64,000 nucleotides of DNA from positions 15,079 through 79,078 of the forward strand of contig JAFXPE010000004.1 in assembly GCA_017528205.1 (NCBI GenBank). Direction: 5' to 3'. Below are positions 1 through 64,000 of this stretch, in pieces. The DNA is from Alphaproteobacteria bacterium (GTDB taxonomy: Bacteria; Pseudomonadota; Alphaproteobacteria; RF32; CAG-239). Numbering within the stretch: the stretch's first letter is position 1; each line of letters starts with the position of its first letter. The notes under the pieces are model-generated. The model was not told where the DNA came from, ran no database searches, and worked only from the letters and a program-made list of their open reading frames with translations. The translations under genes and the position numbers were made by a program.

Positions 1-360
1 AACTTAAACTCGGACACCAATTATCAAACAGATACCCAAAAAGATTATGTAACAATAAAAATAGACGGCGGGGATTGGCATACCGGCGATATGGTCAAAG
101 GAGGTTCACAACTGTTTCGTCTGACCGGCATTGCCACAAAAGGCAGAGAACCTTTCACAGTGCATCAAGGTAAAACGGTATTAAGTGATGAATGGCAAAA
201 TATCGTTACGGCAACTTATGACTATCTGTTCGGCAAAGGCTATATGGAACGCAATCCGTTACGTCAGAAGAGAAGGAAAACGGCCAAAATACTGAATATT
301 GAGCCATCTAACGATATATTAACCAACGCGGTTGTATCTAATTTAACAAAAACAAAATAG
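1..360 (+). CDS. 3'-end of a CDS that begins upstream of the window; hypothetical protein. The frame is open from nt 1 with no stop.
   Basis: The frame containing ORF 91..360 stays open back to nt 1 (NLNSDTNYQTDTQKDYVTIKIDGGDWHTGD-MVKGG...). The next gene starts 10 nt downstream with an AGGAG-like RBS. Confidence 0.35.
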   Translation, partial: NLNSDTNYQTDTQKDYVTIKIDGGDWHTGDMVKGGSQLFRLTGIATKGREPFTVHQGKTVLSDEWQNIVTATYDYLFGKGYMERNPLRQKRRKTAKILNIEPSNDILTNAVVSNLTKTK

Positions 361-369
361 GAGCAAATC

Positions 370-1296
370 ATGCGGATCTATAAAGAAAACATCAATATCG
401 GTCAAACCCCGATGGGAAATGAGTTAAGTATTCTCAAATATACCATAGACAGTGGTAATTCTGGTAAAACAATTTATATTCAAAGTGGTACACATGGCGG
501 AGAAATTACTCAATGGGTTTTACATGAATTATTCAGCTATCTCCAAAACAACTTAAAACGAGGAAAAGTAATTTTAGTGCCTAATGCCAATCCAGTATCT
601 TGGTTACAGCGGAATTATTTTTCCACCAACGGCAAATTTGATATGTACATGGGAAAAGATTGGAACCGTAATTTTCCGGGAAATGAGCAAGGTTCGCTCG
701 GAGAACGTATAGCCTCTGTATTATTTGCACAAGTCCGTCAGGCTGATTTTGTTTTAGATTTACACACATCACGTCTGAGTTTGCCTTTTTCAATCCACTT
801 TAACAAAGAAATGCGGAAATATGCCGAAGTTTTTGGTCTTGAATATAATCAATTTATTGATACAACAATAAAAACATCTTATAAAGATACCATAAATGCT
901 TCTTTATTTGCAGTCGATGTACCGAGTTTGTGCATAGAGTGCGGCAGTCATGATGCTTATGAACCGGAAAATATCAATCTTGCGCTTGATGGTATAAAAC
1001 GGATTTTGCAACACTTTAACCAGATTGAAGATATTTCTGTTGCACAGATTTGTAAAAAGCAAATTTTCTATGATAAAACCATAACATATTATGCCCAAAC
1101 CGGAGCACTGCTTCGTTTCAAGAAAAATTTGGGAGATATAGTGCATATCGGTGATGAACTGTATGAAATATATGACAACAATGATTTGGGTAAAAAGCAA
1201 ATAGTGTTTGCAAAGCATAATGGCATCTTATTTAAAATCTCTCCTACCCATATCTACTGGAGTGGCGATGAGATTCTGCAACTGATAAACACTTAA
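370..1296 (+). CDS. Succinylglutamate desuccinylase/aspartoacylase-family (M14-like zinc deacylase) protein
   Basis: The H-x-x-E zinc motif context (GTHGGEITQW), then ...DWNRNFPG... and ...DLHTS... in the order typical of the AstE/AspA family. An RBS (aggag) precedes the ATG. Confidence 0.55.
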   Translation: MRIYKENINIGQTPMGNELSILKYTIDSGNSGKTIYIQSGTHGGEITQWVLHELFSYLQNNLKRGKVILVPNANPVSWLQRNYFSTNGKFDMYMGKDWNRNFPGNEQGSLGERIASVLFAQVRQADFVLDLHTSRLSLPFSIHFNKEMRKYAEVFGLEYNQFIDTTIKTSYKDTINASLFAVDVPSLCIECGSHDAYEPENINLALDGIKRILQHFNQIEDISVAQICKKQIFYDKTITYYAQTGALLRFKKNLGDIVHIGDELYEIYDNNDLGKKQIVFAKHNGILFKISPTHIYWSGDEILQLINT

Positions 1297-1348
1297 CCGG
1301 TTTGTTTTAAGTTAATCCTGTATGGTATAGCCAGTCATAGCAGATAAG

Positions 1349-1372
1349 CCACCTTTTGAGGTGGTTTTTTTC
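1349..1372 (+). terminator. Rho-independent terminator (ccacct-tttg-aggtgg followed by T7)
   Basis: A perfect 6-bp GC-rich stem and a 4-nt loop, followed by a run of 7 T's, directly after the stop of the 370..1296 gene. Confidence 0.5.
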
Positions 1373-1738
1373 TTTATTTTGCAAGGCTTTCGGCTGGTCC
1401 GTGTTGTTCGCATCAAAAAACAGCCTTCCCGACAATTTACACGGACCAATTATAATGACTATCCTTATTTTTCAAGCATTTATGAAATTTCAGCTCCCAA
1501 ATGATATAAATCGGGATTTCGGGATAGCAACAACCTCATTTCCTTGAGGGAAAGAAGTTGTTTATTCAAAATGTGATATAAAATCTATATGTTTGCAGTA
1601 ACTATCTTTGAATTGCTCTTTATCAAAATTTCTGTTTTTTAAAACATCGTATGTATTGATTGCGTCATGCTGGAATAACCATACATCAGGACTGCTTATA
1701 TAGAATCTATCTACATTAGATTATAACATTAAGATTAC

Positions 1739-4700
1739 TCAGTTAGATGCCCATTGGTGGAATAAGCCCTTGTTCATGTAGCGCTCGGTAATCTTTGTTG
1801 CCACAGACCTTGGCAAGTCAAGGAACATAACCTGTGCAATACCGTTTTCAGCTTTAATAACTTTGCATTTAGCTACCACATCAACACCGTCAAATGCTAT
1901 GGAAAATTCCATCTTATCTCCGACTTTCCAATGATTTTCGTTAACAATGGTAGCACCCTCCCTATGCAATCTTAAGATTTTTACGCTCGATTTCAGGTCT
2001 TTATCGCCCGTAACATCATAACCGTAACCCATATTGTTGTTTAAGGCATAATCAACTTCCGGTTCGTTAGAGTTCGCCGGAATCAAATCACTTAAGTCAT
2101 TTTCATCCATAAATTCTCTGCCGAATATAAGACCGTTATTGGTTTCGTTGCCCAGGCTGTAGGTGGTCAAATTCCCGTCTCTGAGTATAATCTGGCCGGC
2201 CATAATCAAGTTACCGAACACATCTTGTTGATTTAGGCTCAGATTGCCTTTATCTATATGAATTTGAGAACCTTTTGCCAACAATAAATCGCCTTCACGG
2301 GCTGTCATTGAAACATCTCCGTCGACGCTGTGTATTTTGCCGAAAAGAGATATTCCGTCAGAGCCGTATAAGTTGGTGTTACCTTTTTTATTGGTAATAT
2401 TGCCGTAAATATTCAGCGCTCCGTTTTGAGTGTTGGCAATATCAATCAGTCCGCCGGCCGTTATTGCATCGTATGTTTGATGTTTGGCTATATCAATGCC
2501 GTTCTTTGCTTTCACGGTCAATTCACCGTCTTCTGACGGAGTGCCGATCTTAGCGTCAATACCATTGACTATCTTACCGTTTAGGGCAACTTTGCCTTCT
2601 GATATAATGTCGGTCTTGGCCTTAATAGCTTTCTGTGTGGTTAAATTTGCCTTTGAGGTTGCTCCGCCTTCAACGGAATATGCGCCGTCAATTGACGTAT
2701 TGGCTATATCACCCACAATCAAAGGTTTATCGGTTTCGTTATTTATTTCTATAGTCTGAGGACCGGTAGAAACAGTCATTACGCCTTTAACCGTGCCTTT
2801 GTTTGCCACGATTTTGATACCGTTGTCGGCCTCAAGTTCCGGTAAGTTGTATACATATATCTGACCGTTTTTATAAATGGCCTTGATATTTCCTTTTATC
2901 ACGCCGTCGTTTAAGTTCGGGCTTAACCGGTTTCCGCCCAAGTCGAGGAGATTTTTTTCACCGGTTGTCGGATCAACAATCAGATTTTCTTCTTTCAGCA
3001 TATTATCCGTGATTTTAATGCCTCGCAAAGAATATCCTGTCTGAATATTTGAACCCGATTTAATATCAACTTCATCAGCAGTTATATTCAGACCGTCGGC
3101 AGCAAAAATTTTACTGCCTGCATTCAGCGTGAATTTTGCATTATTTTCATCATTATGTGTTTCAATGTCAATCTGTCCGTTTGTTGCAAACAAATTCAAA
3201 TTGCCCGTATCTATATTGCTGCTTTGAATAGCAATATTACCGCTTTCGTTAAGGATATTCAGCACTCCGGTATTTATGTCTCCGTTAATCGTAATATCCG
3301 ATGCAATGGTCGAATTCGGAATATCAAGCGTATCGGCAAGCGGGTGATTATTGTCGTAATAATTGTTTATGGTTGTTCCGACAAATTTCGTATTGCTTAC
3401 GGTAAAGTGAACACCTGTTGTCGGAAGACTGTCAAATGAAGGGCGTTCATTATTCTGCTTCCATATACTTGAACTGCCATAGAAATATTCATTTGCCTTC
3501 TGCCCGCTTATTGCCTGCGGTTTATTGGCAAATTCGGTTTGCTCCTTATCATTAATAATCAAACTGCTATTTGCGGTTTCCGTGTTGATGTTTATGTCGT
3601 TAAATACCAGTGAACGAGTAGAATAATTATCTATTTGCAAACCGGATTTGGCTATATCAAATACCCCGTTACCCGTGATATTTGCATTGGTTAACCCGTG
3701 AACATTTATCTCGGCACCGTTAGGATTGATACGAATATCATTGAAGACCAGCGAATAATCTTCACCGGAATAACTGTATTCATCAGCCGGTGTTTCCCAT
3801 ATGGCATTATATTCGGCCGTAAGTTTTGCTCTTTCGTCTCGCAAATCCTCCAACAGGGCTGTACCATTGGCTTTTATGTATTGAATTGATTTAATTTGGT
3901 TTGCAATATCTTCTATTTTGCTGTTCAAATCAAGCATATTCTTGCAAGATTGAGCCGCACCTTCTCCGGTTGGGTTTAGGGCGGCAAGGTAGGTTATACC
4001 GTCTTTACCGATATATTTTGCAAAGCCGTGTAGCGTAATCGACAGTCTGCTCTTAACATCGTTGTATCCTTTTACAATATTGTTTTTCTGGGCATTTGAA
4101 AAGCCATAATCAGATGCGTTCAAAAACTCCGCCATTGTGAGATTTGGATTATTGTTAAGCGCAGTGGTATAATCCTGCATCAGCGTATTGTATTCTGCCT
4201 GGGTTATTTTGCCGGCATATCCCGGATCTGTATTGGTTTGTCGGACACACCCCATGTCTTTTTGCATTTTCAAATCAAAAGCACTAATTCCGGCATAAAT
4301 TCCGCTGTTACCGGTTTTGGACTCAAGCAAAACCGCACCGTTTTCGATAAAAGCGGTAAGCTCATTAAGGGTTGCCTCGGCATCGGCTTTTTGCTGATTA
4401 AGCTTGGCGACCAGAGTATTATAATTTGCTATTGTATTTTCATACTCGTTAATCGTTCCGTTAACATTTTCCAATTCAATATCAATCTCGGACAGTTTTT
4501 GTTCCTTTATCTTTGCGCCGTCAATTATTGCGCCGTCATTTAAGATATAATCGCCGTCATGGAAACCTTTCAAAGTTGTCTTATCAACAGAGCCGTCACG
4601 GTTGATTTTCATGTATTTTGAATTATTTACAGCGGCCGTAATTTTGCCGTTATTATTCAGGTTATGCTTGCTGCTCAAATCATATTTTGACGATTGACCG

Positions 4701-7700
4701 CTATCTGTTATAACTCCCCAACCGCTTTTGGTTACCCAATAAATTACGGAATTGGTTTCGCCTATACCGTTTGAATAGTTAATATCAATATCTTTGCCCG
4801 ATGTAATATCAGCATTCGCTTTGTTATCGAGTTTATTATTAATTGTTCTGGTTAATTTGCCGTCTTCTGCGGTAGTCGCAATTGCAGCTCGGCTCACGGC
4901 TTGGGCAAACTGAGTTAACGTGTTTGTCGAACTGTTCATGAAATTAATATCCATCAAATTACCGGCTTGCAGAGTTCCGCTGTTTTCCAGCGTGTTGTTA
5001 ATCGTCAAATTAAGATATGATTTTGCCACAGGTTCACCTCCGATATTTACCACATCGGAAACCACGCGTGACACCAAGGTATTCGAGGAATTAAAATCAA
5101 TTTCAAGTTCATTATTTGCCAATATTGTTGATTTGTTGTCGATGGTAATTTTGTTGTTATTGGTTACATTCAAGTTTGATGTTCCTTTGGCTACGGAAAC
5201 AAATCCGTCTGCCTCATTTTCTATTTTTTGTTTGAAGTACGAACCGGTAATCGCTTCAAGAACCGCATTGTGTGTTGCTTCCAATGCCGAATTTTGAATA
5301 TTTATCTCACTTGTATTCGTAATGTTATTGGTAACGTTGATAGCTCCGATGGCCACAAAACCTCCCGTATCCCCCGTGTAACTTATATCTTTCAAATCCT
5401 TTGCGGTTACGCTGGAATCTGCCTGCAATTTCAAATCTTTTGCTTTTATGTTTGAATTTTTAATATTTATTTTGGCTGTGGACGAATAACTATTATTTGC
5501 CTTGTCGCCCACATACGAAATAAATAATCCGCCACCGGCATTTGAAGCGTTATCTTCAATAGCGGTTGTGTCCTGAGTGAGCATACTAAAGTCAGATTGC
5601 GAATTAACATCGGCGTTTTCAATATTTGTTTCGGTTGAGGTATTAAATGTTGAGGTTGCAGAAGTATCCGAGACATTGATAAATCCGCCCGAACCGTCGG
5701 TAGTTTTTACCTGATAAGTGTTAATGGACCTGTTATTTATGAAAAATCTGTTTTTGTCTTGTTTATCATCTGTTTTTAAATTGGTAAGATTTAGGATTGA
5801 TTTTCCTTTAAGGGTATTAGACATACCTGTATCGGCAATATTAATAAGTCCGCCGGTTCCCGATGTTTTATCAAGTTTAGCGTTTCTTATTGTGTCGATA
5901 TTGATATTGATGTTATTATCCTTAACATTGAAGTTACCGCCGATATTGGCAAAGGTGTCGGCTTCCATATCGCTGTCAACTCTTATTCTTGAACCGGCAA
6001 CCAACAACCCGAGATTAAATGCCTTTAAGTCCGCTTCTGTGGTAGCGTTATGCTTTAAGTTGATGTGAGACGGAGTAATAATGGTATTATTACCGCCGAC
6101 ATCGAGTGTCATCTTGCTTTTATCGGTTGCTGCGGCCGCAACTGCATACACTCCGGCTACGGTTACCTTTGTGCCGTTGGCATCGGCTTTGGCTTTGGAA
6201 TTCAGATATTGATCTAGATTCAGCTTGTTTGAAGTATGGTTTTTAACCTTTAATACGGTAGCTGACGTCGCATTGGTTTCGGCATGGGCGAATGTTCCGG
6301 TATATATTCCCGCAAGTTGAACGGAAACATCGTGCGTTCTGCCGTATGCCGACACATCTTTTTGATTGTTTCCTCTGGCGGTTATAATATTGGTTGTGCC
6401 CGTATTTTTCAAAGTGAGTCCGTCTAAACTGTCAATACCGGATTTGAAATAAGCGTTCATAAATGCACCGGAATCATTATATTCGGCAACGCTTATGGCC
6501 TTAACCGAAACAATGTTTGACCTTGCGGTTACGCTCATATTGTCGTAATCGGTTATGATATCAAGACCGTTTGTCTTGATTGCTCCGTTAACATTTTCAA
6601 TAATCGCTTTAGATATTGTATTGGCGGTTGCATCGTTTTTCATAACCGAAACAAGGCTTGCGCCGGCAATCGGAACCGACAGTTTCAGCGATTGCAAATC
6701 CGTATCAACCGTTGAATGAAGGATTAATTTATCCTTGGCATTAATATTGGTATTGCCGGTGATAAGCGAAACCGTTTTATTGGTATCGTTCGCTTCAACC
6801 AAATCCACATTTACCACACTGCCGATAGCACCTGCAATATGAGTGGTATCAATTGTTGCATGGCTCTTTGATTTTGAATTAACACCTATGCTGTGGGCAT
6901 TAACCGTTGCATCTCTAATCTGCGCCAATGTTTCGGAAGAATTCTCGTATATATCCGAACCGCCGGAAACTTGCAAGCCTGACACCTCCGCTCTCATATT
7001 CGTCATTTTAACCTTTGAAGCTGATTCGGCTTTCAGCGCAACATCGCCGTCGGTGCTTTCAACTTTTCCGCCTTTGATTTCCGCAATGGTATTATTGGCT
7101 ATTTGCACATCTCTGACTCCGACGCTGGCCGAACCAAGCGCTCCGACCAAAGTGAAGCTATTTAAATCCAACTCATCGGTCAGAACATCTTTTCCGTTCT
7201 GTTTAGCCAAACCTCTTATGCGGCTTTTAGCGTTGATATTGGTATCAAGTGCGGTCTTAATATTACCGTTGACGCTTGAAATTGCACCGGTTTGCAGATT
7301 GTTGCTTGGTGTCGTCGGTGTTGGTAAGCCTTGCGGAATCATTGAAAAGGCCGTATTCAGATACTTCTTAACATCGCTGACTTGCTCGGCCTTAGAATAT
7401 GTATTTGTCTTCTGACCGATTTTTATGACCTGAACATCAATCGGAACCGCCGCCAGTCCTAAGGATAAATCTACCTGCGTGTTATCAAGTGCATTGGTAA
7501 GTTCCGAATTCATATTTACGGAACCGGCGTTAACTTGTCCGGCGGTTGCCGACAAAATCTCTGATTTTACCAGATTGTTTGCGTTGTATAAATTGATATT
7601 CAAACCGACGGTTCCACCCAAACCGGCAAGACTTCCCATAACAACGCTGTTTCTTGCTGCCGCCGTATCATTTGATTTTACATCTAAATTGCGCTCAACA

Positions 7701-10700
7701 TTCAATGTCTTTGATTTGGTGTCAACATAAGAACGTGTTGTTGAGTTAATATCATTAACCAAGGCGTTTGCCGCCAAACCCGCACCCTGACCGGTAACAA
7801 TCAGACCGAAGTTGATGTTGTTTGTTCGTCTGTCTGAATTTGCTATAACTTCAAGAGAGCCTATCTCTGCGGATTTTGTATTATCAACATATGATGTTAC
7901 GGAATTTGTAAAATCATTTTTAATCACATTGACAATGGCGCTGGCTCCCTGTCCGGCAAGAGCGGCGGCAATGGCATTATTGTCGAAGCTGTCGGTTTTA
8001 TCCTTATTGGTATTGATGCTGATAACGTCGGCATTTTCAATTTCAGAGTTCTTTATTCCGGCTTCAAGGGTTGTATCAACATTGTTTAATAAGGCATTGA
8101 CCGTAATACTTGCGCCCTGTGCCGCGGCACTTCCGCCCACAACCCAGTTATTGGCATTAATGACCGAATTGGCATCAATATCTATGTTTTGCTTTGTATC
8201 TATCACCGCATTATCAATATAAGATTTGATATTGCCCGTATAGTCATTCTTAATGGCAACCCCAACACCGGCAAAACCTTTGGCCACACCGGCAACACCG
8301 GCCGAAACATCTAAAGAGTCAATTTTGCTTTGTGCCTTCAGGGCAATCGCCGCATCTTTGAGGTTAGCCTTTTTGACAGCGGCTTCAACCGTGGCATCAT
8401 AGGTGTTAACAATCGGATTGACATCAAGAACCATATTTGATGCGCCGCCGCCCGAGACCACAATGTGCGCGGCATTTATGTCCTCATTTGCATTAAGATT
8501 GATATTTCCGGCATAAATTTCTTTATTTTTTGTTTGGTTATCAATTACTGCAAAAACCTTATCTTCAACATTATTTATGGCAATATTGGCGTTAATAGAG
8601 CCTTTTATGGCGCCCGAACCGGTAATCAATATTTGATGATTATCTTTTTTGTTGGCGGCATCTAGCGTAAGATTACGCAGTATATCAAGCTCCGAACCGT
8701 TACCGATTAAAGCGCTGGTCGTCGATTTATCTTTGGTATAAAGCACCGACAAACCGGCCGCACCTTTGAGCGAACCGCTGATTGTGCCGGCAATGATATT
8801 TTTGATTGAATAGTCATCAGCCAAAACATATAAGTTATCGGCCTTAATTGCGGAATTGGAAATCTCTGCGGTTACAAAATTTGCAATAACTTTGCCGATA
8901 CCGGCACCGGCCACGGCGATATTTGAGCCGCCGGCAACATCAAAAAACATATTCCAGTTCACAAAATCACTGTCTTGGTCTAAGGCAACACCGTTTTTCA
9001 TTTGCAAACCGTCATACAAACCGCTGGTATCTTTGTGAAGCAATTTTTCTCGGTATTCTTTACTTGTTACATCATCTCTTGAGTATTGATTATTATCATT
9101 TTTGGTACCGCCCAACGAATTAACGGAAGCAGCCGTTGCGGTAACATCACCGCGAGCATTAACATCGGCATCGATTATTTTTGCTTCAACGTTTTTAGTC
9201 AGCTTATCAACATTCACCGAACCCGCAATTACTGTTGCAGCTTCTTGGCTTGCGGCCGCGCTGACAGTTGCCCCACGCGTGTAAATTGTTGTTTCATCAT
9301 ATGCGGCAACATTAAGGCCGTTTATAAAGTTAGTGCTTCTGCCAATTCCGAAATTACCCGAAACATATGCTTTTACGGCATTATCAACCAAGTTAACATT
9401 AACGTTGGCGGCCGCCATTAAATATGAACCGCCGGTTGAAACGGCCGCGCCGGCCAAAATGTTATTGACCTTTTCGGTTGACGTTGCCGCAACATTTATA
9501 TCTTTTGCCCGCAAAATATCGGTTTGTTGATCGGTTACAGGAACCAAATTGGCGCCAACCTTATATGAATCGCCGATTTCTGCCGTTACATCGTTTGCAA
9601 ATAAATTGATAACAACATCTCCGTTAACCCCGGCTCCGCTACCGGTCGTTAAAATATCAATCGTACCCGCGGCATCAAGGTTATTACTGTTTGAATTTGC
9701 TTTAACCGTAATGTCTTTCTTTGCCGTTATGGTTGAGCCCATAATTTTGGCTTTAACCGTGTCATGAACATAGTTGATATCGGCGCTGCCGTCAAAAGCC
9801 CAACCTGTTTCGGCACCGGTAACCAAAGAACCGGCAATTGCAAAATCGTTCATATTGTTATCGGCATCGGCCAAAACACTTAAATTGTTTATATTTTCCA
9901 AGGTTGAATTGGCAATATAGGCGGATATATTATTTTTGATATTATTATAATTAACGGCAGCTCCAGCACCAACACCATTTGAACCGTTTCCCGACAGATA
10001 AGCTCCGCCGCCGGCAATATTATAAACATCTACTTTATTTTTGGCCTTTATATCAACATCAACATTTTTGGCATAATCGTCAGTCCCAATGGAGGAATTT
10101 TCAATTGCCGCCACAATTTCCGGTTCTAACGTATTAATATTCAAGGAACCTCCGACAGCTGATTGAAAACCTTTATTTTCTTCATCACTGTTGACAGAAG
10201 CGCCGGCACCGATTGAAATATTAAGTAGCCAATTCTTGTTATCGGCATTCAAAACCAATTGGGAATTGCTGTCCGCAAATTCAATATCCGAATTGTTGAT
10301 TAGGGATTTTACCGAACCGGATTGGTTATTGTATGCAACAGCGGCACCGGCACCGTTTTTGTTTGACTTTGCAACTGCCCCGCCGAGCAGAATATTTTTT
10401 ACCCCCCTCACAGCATTAATTTCTAAGTCTTTTCCGATAGTTAATTCAGAATCATTAACCGAAGCTTCAACTTTTGTATCATCTTGTGTAACATCAACCG
10501 CTCCGGCAACGGAAAGAGAAAACTGGTCTAATATTTTATCTATAATACTATCATCATCGTCATCTTCGTTGTTATTATTTTTTTTCTTTTTCAGTAATTC
10601 CCTAAAATAGGTTTCATCATCGACACTTTCGTCATCATCATCATCTTTAGGCGCCTCCGATATGGAATTATCAACAGATTTATTATCTGCTTTATCTTGG

Positions 10701-13700
10701 GCATTATCCATATTTTGCGGAACATCTCCGGCATCTTGCTGCTTTTGCTTTACTCCTCCCGAAAATGCAGCGGCGCCTTCAATATCAACTTTCTGATTAT
10801 AAGTAGTGGCATTAACGGCCAAATTTGTTGCCTCAATGTCAGAATTTTCTATGCTTGCTCTGACATTTCGGTCAATTGAGGTTGTGTTTACACTTGCGCC
10901 AACGGCTATGCCTGAAGAACTTTGTTCGCCGTCTTCAACCTCTTCTTTTTGTTGCGCCAAGGAACCCTGAACAATTATATTGGTGATTTCATCTTTAGCT
11001 TCTCTTGGATAGGTTATTGCGGGATCAACTTGCTGTTCTTTTTCCTCCGGAGTTAACTCTCTTTGTTGTTTCCACTTTATCTCATCGGTTTTATCATCTC
11101 TTTTGAGGTTTCCACCGGTTGTTCTAATGGTTGCTTTTCCGGCATTTACTTCAATATTATCGGCAACAACCGTATGGTTGTCTTTAATATTTGATATCTT
11201 GGCAATGGTATCTCCGCTGATTTTTTGAATATGAATAGAGCCGTCAACCCCGATTTTTTCCGATTTACCGCCGGTTATAATGATGTTCATATACGACTGC
11301 TCGGTTGCACTGTCAACGTTTATATTGCCCTCTTCGGCTTTAACCGTTGAGTTATCAATCATGGCTGTTGCATGATTGGTATAGTTATCAAACACAAAAT
11401 TGGCTCCGATACCGGCTTTGCCGCCCTCAACAGTCGGCTCATATTCCCAATCTTGTTGCCCCGGAAGTTTATAGTTGAGTTTTTTTATTAAAATATCAAC
11501 GAGTCCGGCGCCGTTATATCCGATAACCGAATTAACCGCATTAACAACAACATCGCCGTCTACCGTGATATCGGAATTGTTTTGAATGGCCGCTATGGTA
11601 TTGGTATTAACCTCGTTATACACCACCGCCGCCGAAGCCGATGCGGTGCCGCCAACCGAATTTGTTTGGGCAAGGTTATTAAAGAAACCCGCCATTTTGA
11701 ATTTCGGTTTCAGTCCGGAATAACTTGCTATAATATTTTGTTCGGCTAATCCGGATACTTCAAAAACAGGTGCTGTATCATCGGCTTTCGGTGTTGCCGG
11801 AGAAACGCTCCACTTTCCGTTAGCTTCGGAAGCAAATCTGCCGCCCACAAAAAAGCTGTCCATCCCCATAATCTTGAAAGGAAACCGCATTCCGAAAGTA
11901 AGACTTCCGACATTCATCGGCAGTTCGGTGGTTGCGTCGACCGTAACATTTTCCGCCTCAATTTTTGACTTATCGATAATCGCTTTTGTGGTATTGTTTT
12001 GTTCACTTAAAATAAGGGCAACCGAAACGCCGAACTTGGCCTCGCCTTGCGTATCCGATGTAGCGGTATTGGTAAGCAAATCAACCGCATTCGCTCTGAT
12101 GATTACATCACCGTCTGCCTTAACTTTAGAATTTTCAATGGTTGCGGTTGTATTATTATTGGTATTGTTGTGAACAACGGCACCGCCGAGTTCAAGCGCT
12201 GCATTGTCGCCTTCTTTGCCAACAACAGGTGTTTTGCCTTTTATTTTGTTGAATATATTAAGTTTGAAGAATTTACCTTGCAATTCCTTTAATTTTTTAT
12301 TCATTGCGGCATCAAAGGTTTTCGGTTTTTGCACCATCATATCAAGAACGCTGCCGTCGGGGGCGTTTTCGGTTTTATGCAAACTTTGCGCCAGAACGGT
12401 CGTATCTTCCGCGGTTGTAATTTCGCTGTCTTTTATACGAGCGGTTACGTTATTATTTGAACGATTTAATACAACGCCGGCCGAAGATGCACTGTTGGCG
12501 GCATCATCAGGTTTATTCGGGTCTTTTTCGCCGGCAACTGCTTCTATGGAAATTTCCGCGTAACTGTCGGATAAATTTGTGGCAAACACGCTCAAATTGT
12601 CAGCCTCAACCGTTGATTTTATGATTGATGCCTCGGTATCGGTTTTAACCGTATTGTTTAAGAACATCAAAAAGAAACCTTCTTCCAGCTTTATCGAAAA
12701 AAGGCTGTCCGAGGTGATAACCGTTGAATTTTCGTTTGTGGAAACGGCGGTTACATCAATATCGCCGTTAACAGCGTTCAAAACAGAATCTTTGACGATT
12801 GCTTTTGACACCGTTTCGGTGCCAACCGCGTAAATACCGACCGGCAATATAAAGGCCAGCAATCTGTTATTGGCATCTAAACTTGATGAAGCCTCGGTTG
12901 ATATTTCAATATTTTTAGCAGCATCTCCAACGGCATTAATGGTGGAACCTTCAACATTAACAATCGCCGAACTTTTGGCTCCCTCAAAATGTTTATAAAT
13001 CTCAGAACTGAAATATTCTGCAAAATAAGAATCTCCGCTGAATATGTAATCAATTATCGTCGGGGTTAAAAAGTTTGCATTTTCGCTGGTTTCACTTGAC
13101 GCTTCAGCATGAATGAAAACGGATAAATCAGGATTTTCCGCATCAGACGCGGTTGCTTTCAGGGCATTTATAATTGAATACCTTACATTTACTTCAGCTT
13201 CGGCTTTACCGGCCACTCCCCAAAGCGATGTTACCGGAGGGATATCGGAATCCGGCGATAAAACAAGATCTTCCAGAGTGTTGATAATAAATTCAACATC
13301 ATCAACCGGATTGGCGGCATCAAAATCCTTTTTCTGTGTGGCTGTTGCAACCAAAGAAACCGTATCTCCCGTTATATTGGAATTTACAACATTAACGCTG
13401 GCTTTTGCCAAATCCACTTTCTGTTGTCTGTCCACCTCTGAGTTTGCGGAAATATCAATTTCATTGGCAGCAATATCGGCCTGATTAATGTCCACTTTGG
13501 TTGTTAATTGTTTGTCATTTCCCGAATCAAAGCCATATCTTTTATTGGCTACAATCTTTATCTTTCCGCCTTCCAAGCTGAAACCGTCGGCATCGGTAAT
13601 ATTATTTGCTACCAAACTGTCAAAAACTTGTTTGGCTTGCTGCTGTGTCATAACCTTTTTTGGGTTCTTCACGCCGGCAACAATTCCGGCTCTGGAGCCG

Positions 13701-14356
13701 TATTCTCCGGCGACTGCAACATCTTTACCGTAAAGTTCCACATCTCCTTTGGCCATAATTTTACCTTTTACGGTAATGACGCCTTCCGAATTTTTCAATA
13801 GCTCATTATATTTTTCGGCTCCGTGTTCATAGTCAGACAGATGATAGGATAAATCGCCGTCATAAGCGTGCTTTAAATCGTTATATTTACCCAGTGTTGG
13901 TGTAGCCATTGTCAGCGAGCCGACGTTCAAAACGCCCGAAGCTCCGACCACAATGCCGTTTGGCGAAACAAAAATCGCATGCCCGTTATAAAAATTGTTG
14001 CCCTTAACCGTGTTGACAATACCGTTAATATTAACCTGATTGTCTACCATATTTACAAATTTATTATAGCCCTGATCAAATTTTAAGTTTGCCACATCGC
14101 CGTTATCCAGAGTAAAATCCGTATACTGTCTGAAACCCGTGTTACCGGAAACTTTCGCCGCATCAATATTATAAACCCCGTTATTGCCCGAAACTCCGGT
14201 AATGTTTGTGGCAAACACCGGGGTAACATCTAAAAACATCATACTGTATGCCGTTATAAACGACACAATCTTGCGAAACAATGACGGCTGTTTAAACACA
14301 ATTTCCTGCGATTTTTTAATATGGATTTTCTTTAAACGTTTAGTGGCTTTAGACAT
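1739..14356 (-). CDS. Giant two-partner-secretion exoprotein (TpsA / filamentous-hemagglutinin-like adhesin), 4205 aa
   Basis: The N-terminus has a signal-like segment and a TPS secretion domain: N-x-x-G-x-x-x-N-I... then ...FVSPNGIVVGASGVLNVGSL, which is the NPNG-type motif. Thousands of residues of Gly/Asn/Ser/Thr/Val-rich beta-helical repeats follow. There is an acidic D/E plus K/N low-complexity insert mid-protein and a distinct ~90-aa C-terminal domain. Confidence 0.85.
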   Translation of the reverse strand: MSKATKRLKKIHIKKSQEIVFKQPSLFRKIVSFITAYSMMFLDVTPVFATNITGVSGNNGVYNIDAAKVSGNTGFRQYTDFTLDNGDVANLKFDQGYNKFVNMVDNQVNINGIVNTVKGNNFYNGHAIFVSPNGIVVGASGVLNVGSLTMATPTLGKYNDLKHAYDGDLSYHLSDYEHGAEKYNELLKNSEGVITVKGKIMAKGDVELYGKDVAVAGEYGSRAGIVAGVKNPKKVMTQQQAKQVFDSLVANNITDADGFSLEGGKIKIVANKRYGFDSGNDKQLTTKVDINQADIAANEIDISANSEVDRQQKVDLAKASVNVVNSNITGDTVSLVATATQKKDFDAANPVDDVEFIINTLEDLVLSPDSDIPPVTSLWGVAGKAEAEVNVRYSIINALKATASDAENPDLSVFIHAEASSETSENANFLTPTIIDYIFSGDSYFAEYFSSEIYKHFEGAKSSAIVNVEGSTINAVGDAAKNIEISTEASSSLDANNRLLAFILPVGIYAVGTETVSKAIVKDSVLNAVNGDIDVTAVSTNENSTVITSDSLFSIKLEEGFFLMFLNNTVKTDTEASIIKSTVEADNLSVFATNLSDSYAEISIEAVAGEKDPNKPDDAANSASSAGVVLNRSNNNVTARIKDSEITTAEDTTVLAQSLHKTENAPDGSVLDMMVQKPKTFDAAMNKKLKELQGKFFKLNIFNKIKGKTPVVGKEGDNAALELGGAVVHNNTNNNTTATIENSKVKADGDVIIRANAVDLLTNTATSDTQGEAKFGVSVALILSEQNNTTKAIIDKSKIEAENVTVDATTELPMNVGSLTFGMRFPFKIMGMDSFFVGGRFASEANGKWSVSPATPKADDTAPVFEVSGLAEQNIIASYSGLKPKFKMAGFFNNLAQTNSVGGTASASAAVVYNEVNTNTIAAIQNNSDITVDGDVVVNAVNSVIGYNGAGLVDILIKKLNYKLPGQQDWEYEPTVEGGKAGIGANFVFDNYTNHATAMIDNSTVKAEEGNINVDSATEQSYMNIIITGGKSEKIGVDGSIHIQKISGDTIAKISNIKDNHTVVADNIEVNAGKATIRTTGGNLKRDDKTDEIKWKQQRELTPEEKEQQVDPAITYPREAKDEITNIIVQGSLAQQKEEVEDGEQSSSGIAVGASVNTTSIDRNVRASIENSDIEATNLAVNATTYNQKVDIEGAAAFSGGVKQKQQDAGDVPQNMDNAQDKADNKSVDNSISEAPKDDDDDESVDDETYFRELLKKKKNNNNEDDDDDSIIDKILDQFSLSVAGAVDVTQDDTKVEASVNDSELTIGKDLEINAVRGVKNILLGGAVAKSNKNGAGAAVAYNNQSGSVKSLINNSDIEFADSNSQLVLNADNKNWLLNISIGAGASVNSDEENKGFQSAVGGSLNINTLEPEIVAAIENSSIGTDDYAKNVDVDIKAKNKVDVYNIAGGGAYLSGNGSNGVGAGAAVNYNNIKNNISAYIANSTLENINNLSVLADADNNMNDFAIAGSLVTGAETGWAFDGSADINYVHDTVKAKIMGSTITAKKDITVKANSNSNNLDAAGTIDILTTGSGAGVNGDVVINLFANDVTAEIGDSYKVGANLVPVTDQQTDILRAKDINVAATSTEKVNNILAGAAVSTGGSYLMAAANVNVNLVDNAVKAYVSGNFGIGRSTNFINGLNVAAYDETTIYTRGATVSAAASQEAATVIAGSVNVDKLTKNVEAKIIDADVNARGDVTATAASVNSLGGTKNDNNQYSRDDVTSKEYREKLLHKDTSGLYDGLQMKNGVALDQDSDFVNWNMFFDVAGGSNIAVAGAGIGKVIANFVTAEISNSAIKADNLYVLADDYSIKNIIAGTISGSLKGAAGLSVLYTKDKSTTSALIGNGSELDILRNLTLDAANKKDNHQILITGSGAIKGSINANIAINNVEDKVFAVIDNQTKNKEIYAGNINLNANEDINAAHIVVSGGGASNMVLDVNPIVNTYDATVEAAVKKANLKDAAIALKAQSKIDSLDVSAGVAGVAKGFAGVGVAIKNDYTGNIKSYIDNAVIDTKQNIDIDANSVINANNWVVGGSAAAQGASITVNALLNNVDTTLEAGIKNSEIENADVISINTNKDKTDSFDNNAIAAALAGQGASAIVNVIKNDFTNSVTSYVDNTKSAEIGSLEVIANSDRRTNNINFGLIVTGQGAGLAANALVNDINSTTRSYVDTKSKTLNVERNLDVKSNDTAAARNSVVMGSLAGLGGTVGLNINLYNANNLVKSEILSATAGQVNAGSVNMNSELTNALDNTQVDLSLGLAAVPIDVQVIKIGQKTNTYSKAEQVSDVKKYLNTAFSMIPQGLPTPTTPSNNLQTGAISSVNGNIKTALDTNINAKSRIRGLAKQNGKDVLTDELDLNSFTLVGALGSASVGVRDVQIANNTIAEIKGGKVESTDGDVALKAESASKVKMTNMRAEVSGLQVSGGSDIYENSSETLAQIRDATVNAHSIGVNSKSKSHATIDTTHIAGAIGSVVNVDLVEANDTNKTVSLITGNTNINAKDKLILHSTVDTDLQSLKLSVPIAGASLVSVMKNDATANTISKAIIENVNGAIKTNGLDIITDYDNMSVTARSNIVSVKAISVAEYNDSGAFMNAYFKSGIDSLDGLTLKNTGTTNIITARGNNQKDVSAYGRTHDVSVQLAGIYTGTFAHAETNATSATVLKVKNHTSNKLNLDQYLNSKAKADANGTKVTVAGVYAVAAAATDKSKMTLDVGGNNTIITPSHINLKHNATTEADLKAFNLGLLVAGSRIRVDSDMEADTFANIGGNFNVKDNNININIDTIRNAKLDKTSGTGGLINIADTGMSNTLKGKSILNLTNLKTDDKQDKNRFFINNRSINTYQVKTTDGSGGFINVSDTSATSTFNTSTETNIENADVNSQSDFSMLTQDTTAIEDNASNAGGGLFISYVGDKANNSYSSTAKINIKNSNIKAKDLKLQADSSVTAKDLKDISYTGDTGGFVAIGAINVTNNITNTSEINIQNSALEATHNAVLEAITGSYFKQKIENEADGFVSVAKGTSNLNVTNNNKITIDNKSTILANNELEIDFNSSNTLVSRVVSDVVNIGGEPVAKSYLNLTINNTLENSGTLQAGNLMDINFMNSSTNTLTQFAQAVSRAAIATTAEDGKLTRTINNKLDNKANADITSGKDIDINYSNGIGETNSVIYWVTKSGWGVITDSGQSSKYDLSSKHNLNNNGKITAAVNNSKYMKINRDGSVDKTTLKGFHDGDYILNDGAIIDGAKIKEQKLSEIDIELENVNGTINEYENTIANYNTLVAKLNQQKADAEATLNELTAFIENGAVLLESKTGNSGIYAGISAFDLKMQKDMGCVRQTNTDPGYAGKITQAEYNTLMQDYTTALNNNPNLTMAEFLNASDYGFSNAQKNNIVKGYNDVKSRLSITLHGFAKYIGKDGITYLAALNPTGEGAAQSCKNMLDLNSKIEDIANQIKSIQYIKANGTALLEDLRDERAKLTAEYNAIWETPADEYSYSGEDYSLVFNDIRINPNGAEINVHGLTNANITGNGVFDIAKSGLQIDNYSTRSLVFNDININTETANSSLIINDKEQTEFANKPQAISGQKANEYFYGSSSIWKQNNERPSFDSLPTTGVHFTVSNTKFVGTTINNYYDNNHPLADTLDIPNSTIASDITINGDINTGVLNILNESGNIAIQSSNIDTGNLNLFATNGQIDIETHNDENNAKFTLNAGSKIFAADGLNITADEVDIKSGSNIQTGYSLRGIKITDNMLKEENLIVDPTTGEKNLLDLGGNRLSPNLNDGVIKGNIKAIYKNGQIYVYNLPELEADNGIKIVANKGTVKGVMTVSTGPQTIEINNETDKPLIVGDIANTSIDGAYSVEGGATSKANLTTQKAIKAKTDIISEGKVALNGKIVNGIDAKIGTPSEDGELTVKAKNGIDIAKHQTYDAITAGGLIDIANTQNGALNIYGNITNKKGNTNLYGSDGISLFGKIHSVDGDVSMTAREGDLLLAKGSQIHIDKGNLSLNQQDVFGNLIMAGQIILRDGNLTTYSLGNETNNGLIFGREFMDENDLSDLIPANSNEPEVDYALNNNMGYGYDVTGDKDLKSSVKILRLHREGATIVNENHWKVGDKMEFSIAFDGVDVVAKCKVIKAENGIAQVMFLDLPRSVATKITERYMNKGLFHQWASN

Positions 14357-14509
14357 GGGCGTAATCCTTAATATGCGCTTGCTGTCTCATAACATTTGCA
14401 ATGTTTGAGCACAGATGATAATCATTATGTGTTTTTTTACCATTTTTTTCGCCCGAAAGCAATATTTTTTAATAAGCTGTTAAGAATTTATAATGAACAG
14501 TTAATTTTA

Positions 14510-14538
14510 TTGAATTTTGTAAAATTTGTTTGTATCAT
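14510..14538 (+). promoter_or_regulatory. Candidate sigma70-type promoter (TTGAAT-17-TATCAT) for the transporter gene
   Basis: A near-consensus -35/-10 pair with 17-nt spacing lies about 115 nt upstream of the ATG at 14654, in the AT-rich divergent intergenic region. Confidence 0.3.
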
Positions 14539-14653
14539 CAACAATTGTCGGATTGTAGCGGATTATCAAGATGAAAAGAAATCGAGAATCAAAGTAAAAA
14601 CGGGAATTTCTTGAAGTTGAACGACTTTGCCAAGAAAAAGAAAGAGGTATAAA

Positions 14654-15589
14654 ATGAAAATAATCAAAGACTTTTTTATTAAATACATGGCGCTGATTGT
14701 GCTGGTTATCGCCTTGGTGTCCCTTTTTGCCCCACAGAGCGCTTTATGGATTTCGACCTCGTGGATAAATTATCTGCTGATGGTGGTGATGTTCGGCATG
14801 GGCCTGACCTTAAAGCCGGAAAGCTTTGTTTTGGTTTTCAAGCGCCCGAAGGATATCCTTTGCGGCATTTTTGCTCAATTTACGATTATGCCGCTGCTGG
14901 CTTTTGGCTTAAGTCGCCTGTTCGGGCTTGATGCCGCCCTGACCGCCGGTGTGATTTTGGTCGGAACCTGTCCGGGCGGAACGGCCAGCAATGTGATTAC
15001 CTACTTTTCCAAGGGCGACATTGCGCTTTCGGTTTCCATGACCAGCGTGAACACCCTGCTCGCCCCGCTCTTGACGCCGCTGGTGACTTATTTGCTGCTC
15101 AATACAACCGTTGAAGTGAACATGGCGAGTATGCTGTTGGCGATAGTCAATGTGATTTTAATCCCGATTGTGCTGGGTTTTGTTATCAATCGTTTCTTTG
15201 CGACCGCAACGCAAAAAATGGTGGATTTGTTGCCGGTGATTTCAGTGGTGGCGATTTGTATGATTGTGGCAACTGTGGTGGCGCACAATGCCGAAAAAAT
15301 CTACACTTGCGGATTTTTGGTTTTGAGCGTGGTCGTGTTGCATAACCTTTTGGGCTATTTATGCGGCTTTACGCTCGGGAAGTTGCTCAAAATGGAACCG
15401 GCGAAAGTTAAGGCGTTTTCTATTGAAATCGGCATGCAGAACTCCGGATTGGCCACGAGTTTGGCCGCCACCTCATTTCCGACACTCGCCATGGCCACCG
15501 TACCGGGAGCGATTTTCTCGGTATGGCATAACATTTCCGGCGCAATTTTGGCCGAAATCTACCGACATTGGCACACTGAGGAGAAATAA
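14654..15589 (+). CDS. Bile acid:sodium symporter (BASS/SBF) family transporter
   Basis: A polytopic membrane protein with the BASS-family signature region (...GTCPGGTASNVITYFSKGDIALSVSMTSVNTLLAPLLTPL...). The start was moved to the internal ATG at 14654, which is preceded by an agaaagagg RBS. Confidence 0.7.
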   Translation: MKIIKDFFIKYMALIVLVIALVSLFAPQSALWISTSWINYLLMVVMFGMGLTLKPESFVLVFKRPKDILCGIFAQFTIMPLLAFGLSRLFGLDAALTAGVILVGTCPGGTASNVITYFSKGDIALSVSMTSVNTLLAPLLTPLVTYLLLNTTVEVNMASMLLAIVNVILIPIVLGFVINRFFATATQKMVDLLPVISVVAICMIVATVVAHNAEKIYTCGFLVLSVVVLHNLLGYLCGFTLGKLLKMEPAKVKAFSIEIGMQNSGLATSLAATSFPTLAMATVPGAIFSVWHNISGAILAEIYRHWHTEEK

Positions 15590-16030
15590 ATGAAAAAGGC
15601 TCTGTTAATCATCGATGCGCAGAAAGCGGCGGTTGTTAAGCCGGAAATTGTGCGAAACATTGAAAAGTTGCAGTATGAATATGACGTGGTCTATGTCTCG
15701 AAGTTTACCAACACCGGCTCGCCGTTGCTAGAGATAATGGATTGGGCGGGTTATGATGACGAAACGCTCGCTTTTGAGCCAAAAAAAGATGCGATTGTGT
15801 TCACCAAGACCGGCTATACCTCATATTTGCCGGAGATGAAGGCGTTTGATGAAATTCACCTTTGCGGATTTGATACCGAGGCCTGCGTTTATAAAACGGC
15901 GTTGGACTTGGTGGAGATCGGGGTGCGACCTATTGTCTTAAAGGATTATTGCTATAGCTCCGACGAACAAATGCACGCCATAGGCCTCAAGATATTGGAG
16001 AAAAATATCGGGAAGAAGAATATGATATAG
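15590..16030 (+). CDS. Isochorismatase-family cysteine hydrolase (short form)
   Basis: It begins MKKALLIIDAQ... and has the C-terminal ...HLCGFDTEACVYKTALDLVEIGVRPIVLKD... typical of the isochorismatase/CSHase fold. It is start-stop coupled to the transporter gene. Confidence 0.6.
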   Translation: MKKALLIIDAQKAAVVKPEIVRNIEKLQYEYDVVYVSKFTNTGSPLLEIMDWAGYDDETLAFEPKKDAIVFTKTGYTSYLPEMKAFDEIHLCGFDTEACVYKTALDLVEIGVRPIVLKDYCYSSDEQMHAIGLKILEKNIGKKNMI

Positions 16031-16161
16031 TTTTTCTTTAACAATCTCAAATGTTAACATTTAAGATTTTCTCGTAAAAGCCGGGAAATACTATAAATAG
16101 CTAAAATGCCGCACACAAAGGAAATGCCCCTCAAAAGAAGCGTTTTTCCATTAAGCCTCTG

Positions 16162-16875
16162 TTAATAGAACTTCCATTCTATTGAAGCAGTAGCCCCATT
16201 GGAACCCCTAGCGGTCTTACCGCAGCTAGAAGTCGCACTAGCCACAGAAACTGGAAAGCCTTTCGCTCCGTCGTTAGGTCCTTGATTTTTGTTAACCATG
16301 CAGTGAATACTTCCCCAGACTTCACTTTGACCTGTACACGCATTTACATATTTATTCGCCACAGAAACGGCTTTAGTCCTCGCAGCAATACTCATAGCAA
16401 TCAAACCACCGCTTTTAGTTGTTCCTCCCCAGTCAACCAAAGCCAATGCAATACATGCCTCAATCGGAATATCATCAAACGATATGTGGAATGCATCTTT
16501 ACGTGTTGTTTTTTTATAATTTTTCTCAGATGCATTGAAACGAACAGGTGTACCCCATGGAGTTTGATATGTATTTGTTCCGTTACCATCCTTGCTGGCA
16601 TACATATCATCCGGTACAATATTGAATTTATCAATAATTTTACCACCTATTCCCGTACCATCACCCAATGAAGAATAGTCTTTTGAGTTTCTGAAAGCCC
16701 TACGCATATTGCTGACAACTAGAGTGATTTGTTCAATCGCCTTATTGGTCTTATACCTATTCATAGCTTTAGAATAACCGGCAAGACCACCAACGGACAG
16801 TACACCGATAATAGCCAAAACGCCAAGCATCTCAATCATCGAACGACCTTGTTCTAAATTTTTATTATTAATCAT
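16162..16875 (-). CDS. Type IV pilin-like protein (prepilin-type N-terminal cleavage/methylation domain)
   Basis: The N-terminus QGRSMIEMLGVLAIIGVLSVGG matches the class III signal (G/xxxE followed by a hydrophobic helix) of type IV pilins and pseudopilins. The Gly/Thr/Ser-rich C-terminal half has Cys residues. Confidence 0.7.
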   Translation of the reverse strand: MINNKNLEQGRSMIEMLGVLAIIGVLSVGGLAGYSKAMNRYKTNKAIEQITLVVSNMRRAFRNSKDYSSLGDGTGIGGKIIDKFNIVPDDMYASKDGNGTNTYQTPWGTPVRFNASEKNYKKTTRKDAFHISFDDIPIEACIALALVDWGGTTKSGGLIAMSIAARTKAVSVANKYVNACTGQSEVWGSIHCMVNKNQGPNDGAKGFPVSVASATSSCGKTARGSNGATASIEWKFY

Positions 16876-17004
16876 TGAAATTCTCCTGTATTGTCTTTCT
16901 ATACCTTAACTTTGACCGCGAAATATCTGTTATTTTGAATTTAGCAAGATTCCTACATCAAGTTAAATAACGATTTTACTTAGCGCTGTGGTGTCACTTT
17001 ACCG

Positions 17005-17019
17005 AAAAAAAAAAAAAAA
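17005..17019. repeat. A15 homopolymeric tract (T15 on the pilin-gene coding strand), ~130 nt upstream of the pilin-like gene start
   Basis: Counted directly: 15 consecutive A's at 17005-17019. Confidence 0.9.
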
Positions 17020-17194
17020 TCAAGAATAAAATAGTGTTTTTTGATAAAGGATAGCAAAATAATTAACGGCTCATTGCAATTCGGTAACGGTCGGAGTAAC
17101 GGCATGTTGCTAACCGGGGCATTATTTGGACCAGTTCTAAGCCGTCTGAATGCATTTACTTAAATGCCCGACTAGGAAATAAATGTAATTTAAA

Positions 17195-17234
17195 GAAAAA
17201 GGAACCCGCCGGCTTAGCCGGCGTTTCCTTTTGG
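17195..17234 (-). terminator. Bidirectional hairpin terminator (ggaacccgccggc-ttag-ccggcgtttcc flanked by A- and T-runs)
   Basis: A GC-rich stem-loop with an A-run 5' and a T-run 3'. It lies immediately downstream of the stop of the minus-strand GNAT operon. Confidence 0.5.
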
Positions 17235-17238
17235 ATGC

Positions 17239-17658
17239 TTATGCTCCCCACTGCATCAGGAATTCTTTTTCGCAGGTATCGGGGTCGGTTTGGTCGGAAA
17301 TGGCGATAAATCCGTTTTGCTTATAAAACTCGACAGCGGATGCGTTCTTTTCATAAACCATCAGTTGCAGACGATGCTTTTGCTCCTTTACAAAATCCAG
17401 CAATTGCCGCCCTACTCCCAACCCTCGACAATCTTGCCGCACAAAAATGCCGGCGATAAAGTCGTCTTGTAAGCCGATAAAGCCCTTTATTTGCCCGTCT
17501 TCATAAACATAAACCGTGCTTTGCGGCAGAATTTTCTTCACAAAATCATAGTTTTTCCGCCAATATTCGGGCGCTATAAAGTCATGCGCCTGCAAATTGC
17601 CCTCGAGCCATATCTGCATTACCGTATCTAAATCGGCTATTTTGAGCGGTCGTATCAT
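17239..17658 (-). CDS. GNAT-family N-acetyltransferase
   Basis: GNAT motif A region ...GIFVRQDCRGLGVGRQLLDFV...; 139 aa. Confidence 0.75.
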   Translation of the reverse strand: MIRPLKIADLDTVMQIWLEGNLQAHDFIAPEYWRKNYDFVKKILPQSTVYVYEDGQIKGFIGLQDDFIAGIFVRQDCRGLGVGRQLLDFVKEQKHRLQLMVYEKNASAVEFYKQNGFIAISDQTDPDTCEKEFLMQWGA

Positions 17659-18098
17659 TTTGCGAGCCTCATATACAACAGCGGAAAAGGTCTGCCCTGT
17701 TCGTCCGTTGCGGTGCGTTTATAGGTTTTAAAGCCGAGATGTTCGTAAAATCCGACGGCCTGAGGATTTTGCTCATTTACAGTCACTTCGCTGATTTGAT
17801 ACTTTTGGGCGCCGTATTCCATCAGTTTGCGCCCTATTCCCTGCCCGATATACTGCGGGTCCAAAAACAACATTTCCAACCGGTGCTGTTCCACCCCCAT
17901 AAAGCCGAGATAATCGCCGTTGTTCTGCGCCACCACGAGATGCGCCACTCCTTTCAGCGCCTGCGGCACATAATTCTCAATTTCCGCGATGTCTTTGCCG
18001 GTTAAAAATGTATGCGTTTTGCTAACCGACCGCCGCCACAGAGCAGTCAGTTCCTTAATTACATCAGAGTTGCGATCTATAACATCAACAATTTCCAT
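17655..18098 (-). CDS. GNAT-family N-acetyltransferase (second, distinct paralog)
   Basis: ...LFLDPQYIGQGIGRKLMEYG... acetyl-CoA binding motif. It overlaps the downstream GNAT gene by 4 nt. Confidence 0.75.
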   Translation of the reverse strand: MEIVDVIDRNSDVIKELTALWRRSVSKTHTFLTGKDIAEIENYVPQALKGVAHLVVAQNNGDYLGFMGVEQHRLEMLFLDPQYIGQGIGRKLMEYGAQKYQISEVTVNEQNPQAVGFYEHLGFKTYKRTATDEQGRPFPLLYMRLAK

Positions 18099-18739
18099 TA
18101 CTTACATCTCTTTTTAATTTCGGCTTTGACTTTTTTCAAATCGCCGGAGGTCAAAAGCGGTATCAGTTCGTTGATTTCCTCAACGCTTTTATCCCACCAT
18201 TTGAATTTCAGTAGCAACTGTATCAATTCGTCATCAAATCTTTTGCGCACCGGTTTTGCCGGATTTCCGACCACAATCGTATATGGCTCGACATTGCTGC
18301 CGACCACACTGTTGGCACCGATTATTGCCCCATCGCCGATATGCACGCCGGGCAGAATTGTCACGTTTTGCCCTATCCACACGTCATTGCCGACAATCGT
18401 ATCGCCCTTAAGGGGTAAATCGGTCTCAGCCGGCGGCTCTTGTTCAAAATCTTCCATAATATAAAACGGAAACGTGGAAACGGCATTCATCTGATGATTG
18501 GCGCCGTTCATCACAAACTCAACCCCTGCCCCGATTTGGCAGAATTTGCCGATAATCAGCTTGTCGCCGATAAAATCATAGTGATGAGTGACGTGCTTTG
18601 CAAAATCAACATCGGCAAAATAGCTAAAATCCCCGACTATAATGTTCGGATTTTTCAGCGTCGGCTTGATATAGGTTACCGTTTTGATATTCGACACCGG
18701 AAAAATTGCATTCGGGTTAGGTTTCGTTGCCTTTGTCAT
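18098..18739 (-). CDS. Hexapeptide-repeat xenobiotic acetyltransferase (XAT family; Vat/CatB-like)
   Basis: Left-handed beta-helix hexapeptide repeats with a Vat/CatB-like N-terminus (...IKPTLKNPNIIVGDFSYFAD...GAGVEFVMNGANHQMNAVSTFPF...). The start was set to the internal ATG (MTKATKP), which overlaps the stop of the upstream kinase gene. Confidence 0.7.
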   Translation of the reverse strand: MTKATKPNPNAIFPVSNIKTVTYIKPTLKNPNIIVGDFSYFADVDFAKHVTHHYDFIGDKLIIGKFCQIGAGVEFVMNGANHQMNAVSTFPFYIMEDFEQEPPAETDLPLKGDTIVGNDVWIGQNVTILPGVHIGDGAIIGANSVVGSNVEPYTIVVGNPAKPVRKRFDDELIQLLLKFKWWDKSVEEINELIPLLTSGDLKKVKAEIKKRCK

Positions 18740-19254
18740 CAGAATTCTCCTATATCCAAGTTGTATTCTTCCTCTATCAAATGATACGGCAGTCCATGCT
18801 TTTGGCACTGTTGCAAAATGTGCTCGTTATCCTTTAGAGCCATATCTTGCGTAAAATCGCCATCATCCAGCCGCTTTTCGATAACGTTGGCATGGTTTTT
18901 GATGTCCGCAAAGCGATTTAAAATATAGTTTTGGCTCATAATCAGGCAAATGTATTTGATTTCCGCCAGATAATTTTCGCTAAAATCCTGCCGCCAAGCA
19001 AACGGAATATAACAGCCCTCAACGATTAGATTTTGCTTGTTTTCGATGGCGGTTTTAATCATTTCACGCACAATCGGCCACAAATAGTCCGTCAGCTTAT
19101 CATCATCAAGAGCGGTTAAGGCGGTCTGCTTGCTGCGGATCAGCCCCATTTTCAGCAAATCCAACGACAAGAGCGGAAAGTGATACTTTTCCAGCATTTT
19201 TTGTGCCAGCAAAGTCTTTCCCGTATGCGATGCCCCTGTGATTAAAATTATCAT
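18739..19254 (-). CDS. P-loop NTPase / small-molecule kinase-like protein
   Basis: An N-terminal Walker A (MIILITGASHTGKTLL). Its size and architecture resemble CPT/gluconate-kinase-like small kinases. It is first in a 4-gene overlapping operon with the XAT and GNAT genes. Confidence 0.5.
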   Translation of the reverse strand: MIILITGASHTGKTLLAQKMLEKYHFPLLSLDLLKMGLIRSKQTALTALDDDKLTDYLWPIVREMIKTAIENKQNLIVEGCYIPFAWRQDFSENYLAEIKYICLIMSQNYILNRFADIKNHANVIEKRLDDGDFTQDMALKDNEHILQQCQKHGLPYHLIEEEYNLDIGEF

Positions 19255-19343
19255 AAACCCTCACTTGTTAAAAGCGAGAATAAAACGTTTTTGGTTAAAA
19301 AGCAATATTTTCAAACGCTTTGTTTTTATCATGTTTTTACACC

Positions 19344-19994
19344 TCAGCGACTGACAAATGCTACGATTTCTTTTTGCAAGAGGCGGAACACATTGGCCAC
19401 CAGATATCCGTCGGCAATTGCGTGATTTAAGCGAACGCTCACCGGCATAACCAGTCTGCCGTTTTCTTCGCGATATCGTCCCCAGTTCACGATGGGCGCA
19501 AAGAACAAATAGCCGTCCGGCAACTCAATATTCAACGAATCATACGAAAGCCACGAAATGTATGAGGCATCAAACCAATTCGGATGATTTTCCATATCCA
19601 ACCCGTAATCACGCGTTTGCTTTGCCGTCTCCATATCTTTCAGCGCGCCGGCATAAAACGTGTCATAGTCCTCGTAATATTGCGTGTAAACCGGCGTACA
19701 GGTTTCCGTATCTTCATGAAATACATATTGCGTGGGGTTGACCATATCATAGCAGATAAGCTCGCCCGTCTGCCAAAGATAGCCCATGCGATAATCTTCA
19801 CGCGAATTCATTACTTTGGCAAGGATATACAGAAAATTCAAATAGAATTTCGAACTCGTCCGCTTTGACCAGGCTGCAAGCTCGGTCACATCTATTCTGG
19901 CAGTCATAGAAGTGGAGCATTTGCAGTCTTCCGAAAAGTGACGAAACACACCCTTGCGATAATACGTTTCTTTATCAATGACCTTGTAGTTCAT
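19344..19994 (-). CDS. cat: Chloramphenicol O-acetyltransferase, classic (type A) CAT fold
   Basis: Colinear similarity to CAT_I along the whole protein, including the catalytic-His region ...SVRLNHAIADGYLV... (compare MAIQVHHAVCDGFHV) and ...LFFAPIVNWGRY...; 216 aa. Confidence 0.8.
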   Translation of the reverse strand: MNYKVIDKETYYRKGVFRHFSEDCKCSTSMTARIDVTELAAWSKRTSSKFYLNFLYILAKVMNSREDYRMGYLWQTGELICYDMVNPTQYVFHEDTETCTPVYTQYYEDYDTFYAGALKDMETAKQTRDYGLDMENHPNWFDASYISWLSYDSLNIELPDGYLFFAPIVNWGRYREENGRLVMPVSVRLNHAIADGYLVANVFRLLQKEIVAFVSR

Positions 19995-20110
19995 ATTTCA
20001 AAAAACTCCCGAATTTTTATTTTAACCGCAGATTACAGCAGACAATTCGGAATGTCCAGTATTTAATGACGGATTTACGCGGCATTTACGCCCTTCCCGC
20101 GTATATTTTT

Positions 20111-20467
20111 TCACTTCTCTTGTCGGCGTATCAAAATACCTTTCATATACGGAGTTCTGTTGTGTGTTTCATAAATAATCTTTTTTTCGTCTTCCGTACA
20201 ACCGAGCAATATTTTAATTTCGGAATCTTTTTTCAGCAAGTCAACAATGCACATAACGGCGTCAATTTGCTTTCCGCGGCTTCCCAACCACACGTCTATG
20301 CCGGCACCGTCCATTGAAGATGTATCTTTTAAATAACCGTAATCAACTCTGTATACAAAGTCGGGAAATTTCGGGTGTATCGTTCCCTTTGGACGATCAA
20401 TAATCACTTCCGATTTGCTTACCAATTCATCTAATGCTTTCCAAAATTCGCTATTATATTCATTCAT
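20111..20467 (-). CDS. Hypothetical protein (weak resemblance to the inorganic pyrophosphatase core: DYGY...DGAGIDVW)
   Basis: An ORF with reasonable coding character; no confident family assignment. Confidence 0.35.
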   Translation of the reverse strand: MNEYNSEFWKALDELVSKSEVIIDRPKGTIHPKFPDFVYRVDYGYLKDTSSMDGAGIDVWLGSRGKQIDAVMCIVDLLKKDSEIKILLGCTEDEKKIIYETHNRTPYMKGILIRRQEK

Positions 20468-20479
20468 TTCTGTATCTCC

Positions 20480-20668
20480 TTACACTCCCGTTTTCACAAT
20501 CCCGCGACCGTATTTGGCTTTGGCCTCTTTGGCACGAGAGATTATCCCCTTGTTGCCACCACCGGTCATCACGCATACGGGTTTGCCCTGCAATAAAGGA
20601 TTATCCTTCCGTTCGCACGAAACGAAAAAGCAATCACAATCCACCAATGCAATAATATGCTGCCGCAT
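20480..20668 (-). pseudogene. Remnant (first ~60 codons) of a Y-family DNA polymerase gene (DinB/UmuC-like)
   Basis: MRQHIIALVDCDCFFVSCERKDNPLLQGKPVCVMTGGGNKGIISRAKEAKAKYG matches the conserved N-terminus of the DinB/UmuC palm domain (IALVDCDNFF.S.E...L.GKPV.V.SNNDG.VIARS.EAK). The ORF stops after 62 aa, and no continuation is present downstream. Confidence 0.6.
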
Positions 20669-21109
20669 TTTGCCCTCTCAATGTTCTATTTCTGTTCTAT
20701 TTGCAACACGAATTTTTATTAAGTCAATCACAATGTTATAATTGTTCCACAGGCAATTTGAAAGATAAATTTTCGTGTGGTGGATTCCTGCTAATATTCT
20801 TTTCAACAATAAATTTCATTATAATGTGCTACCGGATGGCCGGTCGCATTTTGCCACAAAAAATAAGATTTTTCATTTTATATATAGGTCTATTTTTATA
20901 TTTTTCTTATTTTAAACTTGATAATCATCCTGTTTTATGTTAATAGATATATTACCAAAATAGTATATTTTTAAATAGATTGCAACGGTTTTAACACTTC
21001 TGCAATTTAATTATGCGTCCGCGTATAATAAGAAATATATGATTTTTGTGCGATTTTAACAACAAAATATGGAGATAAAAGATGAAAAAATTAAAAATAG
21101 GAGGCCTAA

Positions 21110-22267
21110 ATGGATATTTGGGACGAAATTAAAAAACTGTCCGGCTACCAATCCGGTCACGGCGGAGTGGATAGTTACGGTGTTGACCACAGCGGATTTT
21201 CAACGCGTGATGAGTTGGAATATCAAAGCGCACGATTAGCCAGAGAAAATCAACTGGCGGAAGGTTTTGCTAAGCAAGGAATTGCCGAAGAAAACTATCC
21301 GCAGTTCGGCACAAACTTTTGGGAAGGAACGCCTGAAAATAACTACGGCTTCGGCACTTCAAACATTAAGCAAAATATCGAAAATGTTACAAATCAGTTG
21401 AATAACAGCGGATTTGGTGGCGGAGTGAATAATAGCGGATTTAACGCCAGCGCAAATAACGGACAAGTCACTACAAATTCCGACTATACGGTCAACACCG
21501 AAAGTCTAGTCGGCAAACCGAGCAGTTATTTTCAGAATAATAGTGCAAGCAATACTTTGGGAGGCAATGCAAGTGGAGCATTGAATCAAAATGGTAGCGG
21601 TAACAGTATCAACTATGATAATTATGCAATGCGACAGGACTTAGAAAATAATATCAAACGAGAACAGGAAAGAGCGCAGCGACAAAGCTTAATACCTCCT
21701 TCTAACAATTCTCAGATAACGCCTATTCCTTCAGGAAAACCACTAACTTCGCAAGAAGCGTCCTATATGTTCACACCGACACACCCTGATTATGGCCAAA
21801 TAGGTTCATTGGAATTTGATGGGCAAAATTTGGTTTGGTTGCAAAATGGTCAACCGGTAAAGTATTATCCGGCACAATCCGGTCATAATGATTATCAAAG
21901 CGCTAAATATACCAATGTCTCTAATGAGGGGCCAATACCAGAAGGTGATTATCAGCTTAATCAAGGAACCGGACAGGATTATGAGGAAAGTTTATGGTAT
22001 AAAATCAATAGGAACATGTGGCCTCGTCCTATCAGAAAGAATTGGACGGTCACGCCTGCTGGTTGGGGACATCAACGTATTCCTATCCAACCATTACCAA
22101 GCACGAACACTTTAGGGCGGCATAGTATGTATGTTCATGGAGGAGATAACGGATTTGGCTCTGCGGGCTGTATAGATTTAGAAAGAGGTATGCCTAATTT
22201 CTACGACGACTGGCTAAAATATAACGGGACTTTACCTCTTAAAGTCAAATACAAGAAAGGTTGGTAA
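21110..22267 (+). CDS. DUF2778/Tlde1-like L,D-transpeptidase-fold protein (putative peptidoglycan-targeting toxin) with a Gly/Asn/Ser-rich N-terminal region
   Basis: The C-terminal ~130 aa contain ...GPIPEGDYQL... and the catalytic-type motif ...YVHGGDNGFGSAGCIDLE... (H-G-G...G-S-x-G-C) of the YkuD/Tlde1 family. The N-terminal 250 aa are low complexity. There is no signal peptide. A strong RBS (aggagg) precedes the start. Confidence 0.55.
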   Translation: MDIWDEIKKLSGYQSGHGGVDSYGVDHSGFSTRDELEYQSARLARENQLAEGFAKQGIAEENYPQFGTNFWEGTPENNYGFGTSNIKQNIENVTNQLNNSGFGGGVNNSGFNASANNGQVTTNSDYTVNTESLVGKPSSYFQNNSASNTLGGNASGALNQNGSGNSINYDNYAMRQDLENNIKREQERAQRQSLIPPSNNSQITPIPSGKPLTSQEASYMFTPTHPDYGQIGSLEFDGQNLVWLQNGQPVKYYPAQSGHNDYQSAKYTNVSNEGPIPEGDYQLNQGTGQDYEESLWYKINRNMWPRPIRKNWTVTPAGWGHQRIPIQPLPSTNTLGRHSMYVHGGDNGFGSAGCIDLERGMPNFYDDWLKYNGTLPLKVKYKKGW

Positions 22268-22279
22268 TTAAAATAATAG

Positions 22280-22315
22280 GCAAGAGTTGAAATATACTCT
22301 TGCTCTTTTTTATTT
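22280..22315 (+). terminator. Rho-independent terminator (gcaagagt-loop-actcttgc followed by a T-run)
   Basis: An 8-bp stem and 8-nt loop followed by tcttttttattt, immediately after the toxin-like gene stop. Confidence 0.5.
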
Positions 22316-22357
22316 ACACTGTATTATATTCTTAATTCAACTTAAAATGGTGCAATT

Positions 22358-22714
22358 ATGCTTAAAAATTTACTTCTGATGATGAAAAATAATAAAGCAA
22401 GAATATTTCCGTTTGCGGTCAGTTTATACCTATATGCCTTGTATTCTCGGTGTATATATCTGTTGGGTAAAGATATAATAAAGCGAATTAATGAGGATTA
22501 TTACAGTTATCTGTTGCATAAATGCCGGTGGTTGTGGGCAAACGAAAATGTTCGCAACGAAGCGGCTCTCGTTGTGTTGTTATCGGCCGTGCTTTTGCTT
22601 TCTTTTTATTTGCTCTATCGCAGAAGTTATTATTTTTACGCCGTAATATTGGCGCCGATATATATCTTTTTGTTTGTTACGGTTTGCAGCGCAATACTAG
22701 TACGTTGGTTTTAA
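22358..22714 (+). CDS. Small polytopic membrane protein (candidate immunity protein)
   Basis: 118 aa with 3-4 hydrophobic helices and no recognisable family. It lies directly downstream of the Tlde1-like gene. Confidence 0.4.
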   Translation: MLKNLLLMMKNNKARIFPFAVSLYLYALYSRCIYLLGKDIIKRINEDYYSYLLHKCRWLWANENVRNEAALVVLLSAVLLLSFYLLYRRSYYFYAVILAPIYIFLFVTVCSAILVRWF

Positions 22715-22723
22715 GGAGAAAAA

Positions 22724-23080
22724 ATGTCGGTCAAAGATTTATGTATTAAAATCATCAGAAACCGCAACAGAATAGCGGCTCATTTGTGTTTTTGGGGAAT
22801 GCTGTGTTTCAATTTATTATGTTTGAGTTTGACAATTTATACTATGTTCACCTATGACGGCGGAACGGAAGATGCGAAAGTTTATTATGAAATTCGTGAT
22901 ATAAATATGGCACACGATACATTTTCCGGTTTTATGTTGCGGGAATATTTATTAGGATTATTGTTTGCATTTCCTTTGCTTATATCCTTGCTGTTTGTGC
23001 GGAAAATTACATTAAATGCGGTTATGTTACAACTCTTGCCGATTTTAGTTATGCTCGGTCAAATAGTGTTTTTTGATTAA
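22724..23080 (+). CDS. Small polytopic membrane protein (candidate immunity protein)
   Basis: 118 aa and hydrophobic. An RBS (aggag) precedes the start. It is unrelated in sequence to the preceding one. Confidence 0.4.
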   Translation: MSVKDLCIKIIRNRNRIAAHLCFWGMLCFNLLCLSLTIYTMFTYDGGTEDAKVYYEIRDINMAHDTFSGFMLREYLLGLLFAFPLLISLLFVRKITLNAVMLQLLPILVMLGQIVFFD

Positions 23081-23104
23081 ATTCATAAACAACGGAGTTG
23101 TAAA

Positions 23105-23677
23105 ATGGTAACAAAAGATAGAATATATATGACATTTAAATATCTCGGGTGTTTTCTTGCATGCAATATTTTATTGTGGGCCGTGATATGGCTCATTGCC
23201 GAATTAGACCAAGACAAACTTGAGCTGATTGATTGTTTTGCGTTTGAATACGGATACATTACAAAAACACTCAGTTATCAAAGTTATTTGCAAGGAGCTT
23301 GCACCTACCCTCAAATATGCACATGTGCCGTAAATGCCGAATGGATATTGTTTTTCTATATTTGGGCTTTGCCGATTTTTGTTTTTTATGAAGTTTTTCG
23401 GCGCAAAATCATTCTGCAACAATATCAATACTTGTGCGTTTTGGGCGAAATTGCTTTTGGGGTGGTTATATGTTTTTTATGCCAAGACAATGCACCCTTT
23501 TTATGGTTTCCGCTCGGTAATACTTACAAAATCATCGCACCGATGGCGATTATTATGCTTGCATTACACAGCTTGCCGCCCAAAGTGCTTAAAGTGCTGT
23601 CTATAATTATCGGCACGATTTACGGGTTATATTTTGGGTTTTGTATAGCAATGATTATTCTTAACTTTTTCCATTAA
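23105..23677 (+). CDS. Polytopic membrane protein, 190 aa
   Basis: Multiple predicted TM helices with Cys/aromatic-rich loops; no family assignable. Confidence 0.45.
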   Translation: MVTKDRIYMTFKYLGCFLACNILLWAVIWLIAELDQDKLELIDCFAFEYGYITKTLSYQSYLQGACTYPQICTCAVNAEWILFFYIWALPIFVFYEVFRRKIILQQYQYLCVLGEIAFGVVICFLCQDNAPFLWFPLGNTYKIIAPMAIIMLALHSLPPKVLKVLSIIIGTIYGLYFGFCIAMIILNFFH

Positions 23678-23706
23678 AAAAGGAGGTCTTGTGGCCTCCT
23701 TTTTTT
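23676..23706. terminator. Bidirectional terminator (A5-aggaggtc-ttgt-ggcctcct-T6)
   Basis: A stem-loop flanked by A5 and T6. It sits between convergent genes 23105..23677 (+) and 23771..24223 (-). Confidence 0.55.
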
Positions 23707-23770
23707 AACGAATATTACAACCAAATCTATCCGATATATTTTGAACATTCACGAAGTATTTGGCATATCC

Positions 23771-24223
23771 CTATTTCAAGCGAGGCTTTTTCGGAACCGG
23801 ATTTTCGCTGGTTTCCGGCTTAAAGGTTGTGTTCGGCTCCCAAGTTTGATTGCGTCCGATAAAAGCTATTTTTCCGCGCACAATCAACTTATCGCCTTCA
23901 CGCCACAGGTCGCAATCATAAACCTTGCCCTTTTTCGGGTCCAAAATTTCGCCGTTGGTATATTTATCGTCCTTTTTTTCCATATCCCAAATAATATCCA
24001 ACCCCTTAATTAAAGGCTCGTCCGGCAACTTTGCCACCGCTTGCTTGTTTTGGAACAATTCCACTACCCGTCCGTAAACTTTTCCTTGATATTCATAGAT
24101 TTGCACAACGCTTTTGGCTGTATTTGTTTCATCGTCAATCGTGGTCCAATAGCCCACAACATCGCCATCGGCCCAAGCCAAGCCAGGCATACACATCATC
24201 ATTAAAAACAGCAATTTTTTCAT
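23771..24223 (-). CDS. Secreted DUF2147-like protein
   Basis: A signal peptide, then ...GYWTTIDDETNTAKSVVQIYEYQGKVYGRVVEL...DPKKGKVYDCDLWREGDKLIVRG..., which is characteristic of DUF2147. Confidence 0.5.
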   Translation of the reverse strand: MKKLLFLMMMCMPGLAWADGDVVGYWTTIDDETNTAKSVVQIYEYQGKVYGRVVELFQNKQAVAKLPDEPLIKGLDIIWDMEKKDDKYTNGEILDPKKGKVYDCDLWREGDKLIVRGKIAFIGRNQTWEPNTTFKPETSENPVPKKPRLK

Positions 24224-24333
24224 ATGTTTTCCCCTAAATTATCTCCGGACACCGTCAGTATAGCAAGCCCGTTGCCGCTGTCAATAAAATAAGCGCGCTT
24301 ATAAAATAAAACCGTGGTTGATTTTAATTTCTG

Positions 24334-24537
24334 TTATTTTTTGCTTTTTTCCATGGCTCTGCGGATTACTTTTTCTTTTACCTGATTATCCCAGCTATAA
24401 GAAGATTTATTTAAAATACCGAATATAACTGCCAACACCAAAAAACCGAAAATAAGAGGCCAGATTTGCTCGGTGAAAATATCTATAAACCGCGCCAAAA
24501 GCCATATGCCGACCATTATCTGCAATCCAATGGGCAA
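24334..24537 (-). CDS. Small membrane protein (67 aa)
   Basis: Two hydrophobic helices; weak support. Confidence 0.3.
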   Translation of the reverse strand: MPIGLQIMVGIWLLARFIDIFTEQIWPLIFGFLVLAVIFGILNKSSYSWDNQVKEKVIRRAMEKSKK

Positions 24538-24613
24538 TCATTGCATTTGTTTAAGCTTGATTAAAAGGAAGTCCTGTTTTTATAACAGGGCTTTTTTTGT
24601 GCCGAAATCACCG

Positions 24614-25126
24614 TCATTCTTGCGGCTCATTTTCATCATATTTTGGAGCTTCCGCCGCGGCCAGCAATTCATAAAAATACTCAATGTCCGCCTTGTTTAA
24701 CCCTGCCTCACACATAATGCTGTAATAGCCGGTTTCGGCGGCAAAGTTCACGACTTTATAGCTGTTATCTTCGCCCCTAACGCTGAATTTTACGCCGTTA
24801 TCCAGCGTAACCGTTGTGTTGACCGGATATTGATTGTAGTCGCCGGAAATGTCGATAATGCCGTTTTCATCGGCCTTGCCGGCAAAGTCTAAGGCCTTGC
24901 GGACAATAACCTTGCGCCCGTCATTCAGCGGAAAGCGCAACTCCAGCATGCCCTCCATCGCTCGAACCGTGTAGTTTTCAACCTTCAGCGGAAAGTCAAA
25001 TCCGGCTTTTTGCGCACCGCAACCGATGTCGTTTCCGCAATCAATCCACGGATTTATCATACTTTGCGCCGAATAAGCACTTAAAACGCCTATCGCCAAA
25101 CAAACTATACAAACAACTTTTTTCAT
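24614..25126 (-). CDS. Secreted protein / lipoprotein, unknown function
   Basis: N-terminal signal peptide (MKKVVCIVCLAIGVLSAYSAQS). No family recognised. Confidence 0.45.
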   Translation of the reverse strand: MKKVVCIVCLAIGVLSAYSAQSMINPWIDCGNDIGCGAQKAGFDFPLKVENYTVRAMEGMLELRFPLNDGRKVIVRKALDFAGKADENGIIDISGDYNQYPVNTTVTLDNGVKFSVRGEDNSYKVVNFAAETGYYSIMCEAGLNKADIEYFYELLAAAEAPKYDENEPQE

Positions 25127-25162
25127 GATTTACCTCTCTTTTGCGCTCACAATACGCCGGTT

Positions 25163-26374
25163 TTAATTTTTCGGGAAAAATACCGAGTGCAACAAATTTA
25201 CGTCTTCCGGACTTCTGGTGATTTTTATTTTGCCCGATTTATAAATGTGGCAAACCACAAACGGAGCATATCCCCAAAATGTGGAATAAACATCGGTATA
25301 AGCACCAGCACCGCCGATTATTATATCATCGCCGATTTGTACCGGCTGACTGATATGTGTATTTTCAACAATGTTATTGGCACCGCTGGTGATGCCGTCC
25401 GTAATTCCGATATTTTCGCCCCCATCGCTCGGAAGCGGGTGCAAAAGTTCATAACGCGCGTTTTGGTTCGGAATAAGAACATTGGTGCCGATGTCCGTAA
25501 TCAGCCATTTTTTGTTTTTTATCTGTTTAATATCAATCACTTTACCCAAAACATATCCGGCGGAAGCGGATAAAAAACGCCCCGGTTCCAGCACCAATTT
25601 CTGAGGCGAGAACAGCTTGGCAAATTCATCTGCCACGGCGGTAAATAACTTCTTCAGTTTATCTTCACGGTTTGCGGAATAAACCTCAATGCCGCCGCCC
25701 AAGTCAATTCTTTGCGGCATAATAGCGTATTTTTGCTTTATGTCGGCCAAATGCTCTCGCAAAATTTTCATTGCCGCGATATAGGGTTCGGAACACAACT
25801 CGTTGATTGTAAAATGCATATGAACAATATCCCATTTTGCCCGTTTTTCATTTTGAATGAGCGCGATAAACTCTTTATAAACCTCTGAATCGACATAATT
25901 TCCCAGTTTATTTTTTTGGTTTGAATAAGGAGTGGCAACCTGCAATCCGCCGGCATCAAAACGCAACCTTATTCCCAATTGACAGCTTGCTTTAGGGTGT
26001 GCGGCCAAATAGTTTTTGACAATGCCCAAATCGCGCAATGTATCCACAATAAGCGTTGTGTTCTTTTGCTTTAGAGCCTTCATCAAACATGCCTCCGAAC
26101 GCCCTAAACCGTTGAGAATGATTTTTTTGAATTTGGCTCTCTGCGCCAAATCAAGCTCAAGCTCCGACATAACTTCCGCACCCAAACCGCGCCGCGCAAA
26201 ATAGCGCAACAAGTTGAGGTTATAACAACTCTTGACCGCAAAATAAATATCGGAATTTTTTAAATATTCGGATATCAGAGCAACTGCTTTTTCCGCCTCA
26301 TTCTCATCATAGAACATAACCGGTGTATTCAAGTTATGAGCAACAAGAAAGTTTTTTAAGGCCGAAATGTTCAT
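25163..26374 (-). CDS. PLP-dependent decarboxylase, fold type III (Orn/DAP/Arg decarboxylase family 2)
   Basis: PLP-lysine motif YFAVKSCYNLNLL, glycine-rich phosphate loop IDLGGGIEV, and the C-terminal EPGRFLSASAG motif. It overlaps the upstream Dcd-like gene by 4 nt. Confidence 0.75.
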   Translation of the reverse strand: MNISALKNFLVAHNLNTPVMFYDENEAEKAVALISEYLKNSDIYFAVKSCYNLNLLRYFARRGLGAEVMSELELDLAQRAKFKKIILNGLGRSEACLMKALKQKNTTLIVDTLRDLGIVKNYLAAHPKASCQLGIRLRFDAGGLQVATPYSNQKNKLGNYVDSEVYKEFIALIQNEKRAKWDIVHMHFTINELCSEPYIAAMKILREHLADIKQKYAIMPQRIDLGGGIEVYSANREDKLKKLFTAVADEFAKLFSPQKLVLEPGRFLSASAGYVLGKVIDIKQIKNKKWLITDIGTNVLIPNQNARYELLHPLPSDGGENIGITDGITSGANNIVENTHISQPVQIGDDIIIGGAGAYTDVYSTFWGYAPFVVCHIYKSGKIKITRSPEDVNLLHSVFFPKN

Positions 26375-26889
26375 TTAAAATCCTCACTTGTTTTTGAAAT
26401 TTGCGGCCCATGGCTGTGTTGATATTTGCCGTTGTACAACACAATTTCTCCCTTGGGAACCCAAAAGCTCACCTGAGCAATTTTCATACGCGGATATACA
26501 ATAACCGGCAAGGTTGAATATAATTGCAAGGTTAAGTTGCCCACCGAGCCGATATCAATTAAATCGGCCGTGATATGCACAAACAATCCCGAGCGCGCCG
26601 TTCCGGATTTTGCGTGCAATATCGGCACAAAATGTTCGCTGCCGATTTCTTCTACGGTGCTCCCCAAATAAAATTCGTTTTTTTCAATCAAAAAGCCTTC
26701 CGGAGGAATATCGATAATTTCAAAATTGGGCTTTTTCTTAGGATCCAGCACTTCGTCGGTATAGCGTATCAGTTTATCGGCCAGACAAACGTCATAAGAG
26801 TTGGTTGTGACCTGTTCTTCGTTAAACGGCGAAATAGTGATGTTGCCGTTTAAGGTTTCTTTGATTATTTCATTACCGCTCAAAATCAT
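26371..26889 (-). CDS. dCTP deaminase/dUTPase-fold protein, paralog 1 (predicted catalytic Glu replaced by Gln)
   Basis: Colinear with Dcd: MILSGNEIIKETLNGNITISPF...SYDVCL... and ...ARSGLFVHITADLIDIGSVGNLTLQLYS... (compare Dcd [26 protein letters not shown]). It is 172 aa. Confidence 0.7.
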   Translation of the reverse strand: MILSGNEIIKETLNGNITISPFNEEQVTTNSYDVCLADKLIRYTDEVLDPKKKPNFEIIDIPPEGFLIEKNEFYLGSTVEEIGSEHFVPILHAKSGTARSGLFVHITADLIDIGSVGNLTLQLYSTLPVIVYPRMKIAQVSFWVPKGEIVLYNGKYQHSHGPQISKTSEDFK

Positions 26890-27392
26890 AGCTTTTCAAC
26901 CTTCAATTGCTGTGTCGGGAGGTTATATTTGGCATAAGTAAAAGCATGCTCATATATTTCTCCGTAATTATCCCAAAACGTTACCTGCCCTATAATCATT
27001 CCCGCATACAACCGGATAGGTTTTGCGGCAACAAGTTCCAAGGTCCATTGGTGGAAAGACTTTGTATGCCCCAAATTTGCCGAAACTTGCAAAAACAGTC
27101 CCAAACGTCCCATAGAGCTACGCCCGATTAAAGACATGGCATATTTTTTGCTACCGATAATTTCTTTGGTGTGTCCTAAATATAAAACATGAGGCTTGAG
27201 AACATAACCTTCGGGCGGAATAGTCACATCTTCGAAAACCGGCTGACCGTCTTGCATTTTTTGAAAAACTTTGAGCATACTCCCCAAGCGATAATTATAA
27301 CTGTTGGGGTTGACTTGATTTTCATAAAAAGGTACCAGCGATATATTACCTTTTTTTTGCTCAGAAATTATTGCTTTTCCGGTCAGAATCAT
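26886..27392 (-). CDS. dCTP deaminase/dUTPase-fold protein, paralog 2 (Glu retained: ...WTLELV...)
   Basis: MILTGKAIISEQKKGNISLVPF...SYNYRLG... and ...GRLGLFLQVSANLGHTKSFHQWTLELV...; 168 aa. It overlaps both neighbours by 1-4 nt. Confidence 0.7.
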   Translation of the reverse strand: MILTGKAIISEQKKGNISLVPFYENQVNPNSYNYRLGSMLKVFQKMQDGQPVFEDVTIPPEGYVLKPHVLYLGHTKEIIGSKKYAMSLIGRSSMGRLGLFLQVSANLGHTKSFHQWTLELVAAKPIRLYAGMIIGQVTFWDNYGEIYEHAFTYAKYNLPTQQLKVEKL

Positions 27393-28198
27393 CAGAACAA
27401 TTCCACAAAACGATTAGGATAAACATTTTTACGATATCTTAAAACCAAAACGGCATAAGATTGATACGGACGCAATTTATTAGACATTTCTTTGATTTTA
27501 TACAATCTATCAAACATTGCCTGTTTCAGCGCAATATCGGTTATATTTCTGATTTTACAAGCACGGTCGATGGTGCAGCGGCAATAATATTGCAACTCGT
27601 CTTCCGTTTCCGGATACAAGTCATTCCGGTCCTCATAAATAATTTCCAGCTTGTTGAACATGGACATAATGTCTTTATATCCGGCCGTAGTTGGAGATAT
27701 ACCGAATACTGTCTTAAATTCTTCAATCAACTCGCCTGGTATCGGTTGTTTGATATAAAACGGAGAAGCCAATAAATATCCGCCGTCTTCGATAAATTCC
27801 ACCGTTTTTTTTATGGCTTCCTGCGGATTGGCAAAAAATTGATATCCTGCTCCTATGATAACATGTGAGAATTTTTCATCTAACTTGAGTTTGGTGCCGT
27901 CGGCAACAAAATAATCTATTTTTGCATTCGGCGCATAGTGCTGCAAATTATAATTTGCCATTTCTATTGCCTCAGACGATAAGTCAAACGCCTTGCCCGA
28001 GCATCCGGTAAGCGTGGCAAGTTCGCGAGATTGAAAACCGGTGGTGCAGGCAAATTGCAAAATTCGCGAATTGGCATTCATACGCGAAAAAGTTGCCCAT
28101 TTCGACAGAGTAACATACGATCCGGGTAAAACATTCCATTGATTAATATATCCGACAAAATCAGGATAAGACATTTCATTCAATTGCCTAATATCCAT
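27392..28198 (-). CDS. Class I SAM-dependent methyltransferase
   Basis: Motif I-like region ...VLQFACTTGFQSRELATLTGCSGKAFDLS... within a Rossmann-like pattern. The start was set at the internal ATG (MDIRQL) preceded by a GGGGAGA RBS. Confidence 0.6.
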   Translation of the reverse strand: MDIRQLNEMSYPDFVGYINQWNVLPGSYVTLSKWATFSRMNANSRILQFACTTGFQSRELATLTGCSGKAFDLSSEAIEMANYNLQHYAPNAKIDYFVADGTKLKLDEKFSHVIIGAGYQFFANPQEAIKKTVEFIEDGGYLLASPFYIKQPIPGELIEEFKTVFGISPTTAGYKDIMSMFNKLEIIYEDRNDLYPETEDELQYYCRCTIDRACKIRNITDIALKQAMFDRLYKIKEMSNKLRPYQSYAVLVLRYRKNVYPNRFVELF

Positions 28199-28342
28199 CT
28201 TTTTCTCCCCGTAAAAAAGCAAATTTACAATATTTCATCAGCACGTCTTATACCATTCATCATCGCAATTTTCAAGAATTTTTTCTTGATTTATTTAATT
28301 ATCCGTGATAGCTTGTTTTGTAATGTATTTTGGGGATAAAAT

Positions 28343-29284
28343 ATGCACAAAATTCAAAGAGTAAATTTCAATATTTTTCCTGAGAAACTGTTTGCGTTTG
28401 CAAAGTTTGACGAATTTTTGGTTGACGATACTTATTTATACCTCAGAACCTACGGGCACGAAGGAAAATATGAATTTGACAGCGCCATTTCTCCTTTTGA
28501 AAATATGATACAAGCCACAATACGCTTTATAAATTCGGTTCTGACGCCGGAGCGAATGCAATTGTTTGCCCAAACCGTAAATCCGTCGGCCATAATTTTA
28601 CCGGTTCACGGTTTTCATTATATCGGTTGTTCAAACAAAGTTTATACCTTTGAAACCGATAACACCAGCTCAAATTTAATGACCGTATTGACCACCATCA
28701 AACTTCATCATGCGCTGGGCATGGATTATTCTTTCAGCTGTCGACAGTTGGAAAAAGTTTCGCGCAATGCCTCGTCTTTAATTCATCGCATTGCCAACCC
28801 TACTCCGCTTGATGCCGATATTGTTAAGGGCAAAGAATATATTGCCTTTGATGACCATATCCATTCCGGCAGCACGGTGGCAAATTTGCTGGGAGTTATT
28901 GCGGCCAAGCAAGGCCAATGCAACACTATAATGTGTTTGGCCACCAATCCCATTGTTAAAAAACTGAAGTTGCGGCAATCCACATTGGATAAAATCAGAA
29001 CAAATCCGCTGTATTCTTCTTTAGAAAGCAAGTGGGCGGACTTATTCGGGTTTGATTTTGCGGGCTTAACCGAGGTTGAAGCGAAGTTACTGCTGAATAA
29101 CTACGTTAAAAAGAATATTGACGTTATCGCCGAAATCAAAAAATATAATCCGGCCGAATATGTCCCGACTTACGATAAATCCCTGTGGCCAGTTCTTACG
29201 GCCAAAGAAACTTATAACAGCCTGAGCGAACTCGGAATGCCCGGCTATGGAATTAAACTTATCAATACGGCACAAAAAATATGA
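28343..29284 (+). CDS. Hypothetical protein with a type-I phosphoribosyltransferase-like PRPP-binding motif
   Basis: ...KEYIAFDDHIHSGSTVANLLG... matches the hydrophobic-x4-D-D-x-x-x-S/T-G-x-T PRPP loop of type I PRTases. The rest of the protein is not classifiable by eye. Confidence 0.35.
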   Translation: MHKIQRVNFNIFPEKLFAFAKFDEFLVDDTYLYLRTYGHEGKYEFDSAISPFENMIQATIRFINSVLTPERMQLFAQTVNPSAIILPVHGFHYIGCSNKVYTFETDNTSSNLMTVLTTIKLHHALGMDYSFSCRQLEKVSRNASSLIHRIANPTPLDADIVKGKEYIAFDDHIHSGSTVANLLGVIAAKQGQCNTIMCLATNPIVKKLKLRQSTLDKIRTNPLYSSLESKWADLFGFDFAGLTEVEAKLLLNNYVKKNIDVIAEIKKYNPAEYVPTYDKSLWPVLTAKETYNSLSELGMPGYGIKLINTAQKI

Positions 29285-30057
29285 ATCACCGGCAACACAT
29301 AACCGATATTTTGAATGCTTACAGAAAGAAAAGTATTGTTCCCGACAGCAATTTTTCGGTTGCTTGCGTTATTGAAGACACCAACCGCAATCTTTACCCC
29401 GGCGCCAACATAGAATTTATCGACCGCACGCTCGGAATATGCGCCGAAGGAGCCGCTATTTGCAAAATGCTTGCGGAGCGCGGCTATCAGGTTATTCAAA
29501 ATATTTGGCTGATGGGAGGTGACGCTCAACCGGCCGCGGATATGCCGGAAGATATGCTTTTTCCTTGCGGCATCTGTCTGCAACGGCTGGGTGAATTGGC
29601 GGCAAAAGATGCGAAAGTAAAGATAATATCCCCTATCGATAATCATCTCACCGATTTCAATTTGAGTGATTTGTTACCTCATATCAATAAGTTTACCGAC
29701 TATTTTGATTTTAAACCTTATGATTTATGCGGAGAGCTTGATTTTAACGATATCCCCTCCGCGTTGCAAATGCTTAAGGCCAGAAGTTTTATTCCGGACC
29801 GTAAAAAAAACGAGGCGGTGATTTTGCAAACTCAAGGCAATCACTTTTGTTATGGCGTATATTTTGCAACCTGTTGCTACAAGGCCGATATTCCCGCCAT
29901 AAATATGGCCATGTATAATTATTTGTTGTCGGATTATGCGACGGAAAAAATCTCGCGGGTATATTATTCTGCCGAAAATTCTTTGTTGCAAATTCATCCG
30001 GAATTTTCTAAACTCTTAAAAGATGCGGTTTTGACGGAGATAAAAATTGAAAACTGA
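29281..30057 (+). CDS. Cytidine/deoxycytidylate-deaminase-fold (CDA) zinc enzyme, two-domain architecture
   Basis: Zinc-ligand motifs C-A-E (...RTLGICAEGAAICKM...) and P-C-x-x-C (...LFPCGICLQRLGEL...) in the N-terminal ~125 aa. A second degenerate CDA-like half follows, as in dimeric two-domain Cdd. It overlaps the upstream gene by 4 nt. Confidence 0.65.
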   Translation: MNHRQHITDILNAYRKKSIVPDSNFSVACVIEDTNRNLYPGANIEFIDRTLGICAEGAAICKMLAERGYQVIQNIWLMGGDAQPAADMPEDMLFPCGICLQRLGELAAKDAKVKIISPIDNHLTDFNLSDLLPHINKFTDYFDFKPYDLCGELDFNDIPSALQMLKARSFIPDRKKNEAVILQTQGNHFCYGVYFATCCYKADIPAINMAMYNYLLSDYATEKISRVYYSAENSLLQIHPEFSKLLKDAVLTEIKIEN

Positions 30058-30496
30058 GTGCAATGACATTTATTCTTTGATTTTATTTAAGCCCGATGTT
30101 TATTCGCGAAACCTCAGCGATGCCATTTTGCAAGAATTTCATAACAACGGTTTGGAAGTCGTTTATCATAAAAAAATGCAACTGACCGAAAAAATGTTAC
30201 GCGCCTATCAACCTTTGCTCAACGAGCCCGACGATTTTGGCGAAACGGCATGGCAGTATGACATTATAAACGCATATACCCGCGTGCCGACCGATGTTTT
30301 TTTGTTAAAAGGGCCGAATGCCCTTGAAAAAACCAATGAAATCAAACAATATTTGCGCGATAAGTATATTCCCGGCGAAAATAAGTATATCATCTATAAT
30401 TTGCTGCATACGGCTGATGATGCGGCTGATTTGGAACTTAATGTCGGTGTGCTTATTCCGGAAAAGCTGGATTTGCTTAAAAAAAGGAGAGATTGA
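30047..30496 (+). CDS. Divergent nucleoside-diphosphate-kinase (NDK)-fold protein
   Basis: ...LILFKPDVYSRNLSDAILQEF...GLEVV... (NDK: [25 protein letters not shown].LV) and an active-site-His-like motif ...YNLLHTADDAADLE... (NDK: NIIHGSDSVESAEKE). Confidence 0.55.
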   Translation: MKTECNDIYSLILFKPDVYSRNLSDAILQEFHNNGLEVVYHKKMQLTEKMLRAYQPLLNEPDDFGETAWQYDIINAYTRVPTDVFLLKGPNALEKTNEIKQYLRDKYIPGENKYIIYNLLHTADDAADLELNVGVLIPEKLDLLKKRRD

Positions 30497-30497
30497 G

Positions 30498-31505
30498 ATG
30501 GAAAATTACGAGAAAATCAAAGAAATAAGAGACAGTTTTCTGTCGTTTTATATGATGGCCGGATATAAGTGTGTTGATCCGGCGCCGCTCATTCCCGAAA
30601 ATGACGACACCATTTATTTTTCAAATTCCGCCATTGTGCCGTTCAAAAAATATTTGCAAACCGACTGTCCGAGACTGACCGTTGCGCAAAAGTGTTTACG
30701 CTTTAGGGGCGGCAAAAATTTGTATGATTTGAACGAGCACCCTTATGTGCCTTATTTTAATATGGTCGCCTCAATAACCAACGCCAAACATTGTCAAGAA
30801 GTTGCGGAATTAACGCAGGATTTTTTGTTAAACTCGTTGAATATTCCGGAAAATAAATTATATGCCGATGTTTCTTCTCAAGACCCGGTTATTATCAAAA
30901 ATTTTGAAAAATATTTTGATTTGCACGTTGATAAATTGGAGCAAGACGAATATCGTTGGGGTTTCGGCATAAACGGGGTACACGGCAGAGGGTTGTGCTT
31001 TTCCATGCGTTACGGCGACAACAAAACCGGAGATTTGGGGCAAATTATTCAAATTAACTCCGACAACAACAAAACCAACTATGCCTTTGGGTTCGGAATT
31101 GAAAAGTTTATAAAGATGTCCGAAAATCTTGACCATTTTTACGAAGCCACCTCTATTTACGAAATTACAAAAGATATCCAAGGGCCTTTGGCTTGGCGCT
31201 ATATGAGTTCGTTGTCGTCTTTGTGTTATTTATACAGTCAGAATATTGATTTTGAGGACCCGAAGCATAAAAAACAAAATAAAATTGTCTCGTCATTATT
31301 GCATCAGGTGGCGGTTGTTTCCGAGCTTATGGACATTCCGCTTTCTAAAATTAACGCCGATGCCTACAAATTTTCGATGGTTGAGCTGAACAAAAAAACA
31401 AACGTAGATGCCCTGTTGCGTGATATAAACAACAGAAAGCAAACAACGCGGCACGACAAAGAGTTTCAGCAAATCAGCCGACAATTATCGAGCAAGACGT
31501 ATTAG
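30498..31505 (+). CDS. Stand-alone alanyl-tRNA-synthetase catalytic-core paralog (class II aaRS-like amino-acid ligase, ~335 aa; no tRNA-binding, editing or C-Ala domains)
   Basis: Colinear with the AlaRS N-terminus: [44 protein letters not shown] ~ [63 protein letters not shown] ~ [36 protein letters not shown] ~ W..[26 protein letters not shown] ~ TGMGLERIAAVL. The start is set at MENYEKI, with an aaggaga RBS and a 1-nt gap after the NDK-like stop. Confidence 0.65.
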   Translation: [335 protein letters not shown]

Positions 31506-31647
31506 ATACGCGGGTAATTTTTGCGCATTGTGACGGCACTTCTTCTGCCGTTATTCTCGGCTTGACCGAGTGTCTTTAGAAAACCGGCCATTCTTTCCGC
31601 CGGAATGAACAGCGCCGTAAGTGTTGCAACAACTTTAATGTTAACAG

Positions 31648-31665
31648 TTGTCAGATTGTGACATT
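31648..31665. promoter_or_regulatory. Candidate operator: dyad TGTCA-N5-TGACA within an 18-mer that recurs at 33378-33395
   Basis: ttgtcagattgtgacatt lies about 85 nt upstream of the cupin gene. The same 18-mer with one mismatch (g for a) occurs about 80 nt upstream (divergent) of the minus-strand gene starting at 33301. Confidence 0.35.
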
Positions 31666-31748
31666 GATATTCTAAATAATCACAACCGAGATATTTCTGT
31701 TTTACTTTTGGATAAAAATCCCCTACACTATGGCAGAAAAGTTATTTT

Positions 31749-32165
31749 ATGAAGGAAATCAATATGTATAAATATTTAATTGCTCTTTTTGTTTGTTGTT
31801 TTGCGTTCAACGCCTCGGCCGCCACTTCGGAGATTTTGCAAAAATCGCAAAGTTCTTGGAACAACGCCCCGATTAAGCAGATGAATTTAACCGAGCCGGA
31901 AGTGACAGTTGTGCGTATTCAAATTCCGCAAGGCGAAAAATTGCCGCTGCATCAGCACCCGATTTTGAACGTCGGCTATCTGACCAAGGGCGAGTTGACC
32001 GTGCATACCGAAGCCGGCGATGTTTTGATTTTGAAGGCCGGAGATCCGATTATCGAGGTTATCGACACTTGGCACTACGGCGAAAGCACCGGCAATGAAG
32101 ATGCCGAAATCGTGGTGGTTTATGTGGGCAATAAGGGCGATACCTTTACCGAAACCAAAGAATAG
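31749..32165 (+). CDS. Secreted cupin-domain protein
   Basis: A signal peptide, then ...PQGEKLPLHQHPILNVGYLTKGELTVHTEAGDVLILKAGDPI..., which is a cupin two-His motif pattern. Confidence 0.5.
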   Translation: MKEINMYKYLIALFVCCFAFNASAATSEILQKSQSSWNNAPIKQMNLTEPEVTVVRIQIPQGEKLPLHQHPILNVGYLTKGELTVHTEAGDVLILKAGDPIIEVIDTWHYGESTGNEDAEIVVVYVGNKGDTFTETKE

Positions 32166-32207
32166 CCCTACCTTATTCTGCGCGCATAAATTTTGAGGAA
32201 TATCCAA

Positions 32208-32909
32208 ATGAAGACAATTGTTGCCATCGGCGGCGGAGAAACCGGTCGTGTCATAAAATCAGAAGACGGTACGGAATATCAAACGCCGCTGGAAACTACA
32301 CCTATCGACAAATTGATTATTCGGTTGGCTAACAAGCCGCACCCAAAGGTTTTGTTTATTGGTACGGCAACGCACGATAAACCCGCGTATCCGGAGTTTA
32401 TACGCCGGCAATATGTTGGAAATTTGGGCTGTTCCTCTCTTGAAACTTTGTGTATAGAAACCGAACACCTGTCTTTTGACGAGATAAGAAACAAGGTGCT
32501 TGCCGCTGATATAATTTATGTCGGCGGGGGCGATACGACGCATATGCTGAAAGTGTGGAAAGAGCAGCAACTCGACGTGATTTTGCGCGAGGCTTACGAA
32601 AAAGGTGTTATTTTGGCGGGCATATCCGCCGGAGCCATTTGTTGGTTTGAATGGTATGATAATATGGATGACATCGACACCATTGATGATTTGGCGTTGG
32701 TGCCGGGGCTCGGTTTTGTAAAGGAATTCGGCGTTCCGCACTATAATTGGCTCAGCAAAGAAGAGCGAGACAAAATAAATTTGCTGCTGAAGGCAAAGAA
32801 TATTTCCGGCATTGCCATAGACGATTGCGCGGCCGTTGTTTTTAGGGATAATAACATCGAGTTTATCTCTGATGCCGATTATGGCTCAACCGTCAGATAC
32901 ATTCCGTAA
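32208..32909 (+). CDS. Peptidase S51 (dipeptidase E / cyanophycinase-like) family protein
   Basis: MKTIVAIGGGE...VLFIGTATHD...IIYVGGGDTTHMLKVWKE...ILAGISAGAICWFE... (the Ser-nucleophile GxSAG context). The start was set at ATG 32208, with a gaggaa RBS. Confidence 0.65.
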   Translation: MKTIVAIGGGETGRVIKSEDGTEYQTPLETTPIDKLIIRLANKPHPKVLFIGTATHDKPAYPEFIRRQYVGNLGCSSLETLCIETEHLSFDEIRNKVLAADIIYVGGGDTTHMLKVWKEQQLDVILREAYEKGVILAGISAGAICWFEWYDNMDDIDTIDDLALVPGLGFVKEFGVPHYNWLSKEERDKINLLLKAKNISGIAIDDCAAVVFRDNNIEFISDADYGSTVRYIP

Positions 32910-32917
32910 TTTCCATC

Positions 32918-33301
32918 TTATATTCCAAGTCCGCGCAAGCAAACCAAAACGAAGGCCGCGATTAACGCCACAACGGCCAAAACGCAAGCCATAATTGCCA
33001 TCCATTTGAAGATATTTTCAGATATTTTATCAAGTAGCGGCGTTTCCAAAAAATCTTTGGGCAAAGCGCCTTTTTCCTGAAGCAAAATTATAAAAATCAG
33101 CAAGGCCATACCAATCAAGCCACCGCGTTCTTCCACGCCAATTCCGAGTGCCGCAGTGATGCAATATCCGCATACGGCAAAGGCGAATATAAGACAAACG
33201 AGGATAAATTTGCTGATTATCCAAGCTTTAATTTCCTGCTCGGTTATGTCTGAAGGCTTGTTTTTCATAATTTGCCTCACGGTTAACATCTCTTTTATCA
33301 A
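32918..33301 (-). CDS. Small membrane protein (127 aa)
   Basis: Three predicted TM helices; no family. Confidence 0.4.
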   Translation of the reverse strand: MIKEMLTVRQIMKNKPSDITEQEIKAWIISKFILVCLIFAFAVCGYCITAALGIGVEERGGLIGMALLIFIILLQEKGALPKDFLETPLLDKISENIFKWMAIMACVLAVVALIAAFVLVCLRGLGI

Positions 33302-33388
33302 AATATGGCATTTTTTCCGTTATCTTGCTCTATTATACACCATATTCGCGGGTGCTCAAGCAAAATCGGATTTAGAATTGTCAGATTG

Positions 33389-33436
33389 TGGCATTTATTT
33401 CGAAATATTATAAACCCGCCGTGTTTCCGTGGCGGT
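33389..33436. repeat. 48-bp direct repeat, copy 1 (tggcatttatttcgaaatattataaacccgccgtgtttccgtggcggt), contains a ccgcc/ggcgg hairpin
   Basis: Identical to 34964-35011 except for one position (t versus g), by direct comparison. Confidence 0.85.
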
Positions 33437-33552
33437 CTAAAGTAAAAGCCGAGCGTTCAACCCGGCTTGTATTGTTACAAAACTATATCTTTCTAAATAA
33501 GTCTTTGCAAATCATCTAAAACATCAGCTAATTTCATTAAAGAAAAGAATGT

Positions 33553-34830
33553 TTATTCCCCATCTACAGGATGAAAAATTCCATCCTCGACGTATCCATA
33601 TTTTCCATTTTCATAATGATAGAAGCGATTGTCCATATTTTCTTTATGAATAATTACAGGTTTTTGAGAAACAACGACTGAATCATCCGGCACATCAATA
33701 GCTACAGCACATCCTGCACCAATTCTGACATTATTTCCTATTCTTATCTTTCCTATAATTGTAGCACCCGCTCCTATAAGTACATTATCTCCTATTTCAG
33801 GCGATCCATTTTTAGAAGAACCTTTTGTCGTATTTGAACCAATAGTAACATTTTGATAAATAACGCAACGCTTTCCTATTTTGGCCCCTCCTGATACGAA
33901 AATACCATGAAATCCATGTGGAAGCGTTGGAATTGTTGCCCATTTTGACCCACTACCAATCCAACATCCTTTACTATTACACAATTCATTATAAACTCGT
34001 TCATAACGAATTTTTTCATCTCCTGACTTTTTCATAACAAGATCTTTTAATACCCATAAATTATTATGAACTTCTTTTAAAATATCATTGTCATTCACTT
34101 GTTTAGTATAAATTGATCCACTTTTATTTTCATTTGGTAGCATACTGTTTAATAATAATTCGAATTTATTTAGTCTATTTTCTAATGCATCACAATATTG
34201 GGTGAGAAGCTGATTTTGCTTCAATAAATTATCTGCGGTAATTCTATCAACTATCTTATCAATATTTGATATTATTTCATCACATGAGTAAATCGGCTGA
34301 GATAAGATAAATTCTTTCAACTCTGTCTTATCATAGCTATACGGACATATTTTTAAATTAAGTACTATTTTATCTCCTTCCTTAACAGATTTTTCATATT
34401 TAAAAGGTTCATCATGCCATGCAGTAACGGGCTTTGTTAATATTTCTTCACCATCTATTTTAAGAGATGTATAGCATATTTTCAGAGGAAATCTTTTGCC
34501 ATTTATACGTTTATCTTTTCCTCTAAAATCTATTTTAAGTCTACCTGCCTGAGAAATGCCCATAACCAATTCTCGTTCGCATGTATCTCCCTCTATTAAA
34601 ACCCCTTGCCCACGTTCATTTTTGAACCACTCCGGATAAGATATTTTAAGATTTTCTCCTTCAACAGTTATTGTTCCATTTTGTGCGTCATAAATTTTTG
34701 CATCTATCCTAAAAGATAACAACTCCTTTTGTATTTTGGGAAGTATATTATTAATAACTGATGTTATATCACTCATTCTGCTCTCCATTGTTGGAATAAC
34801 ATTCTCCATATTATTAGTATAATGGCACAA
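33553..34830 (-). CDS. Two-domain protein: uncharacterised ~250-aa N-terminal domain fused to a serine-acetyltransferase-like hexapeptide (LbH) acyltransferase domain
   Basis: The C-terminus ...GIFVSGGAKIGKRCVIYQNVTIGSN...GSPEIGDNVLIGAGATIIGKIRIGNNVRIGAGCAV... is colinear with the CysE/SAT C-terminal domain. The N-terminal part has no recognisable motif. The gene looks more AT-rich than its flanks. Confidence 0.55.
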   Translation of the reverse strand: MCHYTNNMENVIPTMESRMSDITSVINNILPKIQKELLSFRIDAKIYDAQNGTITVEGENLKISYPEWFKNERGQGVLIEGDTCERELVMGISQAGRLKIDFRGKDKRINGKRFPLKICYTSLKIDGEEILTKPVTAWHDEPFKYEKSVKEGDKIVLNLKICPYSYDKTELKEFILSQPIYSCDEIISNIDKIVDRITADNLLKQNQLLTQYCDALENRLNKFELLLNSMLPNENKSGSIYTKQVNDNDILKEVHNNLWVLKDLVMKKSGDEKIRYERVYNELCNSKGCWIGSGSKWATIPTLPHGFHGIFVSGGAKIGKRCVIYQNVTIGSNTTKGSSKNGSPEIGDNVLIGAGATIIGKIRIGNNVRIGAGCAVAIDVPDDSVVVSQKPVIIHKENMDNRFYHYENGKYGYVEDGIFHPVDGE

Positions 34831-34963
34831 ATGCTAATATTTCAATAAAATTTAAATAATGTTCATTGAAATATTATACAAGATATAGAATACTCTTCTT
34901 CAACCTTATTATTCCTTTCATCTCACTTTATACAAGAACTAATTTTACACTTATGACAAATAT

Positions 34964-35011
34964 TGGCATTTATTTCGAAATATTATAAACCCGCCGGGTT
35001 TCCGTGGCGGT
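34964..35011. repeat. 48-bp direct repeat, copy 2
   Basis: tggcatttatttcgaaatattataaacccgccgggtttccgtggcggt; see copy 1. Confidence 0.85.
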
Positions 35012-35030
35012 TTGACGGATGAATTACAAA

Positions 35031-35573
35031 TTAAAGTAATTTGATTATCTTTGCTTCAACTTCTTTCATATCCGCAGTAGGTTCAAAGCGTTCTATCACA
35101 ACTCCATCGCGGTTTATCAAAAACTTGGTAAAATTCCATTTGATATCCGGCTTTTTATCCCAATCCGGATCTGCCTTGCCAAGCATATCCGCCAAAAGTG
35201 CGGCTAATTTATGTTCGCCAAATCCCGCAAAACCTTTCTCAGATTTCAAAAAGGTATATAACGGCAGCTCATTTGCACCATTCACATCAGATTTTTTCAT
35301 TTGCGGAAATTTTGTGTTATAGTGTAATTGGCAAAACTCGTGCACTTCAGCGTCAGTTCCCGGTGTTTGGTGTCCGAATTGATTGCAAGGAATATCTATT
35401 ATTTCCAATCCATTATCGTGATATTTTTCATAAAGAGTTTCTATTGCCTCGTATTGCGGGGTAAAACCACAACCGGTTGCCGTATTCACAATCAGCAACA
35501 CTTTGCCTTTTAAGTCAACCAGATTCAGTTTTTCTCCGTTTGGTTTTGGTACATTGTAGTCATAAATGCTCAT
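35031..35573 (-). CDS. gpx: Glutathione peroxidase
   Basis: ...VNTATGCGFTPQYEAIETLYEKY...IPCNQFGHQTPG... matches the GPx active-site and FPCNQF motifs. Confidence 0.85.
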   Translation of the reverse strand: MSIYDYNVPKPNGEKLNLVDLKGKVLLIVNTATGCGFTPQYEAIETLYEKYHDNGLEIIDIPCNQFGHQTPGTDAEVHEFCQLHYNTKFPQMKKSDVNGANELPLYTFLKSEKGFAGFGEHKLAALLADMLGKADPDWDKKPDIKWNFTKFLINRDGVVIERFEPTADMKEVEAKIIKLL

Positions 35574-35589
35574 TTGATTTCTCCTTTAT

Positions 35590-36216
35590 TTATTTTCCGT
35601 CCGGAAAGCTGGTAAATATTATTGGTTCATATTCCGGTCGGGTAATACCGTTTTTACGACCAAGTTCAATGCATTTTAACAGCCAAGCCATATTGTGCCC
35701 CAGCGTGCGCATAGTCTGTAAGCCTTCTTTATCTTTTTTGACATCATCAGAGGTAAAACCGTGCACCATATTCCAATACTGCGAACCGACAACCTGCATT
35801 TTGCTGATTGTAAAATATTTGTTCAAGCGATCAAAAGATGCGCTTGCCCCGCCCCTACGGCACGAAACAACAGCGGCGGCCAATTTTCCGGCCATTTTGG
35901 GTGCATAAGTGAAGAATAAGCGGTCGCAGAATGAACAAATCTGACCTGAAGGCCCGGCGTAATACACCGGTGAACCGAGGATAATACCGTCAAACTCATC
36001 AAGTTTGGCACCGATTTCGTTTACACCATCATCAAACACACATTTGCCGTTTTCTCTGCACTTTTGACAAGCGATACAACCCGCAATCGGCTTTGTTCCT
36101 ATATGATAAATTTCCGTTTCAATTCCGTTTTTATTCAAAGTGTTTGCAACCTCGCTAAGGGCAGTATAAGTACACCCTTCTTTATGAGGTGAACCGTTAA
36201 TAAGTAATACTTTCAT
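35590..36216 (-). CDS. NADPH-dependent FMN reductase / iron-sulfur flavoprotein-like (flavodoxin fold)
   Basis: MKVLLINGSPHKEGCTYTAL... and a Cys cluster (CIACQKCRENGKC), typical of the Isf/NADPH-FMN reductase family. Confidence 0.65.
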   Translation of the reverse strand: MKVLLINGSPHKEGCTYTALSEVANTLNKNGIETEIYHIGTKPIAGCIACQKCRENGKCVFDDGVNEIGAKLDEFDGIILGSPVYYAGPSGQICSFCDRLFFTYAPKMAGKLAAAVVSCRRGGASASFDRLNKYFTISKMQVVGSQYWNMVHGFTSDDVKKDKEGLQTMRTLGHNMAWLLKCIELGRKNGITRPEYEPIIFTSFPDGK

Positions 36217-36358
36217 TGATTTTCTCCTTATTGCTTTAGATATGGTATCAGCTGGGGGGATTTTAACGCAACTGTTTTTTAGAGTTATTAAGAATATAAA
36301 TCAAGGCCGCCATAAAAGCTGTGGCGGGTTTGGAGTAAGCAGAAACCGAATTAAACGG

Positions 36359-36559
36359 TTAGCATCTGATTTTACCTTCTTCATTGATGCGACAATCTTC
36401 AACAATGTATTCGACGGCCTTTCTGAACTCGCGGTCTGACCTTAACATTTTATGATCCATTCCCGCAACTTCGGCCATTGCCGGCAACACCGTGTTGTTT
36501 ACGATAATTCCGCAGATTAAGCCCAATACAAATATAGCCGCGACATAAACTTTTTTCAT
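36359..36559 (-). CDS. Small secreted protein (66 aa)
   Basis: A signal-peptide-like N-terminus; weak support. Confidence 0.3.
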   Translation of the reverse strand: MKKVYVAAIFVLGLICGIIVNNTVLPAMAEVAGMDHKMLRSDREFRKAVEYIVEDCRINEEGKIRC

Positions 36560-36670
36560 TATTTTTTCTCCTTTTTCATCTTGGTTATTCCGTTTTTTTG
36601 AGCATAAAACAACATTCTGCTTATATCAAGTTAAATCTAATCTTTGTGCGCCAAAGTTTGGCTCAAAGCC

Positions 36671-37327
36671 TCAGCCGGCCAAAACGCAGCCGAATAAAAT
36701 GGAGAAAAAGTGCATAATCGTGCCGCATAAAACAAATGCGTGCCACACGGCGTGGGTGAATCTTTTGCTTTTCCACATATAAAAAGGTATGCCCAAGGTA
36801 TAAAACAGGCCGCCCAAAATCAAAAACACCAAGCCGATTGTGTTCAGGTTGGCAATTAACGCCTTAGAGGCAAACACAATCAGCCAGCCCATAATTAAAT
36901 ACAGCAAAATAGACCACAGTTTGGTGCCGTTGGCCGGAGTAACCAGCTTTAAAACCGTGCCGAGAATGGTTAAGCCCCAAATAATTCCAAAAATCGTCCA
37001 ACCGATGACACCGCGCAAATTAACCAGCAAAAACGGCGTGTATGTGCCAGCTATCAAATAATAAATGGCGATATGGTCAAACTTTTTCATAATTTTTTTG
37101 GCCCGCTGATTTGTCAGGGCGTGATAAACGGTCGAGGTGGAATACAAAATAATCATCGACGAAGCGAAAATGGCGCTGGAAACAATTTTCCACGGATCTC
37201 CGGTTATTGAGGCAAAAGCCGTTAAAACCGCCAAAGCGGCAATTCCCAAAATAATCCCCAAACCGTGGCAGGAACAAGAGGCTATTTCTTCAGGGATTGT
37301 GTATGGTCGTTGTTCTTTTTGTTGCAT
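36671..37327 (-). CDS. Hemolysin III / PAQR-family membrane protein
   Basis: Seven TM segments with a conserved His-rich C-terminus (...HAVWHAFVLCGTIMHFF...). Confidence 0.7.
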   Translation of the reverse strand: MQQKEQRPYTIPEEIASCSCHGLGIILGIAALAVLTAFASITGDPWKIVSSAIFASSMIILYSTSTVYHALTNQRAKKIMKKFDHIAIYYLIAGTYTPFLLVNLRGVIGWTIFGIIWGLTILGTVLKLVTPANGTKLWSILLYLIMGWLIVFASKALIANLNTIGLVFLILGGLFYTLGIPFYMWKSKRFTHAVWHAFVLCGTIMHFFSILFGCVLAG

Positions 37328-37376
37328 TTTCTGTGCTCCGTAGATTTTATTCAGGGGTAGTTTACAGCATGGTGTT

Positions 37377-38459
37377 TTAAATTACAACAAAAAACCGCCG
37401 CAAAAGTTTTTGATAGGTTTCCAAATCATCAATGCTGATGTGTTCGTTTTCCGAATGAGCCTGCTCTATGCTTCCGCAACCGCACAAATAAACGTTTTGC
37501 CCGATTTCGGCCAAATATCCCGCCTCTGATGTGTAAGAAAGCTTTGTCGGCTTTATTTGCAGTTTGGCGCAAAAATCACTTATCTGCTTTTTATCATTGG
37601 CCTGATAACCCAAAAACTCGGCAGTTTTAATTGTTTCAATGCGCGCGGCCGGATATTGTTTGATGACGGCCGCAGTTTTTTGCTGATATTCTCGAACAAT
37701 TTTTTTTGCGCTTTCTTCACTTGTGTAGCGGAAACCCCATTCAATTTCCGCCTTGTCCGGAATTACGGCAATGTTGCCGCCGCCCGATAACGAGCCGACA
37801 TTTAAGTATATTTCATTCCCCAGAGCTTTTTGCGCAATCTTTTCCAGTTCTTGCACAATTTTCGCGGCAATAAACAAGGCGTTTATCCCCTTATTGGGCA
37901 CAGAAGAATGTGCGGATATACCATTAATAATCGTTTTATAGCTTTTTATCCCTGTGCTTTGAATCCCCAACTGATTGGCAGTCGGTTCGCCTAGAATTGT
38001 GAGCTGCGGCCGAATGTTTTGTTTTTGCAAAAAGGCGCACACGTCTTTAATGCCTTGCATTTCGCTTTCTTCGTCGCAGGTAAAACACAAAATTATCGGC
38101 ATTTTCAATGTATTAAAGTATGATATTAAATTTAAATAGCAAGCTATAGCACCTTTCATATCGGTTGTGCCGCGGCCATAGATTTTCCCGTCGGCAACAG
38201 TCGGCTTAAATTGCCCTGCTTTGCCGCCAACAACATCCAGATGACCGCAGAGCATAACTCCCGAGCGAATATCTTTCAACTCGGCAACGTTAAGTCCTAT
38301 AAGCAAATTATCCTTGCCGTTTGTCGGAATACATTGGATTATGCATTGCGGGCTTTGATGCCGAATGTAGTCTTTGATATATTGCACACATTGCAGATGA
38401 TTGGCAGCATTTCCGTCGGTTTTTAGGGAAATCAGGTCGTTTAATATCTTATGCAACAT
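37377..38459 (-). CDS. M20-family metallopeptidase/deacylase (ArgE/DapE-like)
   Basis: ...LCGHLDVV...GRGTTDMKG...E..E motif order of M20. The start was set to the internal ATG (MLHKILND), with an aaggagag RBS, rather than the longer ORF. Confidence 0.7.
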   Translation of the reverse strand: MLHKILNDLISLKTDGNAANHLQCVQYIKDYIRHQSPQCIIQCIPTNGKDNLLIGLNVAELKDIRSGVMLCGHLDVVGGKAGQFKPTVADGKIYGRGTTDMKGAIACYLNLISYFNTLKMPIILCFTCDEESEMQGIKDVCAFLQKQNIRPQLTILGEPTANQLGIQSTGIKSYKTIINGISAHSSVPNKGINALFIAAKIVQELEKIAQKALGNEIYLNVGSLSGGGNIAVIPDKAEIEWGFRYTSEESAKKIVREYQQKTAAVIKQYPAARIETIKTAEFLGYQANDKKQISDFCAKLQIKPTKLSYTSEAGYLAEIGQNVYLCGCGSIEQAHSENEHISIDDLETYQKLLRRFFVVI

Positions 38460-38767
38460 TTTTCTCTCCTTAAAGTTAAAATCAAAACCAACCTTTAAAG
38501 AGAGCAAAAAATAAACCCATCGATAACGACAGGCTCTGAAATTCGCCCATCGTTCAAGCTTTAGCACCGTGCATTTTGTCGGTTGCTGTGTGGTCAAAGG
38601 GCTTGTCCCTCGCACACTCTTTATAGGTTGCTTGCAATTTACAACAGAATTTTTCTTTTTTCAAGCAAAATCGGCCGAATTGTTGTCTGATTACGGCATC
38701 ACTTCATGATATTATAAAACCGCCGCAAAAGTTACGGCGGTTGTTATAAATTCTGCTCGTTTTCCGC

Positions 38768-39238
38768 TTATAATATCACGCAGATGCCAAACAACAGCAA
38801 GAAACCGACCAACATCATAATCGGCGTATCCATGGAATGAGGTGCGGAAGCCTCAGCCACGGTCATTATCGGCGGAAACAGTATCACCGCGGTCCAAAAT
38901 TCTTGCGGATTTTCAAATTGTCCCCGATATAAAATCAAAAATAAGAGCGCAAACAAATAAACACAGGCGCTTCCGGCATAAGAACGCACATATCTGTTTT
39001 TCAAATTCCACGAAGGAACAACATATTTTTTCTTACCCCAATACGTTCCTACCGGCTCAGCCAATCCGTCACCTATGGCAACGGTAAAAACAACAACAGA
39101 CGCCAACTGCGGCAAATTCAAATATGTTTCAAAAACCTGCTTAAATATCGTAATCAGCAACAACCCCGACAGCATATTGCCCAAAACAATCATTTTAACG
39201 TCGGCAAACGTAGCGACCTCGGCCGAAAAATTATTCAA
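38768..39238 (-). CDS. Polytopic membrane protein (possibly a CTP-transferase/dolichol-kinase-like fold); the 5' end is unclear
   Basis: Hydrophobic throughout, with an ...AIGDGLAEPVG... motif. The N-terminus may be truncated. Confidence 0.35.
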   Translation of the reverse strand: MNNFSAEVATFADVKMIVLGNMLSGLLLITIFKQVFETYLNLPQLASVVVFTVAIGDGLAEPVGTYWGKKKYVVPSWNLKNRYVRSYAGSACVYLFALLFLILYRGQFENPQEFWTAVILFPPIMTVAEASAPHSMDTPIMMLVGFLLLFGICVIL

Positions 39239-39372
39239 ACCGAGGCCGATGCCTTTATTTTCAGTAATATATCCGACGGTAAATTTTTAAGCTTCAGTTG
39301 CGTCAACTTGTATTCAAATTTAATCTCTTTGCATTAAAGTGAAACGTTATATTAAAGCTTAGGTGATTTTGC

Positions 39373-40560
39373 TTAATCAGCGTTTACCATTTTAATTGCT
39401 GATTTCGGGCAAAGATGCGAACACAGCGAGCAACCGACGCAAGCCTTCGGATTAAGCACTATTCCGGAGGCGGTCAAGCTCAATGCACTGTGTTCGGATT
39501 CAGCGCAAATCGTTGCACATTTGCCGCATTTGCCGCACAATTCGCGGTCAATCTGCGGATATACCTGTTTTTGCTTGTTTAAACTTCTGTGTGCCGAAAG
39601 CTTGTCAATCGCCTTATTTTTCAAATCTGCCGGGCTGTTAAAGCCTTTGCTACTCAAATAGTTGAACAGGCCTTTTTTCATTGTTTCGATAACACCGTAA
39701 CCGTTAATCATAACTTCGGTGCAAACCTGCACCACGTCGGCGCCCACACACATATATTCCGCCGCATCGCGCCAAGAGGAAATGCCGCCGATGCCCAAAA
39801 TCGGCAACTTGCTGTTTTGGCGAAGTTGAGCCACACAACGCAGACCTATCGGCTTTATGGCAATGCCGGAATATCCGCCGAAAGTGGATTGGCCGTTAAC
39901 ATTCGGTTGTGGCTCAAATGTATCCAAATCAACCCCCATTAAAGATTGCACCGTGTTAATGGCAGCAAGACCGTCGGCACCGGCCATTTCCACCGCCTTA
40001 GCTATTTCCGCAATATTGCTGACATTCGGCGAAAGTTTTACAAACACCGGTTTTTCCGCCGCTTCCTTTACCCATTCGGTTATCATGGCCGAAGCCTCGG
40101 CGCTGGTGCCGATGGCCATACCGATATCCTTTTCCGGCATACCGTGCGGACAGGAAAAATTAAGCTCAAAGGCGTCAATTGCGGCATTGTTTAAGGCTTT
40201 TACCAATTTTTGCCATTCTTCTTTGAAAACCGGCGCCATAATGCTGGCAATTTGCACTTTTGTCGGATGTTTTTTGCGCAAAAAAGCAATGCCGTCAATC
40301 CATTGTTGCACGGTAAGATGGCTCAGAAGTTCAATATTTTCAAAACCGCAAACTCTGTTGCCCATTTTCCAAGAAGCATAACGCGGCGATGCATCAATCA
40401 TTTCCAAATCGTCCGGCGTAATGGTTTTGAGCACCGCACCGCCCCAACCGAGCGAAAAGGCTTTATCCAAGCTCTCGATTTTGGCCGTCGGCGGCGCCGA
40501 AGCCAAAATAAACGGATTTTCAAAATCAATACCCAAAACGTTGGTGGCTAATGTCGTCAT
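39373..40560 (-). CDS. Dihydroorotate-dehydrogenase-family flavoprotein with a C-terminal 2x[4Fe-4S] ferredoxin domain (PreA-like dihydropyrimidine dehydrogenase subunit)
   Basis: An N-terminal DHOD class-1 TIM-barrel (...GIDFENPFILASAPP...) and a C-terminal CGKCGKCATICAE...CVGCSLCSHLCP. Confidence 0.65.
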   Translation of the reverse strand: MTTLATNVLGIDFENPFILASAPPTAKIESLDKAFSLGWGGAVLKTITPDDLEMIDASPRYASWKMGNRVCGFENIELLSHLTVQQWIDGIAFLRKKHPTKVQIASIMAPVFKEEWQKLVKALNNAAIDAFELNFSCPHGMPEKDIGMAIGTSAEASAMITEWVKEAAEKPVFVKLSPNVSNIAEIAKAVEMAGADGLAAINTVQSLMGVDLDTFEPQPNVNGQSTFGGYSGIAIKPIGLRCVAQLRQNSKLPILGIGGISSWRDAAEYMCVGADVVQVCTEVMINGYGVIETMKKGLFNYLSSKGFNSPADLKNKAIDKLSAHRSLNKQKQVYPQIDRELCGKCGKCATICAESEHSALSLTASGIVLNPKACVGCSLCSHLCPKSAIKMVNAD

Positions 40561-40736
40561 GCGTTTTCTCCTTTTTGATTTTTATAATAAATAATGTTGA
40601 GGATAAAACGATTTTTGTTGAAACACAATATTTTTTTGCTCTTCAAAATCTGCTTGACTTTTACCATTCAAAACAGTACGTTATCGACAAATATTATAGT
40701 TCTCTGCAACTATGGACTACGTTTTGAGAGGTTACG

Positions 40737-42131
40737 ATGATAGTATTTTTAGCGGCGCTGTTTGCTTTAATTCTCGGTTATCTGATTTACGGCAAAATCG
40801 TGGAAAAAGTTTTTTGCATCAACGAAAAAGCCGTAACGCCGGCAATTGCCAAGCAAGATAATGTTGATTTTATGGTGTTGCCGAAGTGGCGTGTGTTTCT
40901 CATTCAGTTTTTGAACATTGCCGGATTGGGGCCGGTTTTCGGGGCCATTTTGGGCGCTTTATACGGTCCGGTTGCCCTGATTTGGATTGTCTTAGGCTCG
41001 ATTTTTGCCGGCGGCGTGCACGACTATATGGCCGGTATGATATCGGTGCGTCACGAGGGTAAATCTTTGGTGCCGCTGGTCGAAAAATACTTGGGTTCCA
41101 AAATCAAAATACTGTTTTTGATTTTTATGGTGTTCTTTCTTGCGTTGCTCGGCTCGGTATTTGCCATGAGTCCGGCACAAATGCTCTCTAATTTAACGCA
41201 AACCCCGTTTATTTGGTGGATTGTGATTATTTTCGGCTATTATTTTTTGGCCACCCTGTTGCCGATTGATAAAATTATCGGCAAGTTGTATCCTATTTTT
41301 GCGCTGTTGCTGATTGTGGTTTCCGTAGCTATGATTGTGGTTTTGTTTGTCAGCGGCGATACTTTTTATCCGCAATTGACCTTTTCTAACCAGCATCCGA
41401 AAGGATTGCCGATATTTCCGTTGATGTTTGTAACCATTGCCTGCGGGGCCGTCAGCGGTTTTCACGCCACGCAATCTCCGCTTATGGCTCGCTGTTTGGC
41501 CAACGAAAAGCAAGGCCGCTCCATTTTTTACGGCGCCATGATAACCGAAGGCGTGGTGGCCTTGATTTGGGCAACGCTGGGAATTGCCTTTTATCAAGGT
41601 AGCGAAGGCTTGAATCAGGTGATTACGCAAAGCGGTCCGGGCGGAGTGGTTTCCGGCGTGGCTAACGGTTATTTGGGCTCAATCGGTGGAATGCTGGCGG
41701 TGTTATCCGTGGTTTTGCTGTCCATAACTTCCGGTGATACGGCGTTTCGCTCGGCCAGACTGACCATCGGCGACTATTGGCAAAAAGAAAATACTTCTTT
41801 GAAAAAGCGTCTGTCCATCAGCGTGGTTGTGCTTTCGGCCGGAATTGCCTTGAGTTTCTTTGATTTAACCACCATTTGGGTATATTTCGGTTGGACCAAC
41901 CAGTTGCTGGCAACAATCACTTTATGGATGGCAACGTTTTATCTGCATCGCGAACACAAGTTTTATTGGCTGACTTTGTTGCCGGCCGGATTTATGACTT
42001 CGGTTTGCACCACCTACATAATGTATGATAAAATCGGCTTCAATCTGCCGCTTGATTTGTCTGCAATTGTCGGCGCAATCGTGGCCCTGCTTTTGGTGCT
42101 AACTTTCGTTTTTATTCACCGCAAAAAATGA
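40737..42131 (+). CDS. cstA: Carbon starvation protein CstA-family transporter
   Basis: The N-terminus ...LILGYLIYGKIVEKVF...FMVLPKWRVFLIQFLNIAGLGPVFGAILGALYGP... is diagnostic of CstA. It has a GAGAGG RBS. Confidence 0.8.
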   Translation: MIVFLAALFALILGYLIYGKIVEKVFCINEKAVTPAIAKQDNVDFMVLPKWRVFLIQFLNIAGLGPVFGAILGALYGPVALIWIVLGSIFAGGVHDYMAGMISVRHEGKSLVPLVEKYLGSKIKILFLIFMVFFLALLGSVFAMSPAQMLSNLTQTPFIWWIVIIFGYYFLATLLPIDKIIGKLYPIFALLLIVVSVAMIVVLFVSGDTFYPQLTFSNQHPKGLPIFPLMFVTIACGAVSGFHATQSPLMARCLANEKQGRSIFYGAMITEGVVALIWATLGIAFYQGSEGLNQVITQSGPGGVVSGVANGYLGSIGGMLAVLSVVLLSITSGDTAFRSARLTIGDYWQKENTSLKKRLSISVVVLSAGIALSFFDLTTIWVYFGWTNQLLATITLWMATFYLHREHKFYWLTLLPAGFMTSVCTTYIMYDKIGFNLPLDLSAIVGAIVALLLVLTFVFIHRKK

Positions 42132-42266
42132 TTTTACGGATTTTGCGCATAAAATAAAACGGCAGATACAAAATCCGCCGCTTTATTTATGAATGAATCA
42201 GTTTTATTCTTTTGTTCTGTATATTACTTGTGAAAATTTTGTCAATTGTTTTCGATAAAGTAAGGC

Positions 42267-42449
42267 CTATTTAAACGTGTCGTCGAAATCGCCGAGGTCG
42301 GTGTTAAAAAGCTCATCATCTTCGCTTTCCGCCTTGCCGGCAGAGGTTTTACCCGGCGTCTTTGCCCCGCAAGTATTTTGCTTTTGCTCGTCTTTGCTGA
42401 GGTAATAATAAACGACAAAAGCCGCCAATATCAATAAAAGCAACAGCAT
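42267..42449 (-). CDS. Small membrane-anchored acidic protein (60 aa), speculative
   Basis: One N-terminal TM helix and an acidic tail; weak. Confidence 0.25.
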   Translation of the reverse strand: MLLLLLILAAFVVYYYLSKDEQKQNTCGAKTPGKTSAGKAESEDDELFNTDLGDFDDTFK

Positions 42450-42484
42450 TTCAGCCTCCGAATCGTATTAAATTAAATCAACGC

Positions 42485-43603
42485 TTAGCTTTTGCCGAAT
42501 ACTTCGTTTAACTGGCGATTTACCCGATAAAATGTGGTGCATTTGGAAATATCTTTCAACTCTCGCGCCCCGATATAGGTCATAGCCGAGCGCACGCCGC
42601 CCAAAATTTCCTGAATTACGTTTTCTATACTGCCTTTATACGGCACTTCCACCACTTTTCCTTCCGAAGCCCGATAGCAGGCCATGCCTCCGAAGTGCTT
42701 TTCTTGTGCCAACTGCGACGACATGCCGTAAAATTGCTTGAACTTTTCGGTTTTCAACACATGGCGCAACTCGCCGTTTTGCTCGACCACTTCGTTGGTT
42801 TCAACGGTTCTTTCGATAACCTCTCCCGCCGCTTCATCGGTGCCGGCAAACATTCCGCCCAACATCACAAAGTCGGCACCGGCACCGTAGGCTTTAGCCA
42901 CATCGCCGGCACAAGTGCAACCGCCGTCGGCACAGATAAAGCCGTCAACGCCGTGCGCCGCGTCGGAACATTCCAAAATAGCCGAAAGTTGCGGACGTCC
43001 GACTCCGGTCAGCTTACGGGTGGTGCAAACCGAGCCCGGTCCGATACCCACTTTAACGATATCGGCACCGCTTAAGAGCAAATCTTGCGTCATATCTCCG
43101 GTTACGATATTGCCGACCATAATCAGCAAATCCGGAAACTTCTCCCGCACCTCTTTCACAAAATCCGTCAGCTTCGGAATATAACCGTTGGCAATATCGA
43201 TACATAACTTATCAATTTTAAAGTTTTTATCTTTCAGCAAAGCGAACAGTTGCTCTTTATCGTCGCGTAAGCCGGTTGAAATAAAAGTATAGGCATTATA
43301 CGCGCTTTCCGGTTTGTCATAATTTTGTTCGATATACCGATAATTTTCCGGATTTTTGAAATCGTAATGCTTGTGCAAACAAGTAATAGCCTGATATTTT
43401 TGCAACACGTCGTTAATGGCAAAAGTTCCGGTAGTGGCCATATTAGCAGCCATTATACCGCAAGACATCAGCGTTTGCGGATAATACTTAAACTTGTACT
43501 TTCTGATTACGTTGGCTTCGCGGCGCGAGTTGAGCGTCGTTCTTTTCGGCCGAAACAAAACGTCGCAAAAATCCAATTCAATACTGTCTCTGATGCGTGT
43601 CAT
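42485..43603 (-). CDS. guaC: GMP reductase
   Basis: Near full-length colinearity with GuaC, including ...IVKVGIGPGSVCTTR...GVG.PQLSAI.EC.DAAHG...DGGC...GDVAKA.G.GADFVMLGGM.AG... Confidence 0.85.
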   Translation of the reverse strand: MTRIRDSIELDFCDVLFRPKRTTLNSRREANVIRKYKFKYYPQTLMSCGIMAANMATTGTFAINDVLQKYQAITCLHKHYDFKNPENYRYIEQNYDKPESAYNAYTFISTGLRDDKEQLFALLKDKNFKIDKLCIDIANGYIPKLTDFVKEVREKFPDLLIMVGNIVTGDMTQDLLLSGADIVKVGIGPGSVCTTRKLTGVGRPQLSAILECSDAAHGVDGFICADGGCTCAGDVAKAYGAGADFVMLGGMFAGTDEAAGEVIERTVETNEVVEQNGELRHVLKTEKFKQFYGMSSQLAQEKHFGGMACYRASEGKVVEVPYKGSIENVIQEILGGVRSAMTYIGARELKDISKCTTFYRVNRQLNEVFGKS

Positions 43604-43674
43604 TAAAATATCCTTACAAAAATATCGTTAAAACCGGCTCTATTTTAGCCGCAATATTTTTTTGGTGCAAGCAT

Positions 43675-45429
43675 TTATTTTAGGGTAGCCAGCGCGTCTT
43701 CAACAATAAGCTCCGGTGTTAAGCGATAGCGACGATAAAGTTCATTAAGATCGGCGCGGTCGGTAAATTCCTTAAACGAGCCGTAATTCAGCACCTTCAT
43801 TTCGCTTGCGCCGTAAAAACGGGTAACCTTTTCGCCGAAACCGCCGTCCAACTCGCCGTCTTCTAAGGTTATTACCAACCGGTGAGCGGCTTTTAAGCTT
43901 TGCAAACATTCCTTATCCACACCGCTTAAATAGCGTGGATTAATCAAGGTTGGTTTAATGCCGCGCTTTTGTAATTCTGCGGCAACGTTTTCTCCTAGTC
44001 TGAAGAAACTGCCTGCGGCAATAATCGCCACCTTATCTCCCTTTTCTTCAATTTTATAAGTGTTAAGGCGACTGTAATCCTTATCTACCGGCTTATCCGA
44101 ATGAAGCATCTCTTTCGGTTGGCGAATAATAACCGGATGCTTGTTTTGTTCCACCGCCCAATCCAGCATTGCCATATATTCTTCAGCTGTTGTCGGGGCC
44201 AAATACACCAAATTCGGAATGTTGCTCGTCATCGATATATCAAATGAGCATAAGTGCGTCATATCCGCGCCGGAAATACCGCCCCACGCCACCAAAATTA
44301 CCGCCGGATTGTTGTTTAAGGCCAAATCTTGCGAAAGTTGGTCATAAGTGCGCTGAATAAATGAGCTCATCACCAAATAAATCGGCTTAGCCCCACCTTT
44401 GGCCAAGGCCGAGCTGAACGCCACCGCGTGTTCTTCGGCAATTCCGACATCAACAAAATGCTCGCCCAAAACTTTACGACGTTCCGCATTTAAGCCGAAC
44501 ACGCCAGGAGTTCCGGCATTTATCGCCACAATGCGCTTATCCTGTTTGATTTTTTCCAGCAAATAATTATAGGTCAAATCGTTGATATTTTCACCTGATA
44601 AATCCCATTTGCAACTACCGTCGGCAATATTAAACGGAAGATTCCAATGCCACGGTTCTTTGTCTTCTTCCGCCGGTTTATAGCCTTTGCCTTTTAAAGT
44701 ATGAATATGCAAAACCGTCGGTTTATCCGTATTCTTAAGCGCCTGTAATGCCTCTATCATATCTTCTACGGAATTACCGTCTGCCACGTAGCGATATTCA
44801 AATCCCCATGCCTTGAACATATTGCACTCGGCTTTGCCGTTAGTATCGCGAAGCAGTTGCAGATTATTATAAATACCGCCGTGGTTTTCGGCAATCGACA
44901 TTTCGTTGTCGTTCAAAATAATGATAATGTTCGAACCCAAAACCGCGGCATTGCTAAAGCCTTCCAAAGCTTCGCCACCGGAAAGCGAACCGTCACCGAT
45001 AACCGCAATCACATTATGCTTTTGCCCCTGCAAATCACGCGCTTTAGCTAAACCGCAAGCCAAACTGACGGAAGTTGAAGTATGCCCGACTTTGAAGAAA
45101 TCGTGCTCGCTTTCGTCCTGATTGCTGTAACCGGATATTTTTTTCATACCGGCCTCGGTTATGAACCCTTCTTGACGACCGGTTAAAAGCTTATGCGGAT
45201 AGCATTGGTGCGATACGTCCCACACAATTTTGTCATTTGGTGAATTAAACACATAGTGCAGAGCAATAGCTGTTTCCACAATGCCTAAATTCGGTCCCAC
45301 ATGGCCACCAACCGTACAATCACGATTTAATACGGCGGCGCGGATTTCTCCGGCCAGATTTTTTAATTGTTCCGCACTCAATTTTTTAACGTCTTTCGGA
45401 CCGCTGATTGTTTGCAAAATTTCATACAT
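43675..45429 (-). CDS. dxs: 1-deoxy-D-xylulose-5-phosphate synthase
   Basis: ...GGHVGPNLGIVETAIALHYVFNSPNDKIVWDVSHQCYPHKLLTGR... (Dxs: [45 protein letters not shown]); a TPP-binding GDGS motif. Confidence 0.85.
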   Translation of the reverse strand: MYEILQTISGPKDVKKLSAEQLKNLAGEIRAAVLNRDCTVGGHVGPNLGIVETAIALHYVFNSPNDKIVWDVSHQCYPHKLLTGRQEGFITEAGMKKISGYSNQDESEHDFFKVGHTSTSVSLACGLAKARDLQGQKHNVIAVIGDGSLSGGEALEGFSNAAVLGSNIIIILNDNEMSIAENHGGIYNNLQLLRDTNGKAECNMFKAWGFEYRYVADGNSVEDMIEALQALKNTDKPTVLHIHTLKGKGYKPAEEDKEPWHWNLPFNIADGSCKWDLSGENINDLTYNYLLEKIKQDKRIVAINAGTPGVFGLNAERRKVLGEHFVDVGIAEEHAVAFSSALAKGGAKPIYLVMSSFIQRTYDQLSQDLALNNNPAVILVAWGGISGADMTHLCSFDISMTSNIPNLVYLAPTTAEEYMAMLDWAVEQNKHPVIIRQPKEMLHSDKPVDKDYSRLNTYKIEEKGDKVAIIAAGSFFRLGENVAAELQKRGIKPTLINPRYLSGVDKECLQSLKAAHRLVITLEDGELDGGFGEKVTRFYGASEMKVLNYGSFKEFTDRADLNELYRRYRLTPELIVEDALATLK

Positions 45430-45514
45430 TTTATTTCTCCGTTTAATATTTATTTTTGTGCATCGTACGCTTTAAAGCATCATTGAAAGCAAACTTTTTT
45501 TAAATTATTATGCC

Positions 45515-46345
45515 TCATTTGATAAACTCGCTCACCGTATTGTATAAGTCGTCTAAATTTCCCTTATTTTCAAAATTGTGACCGCTATGCGGAACTATCT
45601 CCAACTTATCTTCGGACGACATATATGCGGATAAACCGGATATTGCTTCCGGATTTACCACCTTGTCATCTTCTCCGGCTACCAATAAAATCGGCGTTTT
45701 AATTGCCGGCAGAATTTCCTTGGCGTCATAAGACTTAGCGTCTTCCACAGTTTGATACGAAATTGTGGCCTGTTTACCGAACGGTTTATATTCGTAGTAA
45801 CCGTTTTGTTTCCAGTTGCGGCAAAAATCGGGCATATTCTGCATACAGGTATCCTCCCAATTTTGGCCGCTAACCACCGGCGTTACCGGTATGGTTAAGC
45901 TGACCTTTTCCGGATGTTCATAAGTATATACCAACACCGCCGCCGCGCCGAGCGAATGTCCGGCCAGTGCAAACGGCTGATGATAAAATTCTTGAGTTTC
46001 GGCCCACTCAATCACGGTGTTTAAATCTTCGTCAAAAGTTTTGAGCCTCGCGTTTTCAACCCCGCCGAAACTTTTGCCGATGGAAAAACGGCTGTCAAAC
46101 AAAACCACCGTATAACCCTTATCCAAAAATGCTTGCTTAAGCGTTTGCACCACGGTATGTTCCTTATCGGCGGCCAAACCGTGCTGAATAAACGCCAACT
46201 GATTGCCGGAAGTATCCGACGGCTTGAAAACCTCTACAGCAATATCTTGGTTGTCGGCGTTTTTAATTTGTACTTCTTTGGCGTTGTAGGCCGTAGAACA
46301 AGCCGTTATCACTACCAGAAATATAACACACAGCCACTTTTTCAT
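45515..46345 (-). CDS. Secreted alpha/beta-hydrolase (lipoprotein-like signal)
   Basis: A signal peptide with Cys (...VVITACST...) and the nucleophile elbow GHSLGAA. Confidence 0.6.
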   Translation of the reverse strand: MKKWLCVIFLVVITACSTAYNAKEVQIKNADNQDIAVEVFKPSDTSGNQLAFIQHGLAADKEHTVVQTLKQAFLDKGYTVVLFDSRFSIGKSFGGVENARLKTFDEDLNTVIEWAETQEFYHQPFALAGHSLGAAAVLVYTYEHPEKVSLTIPVTPVVSGQNWEDTCMQNMPDFCRNWKQNGYYEYKPFGKQATISYQTVEDAKSYDAKEILPAIKTPILLVAGEDDKVVNPEAISGLSAYMSSEDKLEIVPHSGHNFENKGNLDDLYNTVSEFIK

Positions 46346-46379
46346 CTCTGTTCTTAGTTTACAAACCGTCGGTGATTAT

Positions 46380-48974
46380 TTAATACTTTCCCTCATAAGC
46401 ATCCAAATAAATCTGTTTCATGTCGCTCATCAGCGGATATACCGGATTGGCGCCGGTGCATTGATCATCAAACGCTAAGCGCACCAGTTTATCCAAATTT
46501 GCCTTAAAGGTCTTTTCAGCAATACCCCATTCGCGAATAGACTTTGGAATACCGATTTTAGCCTTTAAATCAGCAACGGCTTCTATTAGGCGATCTACCT
46601 TTAAATCCGCCGGATCATCTTCATTTACCAAATACAGATTGTGCGCAATCTGTCCATAGCGCTTTTTGGCTTCCGGCGCCTTATATTGTGGGAAAGCAGT
46701 TTGTTTTTTCGGACAATCTGTCGCATTAAAACGTATAACCTGGCAAATCAGGAGCGCATTGGCAATTCCGTGCGGAATATTATACATAGCTCCGAGTTTG
46801 TGCGCCATCGAATGGCAAATTCCCAAAAACGCATTGGCAAACGCCATACCGGCAATAGTCGCGGCATTGTGCATTTTTTCGCGCGCTTTCGGATTTGCCG
46901 CACCTTCGGCATATGCTTGCGGCAAGTAGCGGAAAATCTGCTTAATGGCTTCCAAAGCCAGAGAATTGGTATAATTGGTTGCCATAACCGAAACATAAGC
47001 CTCCAAAGCGTGAACCAAAGCGTCAATACCGCCGGCCGAAGTCAATCCCTTTGGCATACCGTCAACAAAATTGGCGTCAATAATGGCCATTTTCGGGGTT
47101 AAGGCATAATCGGCAATAGCATATTTAACGTGCGTTTCATCATCGGTAATAATCGAAAACGGTGTAACTTCCGAACCGGTACCCGAGGTAGTCGGAATAC
47201 ATACCAAATCAGCCTTTTTGCCCAGTTCCGGAATCGAACAAATACGTTTTCTGATATCCATAAAGCGCATGGAAATATCTTCAAAATCGGTATCCGGCTG
47301 TTCGTACATCAACCAAATGATTTTGCCGACATCCATCGGTGAGCCGCCACCCAAAGCAACGATTAAATCCGGCTGATACGCATTAACCATAGTCATCGCC
47401 TGTTTGGCTGTGGAAAGTGTCGGGTCCGGCTGAACATCAAAGAATATCTGATAATCAATATCCATAGCTTCAAAAGTGTCGGTAATCGTGCGCACTGCAC
47501 CGGAATCAAACAAAAATCTGTCGGTTACGATAAAGGCGCGTTTTTTGCCGGCGTATTCTTGTAATGCCAACTCGGTTGAACCGCGCTTGAAATAAATTTT
47601 TGGAGGTACTCTGAACCACAGCATATTTTCTCTCCTTTCTGCAACTGTTTTATAATTTACCAAATGTTTTACGCCCACGTTTTCGCTCACCGTGTTACCG
47701 CCCCACGAACCGCAACCCAAGGTTAATGACGGTTCCAAGCGGAAATTATACAAATCGCCGATACCTCCTTGCGATGCCGGACTGTTGATTAACACCCGGC
47801 CGGTCGGCATTTTTTGCGCATAAATATCAATGCGGGTTTGGTCTCTTTCATCGGTATAAAGCACCGAAGTATGCCCCAAACCGCCCAAGTTAATCAATGC
47901 ATAGGCAATATCCGTGGCTTTTGCGAAATTATCGGCCTTATACATAGCCAAAATCGGCGAAAGTTTTTCGTGTGCATACGGATTGCTTTCGTCATAAGAA
48001 GTTTGCTCAGCCAGCAAAATTTTGGCGTCTTGCGGAATTTTAAAACCGGCCAATTCGGCAATTTTGCTCGCCGGCTGTCCGACAATGGCCGCATTCACCC
48101 CCTTATCGGTTAAAATGATTTTCTTTAATTTTTCGGTTTCGGTTTTATTCAACAAATAGGCACCGCGATATACAAACTCTTTTTTTACGGCCTCATACAC
48201 ATCTTTTACCACAATTACTGATTGCTCGGAAGCACAAATCATACCGTTATCAAAAGTTTTAGACATCAAAATCGACGACACCGCGTTCACAATATCAGCT
48301 GTTTCGTCAATCACCGCCGGAGTATTACCGGACCCTACACCCAACGCCGGTTTTCCGCTGCTGTAAGCGGCCTTCACCATTCCCAAACCGCCGGTAGCCA
48401 AAATGGCCTGTATCTTCGGATGCGTCATCAAATATTGAGTTAATTCCAAAGACGGCTCATCAATCCAGCCGATAATATCTTGCGGAGCACCTGCCTTAAC
48501 CGCCGCATCAAGCACAACTTTGGCCGCCGCCACGGTACATTTTTTGGCGCGCGGGTGCGGCGAAAAGATGATGCCGTTGCGGGTTTTCAAACAAATCAAA
48601 GACTTAAATATGGCGGTTGAAGTCGGGTTAGTGGTCGGCACCACGCCGGCAATAACACCCAATGGCGAAGCCACGATTTTGGTGCCGTTTATTTTGTCGC
48701 GGCTGATAATGCCGCAAGTTCTTTTGTTTTTATGCTTATTATATATATATTCTGCCGCAAAATGGTTTTTGATGATTTTATCTTCCAAAACTCCCATACC
48801 GGTTTCGGCTACCGCAAACTCGGCCAAATCTATGCGCATTTTGTTGGCTGCCATGGCCGCGGCCTTGAAAATGGCATCAACTTTTGCTTCGGAAAAAGTC
48901 GCAAACTGATTTTGCGCAACATGGACTCTTTCTATTAAAGCATCCAAATCTTTGATTGTTTTGACTTCACTCAT
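46380..48974 (-). CDS. adhE: Bifunctional acetaldehyde-CoA/alcohol dehydrogenase
   Basis: 864 aa: an N-terminal ALDH domain and a C-terminal Fe-ADH domain (...GGGSPMDVGK...), colinear with AdhE. Confidence 0.9.
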   Translation of the reverse strand: MSEVKTIKDLDALIERVHVAQNQFATFSEAKVDAIFKAAAMAANKMRIDLAEFAVAETGMGVLEDKIIKNHFAAEYIYNKHKNKRTCGIISRDKINGTKIVASPLGVIAGVVPTTNPTSTAIFKSLICLKTRNGIIFSPHPRAKKCTVAAAKVVLDAAVKAGAPQDIIGWIDEPSLELTQYLMTHPKIQAILATGGLGMVKAAYSSGKPALGVGSGNTPAVIDETADIVNAVSSILMSKTFDNGMICASEQSVIVVKDVYEAVKKEFVYRGAYLLNKTETEKLKKIILTDKGVNAAIVGQPASKIAELAGFKIPQDAKILLAEQTSYDESNPYAHEKLSPILAMYKADNFAKATDIAYALINLGGLGHTSVLYTDERDQTRIDIYAQKMPTGRVLINSPASQGGIGDLYNFRLEPSLTLGCGSWGGNTVSENVGVKHLVNYKTVAERRENMLWFRVPPKIYFKRGSTELALQEYAGKKRAFIVTDRFLFDSGAVRTITDTFEAMDIDYQIFFDVQPDPTLSTAKQAMTMVNAYQPDLIVALGGGSPMDVGKIIWLMYEQPDTDFEDISMRFMDIRKRICSIPELGKKADLVCIPTTSGTGSEVTPFSIITDDETHVKYAIADYALTPKMAIIDANFVDGMPKGLTSAGGIDALVHALEAYVSVMATNYTNSLALEAIKQIFRYLPQAYAEGAANPKAREKMHNAATIAGMAFANAFLGICHSMAHKLGAMYNIPHGIANALLICQVIRFNATDCPKKQTAFPQYKAPEAKKRYGQIAHNLYLVNEDDPADLKVDRLIEAVADLKAKIGIPKSIREWGIAEKTFKANLDKLVRLAFDDQCTGANPVYPLMSDMKQIYLDAYEGKY

Positions 48975-48976
48975 TT

Positions 48977-50440
48977 TTATTCCTTTCTATTTTCCAATGA
49001 TTGTCCTTTTGCCCCGTATTCCTTAACTTTTTTAGTTGCGTCTTTAAGCGCTCCCAAGCAGGCATTTCCGGCCACACAGCCCCCCGGACAGCACATAATT
49101 TCTAACAAATTTCCGGCCGGACATTGGCCGGTTTTGGCATACATTTTCAAATCGCGTATTGACGTTTTATCTAAGCCGTTGACAATAACCGGTTTGATGG
49201 CATCTTTTTCGCCGCGCCATGCCGCCTGAACGGATTTTGCCACACCGCCGGAAACGGCAAATTCCCTTGCCTCGGTTGAGCTTTGATATGCAAATTCTTT
49301 ATCTGCGCAAGTTTCAATTTCAATACCCAAAGCAATCAACACCGCACCCAATTCTTCAAAGTTCAACAAATAGTTAACGTTCGGATTATCCAAAACTTCG
49401 CGCCGCTTGGCAAAACACGGGCTGATAAACACCGTAACGGCATCCGGATGCTCTTTTTTAACGATTTCGGCCGTATAATAAAGCGGTGTGTGGGCGTCGG
49501 AAACATATGGCTGTATTTCCGGCAGGTGTTTTTTCACCAATTCGTTGTACGCGGCACAACACGATGTAGTCATAAACGGAGCCCCGTTTTTCAGACGCTC
49601 TTGAAAATCTTTGGCCTCGGTAGTGGCGGTTACATCGGCGCCTTGGGCAACTTCATATACCTGACTGAAGCCGATTTTGAGCAACGCATCTTTAATTTGC
49701 CCCGCCGAACATGGCAAATGACCGACCAACGCCGGCGCAAACATAGCAATTACTTCTTTGCCGCTTTTGATTTGTTTCAATATATCAATCACCTGTGATT
49801 TGGCGTGAACAGCGCCAAACGGACAAGCCGAAACGCATTTGCCGCAAGAGATACATTTTTCGGTATCTATACGGGCAAAACCGCGTTCATCTTTAACAAT
49901 TGCACCCACCGGACAGGCATTTTCGCACGGAACCACGGTCTTTACGATTGCACCGTACGGGCAGGAGCTCATACACATACCGCATTTTTTGCACTTATCC
50001 GGATCAATAGATGCTTTACCGTTAACGTGCGAAATGGCACCGAAACGACAAGTGTTCATACACGGACGCGCTACGCATCCTTGACATAAATCGGTAACAT
50101 AAATTCTGGCAGCCTGACAGCTGTGGCAAGCACTTTCTACCACGGTCAACGGATTTGAATCCGGCTTTTGGCGTTGCAACGCTCTTTGCGCATATTCGGA
50201 TAGCAAAGTCTTTTCATCATCATCTTCAATGGAAAAACCCAATCCGGCCAAAGTTCTGGCACGCAATATACCACGTTCTTTATAAACGCAACAGCGAAAC
50301 GGGACATCAGAATATTTCGGACGCATATCATACGGGATAAGCCGCGTATTTTCAGCAAAATTATCAGATAAAAAAGCGCGAATTAAGCGCACTAAAACTT
50401 CTCGTTTTAATCTTTTGGTTTCTAATTCAGAACTAATCAT
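48977..50440 (-). CDS. [FeFe]-hydrogenase-like protein with ferredoxin-type clusters and non-canonical H-cluster motifs (HfsD/sensory-type)
   Basis: Two 4Fe-4S motifs (CKKCGMCMSSCP, CISCGKCVSACP) and H-cluster-like motifs: TSCCAAY (canonical TSCCPxW), SPCFAKRRE (PCxxKxxE) and EIMCCPGGCVAG (MACPGGC). Confidence 0.6.
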   Translation of the reverse strand: MISSELETKRLKREVLVRLIRAFLSDNFAENTRLIPYDMRPKYSDVPFRCCVYKERGILRARTLAGLGFSIEDDDEKTLLSEYAQRALQRQKPDSNPLTVVESACHSCQAARIYVTDLCQGCVARPCMNTCRFGAISHVNGKASIDPDKCKKCGMCMSSCPYGAIVKTVVPCENACPVGAIVKDERGFARIDTEKCISCGKCVSACPFGAVHAKSQVIDILKQIKSGKEVIAMFAPALVGHLPCSAGQIKDALLKIGFSQVYEVAQGADVTATTEAKDFQERLKNGAPFMTTSCCAAYNELVKKHLPEIQPYVSDAHTPLYYTAEIVKKEHPDAVTVFISPCFAKRREVLDNPNVNYLLNFEELGAVLIALGIEIETCADKEFAYQSSTEAREFAVSGGVAKSVQAAWRGEKDAIKPVIVNGLDKTSIRDLKMYAKTGQCPAGNLLEIMCCPGGCVAGNACLGALKDATKKVKEYGAKGQSLENRKE

Positions 50441-50693
50441 TTTTTAACCTTTTCTCTATTGCGGCATAAACTTTTTCAATATCGGCCGCGGAAATTATTT
50501 CATCTTCGACCAGAACGTATGGAGCCTTGGAAAAAGAATCCGCGTGATTACAAGCCCCTAAGCATCTTGCCGACACAATTTCAATTCTGGCCGCATATCT
50601 TTGTGTTAACGCGGTCAAAACCGGCTTAATGGTTCCGCCGCCCATCACAAAACAGGTCGTTCCCTCGCATATCTTTACGGTTACTTTTTCCAT
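50433..50693 (-). CDS. Thioredoxin-like [2Fe-2S] ferredoxin (small HydC/NuoE-like protein)
   Basis: Four-Cys pattern C-x4-C...C-x3-C (...KICEGTTCFVMGG...ARCLGACNHAD...). Confidence 0.5.
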   Translation of the reverse strand: MEKVTVKICEGTTCFVMGGGTIKPVLTALTQRYAARIEIVSARCLGACNHADSFSKAPYVLVEDEIISAADIEKVYAAIEKRLKND

Positions 50694-50702
50694 TTGCCTC
50701 TC

Positions 50703-51863
50703 CTATATATAACTGATTGTTACTTGTTTAAAATATTTATCTTCTAATAATTTTTTCATTTTTTTTATTACCGTGCGACGAACTTCAATTTCTACCGGTA
50801 AGGCTGGATCATAATGCGCCTGATTCAGCATCGCCCCGACCATAAATTCGATAATATCTGACTCCAACAAGAACTTTACCAACAATCCGGCGGCATCTTT
50901 GTGTTGCAGTTCTTCGCGTTCCAAATACTCCGCCGCTCGTGTAAGCGTCAAAATACCTTCGGTTACCAAATCAACACCGTCCATTGCCGCAACCGGCGGC
51001 AAATCTCCGCATTCTGTTTGCGGAATATTAACAATTTCGCGCCTTAACTCGCGAGAAATCATATTTGCAGTTGTCCCACCGCATATAGCTTTTTTACCGC
51101 CGAAAAATCCAAAAGACAAGCAATATTCGCGATCTTTGGATTTATTGTATGGCGGACCGGTAAAAATTAGGGATTTTCGCGGATTTCTGAAGTAGAGAAC
51201 GCTACACGATATATCATCGCCGGCGTGTTGCTCCGGTTCAACCGATAGTGCTTTCTCAATTACCCATTTGGCTAATTCCGAGCTGGATTCTTTGGGATAT
51301 AATTCCAAGTGTGATTTTAAAGCGGTCAGCAAACCCCGGCGCTGAAAACCGAGAGGATATTCCCTTGTACCGATACCGGCCTGAGTTACTCCGTCAGAAC
51401 AAAAAATAATACGGTCACCGACTTCTGCCTGAAAACGATATAAGCGTAAATGTCGATCCGGATATTGCGGTGAGGTAAATTCTTTGTATGCAAGCGGCAA
51501 TTCTTCATTTTTACGCATTAAAACAAACGCCGGATTACCTTCTTCTACCACCCAGACACTGCCATCATTACGGCAATCCACAGCAGAAAAAGTTGCATAG
51601 CTGATTTTGCGAATTTGGCAAATCGGCAGAGAATCCATTATGATTTGTGCCGCCTTACGAATTGAAATATCTTCCTCAATAAACCGCGCCAACATAGTTG
51701 CCGTCATGCATGACAAAATATTGGCTTTAATACCGCTTCCCAAACCGTCTGACAACACGGCAATAAGACGTTTCTGATTGTCAGAACGCTTAGATATGAA
51801 ATAATCACCAAAGGCATTCTGTCCGAACTTTTTGATTTGTGCGCAATCTATATCAATGAACAT
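50703..51863 (-). CDS. PP2C-type (SpoIIE/RsbU-like) serine phosphatase with a C-terminal uncharacterised domain
   Basis: ...FGDYFISKRS...LIAVLSDGLGSGIKANILS... and ...IIFCSDGVTQAG..., the PP2C metal-binding motifs. Confidence 0.7.
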   Translation of the reverse strand: MFIDIDCAQIKKFGQNAFGDYFISKRSDNQKRLIAVLSDGLGSGIKANILSCMTATMLARFIEEDISIRKAAQIIMDSLPICQIRKISYATFSAVDCRNDGSVWVVEEGNPAFVLMRKNEELPLAYKEFTSPQYPDRHLRLYRFQAEVGDRIIFCSDGVTQAGIGTREYPLGFQRRGLLTALKSHLELYPKESSSELAKWVIEKALSVEPEQHAGDDISCSVLYFRNPRKSLIFTGPPYNKSKDREYCLSFGFFGGKKAICGGTTANMISRELRREIVNIPQTECGDLPPVAAMDGVDLVTEGILTLTRAAEYLEREELQHKDAAGLLVKFLLESDIIEFMVGAMLNQAHYDPALPVEIEVRRTVIKKMKKLLEDKYFKQVTISYI

Positions 51864-53576
51864 TTATTCCTCTTCTTCCGGATCATATTCATTGGCAATG
51901 GTGTTTAAAATGCTTTCCGTTTGCACCATGTGTTCACCCAACAAGCAAGCAATCTGCTGAACTGTGGCAATATTTTTATCAATGACTTCCTTAGCCTTTT
52001 GAGCAACCAATTCATGCGAACGATTAACATTCGTCATATCCGTAATCGTTGCTCCGATGCTGATGTTTTCTTCAATCGGGAAAACATGCAAATCGTAAAA
52101 CTTACTATTAAAACGATGATTTTCTTTATGTATCTCTTTATTGCCCGACAAGGCCGAAGCAAACACTTTTTGCGCGTCAAAAAAGTTTTCAATCGGATAA
52201 CCTATTAACTTTTGCGGATCGGATAAATACATTTCCTTATCTGCTTTGACGAACATTTTTATAAAAGCTTCGTTAGCTTCTGAAATTTGCATATTTTTAT
52301 CCAAAATCACCATCGCTGACGGAATATTCTTCAGCAAGGCATCGGCTTTTTTGGTTGCCAACTTACGCATATACGATACACACATCGACGGCTCAGCATC
52401 TCCTTTAAGTAAGGCAATCGCCATATCGTGACAGGTTTGATAACCGCAACCGGCGCAATTGAGTTCGTCTTCCGGTGTATATTTACCGATTTTATGCAGT
52501 GCATTGCGAATATCATCAAGCGAATAAGTTTTAACCTCAATCGGCTGCGGGGTATATTCCTCCATTACCACAACTTCCGGTGCGGTAGGTATTGTATCAC
52601 GATGTTTGATATGTCGCAAAATACGGGAAATATTGTTGGTATCCGAAACGTCTGTCGAAATGCACGGACCATGAATACAGCCGCCGGCACACGCCAAGGC
52701 TTCCACAAAAATCGGATTTTTTATTTCGTCTTCCGTAAAGGAATTAACCGCCAAATCAAATGCTTCCAAAGAACAAACTTGATAAAGCTGGACATTACCG
52801 TTAATACCTACCTTCTTAATGGTTTCATTCATACCGCCATCCATCGGATACAGATTTCCCTCATAAGCGATTTCAGGCACAAAAAACTCGTTGGCACACT
52901 CGCCTTCTTCGGTTTTGCGATCAAGTTCTTTGAGCCAAATTTTCAGCTCTTCAAATGTCAACGCGTAATTCATCAAATTCGGATGGGCATCTGCCTCTTC
53001 TTTTTTGGCGATACACGGACCGACAAATACAACTGCAATATCTTCTCCCAAAGTTTTTCTTAAATATTTGGCATGTGTTAAAGCCGGAGAAGCAATCGGT
53101 ACAATATATTTTGCCAATTCAGGTTTATATAAACGGATATATTTTACAATCACCGGACAGGCACTGGAAATCATCAATCCACGCTCTTTTTGATTTAGAA
53201 GACGTGCCGTTTCTATGGAAACCTCCTGCGCTCCGATTGCCGTTTCGCTCACACCGGCAAAGCCCAATTTTTTCAAGGTGGCAATCATTTGTTTCGAGGT
53301 GCAAGCAAAAGATGCCCGCCAACTCGGTGCCAACGACACATAAACTTTTTTTCCGCTTGCCAGCAACTTGCGCACCGGTTCCAAATCGCTTCTAACCCTT
53401 TTGGCATGGCTCGGACACGGAGCTACGCAACGACCGCAAGAAATACACTTATCGGCCAGAACACGAGCGTGCCCGTCCTGAATCCGAATTGACTTTACCG
53501 GACAACGGCGCACACATTTGTAACAATCTTGGCATTCATTATATAAAGTATATACCGTTCCTGTTATTTCACTCAT
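51864..53576 (-). CDS. Sensory [FeFe]-hydrogenase (HydS/HfsB-like) with a C-terminal PAS domain
   Basis: An N-terminal 4Fe-4S (CQDCYKCVRRCP...CISCGRCVAPCP), an H-cluster-like domain with altered motifs (SSACPVIVKY, GPCIAKKEE, EALACAGGCIHGP), then a PAS-like segment (...SAMVILDKNMQISEANEAFIKMF...). Confidence 0.7.
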   Translation of the reverse strand: MSEITGTVYTLYNECQDCYKCVRRCPVKSIRIQDGHARVLADKCISCGRCVAPCPSHAKRVRSDLEPVRKLLASGKKVYVSLAPSWRASFACTSKQMIATLKKLGFAGVSETAIGAQEVSIETARLLNQKERGLMISSACPVIVKYIRLYKPELAKYIVPIASPALTHAKYLRKTLGEDIAVVFVGPCIAKKEEADAHPNLMNYALTFEELKIWLKELDRKTEEGECANEFFVPEIAYEGNLYPMDGGMNETIKKVGINGNVQLYQVCSLEAFDLAVNSFTEDEIKNPIFVEALACAGGCIHGPCISTDVSDTNNISRILRHIKHRDTIPTAPEVVVMEEYTPQPIEVKTYSLDDIRNALHKIGKYTPEDELNCAGCGYQTCHDMAIALLKGDAEPSMCVSYMRKLATKKADALLKNIPSAMVILDKNMQISEANEAFIKMFVKADKEMYLSDPQKLIGYPIENFFDAQKVFASALSGNKEIHKENHRFNSKFYDLHVFPIEENISIGATITDMTNVNRSHELVAQKAKEVIDKNIATVQQIACLLGEHMVQTESILNTIANEYDPEEEE

Positions 53577-53803
53577 AATTCCTCCAGTATTTTCAATAAT
53601 TCTTCCGGAGTCAGCTTTGAATATTTCTTATTATCAATAAAAACATTCGGACCATCCTGACACGCATCGCTACAACGACATCCGATAAGTTCCAAAGAAT
53701 GCTCTTTTCGATTTTTTTGAATGTAGTCATCTATTAAAGCCAATGTCTTATCGTTGCCGCGCACATAACAAGAACTTCCCAAACATACTTTTATAACAGC
53801 CAT
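53573..53803 (-). CDS. Small thioredoxin-like [2Fe-2S] ferredoxin (HfsA-like)
   Basis: CLGSSCYVRG...CRCSDACQDGP four-Cys pattern; 76 aa. It overlaps the hydS-like start by 4 nt. Confidence 0.5.
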   Translation of the reverse strand: MAVIKVCLGSSCYVRGNDKTLALIDDYIQKNRKEHSLELIGCRCSDACQDGPNVFIDNKKYSKLTPEELLKILEEL

Positions 53804-53951
53804 TTACTCATCCTTTTTTGATTTTTTTATAGCATATTTAACCTGTTCCGTGTTGTCAAGAGCAAATCGCCTGATATCATTTTCAGTAAAAATACCCCCT
53901 TAAACCAGAATTGTGTACTGATTTAAGGGGGTATTTTATCTTGATACTCTT

Positions 53952-55721
53952 TTATTTTTTATATAAAGGACGTTTGCTGTATTTGGTGTGCAACAAGTGG
54001 TGCGATTTTTCGCCACCGGCCGTTCCCAAATAATCGGCATACAGCTTTTTAATCGACTCGTTTTTGTGCGACAAGCGATTTTTGGCTTCTTCATCTTCCG
54101 AATTCAAGCCTTTAGAGCGCAATTTACGAATTTCGTCGTTGATACCCCATGGTTTATCAAACGTTGCGCCCATCACGCGCGGTTGGCCGCCACCGGCAAT
54201 GCAACCGCCCGGACAAGCCATAACCTCAATAAAGTGATACGGCAATTCCGTACCCTCGGCTTTGGCCTTGTTGATGGCCTCCATAACCGGAGCCACATTG
54301 CCAATGCCGTTAACAACAGCTATGCGTACCTTGGTGCCTTTAATATCTATTTCGGCAACTTTAACGGCATCTAAGCCTTCAATTTGCTTAAAGTTGAGAG
54401 CGCCGAGCTCCTCGCCGGTAATATAGAAGTAAGCCGTGCGCAAAGCCGCGGTCATCACCCCGCCGGTTACGCCGAAAATGGTTGCCGCACCGGAATATTC
54501 GCCCAGCGGATTGTCCGCTTCTTCATCCGGAAGTTTTTTGAAGTTGATACCGGCGGCCTTAATCATTTTAGCCAGCTCACGAGTGGTAATCACTTCATCA
54601 ACATCTTGATAACCCGACGAGCTCATAGTTTCGTTGCGCACGTTTTCCCACTTTTTAGCGGTACACGGCATAACCGAAACCACTTTTACTTTAGAGGCAT
54701 CAACACCGGCTTTTTCTGCCCAATAAGTCTTGGCAATCGCGCCTACCATTTGATGCGGCGATTTGCAAGAAGACAGGTTTTCTATATTATCCGGATAATA
54801 TTTTTCCAGATAATCAACCCACGCCGGACAGCATGAAGTAAACATCGGCATACGGTCGTTGCCCGTAAAGCGTTTTACAAACTCGGAAGCTTCTTCAATA
54901 ATCGTCAGATCGGCGCCGAAGTTGGTGTCAAACACTTTGGTAAAACCTAAGCGACGCAATGCAGCATAAATCTTTCCGGTTAAGTTGGTACCGAAATCAA
55001 AACCGAACTCTTCGCCTAAAGCCACACGTACGGCCGGAGCAATCTGCACCACCGTTACGTTTTCCTTGTCATTGAGCAAAGCCGCAACTTTTTGCGTATT
55101 ATCATAGTCGGTAATGGCACCTGTCGGGCAGTGAGCTGCGCATTGTCCGCACTTAATGCACGGAGAATCCATCAATTTAGTATCGTTAGAACCGGTGATT
55201 TTGGTAACAAAACCGCGGTGCAAATAACTCAAAGCCCAAACATTTTGCACGTTTTGGCAGATATTGACGCATCTGCCGCAAACAATACATTTTGCCGGAT
55301 CTAAAACAATCGCCTTGGTAGAATCATCTTTCGGCTCTTGCGAAACCAGTTTGATGATTTCGTTTTGGTCAATTCCCAGCTCAGCAGTAATATCTTGCAA
55401 TTCGCAAGAACCGCTGCGCGAACAATTCAAACAATCATTCGGGTGGTTGCTCAAAATCAGCTTCAGCACGGTTTTTCTGATTTCTTTTAATTCCGCATCC
55501 GAAGTAACAACTTCCATACCCTCAGAAACCGGCGTACAGCAAGAACGCATGATTCTGCCGCCAACTTTTACGATACACATACCGCAACCGGCACTCGGAT
55601 CAACGTCCGGGTGTTTACAAAGTGTCGGAATGTTTATTTGCACTTTTCTGGCGGCGTCCAATATGCTTGTACCGGCTTCAACTTCAACTTCTATATTGTC
55701 AATTTTCAATTTAACCATCAC
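53952..55721 (-). CDS. hydA: [FeFe]-hydrogenase catalytic subunit HydA (trimeric/bifurcating type)
   Basis: An N-terminal 2Fe-2S and ferredoxin-like clusters plus canonical H-cluster motifs: FTSCCPAWVDY, MPCTAKKWE, EVMACPGGCIAGGGQP. Confidence 0.9.
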   Translation of the reverse strand: MMVKLKIDNIEVEVEAGTSILDAARKVQINIPTLCKHPDVDPSAGCGMCIVKVGGRIMRSCCTPVSEGMEVVTSDAELKEIRKTVLKLILSNHPNDCLNCSRSGSCELQDITAELGIDQNEIIKLVSQEPKDDSTKAIVLDPAKCIVCGRCVNICQNVQNVWALSYLHRGFVTKITGSNDTKLMDSPCIKCGQCAAHCPTGAITDYDNTQKVAALLNDKENVTVVQIAPAVRVALGEEFGFDFGTNLTGKIYAALRRLGFTKVFDTNFGADLTIIEEASEFVKRFTGNDRMPMFTSCCPAWVDYLEKYYPDNIENLSSCKSPHQMVGAIAKTYWAEKAGVDASKVKVVSVMPCTAKKWENVRNETMSSSGYQDVDEVITTRELAKMIKAAGINFKKLPDEEADNPLGEYSGAATIFGVTGGVMTAALRTAYFYITGEELGALNFKQIEGLDAVKVAEIDIKGTKVRIAVVNGIGNVAPVMEAINKAKAEGTELPYHFIEVMACPGGCIAGGGQPRVMGATFDKPWGINDEIRKLRSKGLNSEDEEAKNRLSHKNESIKKLYADYLGTAGGEKSHHLLHTKYSKRPLYKK

Positions 55722-55723
55722 GA

Positions 55724-57403
55724 TTACTCCTTCTCTTTACCGTCAAGCAATTTGTTTGTGTATTCTTCTTCATAGAAACGAAGCGTGGATAATACCGGAT
55801 TTGGTGCGGTTTGGCCCAAGCCGCAAAGCGAAGCTTTCTGCATAGCAAAGGCAATTTTCTTTAATTGTTCCAAATCTTTCTTTTTGCCGCGACCACGATT
55901 GATTTTATCGAGCAAAAGCAACATCTGCTTGCCGCCGATACGACACGGAGCACATTTGCCGCAAGACTCATCAACCGTAAAGTCCAGATAGAATTTGGCC
56001 AAAGCAACCATATCCGACGAATCGTCAATCACGATTAAACCGCCGGAGCCCATAATTGAGCCGATTTTTTTCAATTCTTCATAGCAAACCGGCATATCCA
56101 TCAACTTGGCAGGAATAAGTCCGCCCGACGGACCGCCCGATTGTACGGCTTTCAGCGTTTTGCCTTCCGGCACGCCGCCGCCGATTTCGTTAACAATCTC
56201 GTTAATGGTGGTTCCCATCGGCACTTCGATCAAACCGGAATGTTCAACTTGACCGGTAAGCGCAAACACTTTTGTCCCTTTGGAAGTTTCGGTTCCGAAA
56301 GAAGCAAACCAATCGGCGCCTTTCATCAAAATCTTCGATACGTTGGCTAGCGTTTCCACGTTGTTAACGCAAGACGGTTTGCCCCACAAACCTTTGTTGG
56401 TCGGATACGGCGGACGCGGACGCGGTGTACCTCTGGCGCCCTCAATGGAGTGAATCAAAGCGGTTTCTTCACCGCAAACAAACGCGCCGGCACCCAGACG
56501 AATGTCGATATTAAACGAAAAATCCGTACCCATAATGTTTTTGCCCAAAAGCAAATTCTTGCGGCAAGCTTGAATTGCCTTTTGCAATCTTTCCACCGCC
56601 AACGGATATTCGGCACGAACATAAAACCAACCTTCGGTAGCCCCGATGGCATAAGCGGCAATCATCATACCTTCGATAACCGCGTGCGGGTCACCTTCCA
56701 AAATGGAACGGTCCATGTATGCGCCCGGGTCGCCTTCATCGCCGTTACAAATAATGAATTTTTCATCAATTGTCGGCACTTTGGCTGCCAATTCCCATTT
56801 CATACCGGTAGAGAAACCGCCACCGCCGCGACCGCGCAAGCCGGATTTTTTAATTTCTTCCACCACCTGTTGCGGTGTCATAGTTTTCAAGGCCTTTTCC
56901 AAAGCCAAATAACCGCCTCTGGCCATATATTCGGAAATATCTTCCGGATCAATGTGACCGGCGTTTTTCAAAACCACTTTTTCCTGCTTGGTAAAGAACG
57001 GCAAATCCAGCGACAGAACGTAAGATTTAAGCTCGTCTGCCAACACCATATCGCCGGTATTACCTAAAGCCGGAATAACATATTTTTCCATAATTGTCCG
57101 CGTGGCATCAAGGTCTACGCGCTTAAACAAAATATCCTTACGGCCTTTAATTTCAACTCTGATAAGCGGACCATGTGCGCAAAGGCCCATACAACCGGTG
57201 GCAACAACGCGAACCTTATCGGTTAAGGAATTTTCTTCCAAAATTTTTTGAATGAGTGCGATTAAATCGTCACTGCCCGAAGACTTACAGCCGGTTGAAT
57301 GGCAACAATAAATGCTGCATTCATATTTTTCGATTTCGGCAAGTTTGTTTTTCGCGATTGTGTGAATATCAAACTTTTTGCGGATTTCTTCCATATCTAC
57401 CAT
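55724..57403 (-). CDS. hydB: NADH-binding flavoprotein subunit HydB (NuoF/51-kDa-like)
   Basis: ...GRGGGGFSTGMKWE... FMN/NADH motifs, NuoF colinearity, and C-terminal 4Fe-4S clusters. Confidence 0.9.
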   Translation of the reverse strand: MVDMEEIRKKFDIHTIAKNKLAEIEKYECSIYCCHSTGCKSSGSDDLIALIQKILEENSLTDKVRVVATGCMGLCAHGPLIRVEIKGRKDILFKRVDLDATRTIMEKYVIPALGNTGDMVLADELKSYVLSLDLPFFTKQEKVVLKNAGHIDPEDISEYMARGGYLALEKALKTMTPQQVVEEIKKSGLRGRGGGGFSTGMKWELAAKVPTIDEKFIICNGDEGDPGAYMDRSILEGDPHAVIEGMMIAAYAIGATEGWFYVRAEYPLAVERLQKAIQACRKNLLLGKNIMGTDFSFNIDIRLGAGAFVCGEETALIHSIEGARGTPRPRPPYPTNKGLWGKPSCVNNVETLANVSKILMKGADWFASFGTETSKGTKVFALTGQVEHSGLIEVPMGTTINEIVNEIGGGVPEGKTLKAVQSGGPSGGLIPAKLMDMPVCYEELKKIGSIMGSGGLIVIDDSSDMVALAKFYLDFTVDESCGKCAPCRIGGKQMLLLLDKINRGRGKKKDLEQLKKIAFAMQKASLCGLGQTAPNPVLSTLRFYEEEYTNKLLDGKEKE

Positions 57404-57404
57404 C

Positions 57405-57881
57405 TTACGCCTCCTTAAACACTTCGCGCCATTCGTTTAAAATTTCCGGCACCTGTTCCGGTGTCATACGACCGTAAGTTTTGCCGTTTACAACGCAAAC
57501 CGGAGCCAATCCGCAACAACCTACGCAACGCACGCATTGCAGATGGAAGAGTCCGTCAGGAGTACTCTCGCCCTCTTTGATATGCAGTTCCGATTTAAAT
57601 TTTTCCAAAACCTTGTCGTTACCTTTCAAAAAGCAAGCAGTACCCGTGCATACGGAAATTACGGCCTTACCCGGTGCAACCAGCTTAAAAAAGTTATAAA
57701 ACGTCAGCACTTCGTAAATGCGTGCCAATGGTATTCCCATGGTTTGAGCCAAATCCACGGCATCTTTCCAATCAACATAGCCCTTAACGCCTTGTATTTC
57801 ATGTAAAGCCATAATCAGAGAACCGCGTTTCTTGCGCCATTTCTCACCGACACGGCAACCTAAGCAAGGTTCATTATCCAT
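57405..57881 (-). CDS. hydC: [2Fe-2S] subunit HydC (NuoE/24-kDa-like)
   Basis: ...CTGTACFLKGNDKVLEKF... and ...CVRCVGCCGLAPV..., the NuoE thioredoxin-like ferredoxin motifs. Confidence 0.85.
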   Translation of the reverse strand: MDNEPCLGCRVGEKWRKKRGSLIMALHEIQGVKGYVDWKDAVDLAQTMGIPLARIYEVLTFYNFFKLVAPGKAVISVCTGTACFLKGNDKVLEKFKSELHIKEGESTPDGLFHLQCVRCVGCCGLAPVCVVNGKTYGRMTPEQVPEILNEWREVFKEA

Positions 57882-58057
57882 TTTTATCTCCTCAGACTAA
57901 AGTTTAAGTTCAATTTTTCTGTACGCATTATAGAGTTAATTTTTTATATTGCAATTGATTTTAGCATATTTTCAAAATATTTTTAGCCGGACAATATATT
58001 TAAGACTTTAAGCGCTTGTCTACCATACTTTAGCTCTATATCAACCGCGATCAACGC

Positions 58058-58092
58058 AAAAAAAAACATCGAGCCTCGGCTCGGTGTTTTTT
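58058..58092 (-). terminator. Bidirectional rho-independent terminator (A9-hairpin-T6) downstream of glyS
   Basis: aaaaaaaaa-catcgagcctcggctcggtg-tttttt. On the minus strand it gives a hairpin followed by T9. Confidence 0.55.
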
Positions 58093-58109
58093 ATTGCAAA
58101 TCAGATATT

Positions 58110-60173
58110 TTATGCCACAAAGCGGTGCATCAACGCCGAAATATCACTCAACAGAGCCACACGGTTCTGCCGCTCGGCCGCATCCGGCGAAAGCACCATA
58201 TTGTTGTCAAAAAACGTGTTAATCAAAGCACAGCACTCAGCAACCGTGTTTACAAACGTCTTATAATCATTTGCTTGCAAATTGCTCTCCGCTTTATCCT
58301 TTATTTGCGCAAAGCATTCCACAACCGCGCTTTCGTCTTTGTTTATAACCAAAGACTTGTTAAATTCGGCAGTTTTCTTTTCTTTGCCGAGCAAATTGTC
58401 CATACGTTGCAAGGTCTGATTAAAGCTCTGAAAAGCTGCATCGGTCTGAAGTTCAGAAATAGCCTGCGCCTTGTTTTCCGTTCTAATCACGTTCAGCGCC
58501 GACATATCTATGCGATTTATTACATCGGTAATCGAATAATGCAAGTCTTCATTCAGCATAATGGAAAAACGCTGTTTTACAAAGTTAATCACATAGTCGG
58601 CAAACTCTTCTCTGGTAGTATTTTCCGCCGTATAATAGGCTTTATACAGCTCCGATACCGAGTTGATAAAGTCGGTCAAAGAAAAATCAAAGCCGAATTT
58701 ACCGATAATTGCCAAAATGCCGATGGTTTGACGACGTAATGCAAACGGGTCTTGCGAGCCGGTCGGCCGCAAATTTACCGCACACAAGCCCATAACCGTA
58801 TCTAACTTATCGGCAATGGCAATAATCGCACCCAAAATCGTTTCCGGCAACTTATCGCCGGCATAACGCGGTAAATATTGCTCGGCAATGGCGCGCGATA
58901 CCTCGTCGGAATATCCCTCTTCTTTGGCATAAATAGCGCCCATAATACCCTGTAATTCCGAAAATTCGCCCACAACCGCCGAAACTAAATCGGCTTTCAG
59001 CACCGGAACAACCGTCTTAATTTCTTTTTCCAGATTCAAATTCAGCTTATTTGAAAGAGCCGAGGCAATTTGCGCCACACGCTCCATCTTTTGCACATAA
59101 TTGCCCAGTTTGGTTTGAAATACCACATCCTGAAGTTTTTTCGCCTTATCCGCCAAAGTGGTTCTTTTATCCTCAGCATAGAAAAACTCGCCGTCTTTCA
59201 AACGTGCGGTCAATACCCTCTGATTGCCTTTGGTTACGCCGTCGATGCAATAATCGCCACCATTGCGTACAAACACAAAGCAATTCGCCAATCTACCGTT
59301 TTTATACACCGGAAAATAGCGTTGATGATCTTTCATCGGTGTAATGATAATCGGATCAGGCATAGAAAGGAAATTTTCATCAAAAGTTCCTATCGCCGCT
59401 GTCGGATATTCTACCAAGTTCACAATTTCATCCAGTAAACTTTCGTCAATCGGTACTTCAATATTGTGCTTTTGCTCCAAGTCGTGAATCTGCTTCAAAA
59501 TAAAATCGCGGCGTTCGTTTTGATCAATAATCACAAATGCGTTATGCGCCTTTGCAAAATAGTCATCAACCGAAGTCACAGTAAATTTGCCGTCGGCCAA
59601 CATACGGTGCCCCATGGTATAATCGGAAGAAGCCAAAAACTCTAAGGCAAAATTCAACTGTTTAGCGCCCAAAAAGGCCAACAACCAACGTATCGGGCGA
59701 ATATATTTGCCCACAAAAACATTCCAGCGCATCGGGTTCGGCTGATATACCGACATAATTACATTCGGTAAAATTTCTTCCAAAATCTTGCCTGTGTCTT
59801 TAGTTTCCGTCTTTTGGGTGGCAAAAATATAATCAACACCTTTAATATCCTTAATAAAGGTATCGGCAATACTCAATTTTCTGCCGGCCAAAAATCCCTC
59901 CAAGGCCTTGGTCGGTTTGCCGTTTTCATCATAAGCGCTTTTTTGCGCCGGTCCTTTAACTTCAACCTCTTGTCCTTCTACTTGCAAAGCGATGCTGTTG
60001 ATATAAACTATCAAGCGGCGCGGGGTGTGAAATACCTCGATACCGTCAAAAGCAACGGCGTTTTCGGTTAAGGCCTTTTGCATATTTTCCAACAGGCTGG
60101 AAGCCATTTTTCTGACATATTGTGCCGGAATTTCCTCTATGCCGATTTCCAATAAAAACTTATCATTCATCAT
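58110..60173 (-). CDS. glyS: Glycyl-tRNA synthetase beta subunit
   Basis: 687 aa; colinear with GlyS (MMNDKFLLEIGIEEIPAQYV...). It immediately follows glyQ. Confidence 0.9.
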   Translation of the reverse strand: MMNDKFLLEIGIEEIPAQYVRKMASSLLENMQKALTENAVAFDGIEVFHTPRRLIVYINSIALQVEGQEVEVKGPAQKSAYDENGKPTKALEGFLAGRKLSIADTFIKDIKGVDYIFATQKTETKDTGKILEEILPNVIMSVYQPNPMRWNVFVGKYIRPIRWLLAFLGAKQLNFALEFLASSDYTMGHRMLADGKFTVTSVDDYFAKAHNAFVIIDQNERRDFILKQIHDLEQKHNIEVPIDESLLDEIVNLVEYPTAAIGTFDENFLSMPDPIIITPMKDHQRYFPVYKNGRLANCFVFVRNGGDYCIDGVTKGNQRVLTARLKDGEFFYAEDKRTTLADKAKKLQDVVFQTKLGNYVQKMERVAQIASALSNKLNLNLEKEIKTVVPVLKADLVSAVVGEFSELQGIMGAIYAKEEGYSDEVSRAIAEQYLPRYAGDKLPETILGAIIAIADKLDTVMGLCAVNLRPTGSQDPFALRRQTIGILAIIGKFGFDFSLTDFINSVSELYKAYYTAENTTREEFADYVINFVKQRFSIMLNEDLHYSITDVINRIDMSALNVIRTENKAQAISELQTDAAFQSFNQTLQRMDNLLGKEKKTAEFNKSLVINKDESAVVECFAQIKDKAESNLQANDYKTFVNTVAECCALINTFFDNNMVLSPDAAERQNRVALLSDISALMHRFVA

Positions 60174-60185
60174 ATTTCAAACTCC

Positions 60186-61028
60186 CTAGCATTCTTTGGT
60201 CAGATATAATTTGGCAATTTCTTTCATCAGGTTGCGAATACGCGCAATGTAATTTGCGCGCTCAGTCACGCTGATGGCCCCTTTGGCATCCAAAACGTTA
60301 AAGGTGTGCGAACATTTCAAAGCAAAATCGTAAGCTGTATAAATATTCTCTAAGCTTACCAAACGCTTTGATTCCCGCTCATAGTTATTGAAATCTTCCG
60401 CTAACTGCTTTTCGTCGCACAATTCAAAGCAATATTTGGAATGGTCGTACTCGCGATGATGATATATGTCGCCGTATTTTTCCGCCTCGCTGTATTGCAA
60501 TTCGTAAACATTTTCAACATTTTGCAAATACATGGCTATTCTTTCAAGTCCGTAGGTTATTTCCGCCGTAATCGGCTTGCAGGTCATACCGCCGATTTCT
60601 TGGAAAAACGTAAATTGCGTAATTTCCATGCCGTCAAGCCACACTTCCCAGCCCTTGCCGAAAGCGCCGAGCGTCGGAGATTCCCAGTTATCTTCCACAA
60701 AACGAATATCGTGCTCTTTTTTGTTAAACCCGATATATTCCAAGCTTTTGATGTATATATCGACAATATCGATAGGCGAAGGTTTGATAATCACCTGAAA
60801 TTGGTGATGCTGATACAAACGGTTCGGATTGTCGCCGTAGCGCCCGTCGGCCGGACGTCGCGACGGCTCAACATAAGCACGTGCCACCGGCTTTTCACCC
60901 AAAGCACCGAAAAACGTCATCGGATTCATTGTACCGGCGCCTTTTTCCACATCATAAGGCTCACATATCGTGCAACCCTGTTGCAACCAAAAATCTTGTA
61001 ATTTTCGTTTTAATTCTTGAAAGTTCAT
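60186..61028 (-). CDS. glyQ: Glycyl-tRNA synthetase alpha subunit
   Basis: [21 protein letters not shown]... and ...[28 protein letters not shown]... are near-universal GlyQ motifs. The start was set to the internal ATG. Confidence 0.9.
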
Positions 61029-61125
61029 AGTTTTCCTCACCATCAAATAATTCTGCGCGATAGTAGCTAAAAAAAAGTATGCTGTCAATAACTATTTCCT
61101 TGTTGCCGCAAATTTGCGCGCATAT

Positions 61126-61152
61126 AAAAACAGCCGGCTTTTACACCGGCGG
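61126..61152 (-). terminator. Candidate terminator downstream of the flavodoxin gene
   Basis: A gccgg/ccggc stem. On the minus strand a T-rich run follows it. Confidence 0.35.
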
Positions 61153-61186
61153 TTTTAGCATTATTCCAACGCAAATTAACTGAAAA

Positions 61187-61747
61187 TTACAGCCATTTTG
61201 CGGCCCATTCTTTCAACTCTTCGGCCGAAACGCCGGCAGAAAAACGCTTGCCGGAATCGACCTTAGCACCTGGAGCCAGCTTTTGCATATTGGCTCCGGA
61301 ATTGCCCATCGGGCTACCGCCGGATGTTGCAAACGGAATGACCGTTTTGCCGCTGAAATCGTAGGCTTCCATAAAGGTATCGATAATTGACGGCTCACGA
61401 TACCACCAAATCGGAAAACCGACAAACACCACCTGATATTTTCCCATATCTTCCACTTTGGAAGCAATTTCCGGCCGCGAAGCCAAATCGTTCATTTCAA
61501 CCGAGCTGCGACTTTGCTTGTCACGCCAATCCAAATCGGCGTCGCTGTAAGGCTGTTGCGGCTTTATTTCAAACAAATCGGCACCGATTGAGGTTGCCAA
61601 TCTTTCTGCCACACCGGCCGTGGTTCCGGTGGCGCTAAAATAAGCCACCAATACTTTTTTGTTTGCCATATCACTCTCCTCTGCTTGAACTTTATTCGGG
61701 GTTAAAAACGCCAACCCCACCAAAATTAAAGATAATATCTTTTTCAT
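61187..61747 (-). CDS. Flavodoxin-domain protein with an N-terminal signal peptide
   Basis: A signal peptide (MKKILSLILVGLAFLTPNKVQA), then ...KVLVAYFSATGTTAGVAERLA..., the flavodoxin FMN-binding loop. Confidence 0.65.
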   Translation of the reverse strand: MKKILSLILVGLAFLTPNKVQAEESDMANKKVLVAYFSATGTTAGVAERLATSIGADLFEIKPQQPYSDADLDWRDKQSRSSVEMNDLASRPEIASKVEDMGKYQVVFVGFPIWWYREPSIIDTFMEAYDFSGKTVIPFATSGGSPMGNSGANMQKLAPGAKVDSGKRFSAGVSAEELKEWAAKWL

Positions 61748-61802
61748 TTAATCCTCCGTTTTATCATAATTTACTGCAATATAATTTGTTATTTTATTGA
61801 TT

Positions 61803-62456
61803 TTATTCGTTTTTTACATCTATCAAAATCAATATAGTATGCTTTAGCAAACCTACTGCCCACTTAATAATCAAGGCACCGCCCAAGGCTCCGATTGCGG
61901 CATCAAGCCAAACAATATCAAAAAATTTGCCGATAATTAAGGCAACAATGGCCAAAATTGAAGTCAGCACATCGGCCAAAATATGATAATATGCCGCCTG
62001 AAAATTATAGTCCGTATGCGAATGCTCTTCGCCACGTTCCATAATTGCAATACAGGCCAAATTAATCGTCAAACCGATAACGGCCACCGTTATTGCCTCG
62101 TTAAACTCGATAGACAGCGGGTTAAAAAAGCGATTTAGCGCCTCAATCACAATCCAAATTCCGGTCAATCCCAGAAAAATTGCACTGGTATACGCCGCCA
62201 AAACCCCTATTTTTTCTGTTCCGCACGGAAACTTTGCCGAACCGGTGCATTTACGCATTAAGATATATGCCGCAAAAGTAAGCCCTAAAGCCAACGCATG
62301 CGTGCCCATATGATAACCGTCGGCCAGCAACGCCATGGAATTTGTCCAACAGCCGTAGGCAATCTCCGCTATCATAGTGATAAGCGTTAAAACTATTACC
62401 CAAAGTGTTTTACGCTCGTTTGCTTCGGTAACGCGATGTTCATGATGATGCGACAT
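61803..62456 (-). CDS. Cation diffusion facilitator (CDF) family metal transporter
   Basis: An MSHHHEHR His-rich N-terminus and TM helices with ...LADGYHMGTHALAL... and ...HILADVLTS..., the CDF metal-site motifs. Confidence 0.75.
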   Translation of the reverse strand: MSHHHEHRVTEANERKTLWVIVLTLITMIAEIAYGCWTNSMALLADGYHMGTHALALGLTFAAYILMRKCTGSAKFPCGTEKIGVLAAYTSAIFLGLTGIWIVIEALNRFFNPLSIEFNEAITVAVIGLTINLACIAIMERGEEHSHTDYNFQAAYYHILADVLTSILAIVALIIGKFFDIVWLDAAIGALGGALIIKWAVGLLKHTILILIDVKNE

Positions 62457-62550
62457 ATATTACTCCGTATTTTAAGCAAATATTGCACGGCGAGCCCGAG
62501 ATTTTGCATCTTATTTGCCGTGCAATATTTCGATATTCTGCCCGATAAAA

Positions 62551-62985
62551 TTACTTTATCTGCGAAGTGCAGTGTGGGCATCTGGTTGCTTCAATGGCTA
62601 CATCAGAACAACAATATGGGCACTTTTTGGTAGTCGGAGCAGCTTCGGCTTCTTCCTTAATCATTTTAGCTTGCAGAGTATTTATGGCCTTAATCAGGAT
62701 AAATACGGCAAATGCCACGATGATAAAGCTGATAACCGTATTTAAAAATGCACCGTATTTAATGGCAACTTCTTCGGCTTCTGCCGACTTCTGTACCAAA
62801 ATCAATTTCAAATCGGAAAAATCAACATTGCCCAAAACCCAGCCTATCGGCGGCATAATTACATCTTCAACCAAAGAGCTGACGATTTTGCCGAAAGCGG
62901 CACCGATGATGATACCGACGGCCATATCCATAACATTGCCGCGCATGGCGAATGTTTTAAATTCATTCAAAAAGTTTTTAATCAT
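62551..62985 (-). CDS. mscL: Large-conductance mechanosensitive channel MscL with a C-terminal CxxC-x11-CxxC zinc-ribbon-like tail
   Basis: MIKNFLNEFKTFAMRGNVMDMAVGIIIGAAFGKIVSSLVEDVIMPPIG... is canonical MscL. The C-terminus ...CPYCCSDVAIEATRCPHCTSQIK is unusual. Confidence 0.85.
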   Translation of the reverse strand: MIKNFLNEFKTFAMRGNVMDMAVGIIIGAAFGKIVSSLVEDVIMPPIGWVLGNVDFSDLKLILVQKSAEAEEVAIKYGAFLNTVISFIIVAFAVFILIKAINTLQAKMIKEEAEAAPTTKKCPYCCSDVAIEATRCPHCTSQIK

Positions 62986-62997
62986 TTTTGTTCCTTT

Positions 62998-64000
62998 CTA
63001 TTGATAAATTGGAAAATCGCGGCACAAAGCCACAATTTTTTCTTTGGTTTGAGCAATCACCTCATCGGCATTACCCGACTGAGCCAATGCGTCAATCACA
63101 TCGCCGATGCAATTGCCTATCAACTCAAATTCTTTTTCTTTAAATCCGCGTGTGGTACCGGCAGGAGTTCCCAAGCGCACGCCGGAAGTTATCTTCGGCG
63201 GCTGCGGATCAAACGGAATGGCGTTTTTGTTGCAGGTTATGTGCGCCTTTTCCAGCGCGGTAGTCACCACATCGCCGGTTAGCCCCTTCGGGCGTAAATC
63301 CACCAACACCAAATGTGTATCCGTGCCGCCGGAAACCAAGGCCAAACCACGCTTAACCAGCGTTTGCCCCAAAACTTCGGCGTTTTTGATAACCTGTGCG
63401 GCATAAACCTTAAACTGCGGGGTTAAATCTTCTTTGAAACATACTGCTTTTCCGGCGATAACATGTTCCAACGGCCCACCTTGAGTGCCTGGGAACACCG
63501 CCGAATTTACCTTTTTATAGATATCTTCGTTGTTGGTTAAAATCATGCCGCCGCGAGGTCCGCGCAAAGTTTTATGGGTAGTGGTAGTAACTACATCGGC
63601 CCAGTTCAGCGGATTGGGATGTACACCACCGGCCACCAGACCGGCAAAATGCGCCATATCAACCATCAAATAAGCCCCTACGCTGTCGGCAATTTTGCGA
63701 AAACGAGCAAAATCTATTTGGCGCGGATATGCCGAGCCACCGGCCACAATCACTTTCGGCTTATATTCCAAAGCCATTCTTGCGGCCGCGTCATAATCAA
63801 TCAGACCGCTGTCTTTACACACACCGTATTGCACAGCTTTATACGCCTTACCGGAAAGTGAAACTTTTGAGCCGTGGGTTAAGTGTCCGCCGGCATCCAA
63901 ACTCATTCCCATCAACGTATCGCCCGGATTCATCAAAGCAACATAAACTGCCATATTAGCTTGACTGCCGGAATGCGGCTGAACGTTGACATATTTGGCG
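62998..64000 (-). CDS. glyA: Serine hydroxymethyltransferase, 5' end beyond the window
   Basis: ...[44 protein letters not shown]... and ...[16 protein letters not shown]... are SHMT signature segments. The frame stays open to nt 64000. Confidence 0.9.

Follow-up and report, generated by a model that had tools for sequence, protein, structure and literature searches.

A Giant LktA-Family Filamentous Exoprotein Gene Ending in a Degenerate PilZ Domain in an Uncultured Alphaproteobacterium

Organization of the Locus

The window, which denotes the whole 64-kb stretch of DNA analyzed here, contains a 12.6-kb gene on the minus strand and a divergently transcribed transporter gene upstream of it. 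The features are given below in the order of the encoded protein, with the evidence for each assignment in parentheses.

14627..15589, plus strand: SBF/BASS transporter gene, divergent upstream neighbor (Pfam SBF, E 8.5e-46)
1739..14356, minus strand: LktA-family filamentous exoprotein gene of the TpsA type, complete, 4,205 aa (ORF listing and translation)
14210..14356, minus strand: extended signal peptide, aa 1-49 (basic n-region and hydrophobic core IVSFITAYSMMFLDVTPVFA, judged by eye)
13706..14173, minus strand: LktA-type TPS secretion domain, aa 62-217 (NF012204)
4625..13705, minus strand: beta-helical repeat shaft, aa ~218-3244 (degenerate LktA_tand_53-type repeats, NF012206)
10529..10750, minus strand: variable acidic low-complexity loop, aa ~1203-1276 (alignment of 15 homologues)
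10578..10585, minus strand: A8 homopolymer, T8 on the forward strand (Lys/Asn codons, KKKN)
3677..4624, minus strand: non-repeat, partly coiled-coil region, aa ~3245-3560 (weak coiled-coil Pfam matches)
2102..3676, minus strand: distal beta-helix segment, aa ~3561-4085 (sub-threshold DUF2345-like match, repeat-like composition)
1772..2023, minus strand: degenerate PilZ domain, aa 4112-4195 (AF2 fold, HMM search, hhalign)

The comparison of the open reading frame at 1739..14356 with the locus of a 97%-identical MAG (L003) gave a dN/dS of 0.13 and zero indels across 3,683 codons. The 4,205-aa ORF is genuine and is under purifying selection. An identical copy of the protein is present on 6 public contigs, and searches of the gene and its promoter region for tandem repeats in the DNA were negative. 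The MAG represents an Alphaproteobacteria bacterium of the anaerobic gut/rumen community that is uncultured.

Secretion Domain and Filament Shaft

The region of aa 1-49 contains the sole N-terminal hydrophobic stretch of the protein, and it is kept in all full-length relatives; the AF2 model places a helix at aa 26-40 within this putative signal peptide. The TPS domain that follows is the best-conserved portion of the protein. It was recognized by the NCBIfam model NF012204 (adhes_FxxPxG) over aa 62-217 with 148.6 bits (cutoff 60) and an E-value of 1.3e-43, and the FxxPxG motif takes the form FVSPNG (aa 129-134, nt 13955-13972), which replaces NPNG. Of the classical models, which are associated with NPNL and NPNGI motifs, TIGR01901 remained below its threshold (19.9 bits vs. 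29.1), and Pfam, including Haemagg_act (PF05860), gave zero matches to the domain, both in a scan of the full-length sequence and in one of its first 350 aa.

After sequence and profile searches with the domain had retrieved none of the TPS domains in the PDB, its identity was settled through structure prediction. In the AF2 model of aa 1-290, the pLDDT exceeds 90 for approximately aa 60-190 and is 85-87 in the flanking blocks. The top 14 matches of this model in the Foldseek search of the PDB are all TPS domains (HpmA, HxuA, EtpA), with FhaB (1rwr) at rank 18 and HMW1 (2odl) at rank 22, where the E-values for the fold are modest, from 5e-3 to 0.6. The original prediction had called the TPS domain clear; this holds for the LktA/FxxPxG type as defined by NF012204, but not for the general models, as Pfam does not recognize the domain and TIGR01901 is sub-threshold. 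This whole class of TPS domains escapes Pfam.

The shaft is rich in G, N, S, T, and A, and NF012206 (LktA_tand_53) matches it in 13 stretches with 77.1 bits (cutoff 50), so that both NCBIfam models of the family lie above their cutoffs. The region of aa ~3245-3560 contains C3370 and C3471, two of the three cysteines of the protein; it has no sequence relatives in the PDB, and the Pfam and PDB searches with it returned coiled-coil noise. The DUF2345-like match in the distal segment reaches 27.1 bits against a Pfam cutoff of 30.7. Motif checks of the whole protein detected no TM segment, stop-transfer helix, LapG TAAG site, or VENN motif.

Among the closest known systems is the leukotoxin LktA of Fusobacterium necrophorum, which is secreted with the TpsB-like protein LktB. 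The window protein shares with the LktA family the N-terminal FxxPxG-type secretion domain and the 53-residue-type repeats; its orthologue P0070 was named "leukotoxin LktA family filamentous adhesin" by PGAP, and a ShlB/POTRA_2 partner gene is adjacent in its relatives. It differs from LktA in its host, an uncultured gut Alphaproteobacterium, and in the position of the partner gene, which is non-adjacent here and divergent, not co-directional, in the relatives. Its C-terminal PilZ-derived domain is a further putative difference from LktA. Leukotoxic activity is not implied for the window protein by this relationship.

The assignment of the 4,205-aa product to the TpsA proteins, made in the original prediction, is supported by the family models, the predicted fold, and the tpsB adjacency in relatives. 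The explanation of the locus that we favor, and consider fairly probable as a whole, starts from a gene product that is exported by Sec and then, in a TpsB-dependent (type Vb) manner, and that forms a giant beta-helical filament of the LktA family on the cell surface. Such a filament would be a dominant surface structure of these poorly known anaerobic gut Alphaproteobacteria.

Location of the TpsB Partner

A divergent BASS transporter upstream of the gene and the absence of an adjacent tpsB had both been predicted, and both were borne out. The SBF/BASS neighbor is arranged identically in L003. No ShlB/POTRA protein was found among the scanned ORFs of at least 372 aa in 22-64 kb and the eight flanking ORFs, and a tblastn search with the TpsB sequences of two relatives against the whole 64-kb window gave zero matches. 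A gene with ShlB and POTRA_2 domains lies directly upstream in divergent orientation in L004-L008, L012-L019, L021, and L022. Among these, L004-L008 are orthologues, where tpsB is at the position held here by the SBF/BASS gene, and L012-L019 are paralogues with the divergent tpsB directly upstream.

The genes of the window span the accessions MBR3675645-693 (proteins MBR3675645.1, MBR3675682.1, and MBR3675693.1), and a tpsB product, MBR3677128.1 (P0076), has a nearby GenBank number. This tpsB is probably located elsewhere in the same MAG, for which the proximity of the accessions is suggestive only. Two other TpsB sequences, P0077 and P0072, were rejected as the organism's own because both derive from other samples. 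The sharing of one TpsB is plausible because identity among the three paralogue groups is 82-85% for the TpsBs and 65-80% for the TPS domains. Neisseria and Bordetella are known to use one TpsB for several TpsAs. The window protein and a paralogue encoded elsewhere in the genome therefore probably use a common TpsB, with MBR3677128.1 as the candidate. The orphan status, which had been presented as unusual, thus appears local and ordinary, because a tpsB is probably present in the same MAG; adjacent tpsB genes are carried by the relatives.

The lack of a tpsB in the 64 kb could also mean that the transporter has been lost and that export has ended, so that the gene would be a decaying or non-secreted orphan. 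The L003 locus and L010, the second paralogue in the L003 species, likewise have no tpsB, as this reading would have it. However, the 12.6-kb ORF is intact, its divergence from L003 shows the low dN/dS and the freedom from indels given above, and the part of the protein needed for secretion, the TPS domain, is the one that is conserved best. Together with the candidate tpsB and the known sharing of TpsB proteins, these observations make decay quite improbable, and export through a TpsB encoded elsewhere in the genome remains the preferred reading.

Acidic Loop and Homopolymer

The acidic/basic insert reported in the middle of the protein is present as KDDDDDESVDDETYFRELLKKKKNNNNEDDDDDSIIDK (aa 1237-1274, nt ~10535-10648) and lies inside the variable loop. 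In the alignment of 15 homologues, the flanks of the loop are conserved (NAQD... and FSLSVAGAVDVT), and the segment between them is very variable in length and composition; KKKKNNNN is limited to the window and L003, and NNNNNNQN is found in L004 and L005. An insert unique to the window gene was ruled out because the loop occurs family-wide. As part of the favored explanation, the insert probably represents a rapidly evolving disordered loop that is found at that position in every family member.

The T8 run at 10578-10585, read as A8 in the coding direction, is present as described, and a slippage-driven on/off switch in this tract had been proposed to make the adhesin phase-variable. The A8 run does lie in frame midway through a 12.6-kb gene, and large adhesins of other bacteria are often phase-variable. 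However, such runs occur here at background frequency: nine of at least 8 nt are present in the 64-kb window, from which 1.8 are expected in 12.6 kb, where only one is observed. The length of the run does not differ among the four available copies, being the same in L001, L002, and L003, although the last has diverged by 3%, and the next orthologues, L004 and L005, encode NNNNNN without such a run. In addition, for slippage to be efficient, 8 nt is a short length for an A/T tract. A phase switch is therefore very improbable, and the A8 run is likely to be a by-product of the Lys/Asn codons. A scan of public metagenomes for length variants of the A-run returned no copy of the locus, so it is uninformative on A8.

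Fold and Homology of the C-Terminal Domain

The last ~90 aa had been predicted to form a separate globular domain, for which a PilZ-like fold was offered as a guess. In the AF2 model, the pLDDT is ~90 across aa 4112-4195, which are preceded by a low-confidence linker, in accordance with a separate domain. The model of the C-terminus has strands at E47-49, 62-66, 69-73, 83-90, 93-105, and 108-113, followed by a helix at H118-130, which together form a six-strand barrel with a C-terminal helix. In the Foldseek search of the PDB, the top 29 matches consist of PilZ domains and the PilZ-like Lpg0364, with modest E-values of 3e-4 to 6e-2 for PilZ, and no adhesin-type fold was matched in this search. 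The nearest solved relative is Legionella Lpg0364 (4q63), which ranks at the top by both fold and profile.

The Pfam PilZ model (PF07238) gave zero matches to the C-terminus of the window protein, even at E-values of up to 10, and the homology became evident through the relatives. An exhaustive HMM search of 1.84 billion representative proteins found 51 clusters with the C-terminal domain, where every full-length match is a giant protein with the domain at its extreme C-terminus, and the remaining matches are contig-cut fragments, apart from P0050 at least, which is a standalone PilZ protein. The other giants with a homologous C-terminus are LktA-type proteins of 3.4-5.8 kaa; no named Fusobacterium protein was identified among the 51 clusters, most of which have no source name. 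Six of the seven giants scanned (P0019, P0024, P0032, P0034, P0040, and P0051) reach 35-43 bits with PF07238 against a cutoff of 22.5, as do P0050 and P0052 (short matches), and the giant P0015 fails with 12.1 bits. The profile of the window clade retrieves canonical members with E-values between 1e-8 and 1e-18, and hhalign between the window clade and the canonical clade gave a probability of 99.7% and an E-value of 1.6e-26. Among free-standing proteins, those nearest to the domain are small PilZ proteins in the cytoplasm of Gastranaerophilales-type bacteria from the gut. The guess of a PilZ-like fold was thus a good one, given that the best fold matches in the PDB are almost all PilZ domains and that the homologous relatives pass the Pfam model.

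The domain has the same six-strand barrel and C-terminal helix as the PilZ receptors of PF07238 (YcgR, Alg44, BcsA, MapZ), and relatives of the window protein that pass this model keep the c-di-GMP-binding motifs RxxxR and (D/N)xSxxG. Both motifs are present in 14 of the 54 sequences in the census, and in the relatives that keep them they are spaced by 20-33 residues. Across the 14 canonical members, which extend down to 28% identity, ten columns are invariant, including both arginines of RxxxR as well as the S and G of DxSxxG. The window copy has GYGYDV in place of RxxxR and RLHREG (1955-1972) in place of (D/N)xSxxG, and its clade has a strongly conserved surface motif of its own, KILRLHxxGATIVNE. 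In lacking both motifs and failing Pfam, it is similar to XC1028 (PDB 3dsg), a non-binding PilZ-like protein. The homology and the loss of the motifs were thus observed directly, and we think it likely that the ancestor of the C-terminal barrel was a genuine PilZ domain acting as a c-di-GMP receptor.

These results also bear on the suggestion that target cells receive the C-terminus as a cargo or as a polymorphic toxin in the manner of CdiA, in which case it was expected to be hypervariable between strains. The TpsA architecture and the compositionally distinct C-terminus after a linker are reminiscent of such proteins. However, the comparison showed a conserved domain: it is 62-76% identical among close relatives, it is retained over ~50 clusters, and it is common to giants whose N-terminal secretion regions are just 37-66% identical to that of the window protein. 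The toxin reading is rejected because the domain is conserved. Its fold and homology are, moreover, those of PilZ; there is no VENN, pretoxin, or (L/V)YVN motif at a boundary; and no same-strand ORF of at least 80 aa that could encode immunity follows the stop codon, past which the next gene is a convergent one for an AstE/AspA-family enzyme. A toxin at this position is scarcely credible.

Possible Role of the PilZ-Derived Domain

The export of TpsA proteins proceeds from the N-terminus, and the C-terminus stays behind in the periplasm for a time, for which FhaB, CdiA, and CdrA are examples. The control of retention through the C-terminus is known for FhaB, with its periplasmic prodomain, for CdiA, whose C-terminal half is held in the periplasm, and for Pseudomonas CdrA, where retention is controlled by c-di-GMP through LapG/LapD. 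The window protein resembles these systems as a giant beta-helical TpsA with an Omp85-type TpsB and a distinct, last-exported C-terminal module. In contrast, it has no detectable sequence similarity to their TPS domains and carries no prodomain, LapG TAAG site, or VENN motif, and any link to c-di-GMP would be in cis via PilZ, in contrast to the action in trans via LapD/LapG on CdrA.

By this analogy, the N-terminal FxxPxG-type TPS domain would be threaded through an Omp85-type TpsB encoded away from the gene, and the PilZ-derived module, after the flexible linker, would be the last folded part to be exported. This last module may control the final step, which is the retention or anchoring of the filament as opposed to its release at the TpsB pore. 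From the topology and from the analogy with the known systems, such control is most likely the role of the domain; in the window protein, it would act without a ligand.

According to a survey of PilZ proteins, all that have been characterized are cytoplasmic or attached to the membrane on its cytoplasmic side. In contrast to these receptors, the domain here ends a protein that is predicted to be exported by Sec and TpsB and has no stop-transfer segment. A PilZ domain on an exported protein is odd, since c-di-GMP is cytoplasmic and a domain at this location would not readily encounter it. No fusion of PilZ to TpsA, filamentous haemagglutinin, or LktA appeared in the titles and abstracts returned by literature searches or in the papers, PilZ surveys among them, that were keyword-searched. 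The canonical giants present this topological puzzle most sharply, being exported filaments with intact binding residues for a cytoplasmic messenger. The invariance of the c-di-GMP-binding residues argues, as far as sequence can tell, that the domain would meet c-di-GMP at least in those relatives, and a purely periplasmic plug role would leave their conservation unexplained.

The same conservation can be weighed against the view that the barrel is a fully secreted ligand-binding (adhesive) domain at the distal tip, unrelated to secretion control. Mature FHA has its C-terminus at the end remote from the cell, the barrel here follows a flexible linker, and the KILRLHxxGATIVNE motif of the window clade could bind a new ligand. 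These points give the tip domain some standing as a minority possibility. Yet the residues specific for c-di-GMP are kept in the relatives, c-di-GMP is not known as a ligand outside cells, and the absence of adhesin-type folds among the structural matches speaks against an adhesive tip. Control of the final export step is accordingly the role that we continue to prefer.

Major adhesins and toxins are found among the giant TpsA filaments, and the choice between attachment and dispersal is governed by c-di-GMP as the master signal. To our knowledge, the only links between the two so far act in trans, either at the level of transcription or by way of the LapD/LapG protease relay. The PilZ-tailed giants are therefore a candidate for a new, cis-acting control of secretion or retention. 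In its most specific form, which we regard as improbable, the C-terminal PilZ domain would be a cis-acting c-di-GMP switch on the adhesin's own secretion. The last ~100 residues of the canonical members would bind cytoplasmic c-di-GMP before entry into SecYEG, and the ligand-stabilized barrel would resist unfolding. At high c-di-GMP, the filament would be retained or would stay tethered across the envelope, and falling c-di-GMP would allow its completion or release; this would reproduce the LapA/LapD/LapG logic with a single domain fused to a type Vb substrate. Three observations bear on this switch: the binding residues do not vary among giants with only 28-66% identity in the PilZ domain, no TM segment or cleavage motif lies between the PilZ domain and the exported shaft, and the nearest relatives of the domain are cytoplasmic standalone PilZ proteins. 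The window lineage would then be a rewired derivative (RxHxxG) that is nucleotide-free or uses another ligand. The window protein provides a natural loss-of-motif comparator for the canonical PilZ-tailed giants.

Family Identity and Secretion Domain

The adhesin is encoded by a minus-strand open reading frame at 1739..14356, the translation of which has 4,205 aa. The features of the window referred to here are as follows.

Features of the window
1739-14356, minus: adhesin gene
3677-4624, minus: non-repeat, partly coiled-coil region (aa 3245-3560), interrupting the beta-helix
14627-15589, divergent from and upstream of the adhesin gene: SBF/BASS transporter gene (Pfam)
16162-16875, minus: bundlin-like type IV pilin gene (Pfam Bundlin, E 8e-12, and N-terminal methylation motif)
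48977-57403, minus: hydrogenase cluster with three [FeFe]-hydrogenase-type genes, one fused to PAS

The protein belongs to the NCBIfam family 'leukotoxin LktA family filamentous adhesin': NF012204 (adhes_FxxPxG) matches aa 62-217 with 148.6 bits (cutoff 60), and NF012206 (LktA_tand_53 repeats) matches 13 stretches. Neither the complete sequence nor any of the eight sub-segments scanned gave a significant Pfam match, TIGR01901, the classical TPS model, was sub-threshold (19.9 bits vs 29.1), and sequence and profile searches with the TPS region detected no solved TPS domain. The FxxPxG-type motif is FVSPNG, at aa 129-134. The structure of aa 1-290, predicted by AF2 from an 11-sequence alignment, has a pLDDT above 90 for about aa 60-190. 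The top 14 Foldseek PDB matches of this model are all TpsA secretion domains (HpmA, HxuA, EtpA), with FhaB 1rwr at rank 18 and HMW1 2odl at rank 22. These matches, together with the adjacency of tpsB in the relatives, support a divergent yet genuine TPS domain; the domain named in the original prediction is thus borne out by NF012204, the predicted fold and the relatives' tpsB, while remaining unseen by Pfam.

The region of aa 3245-3560 has no family or structure match in Pfam and PDB searches. C3370 and C3471 both lie in it and may be disulphide-bonded; the third and last cysteine, C4164, lies in the PilZ-like barrel. Apart from the signal peptide, no transmembrane segment was found in the adhesin, nor a LapG-type site or a VENN motif.

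The PilZ-Derived C-Terminus

A word-based search with the C-terminal domain retrieved only three fragments. An HMM built on their alignment was searched exhaustively against 1.84 billion representative proteins and yielded 51 clusters. In 13 of these the protein is a giant of 3,482-5,785 aa, and the domain forms its very C-terminal end. All nine giants with an uncut N-terminus open with a signal peptide and an LktA-type TPS domain. Most short matches are contig-cut C-termini sharing the same pre-domain module; the others include at least one standalone PilZ protein, P0050. The AF2 model of the domain is a six-strand barrel with a C-terminal helix (pLDDT about 90), preceded by a disordered linker, and its top 29 Foldseek PDB matches are PilZ domains or the PilZ-like Lpg0364 (Lpg0364 4q63, MapZ, Alg44, BcsA, MotI, YcgR, PA4608 and XC1028).

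In the family alignment, distant members carry KRxxxRF and (D/N)(I/L)SxxG, and the C-termini of the relatives' proteins P0019, P0024, P0032, P0034, P0040, P0051 and others match Pfam PilZ at 35-43 bits, above the cutoff of 22.5; for P0024, PilZ is also recorded in the precomputed Pfam list. A motif census found both motifs at a spacing of 20-33 residues in 14 of 54 sequences, and the alignment of these 14, down to 28% identity, has ten invariant columns, including both RxxxR arginines and the S and G of DxSxxG. Their profile matches 4q63 at E 7e-5 and gives weaker matches to the PilZ domains of PA0012 and BcsA. The clade of the window protein aligns with this canonical clade in hhalign at 99.7% (E 1.6e-26); in place of the two motifs it has GYGYDV and RLHREG, and it shows a conserved motif of its own, KILRLHxxGATIVNE. 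The window C-terminus fails Pfam PilZ. As judged from these alignments and the predicted fold, it is a degenerate PilZ domain that has lost the c-di-GMP motifs conserved in its relatives. The earlier guess of a PilZ-like module is upheld by the predicted fold and by homology to the relatives passing Pfam PilZ.

The canonical profile also retrieves many standalone PilZ proteins of 110-185 aa, without signal peptide and on long contigs, including 'Clostridium sp. CAG:967' and 'Ca. Scatousia', which we take to be Gastranaerophilales. They are the likely donor family of the adhesin C-terminus. In several, such as P0279, P0292 and P0050, the canonical KRQYMRF...DISRGG domain is preceded by a long acidic stretch of (DT)n or (D-x)n repeats at the N-terminus. 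In canonical members (e.g., P0032, P0033, P0034, P0040, P0044, P0051 and P0052), a linker motif, KIQxxTTTP(E/G)FKD(I/L)DK, is conserved some 20 aa N-terminal to the PilZ domain, ahead of the RxxxR arm, and might serve for processing or docking; in its place, the window clade has EPE(V/I)DY..NNNMGYGYDV. At L011, the locus of the 5,060-aa family member P0037, which has no adjacent tpsB, a gene 2 kb downstream of that for P0037 (27358-29250, minus strand) codes for a GAF and HD-GYP-type (HD_5) protein, a possible c-di-GMP phosphodiesterase.

Relatives and the TpsB Partner

In a scan with one genome per species, relatives of the adhesin were confined to rumen and gut MAGs. The protein at locus L003 (MAG-R073) is 97% identical and likewise has a BASS neighbour, and a dN/dS of 0.13 over 3,683 codons with zero indels between the two clearly indicates that the gene is maintained under purifying selection. 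Identity to L004 is 79% over the N-terminal 350 aa and 75% over the first 3,200 aa, and to L006 it is 68%. The L004 protein is identical to P0070, named LktA family adhesin by PGAP. Comparison with further loci gave three paralogue groups.

Paralogue groups of the clade
Group A: window, L003, L004
Group B: L010 (second paralogue of MAG-R073), L019
Group C: L012-L018

A ShlB and POTRA_2 gene of 580-630 aa lies directly upstream and divergent of tpsA at L004, L005, L006, L007 and L008, at L012-L019 of groups B and C, and at the distant canonical PilZ members L021 and L022. No tpsB lies within about 10 kb at L003 and L010, both of the window's species, or at L011. In the window, none was found by Pfam among ORFs of at least 372 aa in 22-64 kb and the eight ORFs flanking the adhesin gene, or by tblastn with two TpsBs. 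The TpsB P0076 (MBR3677128.1) is 84% identical to that of L004. Because its accession is about 1,450 numbers away from those of the window proteins (MBR3675645.1, MBR3675682.1, MBR3675693.1), which is within one MAG's range, it probably belongs to the window's own assembly, where its neighbour would be a group C paralogue. The adhesin gene is therefore an orphan locally, as predicted, and TpsB is probably shared, which is already known in other TpsA families; the relatives with adjacent tpsB and this candidate speak against an unusual status.

L006 (JAFXUD010000048.1) is labelled 'Victivallales bacterium', and its tpsB-tpsA pair is 68-76% identical to pairs of Alphaproteobacteria MAGs; this points to mis-binning or a recent transfer. 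At L022 (6509-9375, minus strand), a gene for an OmpH/Skp-type periplasmic chaperone comes after the divergent tpsB of the canonical member P0024. A Mu-type transposase with TniB and an integrase lie near this locus, so the tpsB-tpsA pair may be mobile.

The adhesin would be exported via Sec and a TpsB encoded elsewhere, and the C-terminal barrel, last out of the cytoplasm, may govern retention versus release of the filament. In other TpsAs the C-terminus stays periplasmic. A purely periplasmic role does not account for the relatives' conserved c-di-GMP-binding residues, which leaves a cis-acting c-di-GMP switch as a possible, though improbable, reading. As a type Vb substrate of the LktA family, the adhesin would resemble FhaB, CdiA and CdrA in export, whereas all three lack a PilZ-derived terminus. 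The titles and abstracts found do not describe a PilZ fusion with TpsA, filamentous haemagglutinin or LktA, and keyword-matched parts of PilZ surveys and of one further paper make no mention of a PilZ-adhesin fusion. The interest of the adhesin lies in the topological paradox of a PilZ domain on an exported filament, tempered by the degeneracy of the window copy.

The Insert and Homopolymer Runs

The acidic/basic stretch, the A8 run and the odd C-terminus described previously are all present in the sequence, the coding-strand A8 being T8 on the plus strand at 10578-10585. In an alignment of 15 homologues, the insert sits in a loop flanked by the conserved motifs NAQD... and FSLSVAGAVDVT; the loop has about 25 residues in some members and over 100 in others, and its sequence is acidic or low-complexity. 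KKKKNNNN is restricted to the window and L003, and the next orthologues have NNNNNNQN. The proposed phase variation by slippage at A8 finds no support: the run is unchanged at the loci L001, L002 and L003, and runs of at least 8 nt, nine in the window, occur at background frequency, with one observed in the adhesin gene against 1.8 expected. A metagenome scan aimed at A-run length variants matched zero copies of the adhesin locus. The comparison of assembled sequences leaves A8-driven phase variation unsupported.

The window's longest run by a wide margin is an intergenic A15 at 17005-17019, about 130 bp upstream of the bundlin-like pilin gene. It is a better candidate than A8 for a slippage-controlled promoter or terminator tract; its flank is not conserved in L003.

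Neighbourhood and Host

Beyond the SBF/BASS transporter gene, an isochorismatase-family gene is next on the upstream side of the adhesin gene, and an AstE/AspA-family gene is convergent downstream. The pilin gene, whose product is named type II secretion system protein in GenBank (MBR3675645.1), lies 1.8 kb from the adhesin gene, which places two surface-attachment genes in one neighbourhood. Besides the hydrogenase-type genes, the cluster at 48977-57403 encodes NuoF-like and 2Fe-2S thioredoxin-like subunits, a SpoIIE-type phosphatase and AdhE (Pfam on ORFs). These [FeFe]-hydrogenase-type genes and AdhE fit an anaerobic fermenter as the host, a lifestyle that is unusual among Alphaproteobacteria.

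Follow-up and report, generated by a model that had tools for sequence, protein, structure and literature searches.

Within the window, the whole 64,000-nucleotide stretch of DNA that was analysed, five minus-strand ORFs lie between positions 17239 and 19994 and encode a CAT-fold protein, a P-loop kinase, a Vat-like hexapeptide xenobiotic O-acetyltransferase (XAT) and two GNATs (GNAT-A and GNAT-B). Three acetyltransferase folds are represented in the array: CAT, left-handed beta-helix and GNAT. The ORFs and their profile matches bear out the composition, folds and families named in the original prediction, and the array, as had also been proposed, matches no described cassette. Given the strong family matches of all five proteins and the purifying selection acting on them (dN/dS of 0.04-0.21), the array is real and far beyond chance. 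The features of the locus are as follows.

17207-17223, strand not assigned: GC-rich hairpin with a T-tract, directly after GNAT-B
17239-17658, minus strand: GNAT-B, YiaC-like N-acetyltransferase, 139 aa (PRK10562; alignment with E. coli YiaC)
17655-18098, minus strand: GNAT-A, YjaB-like N-acetyltransferase, 147 aa (PRK10514; PDB 2kcw)
18098-18739, minus strand: Vat-like hexapeptide XAT, 213 aa (below the NCBIfam Vat cutoff; PDB matches to VatA and VatD)
18739-19254, minus strand: P-loop kinase, 171 aa, from a family with no characterised member (Walker A motif GASHTGKT)
19261-19332, minus strand: deletion scar between CAT and the kinase, containing a mini-ORF of 23 codons (MIKTKRLKILLFNQ...), from alignment with relative L094
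19344-19994, minus strand: CAT-fold O-acetyltransferase of 'CatA-like family 3', 216 aa (Pfam CAT, E 9e-45)
20111-20467, minus strand: InPase-like gene, 118 aa, co-directional (weak Pfam InPase match, 23 bits against a cutoff of 26.8)
20480-20668, minus strand: dinB remnant, 62 codons (Pfam IMS on residues 9-53)
20683-20697, minus strand: GAAC-N7-GAAC direct repeat, candidate LexA box, 15 nt before the ATG of the dinB remnant

Successive genes from the kinase to GNAT-B overlap by 1 nt (kinase/XAT), 1 nt (XAT/GNAT-A) and 4 nt (GNAT-A/GNAT-B), in agreement with the overlaps of 1-4 nt described for four of the genes, and the CAT-kinase gap measures 89 nt. This tight, co-directional packing is operon-like. 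Seven genes are co-directional from the dinB remnant to GNAT-B, and on their strand the terminator-like hairpins predicted before 17223 amount to one weak site inside the XAT gene; the hairpin at 17207-17223 is the sole convincing terminator-like site of the array, and the five genes probably share a single transcript terminating there. An Rfam search returned no RNA-family match, and PADLOC models run against eight proteins returned no defence match.

Enzyme families of the array

The CAT protein matches Pfam CAT over its full length (residues 1-207 on a profile of 205 positions) and belongs to NCBIfam CatA_like_3 (NF040638; 424.7 bits against a cutoff of 275, residues 2-213 on profile positions 1-212). 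Like CatA and CATIII (3cla), it has the CAT trimer fold and the catalytic His within H-A-x-x-D-G, with NHAIADG aligning to HHAVCDG of CATIII, and the Ser, Asp and Arg with supporting roles in CATIII catalysis also have equivalents in the alignment. It differs from CatA in sharing only 33% identity with CatA3 and in falling short of the true CatA model (NF000491; 170.5 bits against a cutoff of 270), which leaves it in 'CatA-like family 3', for which a literature search found no resistance data. For a CatA-like gene of different source, no correlation with phenicol inhibition zones is reported (PMC12102941), and CATs from cow manure form a functionally selected 'novel clade' (PMC3993861), to which no link of the array CAT was established. 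MAGs of Thermoguttaceae and Clostridia contain homologues with 81-86% identity, and a CAT that is 81% identical is carried by pSRC6, a mobilizable plasmid of Selenomonas ruminantium; overall, CATs at 81-86% identity are present in at least four phyla, and the CatA-like gene clearly moves horizontally between phyla. Its dN/dS is 0.04-0.09.

The XAT starts at an ATG at 18739 that shares 1 nt with the stop codon of the kinase gene; the mechanical ORF start, a GTG at 18808, was rejected because the 213-aa form agrees with the NCBI deposit and is common to all homologues. The NCBI pipeline names the protein 'CatB-related O-acetyltransferase', and the CatB model (NF000490) is not reached (179.2 bits against a cutoff of 350); the Vat_ABCDEFH model (NF000311) is narrowly missed (281.7 bits against 300). 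The protein aligns over its full length with VatA (PDB match, E 5e-65), VatD (E 6e-57) and Vat(E) (56.5% identity), shares their left-handed beta-helix hexapeptide fold, and is 61.5% identical to a plasmid homologue annotated as Vat family. It retains the equivalents of VatD His82, Trp121, Tyr37, Leu108 and Pro109, of which His82 is catalytic (roles of the acetyl- and antibiotic-site residues from 10.1101/2025.01.31.635826). Five positions are substituted relative to VatD (Asn14 to Ile, Asp39 to Ala, Tyr52 to His, Ser68 to Gln and Lys124 to Gln), and at Asp39, Tyr52, Ser68 and Lys124 VatA has the same residue as VatD or a similar one. The XAT differs from the Vat family in being chromosomal and apparently coupled in translation to a P-loop kinase. 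To our knowledge, the partners of known vat genes are vgb, vga or erm genes and not a kinase.

Both GNATs lie just under the cutoffs of NCBIfam models built on E. coli enzymes. GNAT-A scores 128.5 bits against 134 for PRK10514 (YjaB-type) and matches E. coli YjaB (PDB 2kcw) at E 8e-25, with the Tyr117 equivalent retained in GFY(E/K)..GF; GNAT-B scores 117.9 bits against 125 for PRK10562 (YiaC-type) and aligns with E. coli YiaC along its full length (31% identity, E 2e-25), with the equivalents of Tyr115 and Phe70 retained. Each equals its E. coli counterpart in length and shares its catalytic Tyr. The arrangement of the genes is different: E. coli yiaC is near 3.71 Mb and yjaB lies away from it, whereas the array genes are adjacent and overlapping, and in three metagenome contigs the two GNATs are fused in frame as one 286-aa protein. 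The array had been predicted to inactivate multiple drugs. All five proteins, however, stay below the curated cutoffs of validated resistance families, and the closest relatives of the GNATs are these chromosomal lysine acetyltransferases of E. coli, so that the prediction is not supported; matches of the GNATs to housekeeping acetyltransferases had been named as contrary evidence, and the relatives found are partly of that kind.

The kinase reaches no family cutoff in Pfam or NCBIfam, the nearest being a sub-threshold match to AAA_33 (25.7 bits against a cutoff of 27), and it has no sequence relative among PDB sequences, profile search included. Its AlphaFold2 model (pLDDT 90) predicts a generic NMP-kinase fold (Foldseek against PDB, TM 0.5-0.58). 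D32, which lies in a conserved S-x-D-x-L-K-M-G motif after strand 2, is an invariant Asp and presumably occupies the site of the substrate-activating Asp of small-molecule kinases. With CPT, shikimate kinase and gluconokinase the protein shares the P-loop NMP-kinase-like fold, the length of about 170 aa and the Asp after strand 2, but it has no significant sequence match to CPT (Pfam CPT 15 bits, E 0.023, against a gathering score of 22), and CPT structures are absent from its sequence matches and from its top 50 structural matches; we therefore rejected a CPT identity. The NCBI name, 'adenylate kinase', was also set aside, since the NCBIfam and Pfam matches include no ADK model and the PDB ADK sequence matches (E about 1) cover only the P-loop; the structural similarity to adenylate kinases is generic (TM 0.45-0.56). 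Models of gluconokinase and CoaE are likewise not reached. The family is mostly Firmicute, chiefly from gut Clostridia with 60-69% identity to the array kinase, and its mean identity across Clostridia is 70%; the dN/dS of the array kinase is 0.13-0.20. We know of no streptogramin or chloramphenicol kinase in this family. The kinase domain occurs fused to three GNAT types, APH, glyoxalase, Pyridox_ox_2, NUDIX and RyR; kinase-GNAT fusions are found in at least five protein clusters, and YafP-like GNATs are adjacent or fused to members of the family.

Synteny, deletion and composition of the locus

Immediately upstream of CAT, the InPase-like gene, which NCBI names 'inorganic pyrophosphatase', is kept beside CAT in L091, a close relative. 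The dinB remnant lies 486 bp upstream of the CAT start, close to the 500 bp given for a Y-family polymerase remnant, and corresponds to residues 1-51 and 371-385 of the intact 385-aa DinB of L091. This comparison indicates an in-frame internal deletion local to the window strain and unlinked to any acquisition, so that the remnant itself is confirmed but not its proposed role as an acquisition footprint. The GAAC-N7-GAAC repeat in front of it resembles what we take to be the alphaproteobacterial LexA box; L091 keeps both half-sites with a variable spacer, and the window contains 2 such sites against 1.5 expected by chance.

The kinase-XAT core is found at the same chromosomal locus with the same flanks in all relatives examined (L091, L094 and L002). 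The gene order is DUF2147 ... dinB - InPase-like - CAT - kinase - XAT - truncated GNAT-A - GNAT-B in L091; DUF2147 - cupin - CAT - (GNAT, hydrolase, flavodoxin and Fe-S genes) - kinase - XAT - GNAT-A - ... - isochorismatase - SBF - giant protein in L094; and BioG - kinase - XAT - GNAT-B ... isochorismatase in L002-L005. For each of CAT, GNAT-A and GNAT-B, at least one relative lacks the gene or carries a broken copy: GNAT-A is absent from L002-L005 and truncated in L091, and GNAT-B is absent from L094. Homologues of CAT, XAT, kinase and GNAT genes also co-localise in varying orders at four further loci (L117, L123, L143 and L164), and a Firmicutes locus (L052) has a similar mixed 'drawer' of VOC, P-loop, GNAT, CAT and APH-like genes.

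Alignment with L094 also accounts for the CAT-kinase gap. About 3.8 kb of additional genes separate CAT from the kinase in L094, where a 151-aa GNAT (MIKTKRLQIYS...) directly follows CAT. The mini-ORF in the window retains the ribosome-binding site and the first 9 codons of a lost Acetyltransf_3 GNAT, and homology between that GNAT and the scar stops about 28 nt into the ORF. A deletion of about 3.8 kb made CAT the kinase's neighbour, and a further GNAT was lost with it, together with several genes of redox or hydrolase type. It had been suggested that the five enzymes might modify one substrate in sequence. A five-step pathway is not supported, given this origin of the adjacency of CAT and the absence or breakage of CAT, GNAT-A and GNAT-B in one relative or another; what survives of the suggestion is a plausible link between the kinase and the XAT.

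By composition the array does not deviate from the window background, with GC of 0.42-0.48 and GC3 of 0.51-0.55 against 0.43+/-0.04 and 0.45+/-0.08, and its dS to L094 (0.27-0.51) resembles that of the flanking genes (0.30-1.16). Mobility genes (integrase, transposase, IS) were not found among the ORFs between 14000 and 24000. The interval 17029-23080 is bracketed by a 20-nt direct repeat that is strain-specific and absent from the relatives. These results and the syntenic core run counter to the original prediction of an island acquired in the past, for which conservation of the array in syntenic position across the lineage had been named as contrary evidence; such conservation is largely what the kinase-XAT core displays.

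Probable parallel modification and its alternatives

The cluster is old and partly decaying, and it belongs to a gut or rumen alphaproteobacterium. On balance we favour, without great certainty, the view that its small-molecule-modifying enzymes have parallel activities and that it was inherited vertically as part of the chromosome, being neither an acquired resistance island nor a five-step pathway. It would sit in a variable genome region shaped by accretion and deletion and would comprise three units: (i) the kinase and the Vat-like XAT; (ii) the YjaB-like and YiaC-like GNATs; and (iii) the horizontally mobile CatA-like gene. From the folds and conserved residues, we infer that the XAT may O-acetylate a streptogramin-A-like or related xenobiotic at a hydroxyl, using His82 and acetyl-CoA, that the CAT-fold enzyme may use its conserved His to O-acetylate a chloramphenicol-like alcohol, that the GNATs may N-acetylate amines of small molecules or protein lysines, and that the kinase may transfer the gamma-phosphate of ATP to a hydroxyl of a small molecule, with these activities running in parallel. 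That none of the five scores attains a validated resistance-family cutoff weighs against this reading.

The organisation of the kinase and XAT genes counts against independence. Their 1-nt overlap is conserved in the window, L091, L094, L002 and L011, and 13 of the 74 metagenomic XAT loci, as well as Ruminococcus sp. UBA4350, have the opposite order, XAT then kinase, likewise with a 1-nt overlap. These reverse-order pairs are diverged (50-80% identity for the kinase, 65-82% for the XAT), with distances that roughly co-vary, and across metagenomic XAT loci no gene neighbours this XAT subfamily more often than the kinase does. By their arrangement, the two genes form a recurrent and apparently translationally coupled pair, and because the pair recurs across divergent organisms in both orders, a functional link between at least these two enzymes is plausible. 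The retention of the overlap through the lineage and its recurrence in reverse suggest, against the parallel reading, that kinase and XAT act together; the kinase-GNAT fusions and the 286-aa GNAT-A/GNAT-B fusion are classic hints of coupled function that also speak against independence. A possible, though rather unlikely, rival reading makes kinase and XAT, perhaps together with the GNATs, a two-enzyme module whose target is a single substrate or the two components of the same natural mixture. It could phosphorylate and acetylate a single antibiotic, by analogy with AAC(6')-APH(2''), or combine a streptogramin A acetyltransferase with a kinase for the partner compound. AAC(6')-Ie/APH(2'')-Ia offers a precedent for coupled or fused acetyltransferase and phosphotransferase activities, and the array kinase family adjoins acetyltransferases and has its domain fused to GNAT and APH; but the array kinase is P-loop NMP-kinase-like rather than a protein-kinase-like APH, its main partner is a left-handed beta-helix XAT rather than a GNAT, and aminoglycosides are not indicated as substrates. 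Viewed from the kinase side, moreover, only 3 of 80 species-level loci have an adjacent XAT, the kinase standing away from any XAT in the other 77, and close relatives at 80% identity carry the kinase alone. The heterogeneous fusion partners of the kinase fit co-located, independent detoxification better than a fixed pathway, and the insignificant CPT match and the lack, as far as we know, of a streptogramin or chloramphenicol kinase in the family also count against a module.

The parallel reading competes, secondly, with a housekeeping role, in which the GNATs would acetylate protein lysines, the kinase would phosphorylate metabolites or nucleotides, and CAT and XAT would act on endogenous metabolites. 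Overexpression of E. coli YjaB or YiaC leads to acetylation of many proteins (PMC6199490), and the retention of their catalytic Tyr in the array GNATs suits this role, as do the chromosomal, syntenic position of the cluster, its purifying selection, the high conservation and NMP-kinase fold of the kinase family and the resistance cutoffs that are not reached. We nevertheless regard it as improbable, since CAT, GNAT-A and GNAT-B are each dispensable in some relative, the spread of CAT over phyla and onto a mobilizable plasmid is a typical pattern for accessory genes under selection, the XAT shares 56-61% identity with Vat enzymes that are validated or annotated as such, the kinase reaches no adenylate kinase, gluconokinase or CoaE model, and its fusion partners are resistance-type domains.

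The position of the array beside dinB echoes the dinB-yafP arrangement of E. coli, where the GNAT YafP of the dinB-yafN-yafO-yafP operon modulates nitroaromatic genotoxicity (PMC3105422). By analogy, dinB and the acetyltransferases downstream might be co-transcribed from a LexA-controlled promoter as an SOS-linked genotoxin-detoxification operon, a reading consistent with the candidate box and its half-sites in L091, the seven co-directional genes with their single weak internal hairpin, the membership of both GNATs in YafP's small-GNAT group and the YafP-like partners of the kinase family. It is very improbable: dinB neighbours the array only in the window and L091, its place being taken by a cupin gene in L094 and by BioG in L002, it is itself destroyed in the window strain, the motif is no more frequent than chance, and the intergenic gaps of 116 and 89 nt could carry promoters of their own. 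A recently acquired mobile multi-drug resistance island, to which we give almost no credence, is largely refuted by the missing mobility genes, the background composition, the flank-like dS and the syntenic core, even though the mobile CAT family and the mostly Firmicute kinase family imply an ultimately foreign origin, the locus is variable and rearranged, and a direct repeat, confined to this strain, surrounds it.

Within the inherited cluster of parallel activities that we favour, the new point is the recurrence of the kinase-XAT pair, and the part of the array worth pursuing is this uncharacterised kinase, found repeatedly with a streptogramin-acetyltransferase-like gene.

Layout and family placement of the five genes

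The array at 17239-19994 comprises five minus-strand genes placed head to tail, which the original prediction had described accurately:

19344-19994 (-): CAT-fold protein, 216 aa; Pfam CAT full length, E 9e-45
18739-19254 (-): P-loop protein (kinase), 171 aa; Walker A motif GASHTGKT
18098-18739 (-): hexapeptide acetyltransferase (XAT), 213 aa
17655-18098 (-): GNAT-A, 147 aa
17239-17658 (-): GNAT-B, 139 aa

The overlaps are 1 nt (kinase/XAT and XAT/GNAT-A) and 4 nt (GNAT-A/GNAT-B), CAT lies 89 nt upstream of the kinase, and the sole convincing terminator-like hairpin of the array, at 17207-17223, directly follows GNAT-B. Since the 213-aa form of XAT is both the NCBI form and the form of all homologues, its start is the ATG at 18739, and the GTG further upstream given by the ORF listing is not the true start. 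Matches in a sigma-70 promoter scan did not rise above shuffled expectation, and therefore no promoter was assigned; neither an Rfam scan of 15000-24000 for leader RNAs and riboswitches nor the PADLOC defence models returned a match. These exact proteins are already deposited at NCBI (MBR3675646-51, from an 'Alphaproteobacteria bacterium' MAG) under generic names: GNAT, GNAT, CatB-related O-acetyltransferase, adenylate kinase, chloramphenicol acetyltransferase and inorganic pyrophosphatase. The last name belongs to a 118-aa gene at 20111-20467 (-), which matches InPase only below threshold (23 bits vs 26.8), lies 12 nt from the stop codon of the dinB remnant, and adjoins CAT in the related contig L091 too. 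The gene immediately after the array, at 16162-16875 (-), encodes a type IV pilin-like protein (Pfam Bundlin 46 bits, N-terminal prepilin-type signal); in relatives its place is taken by unrelated genes, one for a 633-aa protein in L094 and three small ones in L002.

CAT scores 424.7 bits on the NCBI model 'CatA-like O-acetyltransferase, family 3' (cutoff 275), falls below the validated type A CAT model (170.5 vs cutoff 270), and shares 33% identity with CatA3 while retaining the catalytic histidine (NHAIADG vs HHAVCDG of CATIII). It is 81% identical to the CAT of pSRC6, a mobilizable plasmid of Selenomonas ruminantium, and 81-86% identical to proteins of Thermoguttaceae, Clostridia and Eubacteriaceae MAGs; judged from these homologues, the CAT family is strikingly mobile. 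A functionally selected CAT clade has been reported from cow manure (PMC3993861). Next to the CatA-like gene, a small Cupin_2 protein is encoded in two unrelated settings: L094 (5004-5414), on the upstream side, and locus L117 (6375-6710), on the downstream side. It may be a further recurrent partner.

On alignment evidence, XAT is clearly Vat-like: its best PDB matches are VatA (E 5e-65) and VatD (E 6e-57), it is 56.5% identical to Vat(E), and it falls short of the NCBI Vat cutoff by a narrow margin (281.7 vs 300). When the residue roles from a VatD fragment-screening preprint are applied, VatD His82, Trp121, Tyr37, Leu108 and Pro109 are all kept, and five further site-lining positions are changed.

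GNAT-A matches E. coli YjaB (PDB 2kcw, E 8e-25), and GNAT-B is 31% identical to E. coli YiaC over its full length. Both lie a few bits below the NCBIfam cutoffs, and in alignments both retain the catalytic tyrosines, the ones mutated by Christensen et al. 2018 (PMC6199490). Tandem duplication as their source was rejected, their mutual identity being only 24%. In three different metagenome contigs the two form a single 286-aa protein (P0406, P0412, P0413), with the junction falling between ...LLYMRIAK and MIRPLK..., at window 17655-17660, which is the ATGA overlap. A single additional A in the A-run of this overlap would account for the fusion, whether as natural phase-like variation or as a homopolymer sequencing error repeated in all three contigs.

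An old chromosomal locus shaped by deletion

The original prediction read the array as a multi-drug inactivation island and took the nearby Y-family polymerase remnant to be consistent with past recombination or acquisition; comparison with relatives, whose contigs were recovered via the kinase, indicates a different history. Contig L091 (kinase 94% identical) is collinear with the window: its methyltransferase/DCD/ornithine-decarboxylase/DUF2147 block has 95.7% DNA identity to the window, and is followed by an intact 385-aa dinB, the InPase-like gene, CAT, kinase, XAT, a truncated GNAT-A and GNAT-B. Both window flanks are present in L094 (GCA_918234285.1; kinase 91% identical), with DUF2147 on one side and, at 95.3% identity, isochorismatase, an SBF transporter and a 4205-aa giant protein on the other; between them, CAT is followed after about 3.8 kb by kinase, XAT and GNAT-A, and GNAT-B is missing. 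The 3.8 kb encode an Acetyltransf_3 GNAT, a hydrolase, a flavodoxin-like protein and an Fe-S protein. In L002-L005 (kinase 89% identical) the order is BioG, kinase, XAT, GNAT-B, three small genes and the same isochorismatase gene, and both CAT and GNAT-A are missing. These layouts indicate that a kinase-XAT core has been kept at one chromosomal locus, with CAT, GNAT-A and GNAT-B each dispensable.

A recently acquired island can essentially be excluded, given this syntenic core, GC and GC3 of the five genes inside the window background, dS to L094 of 0.27-0.51 in the array vs 0.30-1.16 in flanking genes, and no integrase, transposase or IS genes among the ORFs examined in or beside the array. 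dN/dS is 0.04-0.21 throughout. Since the CAT family is mobile and the kinase family clostridial, the genes are thus ultimately foreign, yet old residents of the lineage, and the array groups homologues of resistance enzymes on the chromosome of a gut anaerobe. The giant ORF, at 1739-14356 (-), has about 95% DNA identity in L094; its repetitive beta-strand-like segments give it an adhesin/haemagglutinin-like look. Elsewhere in the window, a 425-aa ORF at 33553-34830 (-) lies in the most AT-rich kilobase (34001-35000, GC 0.287) and ends in a hexapeptide acetyltransferase domain (serine O-acetyltransferase/EpsC-like, 75 bits, below cutoff). It is a candidate surface-polysaccharide O-acetyltransferase, perhaps in a patch of foreign composition.

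The 89-nt spacer between CAT and the kinase holds a 23-codon mini-ORF, 19332-19261 (MIKTKRLKILLFNQ...). In its RBS and its first nine codons it aligns with the beginning of a GNAT of 151 aa (MIKTKRLQIYS...), which is the gene after CAT in L094; the homology stops about 28 nt into the GNAT ORF. CAT and the kinase are therefore adjacent through loss of the genes between them. The polymerase remnant at 20480-20668 (-) is likewise a product of deletion: residues 1-51 are joined in frame to residues 371-385 of the intact L091 DinB, with 966 bp of internal sequence lost at a short repeat. In L091, GNAT-A has lost about 150 bp in a deletion of its own. The tight gene spacing reflects reductive decay in a variable region, not pathway design.

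A GAAC-N7-GAAC direct repeat (GAACAGAAATAGAAC, 20683-20697, -) lies 15 nt upstream of the ATG of the dinB remnant and resembles the alphaproteobacterial LexA box; L091 keeps both half-sites with a varying spacer, and the only other copy in the window (58480-58494) is within the glyS ORF. A 20-nt direct repeat (AAATAGTGTTTTTTGAT[A/T]AA), 19/20 identical between 17029-17048 and 23061-23080 (0.04 matches expected from shuffles), encloses 6.0 kb with the array, the dinB remnant and a toxin-like cassette. Neither L091 nor L094 has this repeat, and L001, a contig of the same strain, alone shares it; it was rejected as an att-like boundary for being strain-specific, with one copy inside a coding end and no associated recombinase. 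The enclosed cassette is toxin/immunity-like in appearance: a 385-aa protein at 21110-22267 (+) has a C-terminal YkuD/Tlde1-like L,D-transpeptidase domain (YkuD 28.7 bits, Tlde1_dom 27.8 bits), and is followed by three small hydrophobic ORFs of no family (22358-22714, 22724-23080 and 23105-23677, +). It is unlike the equivalent region of L091, in which the first ~320 bp of the toxin gene occur twice, inverted, flanking the dinB-to-GNAT-B block (~6588-7015 and 12114-12432).

The kinase family and its pairing with XAT

The kinase reaches no curated family (AAA_33 25.7 bits vs cutoff 27; CPT 15 bits; no NCBIfam model close), and no significant relative was found in the PDB by sequence, whether the query was the single kinase or a profile of 38 sequences. 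Its AlphaFold2 model (pLDDT 90) has a generic NMP-kinase fold, and Foldseek against the PDB retrieved this fold alone, with no specific function (TM 0.5-0.58 to adenylate kinases, gluconokinases and unannotated 'putative kinases'). Because CAT adjoins, kinship with chloramphenicol phosphotransferase was weighed, and rejected on the non-significant CPT match. Homologues are overwhelmingly clostridial (60-69% identity), are annotated as 'adenylate kinase' or 'AAA ATPase', and form a compact family of 301 clusters at 50% identity (E <= 1e-30, among 1.84 billion representatives).

In Monoglobus pectinilyticus the kinase domain and a YafP-like GNAT form one protein (WP_320691166.1, hhalign probability 99.9%; L177:3001-3999, between fabF and rnc). 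Further fusions in the representative library (P0243, P0246, P0247, P0249, P0250, P0257, P0341, P0353, P0365) join the kinase domain to four more GNATs and to APH, glyoxalase/bleomycin-resistance, Pyridox_ox_2, NUDIX and RyR domains; the kinase is N-terminal and the partner C-terminal, and the GNAT partners comprise three Pfam types plus the YafP-like type. Since metagenomic gene calls can be chimeric, each fusion, that of GNAT-A and GNAT-B included, needs confirmation. In these domain assignments the trend is nonetheless consistent: the kinase is found among, and fused to, xenobiotic-modifying domains. A similar 'drawer' in another phylum occupies 100-6600 of L052 (Eubacteriaceae bacterium, MGBC000141): VOC/glyoxalase-like, topology-modulation-type P-loop, GNAT, then XRE regulator, CAT (83% identical to the window CAT), second CAT-like and RimJ-type GNAT, together with an APH-like fragment and a kinase homologue, the labels beyond CAT and kinase coming from reading the sequences rather than from scans.

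Seen from the kinase, the pairing with XAT is rare: 77 of the 80 species-level loci have no adjacent XAT, and the remaining three carry a close homologue (L011, L033) or a distant one (L076). A YafP-like GNAT lies directly upstream in five of the 80, and a MerR-type regulator nearby in seven. Seen from XAT, across 80 metagenomic loci (XAT 68-92% identical), the kinase is the commonest neighbour of the subfamily; among the 74 loci with at least 100 nt of downstream sequence, a kinase of the same family starts at the XAT stop codon in 13, with a 1-nt overlap and in the order XAT-kinase, the reverse of that in the window. The paired genes are divergent (kinases 50-80%, XATs 65-82% pairwise identity), so that the association must be old or have re-formed repeatedly. 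In L117, L123 and L143 a CAT homologue (79-86% identical) lies next to XAT, L143 having the order CAT-XAT-kinase, and L164 has a GNAT-A homologue next to XAT.

Proposed functions and significance

We consider it reasonably likely that the array carries out parallel, largely independent modifications of small molecules, probably from one transcript of all five genes ending at 17207-17223. The Vat-like XAT would O-acetylate via His82 and the CAT-like enzyme via its own His, the two GNATs would N-acetylate, and the kinase would use ATP to phosphorylate some hydroxyl compound. The observation behind the original prediction stands and its interpretation is supported in part; multi-drug inactivation and an acquired island are not supported.

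The main rival, though unlikely, is that the kinase and XAT share a substrate or work on a mixture's two components; their coupling, conserved in both gene orders, supports it. A fixed pathway is disfavoured by the varied kinase partners and by the fact that three of the five genes are dispensable. Housekeeping roles seem improbable, though less so for the GNATs. An SOS-linked operon, suggested by the GAAC-N7-GAAC motif and the parallel with E. coli dinB-yafP (PMC3105422), is a weak reading because dinB adjoins the array in one sub-lineage only.

Alongside the favoured reading of parallel modifications, we put forward a speculative and rather doubtful proposal, that the kinase family represents a novel class of phosphotransferases for xenobiotics or antibiotics, with acetyltransferases as partners, above all Vat-like XATs, kinase and XAT forming a two-enzyme module. 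Such a module could handle two components of a streptogramin-type mixture or doubly modify one drug, and would be a resistance or detoxification system currently invisible to resistance-gene databases.

As a resistance island the array is ordinary; its genes were already deposited under generic names, and chromosomal collections of acetyltransferase homologues are common in gut anaerobes. It is a clean case of a compact operon that took shape as genes were deleted and decayed, not through design or acquisition, and a caution that tight gene spacing is no proof of pathway logic. The kinase-XAT pairing is the only point beyond the ordinary and a testable lead. The array also draws attention to a kinase family of gut and rumen anaerobes that is still uncharacterised. 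Its members are recurrently coupled with Vat-like acetyltransferases, and the fusion partners of the kinase domain include GNAT, APH, glyoxalase and Nim-type domains. Should the kinase inactivate an antibiotic, livestock and human gut microbiomes would carry a resistance determinant that current databases miss.

Follow-up and report, generated by a model that had tools for sequence, protein, structure and literature searches.

Polymorphic toxin systems such as MafB/MafI of Neisseria, CdiA-CT/CdiI and Rhs keep the N-terminus and a junction conserved while the C-terminal toxin varies, with an immunity gene directly after it, and MafB, CdiA and Rhs arrays also contain N-truncated cassettes of orphan toxin and immunity genes, which recombination can bring into the expressed gene; orphan arrays of this kind are typical of contact-dependent systems. 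Pesticin and colicin M lack a signal peptide; they have an uptake region at the N-terminus and, at the C-terminus, an enzyme directed at peptidoglycan or its precursor in the periplasm, and their dedicated immunity protein is in the envelope. Class I holins of phages are proteins of ~110 aa with three transmembrane (TM) segments. [quoted passage not shown] PMC6688995). Tlde1a of Salmonella Typhimurium (7UMA, 7UO3, 7UO8) is a single-domain toxin of 174 aa encoded inside a T6SS cluster, residues R115, H121, S128, G130 and C131 of which have been described as functional (PMC9638812), and its immunity protein Tldi1a is Sec-exported, soluble and encoded upstream. Membrane-bound immunity has already been reported for the DUF2778 subfamily 'Tae7/Tai7', where Tlde1-superfamily toxins, some of them C-terminal modules of larger Rhs toxins, are paired with immunity proteins that have at least one TM segment (preprint 10.1101/2020.02.18.954545).

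The locus described here lies in a window (the whole stretch of DNA that was analysed) of 64,000 nucleotides from an alphaproteobacterium, and we consider it probable that it is a swappable cassette in which an N-terminal handle is joined to a Tlde1-type toxin, with m1 giving protection, m2 and m3 kept as spares and, much less certainly, delivery by machinery encoded elsewhere. The four ORFs listed in the initial annotation were reproduced in coordinates, length and + strand (Table 1), and because each has conserved homologues none of them is a chance ORF. The toxin ATG is preceded by a Shine-Dalgarno sequence, AGGAGG, 6 nt upstream. The terminator ascribed to the toxin gene was found as a terminator-like hairpin that begins 12 nt past the stop codon, and in a related locus (L097) this hairpin has been kept together with the m1-m2-m3 block. 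Homology to the DNA upstream of full-length toxin genes at no fewer than 12 other loci sets in sharply at ~20860, and at the other end the homology blocks of many loci stop at ~23702; to judge from the sequence, window positions 20860-23702 are one self-contained cassette.

Table 1. Features of the cassette and the evidence for each, in window coordinates
Feature	Position	Strand	Evidence and remarks
Conserved cassette leader, 250 nt	20860..21109	+	DNA homology, alignment/RNAalifold; function putative
Toxin gene, 385 aa	21110-22267	+	ORF list; conserved homologues
N-terminal domain, toxin residues 1-100	21110..21409	+	Conservation, AF2; presumed export/delivery handle
Disordered N/G/S-rich linker, residues 101-225	21410..21784	+	AF2 pLDDT, motif, DNA homology
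Tlde1-type L,D-transpeptidase-fold toxin domain (predicted), residues 226-385	21785..22267	+	Pfam, profile, Foldseek, invariant residues R337, H343, S351, G353, C354
Terminator-like hairpin then T-run	22279..22304	+	Pattern scan; between toxin gene and m1
m1, 118 aa	22358-22714	+	Small membrane protein; conserved homologues
m2, 118 aa	22724-23080	+	3-TM protein; conserved homologues
m3, 190 aa	23105-23677	+	~5 TM segments; conserved homologues
Terminator hairpin (GGAGGTC...GGCCTCC + T-run), right end of cassette	23681..23706	+	Sequence, inverted repeat I14

The first 100 residues of the toxin have 15 invariant positions across 59 diverse sequences, are predicted to be folded (AF2 pLDDT 72-89) and are 80-95% identical across proteins with different C-termini. 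The protein had been credited with a low-complexity N-terminus of 250 aa, a description that holds for residues ~101-175 alone, which are G/N/S/Q-rich (56%) and predicted to be disordered (pLDDT <50 at residues 104-174), and not for residues 1-100. That the N-terminus is a conserved domain had been overlooked. The signal peptide was rightly said to be absent, the first 40 residues containing no hydrophobic stretch (maximum Kyte-Doolittle 10-mer -0.2). Pfam searches with 150 members and NCBIfam returned no match to the N-domain, a sequence profile search of the PDB found no relative (best E 0.4), Foldseek found no matching fold (best E 6.8 in the PDB and 1.7 in BFVD), and a literature search on the N-domain or the secretion systems of its lineage yielded nothing relevant. 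A double-glycine leader was rejected because the GG at residues 18-19 varies among homologues, and a WXG100- or LXG-like hairpin, an idea that came from the invariant F70-W71-G72, had no supporting fold match. In all 284 clusters (50% identity) the N-domain begins at residue ~1 of proteins of up to 602 aa, and it is fused to at least nine Pfam-recognised cell-wall-hydrolase or SAA modules (its cargo includes GH108, PG_binding_3, SAA, VgrG3-like_C, SLT, pesticin, GH46 and phage-lysozyme modules) as well as to several unannotated C-terminal clusters. By sequence comparison the domain is new and conserved, and the modular toxin family that it defines is a large one.

Between the N-domain and the toxin domain lies a junction motif, SDYTVNTESLVGKPSSYFQNN (residues 124-144, nt 21479-21541), which 42 of the 263 proteins in the family share, before at least seven C-terminal types; in the toxin of the window it is followed by a helix at residues 170-193. 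DNA homology with genes that have other C-termini stops at ~21540-21553, and in L097 the same leader and N-domain lead into another C-terminus, with homology again breaking at the junction. The N-domain was found at 225 loci, nearly all of them in MAGs of Alphaproteobacteria from gut or rumen, where a single genome often has several copies. Within 82 loci there are 154 toxin-like ORFs, all but one co-oriented (153/154), and the N-domain start is absent from 66 of the 154, the orphan modules retaining either the junction or a 3' remnant of the N-domain. The Tlde1 module of the window, together with m1-m2-m3, is itself such an N-truncated orphan in three loci (L002, L084, L092), the full N-domain being present in the window. 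Because relatives carry other modules and N-truncated orphans, the comparison indicates that C-termini are swapped by homologous recombination in the N-domain/junction region.

The family therefore combines what defines a polymorphic toxin, namely a common N-terminus with unrelated C-termini, a next gene that is specific to the C-terminal type, and N-truncated orphans with a junction, and the comparisons support a polymorphic toxin system, belonging to a previously undescribed family, that is specific to a lineage of uncultured Alphaproteobacteria from gut and rumen. It shares with MafB, CdiA and Rhs the conserved N-terminus, junction, swappable toxin, downstream immunity and orphan arrays, but its N-domain is unrelated, it has no signal peptide, TPS, Rhs or PAAR, and the proteins are much smaller (229-602 aa). 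Furthermore, whilst the cargo of MafB, CdiA and Rhs consists mostly of nucleases, the Pfam-recognisable cargo here is all peptidoglycan-directed and includes a pesticin-like module; about half of the C-termini in the family have no annotation. No sequence relationship to MIX or FIX has been established, and N-truncated orphan arrays are atypical of MIX/FIX loci.

The C-terminus had been read as DUF2778/Tlde1-like, and the comparisons bear this out. A profile of 61 family members matches only Tlde1a among 177,635 PDB sequences (E 3e-10), over residues 5-163 of 174, and when the AF2 model of the C-domain (pLDDT mostly >85) is compared with known structures by Foldseek the top three matches are Tlde1a, with 7UO3 first followed by 7UO8 and 7UMA (E 2.6e-8 to 5.7e-8), the best housekeeping L,D-transpeptidase being YcbB at E 5.7e-5. 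Tlde1_dom (PF10908) matches the window protein with 27.8 bits (E 3.8e-6), just under the gathering score of 30.1, and is matched by 41 of 150 family members at E<=0.001; the only PHROG match of the C-domain is a weak one to an unknown family. Across the 61 sequences H343, S351, G353 and C354 are invariant or nearly so, the catalytic pair H343 and C354 being invariant, and R337, H343, S351, G353 and C354 align with R115, H121, S128, G130 and C131 of Tlde1a. In terms of the motif H-x(n)-(S/T)-H-G-C-h the catalytic His and Cys are present and I355 occupies the hydrophobic position, but the residue before G-C, which is the His of (S/T)HGC in Tlde1a, is Ala in the window family, and the spacing from H to C is 11 as against 10. 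The IPEGDYQL motif was located at residues 276-283; the second motif had been given as HGG-x5-GSAGCI and actually reads HGG-x4-GSAGCI (H343...C354).

Tlde1a is the closest solved structure and has the same predicted fold at 26% identity, sharing the catalytic His/Cys, the Arg and Ser positions, the FDGQ.L and IPEG.Y motifs and an adjacent immunity gene. However, the Tlde1-type domain of the window is the C-terminal module of a 385-aa protein for which no T6SS linkage was seen, and the candidate immunity protein is a small membrane protein encoded downstream, unlike Tldi1a. In the latter respect it resembles Tae7/Tai7, where the carrier is Rhs/PAAR (T6SS) and not, as here, a new N-domain of ~100 aa. 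Sequence and modelled structure thus support a C-domain of Tlde1 type and not a housekeeping YkuD transpeptidase.

The three downstream genes had been described as unrelated small polytopic membrane proteins, and indeed hydrophobic segments number two to three in m1 (the first of them weak), three in m2 and five in m3, with mutual similarity limited to m1 and m2, over their first 16 residues. Among ~80 related loci 19 Tlde1-type C-termini were found, and the 17 with a called next gene are all followed, 22-99 nt downstream and on the same strand, by a gene for a membrane protein of 106-138 aa with one to three predicted TM segments. m1 occurs only directly behind the Tlde1 subtype of the window, 91 nt downstream (9 loci), and the identities of toxin C-terminus and m1 co-vary (100/100, 95/83 and 69/66 %). 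As a membrane-protein gene always follows the Tlde1 types, m1 is a candidate for cognate immunity, and it is likely that it is the cognate immunity gene of this subtype; the toxin/immunity architecture proposed from the sequence is supported by this constant neighbour and the co-variation. Between the small membrane proteins that accompany different Tlde1 subtypes hhalign detected no similarity, and their common origin is therefore unproven.

m2 adjoins m1 in all nine loci, and an m1/m2 chimera survives in two loci after loss of the toxin and m1 (L005, L007); together with L019 these are deletion derivatives in which immunity genes have been kept and the toxin lost. We would regard m2 as a further immunity gene or else as an orphan that has been kept. 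In three loci (L087, L017, L088) m3 comes immediately after orphan toxin fragments of SLT-like type, and it recurs at array ends in L005, L007, L019 and L097. Since it pairs with an SLT-like toxin module elsewhere it is an orphan in the window, as had been suspected of some of these genes, and it is probably an immunity-type gene for that module. When C-terminal clusters are tabulated against the next gene, the kind of next gene goes with the C-terminal type. The partner of at least one type is immunity-like but soluble and lacks a signal peptide, so not every family member need act in the periplasm.

We infer toxicity, action in the periplasm and immunity. By analogy with Tlde1a, the C-domain, once exported, would be active in a competitor's periplasm, where Cys354 and His343 would serve to trim off or exchange the D-amino acid at the end of peptidoglycan stem peptides, leaving cross-linking starved and leading to swelling and lysis. 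The producer, as synteny and co-variation suggest, would be shielded by m1, a small protein of the inner membrane for which at most three TM helices are predicted; its loop of ~30 residues between helices 1 and 2 presumably binds the toxin, and m2 and m3 would be additional or orphan immunity genes. In the weakest step of the scheme, the N-domain would be a handle recognised by export or delivery machinery encoded elsewhere.

Secretion-system families, including Hcp, VgrG, PAAR and adaptor, are absent from the window ORFs scanned, in agreement with the initial annotation, which had seen no T6SS or other delivery genes in the window. No export machinery was found among the gene clusters that recur within +/-10 kb of ~80 related loci, which amount to ~1% of the genomes, and seven Pfam-annotated loci contain no T6SS component. 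The role of the N-domain is assigned by elimination, because export machinery is neither found in the window nor enriched near related loci. A link to TPS secretion was also considered and rejected: the toxin has no TPS domain in Pfam, a TpsB gene adjoins the toxin only in L001, and the ORFs of the window suspected of encoding one (14627-16030) are an SBF transporter and an isochorismatase. The label 'giant TpsA' for the neighbouring protein found no support in Pfam, its N-terminal 700 aa having no match at E<=0.001. The leading guess, a tentative one, is delivery by a contact-dependent apparatus such as the T6SS, with colicin-like self-import close behind.

Such self-import, which is possible, would make the protein a diffusible bacteriocin like colicins or pesticin, the N-domain and linker forming a receptor-binding and translocation module that exploits outer-membrane and Tol/Ton proteins of the target so that no dedicated apparatus is needed. 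This would fit the lack of secretion genes near the loci examined, the Pfam-recognisable cargo, which is peptidoglycan-directed and includes a pesticin-like module, a disordered linker similar in composition to colicin translocation regions, and expression that appears to be regulated, an HTH gene lying directly upstream in 18 loci and the leader of the window containing an operator-like inverted repeat. Pesticin and colicin M also resemble the toxin of the window in being signal-less proteins with a C-terminal peptidoglycan enzyme and a dedicated envelope immunity protein. However, in short family members the conserved core is just ~45 aa, followed by a charged helix and then the toxin, leaving little space for a receptor-binding domain, and neither such a domain nor, by eye, a TonB or TolB box was recognised here, nor a gene for lysis or release, nor a plasmid or SOS context. 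Furthermore the multi-cassette arrays are unlike these bacteriocins, and their N-truncated orphans resemble contact-dependent systems.

It is rather unlikely that the N-domain marks the substrates of an undescribed delivery route, in genomes without T6SS, T4SS or eCIS. The domain has no relative in sequence or fold, the family is limited to one poorly studied lineage and known apparatus is not linked to its loci; this is however an argument from absence in the loci examined, and for known systems orphan effector loci distant from the apparatus are common. There is a small chance that gut Alphaproteobacteria have an export apparatus or a self-import mechanism of a new kind, specific to them, with the ~100-aa N-domain as its recognition handle, in which case the lineage would wage cell-wall-directed warfare without the known contact-dependent systems.

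It is very improbable that the locus is a phage-type lysis cassette, with an endolysin-like enzyme and small membrane proteins as holins, even though many C-termini in the family are endolysin-like (GH108, lysozyme, SLT) and ~110-aa proteins with three TM segments match class I holins in size and topology. The loci are not flanked by phage genes, a search of 2.9 million IMG/VR contigs did not find the N-domain, which has no PHROG match either, and the sole matches in phage collections are two unannotated 'Bacteriophage sp.' fragments. The partners of lysozyme-like C-termini are not membrane proteins but secreted proteins or lipoproteins encoded on the opposite strand, partner genes survive as orphans without an enzyme, and there is no charged tail at the C-terminus of m1 or its analogues.

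That the protein is a housekeeping L,D-transpeptidase of YkuD type whose start was called wrongly, a reading for which a Pfam YkuD match of 28.7 bits just over the gathering score (23.4) might speak, is scarcely credible and is refuted by a start that is backed by the Shine-Dalgarno sequence and by homologues aligned from Met1, the want of a signal peptide in the window protein and these homologues, the rank order in Foldseek, a profile match to Tlde1a only, type-specific next genes, and genes that are multi-copy, modular, variable in context and immunity-linked. The initial annotation had itself raised the objection of a housekeeping YkuD clade with a normal signal peptide in correctly started homologues, and this falls away since the aligned full-length homologues begin with the signal-less N-domain.

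A swappable toxin-immunity cassette, as preferred here, would enlarge the repertoire of polymorphic toxins by a new carrier domain and perhaps by a new route of delivery, and would do so for uncultured gut and rumen Alphaproteobacteria, whose interbacterial weaponry has so far been essentially unknown. The family offers a ready catalogue of putative toxin-immunity pairs, among them enzymes of Tlde1 type whose immunity candidates are small membrane proteins, and toxin C-termini made of bacterial modules that resemble serum amyloid A, and the N-domain could be used as a search handle for new toxin and immunity domains in metagenomes.

Finally, the conserved leader contains a promoter-like TTGAYA and the operator-like inverted repeat mentioned above (20898-20914 / 21024-21040); inspection by eye recognised no alphaproteobacterial LexA box in it. 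The alignment and RNAalifold point to a small hairpin at ~20986-21019, and a short uORF, with its ATG at 21082 and stop at 21130-21132, overlaps the ribosome-binding site and start codon of the toxin gene.

The four forward-strand reading frames of the initial annotation, one for a 385-aa putative toxin and three for small proteins referred to here as m1, m2 and m3, are all present in the window, and all have conserved homologues elsewhere, so that none of them is a chance ORF. The toxin ATG is preceded at a distance of 6 nt by AGGAGG and the protein lacks a hydrophobic N-terminal segment, in keeping with the suggested absence of a signal peptide; the terminator proposed for the gene was found as a terminator-like hairpin 3' of its stop codon, and the hydrophobic segments of m1, m2 and m3 bear out their reading as membrane proteins. 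Blocks of DNA homology shared with other loci start at around 20860 and stop at around 23702, at a further terminator, and in one related locus (L005) the end of one unit directly adjoins the leader of the next, from which we infer the extent of the cassette. It forms a forward-strand insert of lower GC among reverse-strand genes.

Coordinates of the cassette, its elements and the neighbouring features discussed in the text
Feature	Position	Strand	Length	Character
ORF called "TpsA" in the initial annotation	1739-14356	-	4205 aa	
Two adjoining genes	14627-16030			SBF transporter and isochorismatase
Bundlin-like gene	16162-16875	-		type IVb pilin (PF05307, E 8e-12)
Gene run immediately upstream of cassette	17239-19994	-		modification/resistance-type genes
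Short ORF	20480-20668	-	62 aa	
Cassette (inferred extent)	20860-23702	+		
Leader	20860-21109		250 nt	conserved segment
Inverted repeat of leader	20898-20914 / 21024-21040			near-invariant
Hairpin of leader	~20986-21019			
uORF start codon	21082			ATG, preceded by GGAGA
Toxin	21110-22267	+	385 aa	
Hairpin	22279-22304			terminator-like
m1	22358-22714	+	118 aa	2-3 hydrophobic segments
m2	22724-23080	+	118 aa	3 hydrophobic segments
m3	23105-23677	+	190 aa	~5 hydrophobic segments
Hexapeptide-repeat protein	33553-34830	-	425 aa	

The C-terminal domain of the toxin (residues 226-385), modelled by AlphaFold2 with a pLDDT mostly above 85, contains the IPEGDYQL motif that had been recognised (residues 276-283), and its active-site stretch reads HGG-DNGF-GSAGCI, with a spacing of four residues instead of the five originally given. 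Against Pfam the toxin scores 28.7 bits for YkuD (cut-off 23.4) and 27.8 bits for Tlde1_dom, below the cut-off of 30.1. A profile of 61 family members has a sole match among all PDB sequences, the Salmonella effector Tlde1a (E 3e-10, spanning residues 5-163 of 174), and a Foldseek search with the domain places three Tlde1a structures on top (E 2.6e-8, 26% identity) and housekeeping L,D-transpeptidases behind them (E 5.7e-5 or worse, 11-18% identity). R337, H343, S351, G353 and C354 are invariant or nearly so and align to R115, H121, S128, G130 and C131 of Tlde1a, which have been described as functional (PMC9638812); the single departure from the canonical (S/T)HGC motif is an Ala in place of His. 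At the level of profile and predicted fold the domain is best placed in the Tlde1 superfamily, marginally under the Pfam threshold. These profile, fold and residue matches exclude the alternative raised in the initial annotation, that of a housekeeping YkuD enzyme whose homologues, when started correctly, bear a signal peptide.

The N-terminal 250 residues, initially taken to be of low complexity throughout, in fact comprise a conserved domain (the N-domain, residues 1-100), a stretch of predicted disorder (104-174, 56% G/N/S/Q) and a helix (170-193) and short linker that connect this stretch to the C-terminal domain. Fifteen positions of the N-domain are invariant among 59 diverse sequences (Y13, D21, G24, V25, H27, F30, D34, Y38, R42, E46, F70, W71, N78, F81 and G82), and AlphaFold2 predicts it, within the full-length protein and alone, with a pLDDT of 72-89 and helices at 32-55, 75-80 and 86-99. 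Pfam, NCBIfam, PHROGs, PDB sequences and the PDB and BFVD folds yielded nothing that matches it, nor was it found on plasmids. Inside the disordered stretch lies a conserved junction motif, SDYTVNTESLVGKPSSYFQNN (residues 124-144). Short family members have only a core of ~45 residues (…IDEFGVDHSNFSLRDEIEYN..R…), followed by a charged helix and the toxin.

The full toxin sequence retrieved 335 relatives, many of which have only the first ~100-150 residues in common, at 80-95% identity, and carry other C-termini. A Pfam survey of 150 family members recognised Tlde1_dom (41 members), YkuD (23), Glyco_hydro_108 (17), SAA (14), PG_binding_3 (9), T6SS_VgrG3-like_C (3), PG_binding_1 and SLT (2 each), and Pesticin, Glyco_hydro_46 and Phage_lysozyme (1 each); all of these modules except SAA act on peptidoglycan, and about half of the family C-termini are without annotation. 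The SAA module (PF00277, best E 1.8e-17) is absent from the window and is borne by members including P0018, P0049, P0051-P0053 and P0058; small proteins with one or five TM segments come after toxins of this type, and SAA-like modules of bacterial toxins seem not to have been characterised so far.

Among 1.84 billion representatives an N-domain profile picked out 284 clusters at 50% identity, with the match essentially always starting from residue 1, in proteins of at most 602 aa. With one genome searched per GTDB species, the N-domain was found at 225 loci, nearly all in uncultured Alphaproteobacteria MAGs from the rumen and human gut (some records being labelled only 'proteobacterium'), and such genomes often hold several loci each. 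MAGs with the N-domain include GCA_045111335.1, UBA3307 (DEST01), bins of the RGIG, RUG and BRZ series and one with IKN71_ locus tags. The N-domain or a Tlde1 C-terminal domain is also encoded in two 'Bacteriophage sp.' records of human faecal virome origin (MT838567.1 and MT836786.1), both short and without annotation; they are probably bacterial fragments, as the N-domain was not found in IMG/VR.

Across 82 loci 154 toxin-like ORFs were counted, all but one of them co-oriented (153/154), with at least two in 37 loci; the start of the N-domain is missing in 66 of the ORFs. In orphan toxin modules the junction motif or the 3' part of the N-domain is still present. Of 263 family proteins 42 have this motif, and it precedes at least seven C-terminal types. 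The window-type C-terminus is itself an orphan in L084 and L092 and likewise in L002, where, N-truncated and with its three downstream genes, it is preceded by a full-length GH108 toxin and a second orphan. In L097 the leader and N-domain are 90% identical in DNA (window 20860-21540) but have a different C-terminus attached, and the m1-m2-m3 block (window 22282-23702, 94%) lies further downstream of that toxin. In three homologues (P0003, P0032 and P0035) the junction motif and Tlde1 C-terminus occur on different, unrelated N-termini (P0003: MSKSIGRVFGTGSMSPYGYETDY…), and hence toxin modules may be shared by more than one carrier domain.

Clustering of the C-termini and tabulation of the next gene revealed that every toxin C-terminal type has its own type of partner gene. 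Pesticin-like C-termini are followed by an opposite-strand protein of one cluster (cl1) with an N-terminus that by eye is lipoprotein-like (11/12), GH108 C-termini by small opposite-strand proteins with a hydrophobic N-terminal segment (cl11 and cl83, 6/8) and glycine-zipper-like C-termini by a protein of 3-5 TM segments (11/11). Behind Tlde1 C-termini, in all 17 cases having a next gene and with subtypes 34-100% identical to that of the window, stands, 22-99 nt downstream on the same strand, a gene for a protein of 106-138 aa that has 1-3 predicted TM segments; these small membrane proteins form seven sequence clusters between which no similarity could be detected. One DUF2778 subfamily is reported to have membrane-anchored immunity.

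Homologues of m1, the putative immunity gene for the window-type C-terminus, form only six clusters among 5.8 billion proteins, and m1 is found 91 nt behind the window-type C-terminal subtype in 9/9 loci, with co-varying toxin/m1 identities (100/100, 95/83 and 69/66%). A loop of the m1 protein at residues ~36-67 would be the presumed contact site for the toxin. The m2 gene always comes after m1; in L005 and L007 it persists as an m1/m2 chimera with 39 nt of the toxin 3' end, and in L019 m3 alone is kept, all of which have the look of classic relics in which the toxin was lost and the immunity retained. In L087, L017 and L088 the gene directly preceding m3 is an SLT-like orphan toxin fragment, so that in the window m3 is an orphan.

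In at least 12 loci the leader is kept 5' of full-length toxin genes. Its features are an invariant TTGAC(A)-type -35 element, the inverted repeat on either side of the promoter-like site, a hairpin with a few compensatory changes and a short uORF that runs across the Shine-Dalgarno sequence and start codon of the toxin, and it may act as an operator or in translational coupling. In the window it stands where other loci carry an upstream HTH gene, the product of which, found directly upstream in 18 loci and absent from the window, is the sole consistent recurring neighbour of the toxins. Full-length toxins of more distant relatives have directly upstream, on the same strand, a gene for a protein of ~150-260 aa (L080 9111-9887; L001 4014-4475; 18 loci altogether) which has a basic, conserved C-terminal part and in some copies an N-terminal XRE-type HTH, and is a probable dedicated regulator, absent from the window.

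In manner of working the locus is closest to MafB/MafI, CdiA-CT/CdiI and Rhs orphan arrays, and its toxin module resembles the Salmonella effector/immunity pair Tlde1a/Tldi1a. The toxin is a member of none of the described carrier families and is without a TPS, Rhs, PAAR or LXG domain; what is new is the N-domain family, the narrow range of taxa to which it is confined and, possibly, its route of delivery. As had been stated, the window holds no delivery genes, with no match to a secretion-system family among the ORFs scanned, and its remaining genes are metabolic or housekeeping (among them FeFe-hydrogenase subunits, GlyRS, DXS and an acetyltransferase block including CAT); T6SS, T4SS, T1SS and eCIS genes are likewise absent from seven Pfam-annotated related loci. 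We tentatively rank first the possibility that the toxin is carried by machinery encoded elsewhere, for which a T6SS is the leading candidate. Self-import of the colicin/pesticin kind, which is rather doubtful, comes second, and an undescribed delivery route, which would seem unlikely, third. A phage lysis cassette is very improbable, and a housekeeping enzyme, given the matches to Tlde1a, is scarcely credible.

Several neighbouring features were recorded. A copy of the 4205-aa ORF, 82% identical, occurs in L097, where it flanks the toxin array on the opposite side. In Pfam nothing matches the N-terminal 700 aa of the window ORF (E<=0.001) and only DUF2345, below threshold, matches the last 699 aa; no TpsB adjoins it. 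The cassette and the bundlin-like gene are 4 kb apart, and homologues of the latter (cl19: 9 members in 5 loci, including L017, L043 and L088) recur 5-9 genes from toxin loci, which could be chance or common residence in a variable island. The gene run upstream of the cassette encodes two GNAT acetyltransferases, a hexapeptide acetyltransferase, an AAA-kinase-like protein and a chloramphenicol acetyltransferase (CAT, E 9e-45). The 62-aa ORF matches just the first 44 positions of a Y-family DNA polymerase domain (IMS, E 3.4e-10); it is a gene remnant, and its location ~200 bp outside the left cassette boundary suggests past rearrangement. Finally, the 425-aa hexapeptide-repeat protein is encoded in the lowest-GC stretch of the window (28.7% at 34001-35000, as against ~42% elsewhere) and may have been horizontally acquired.
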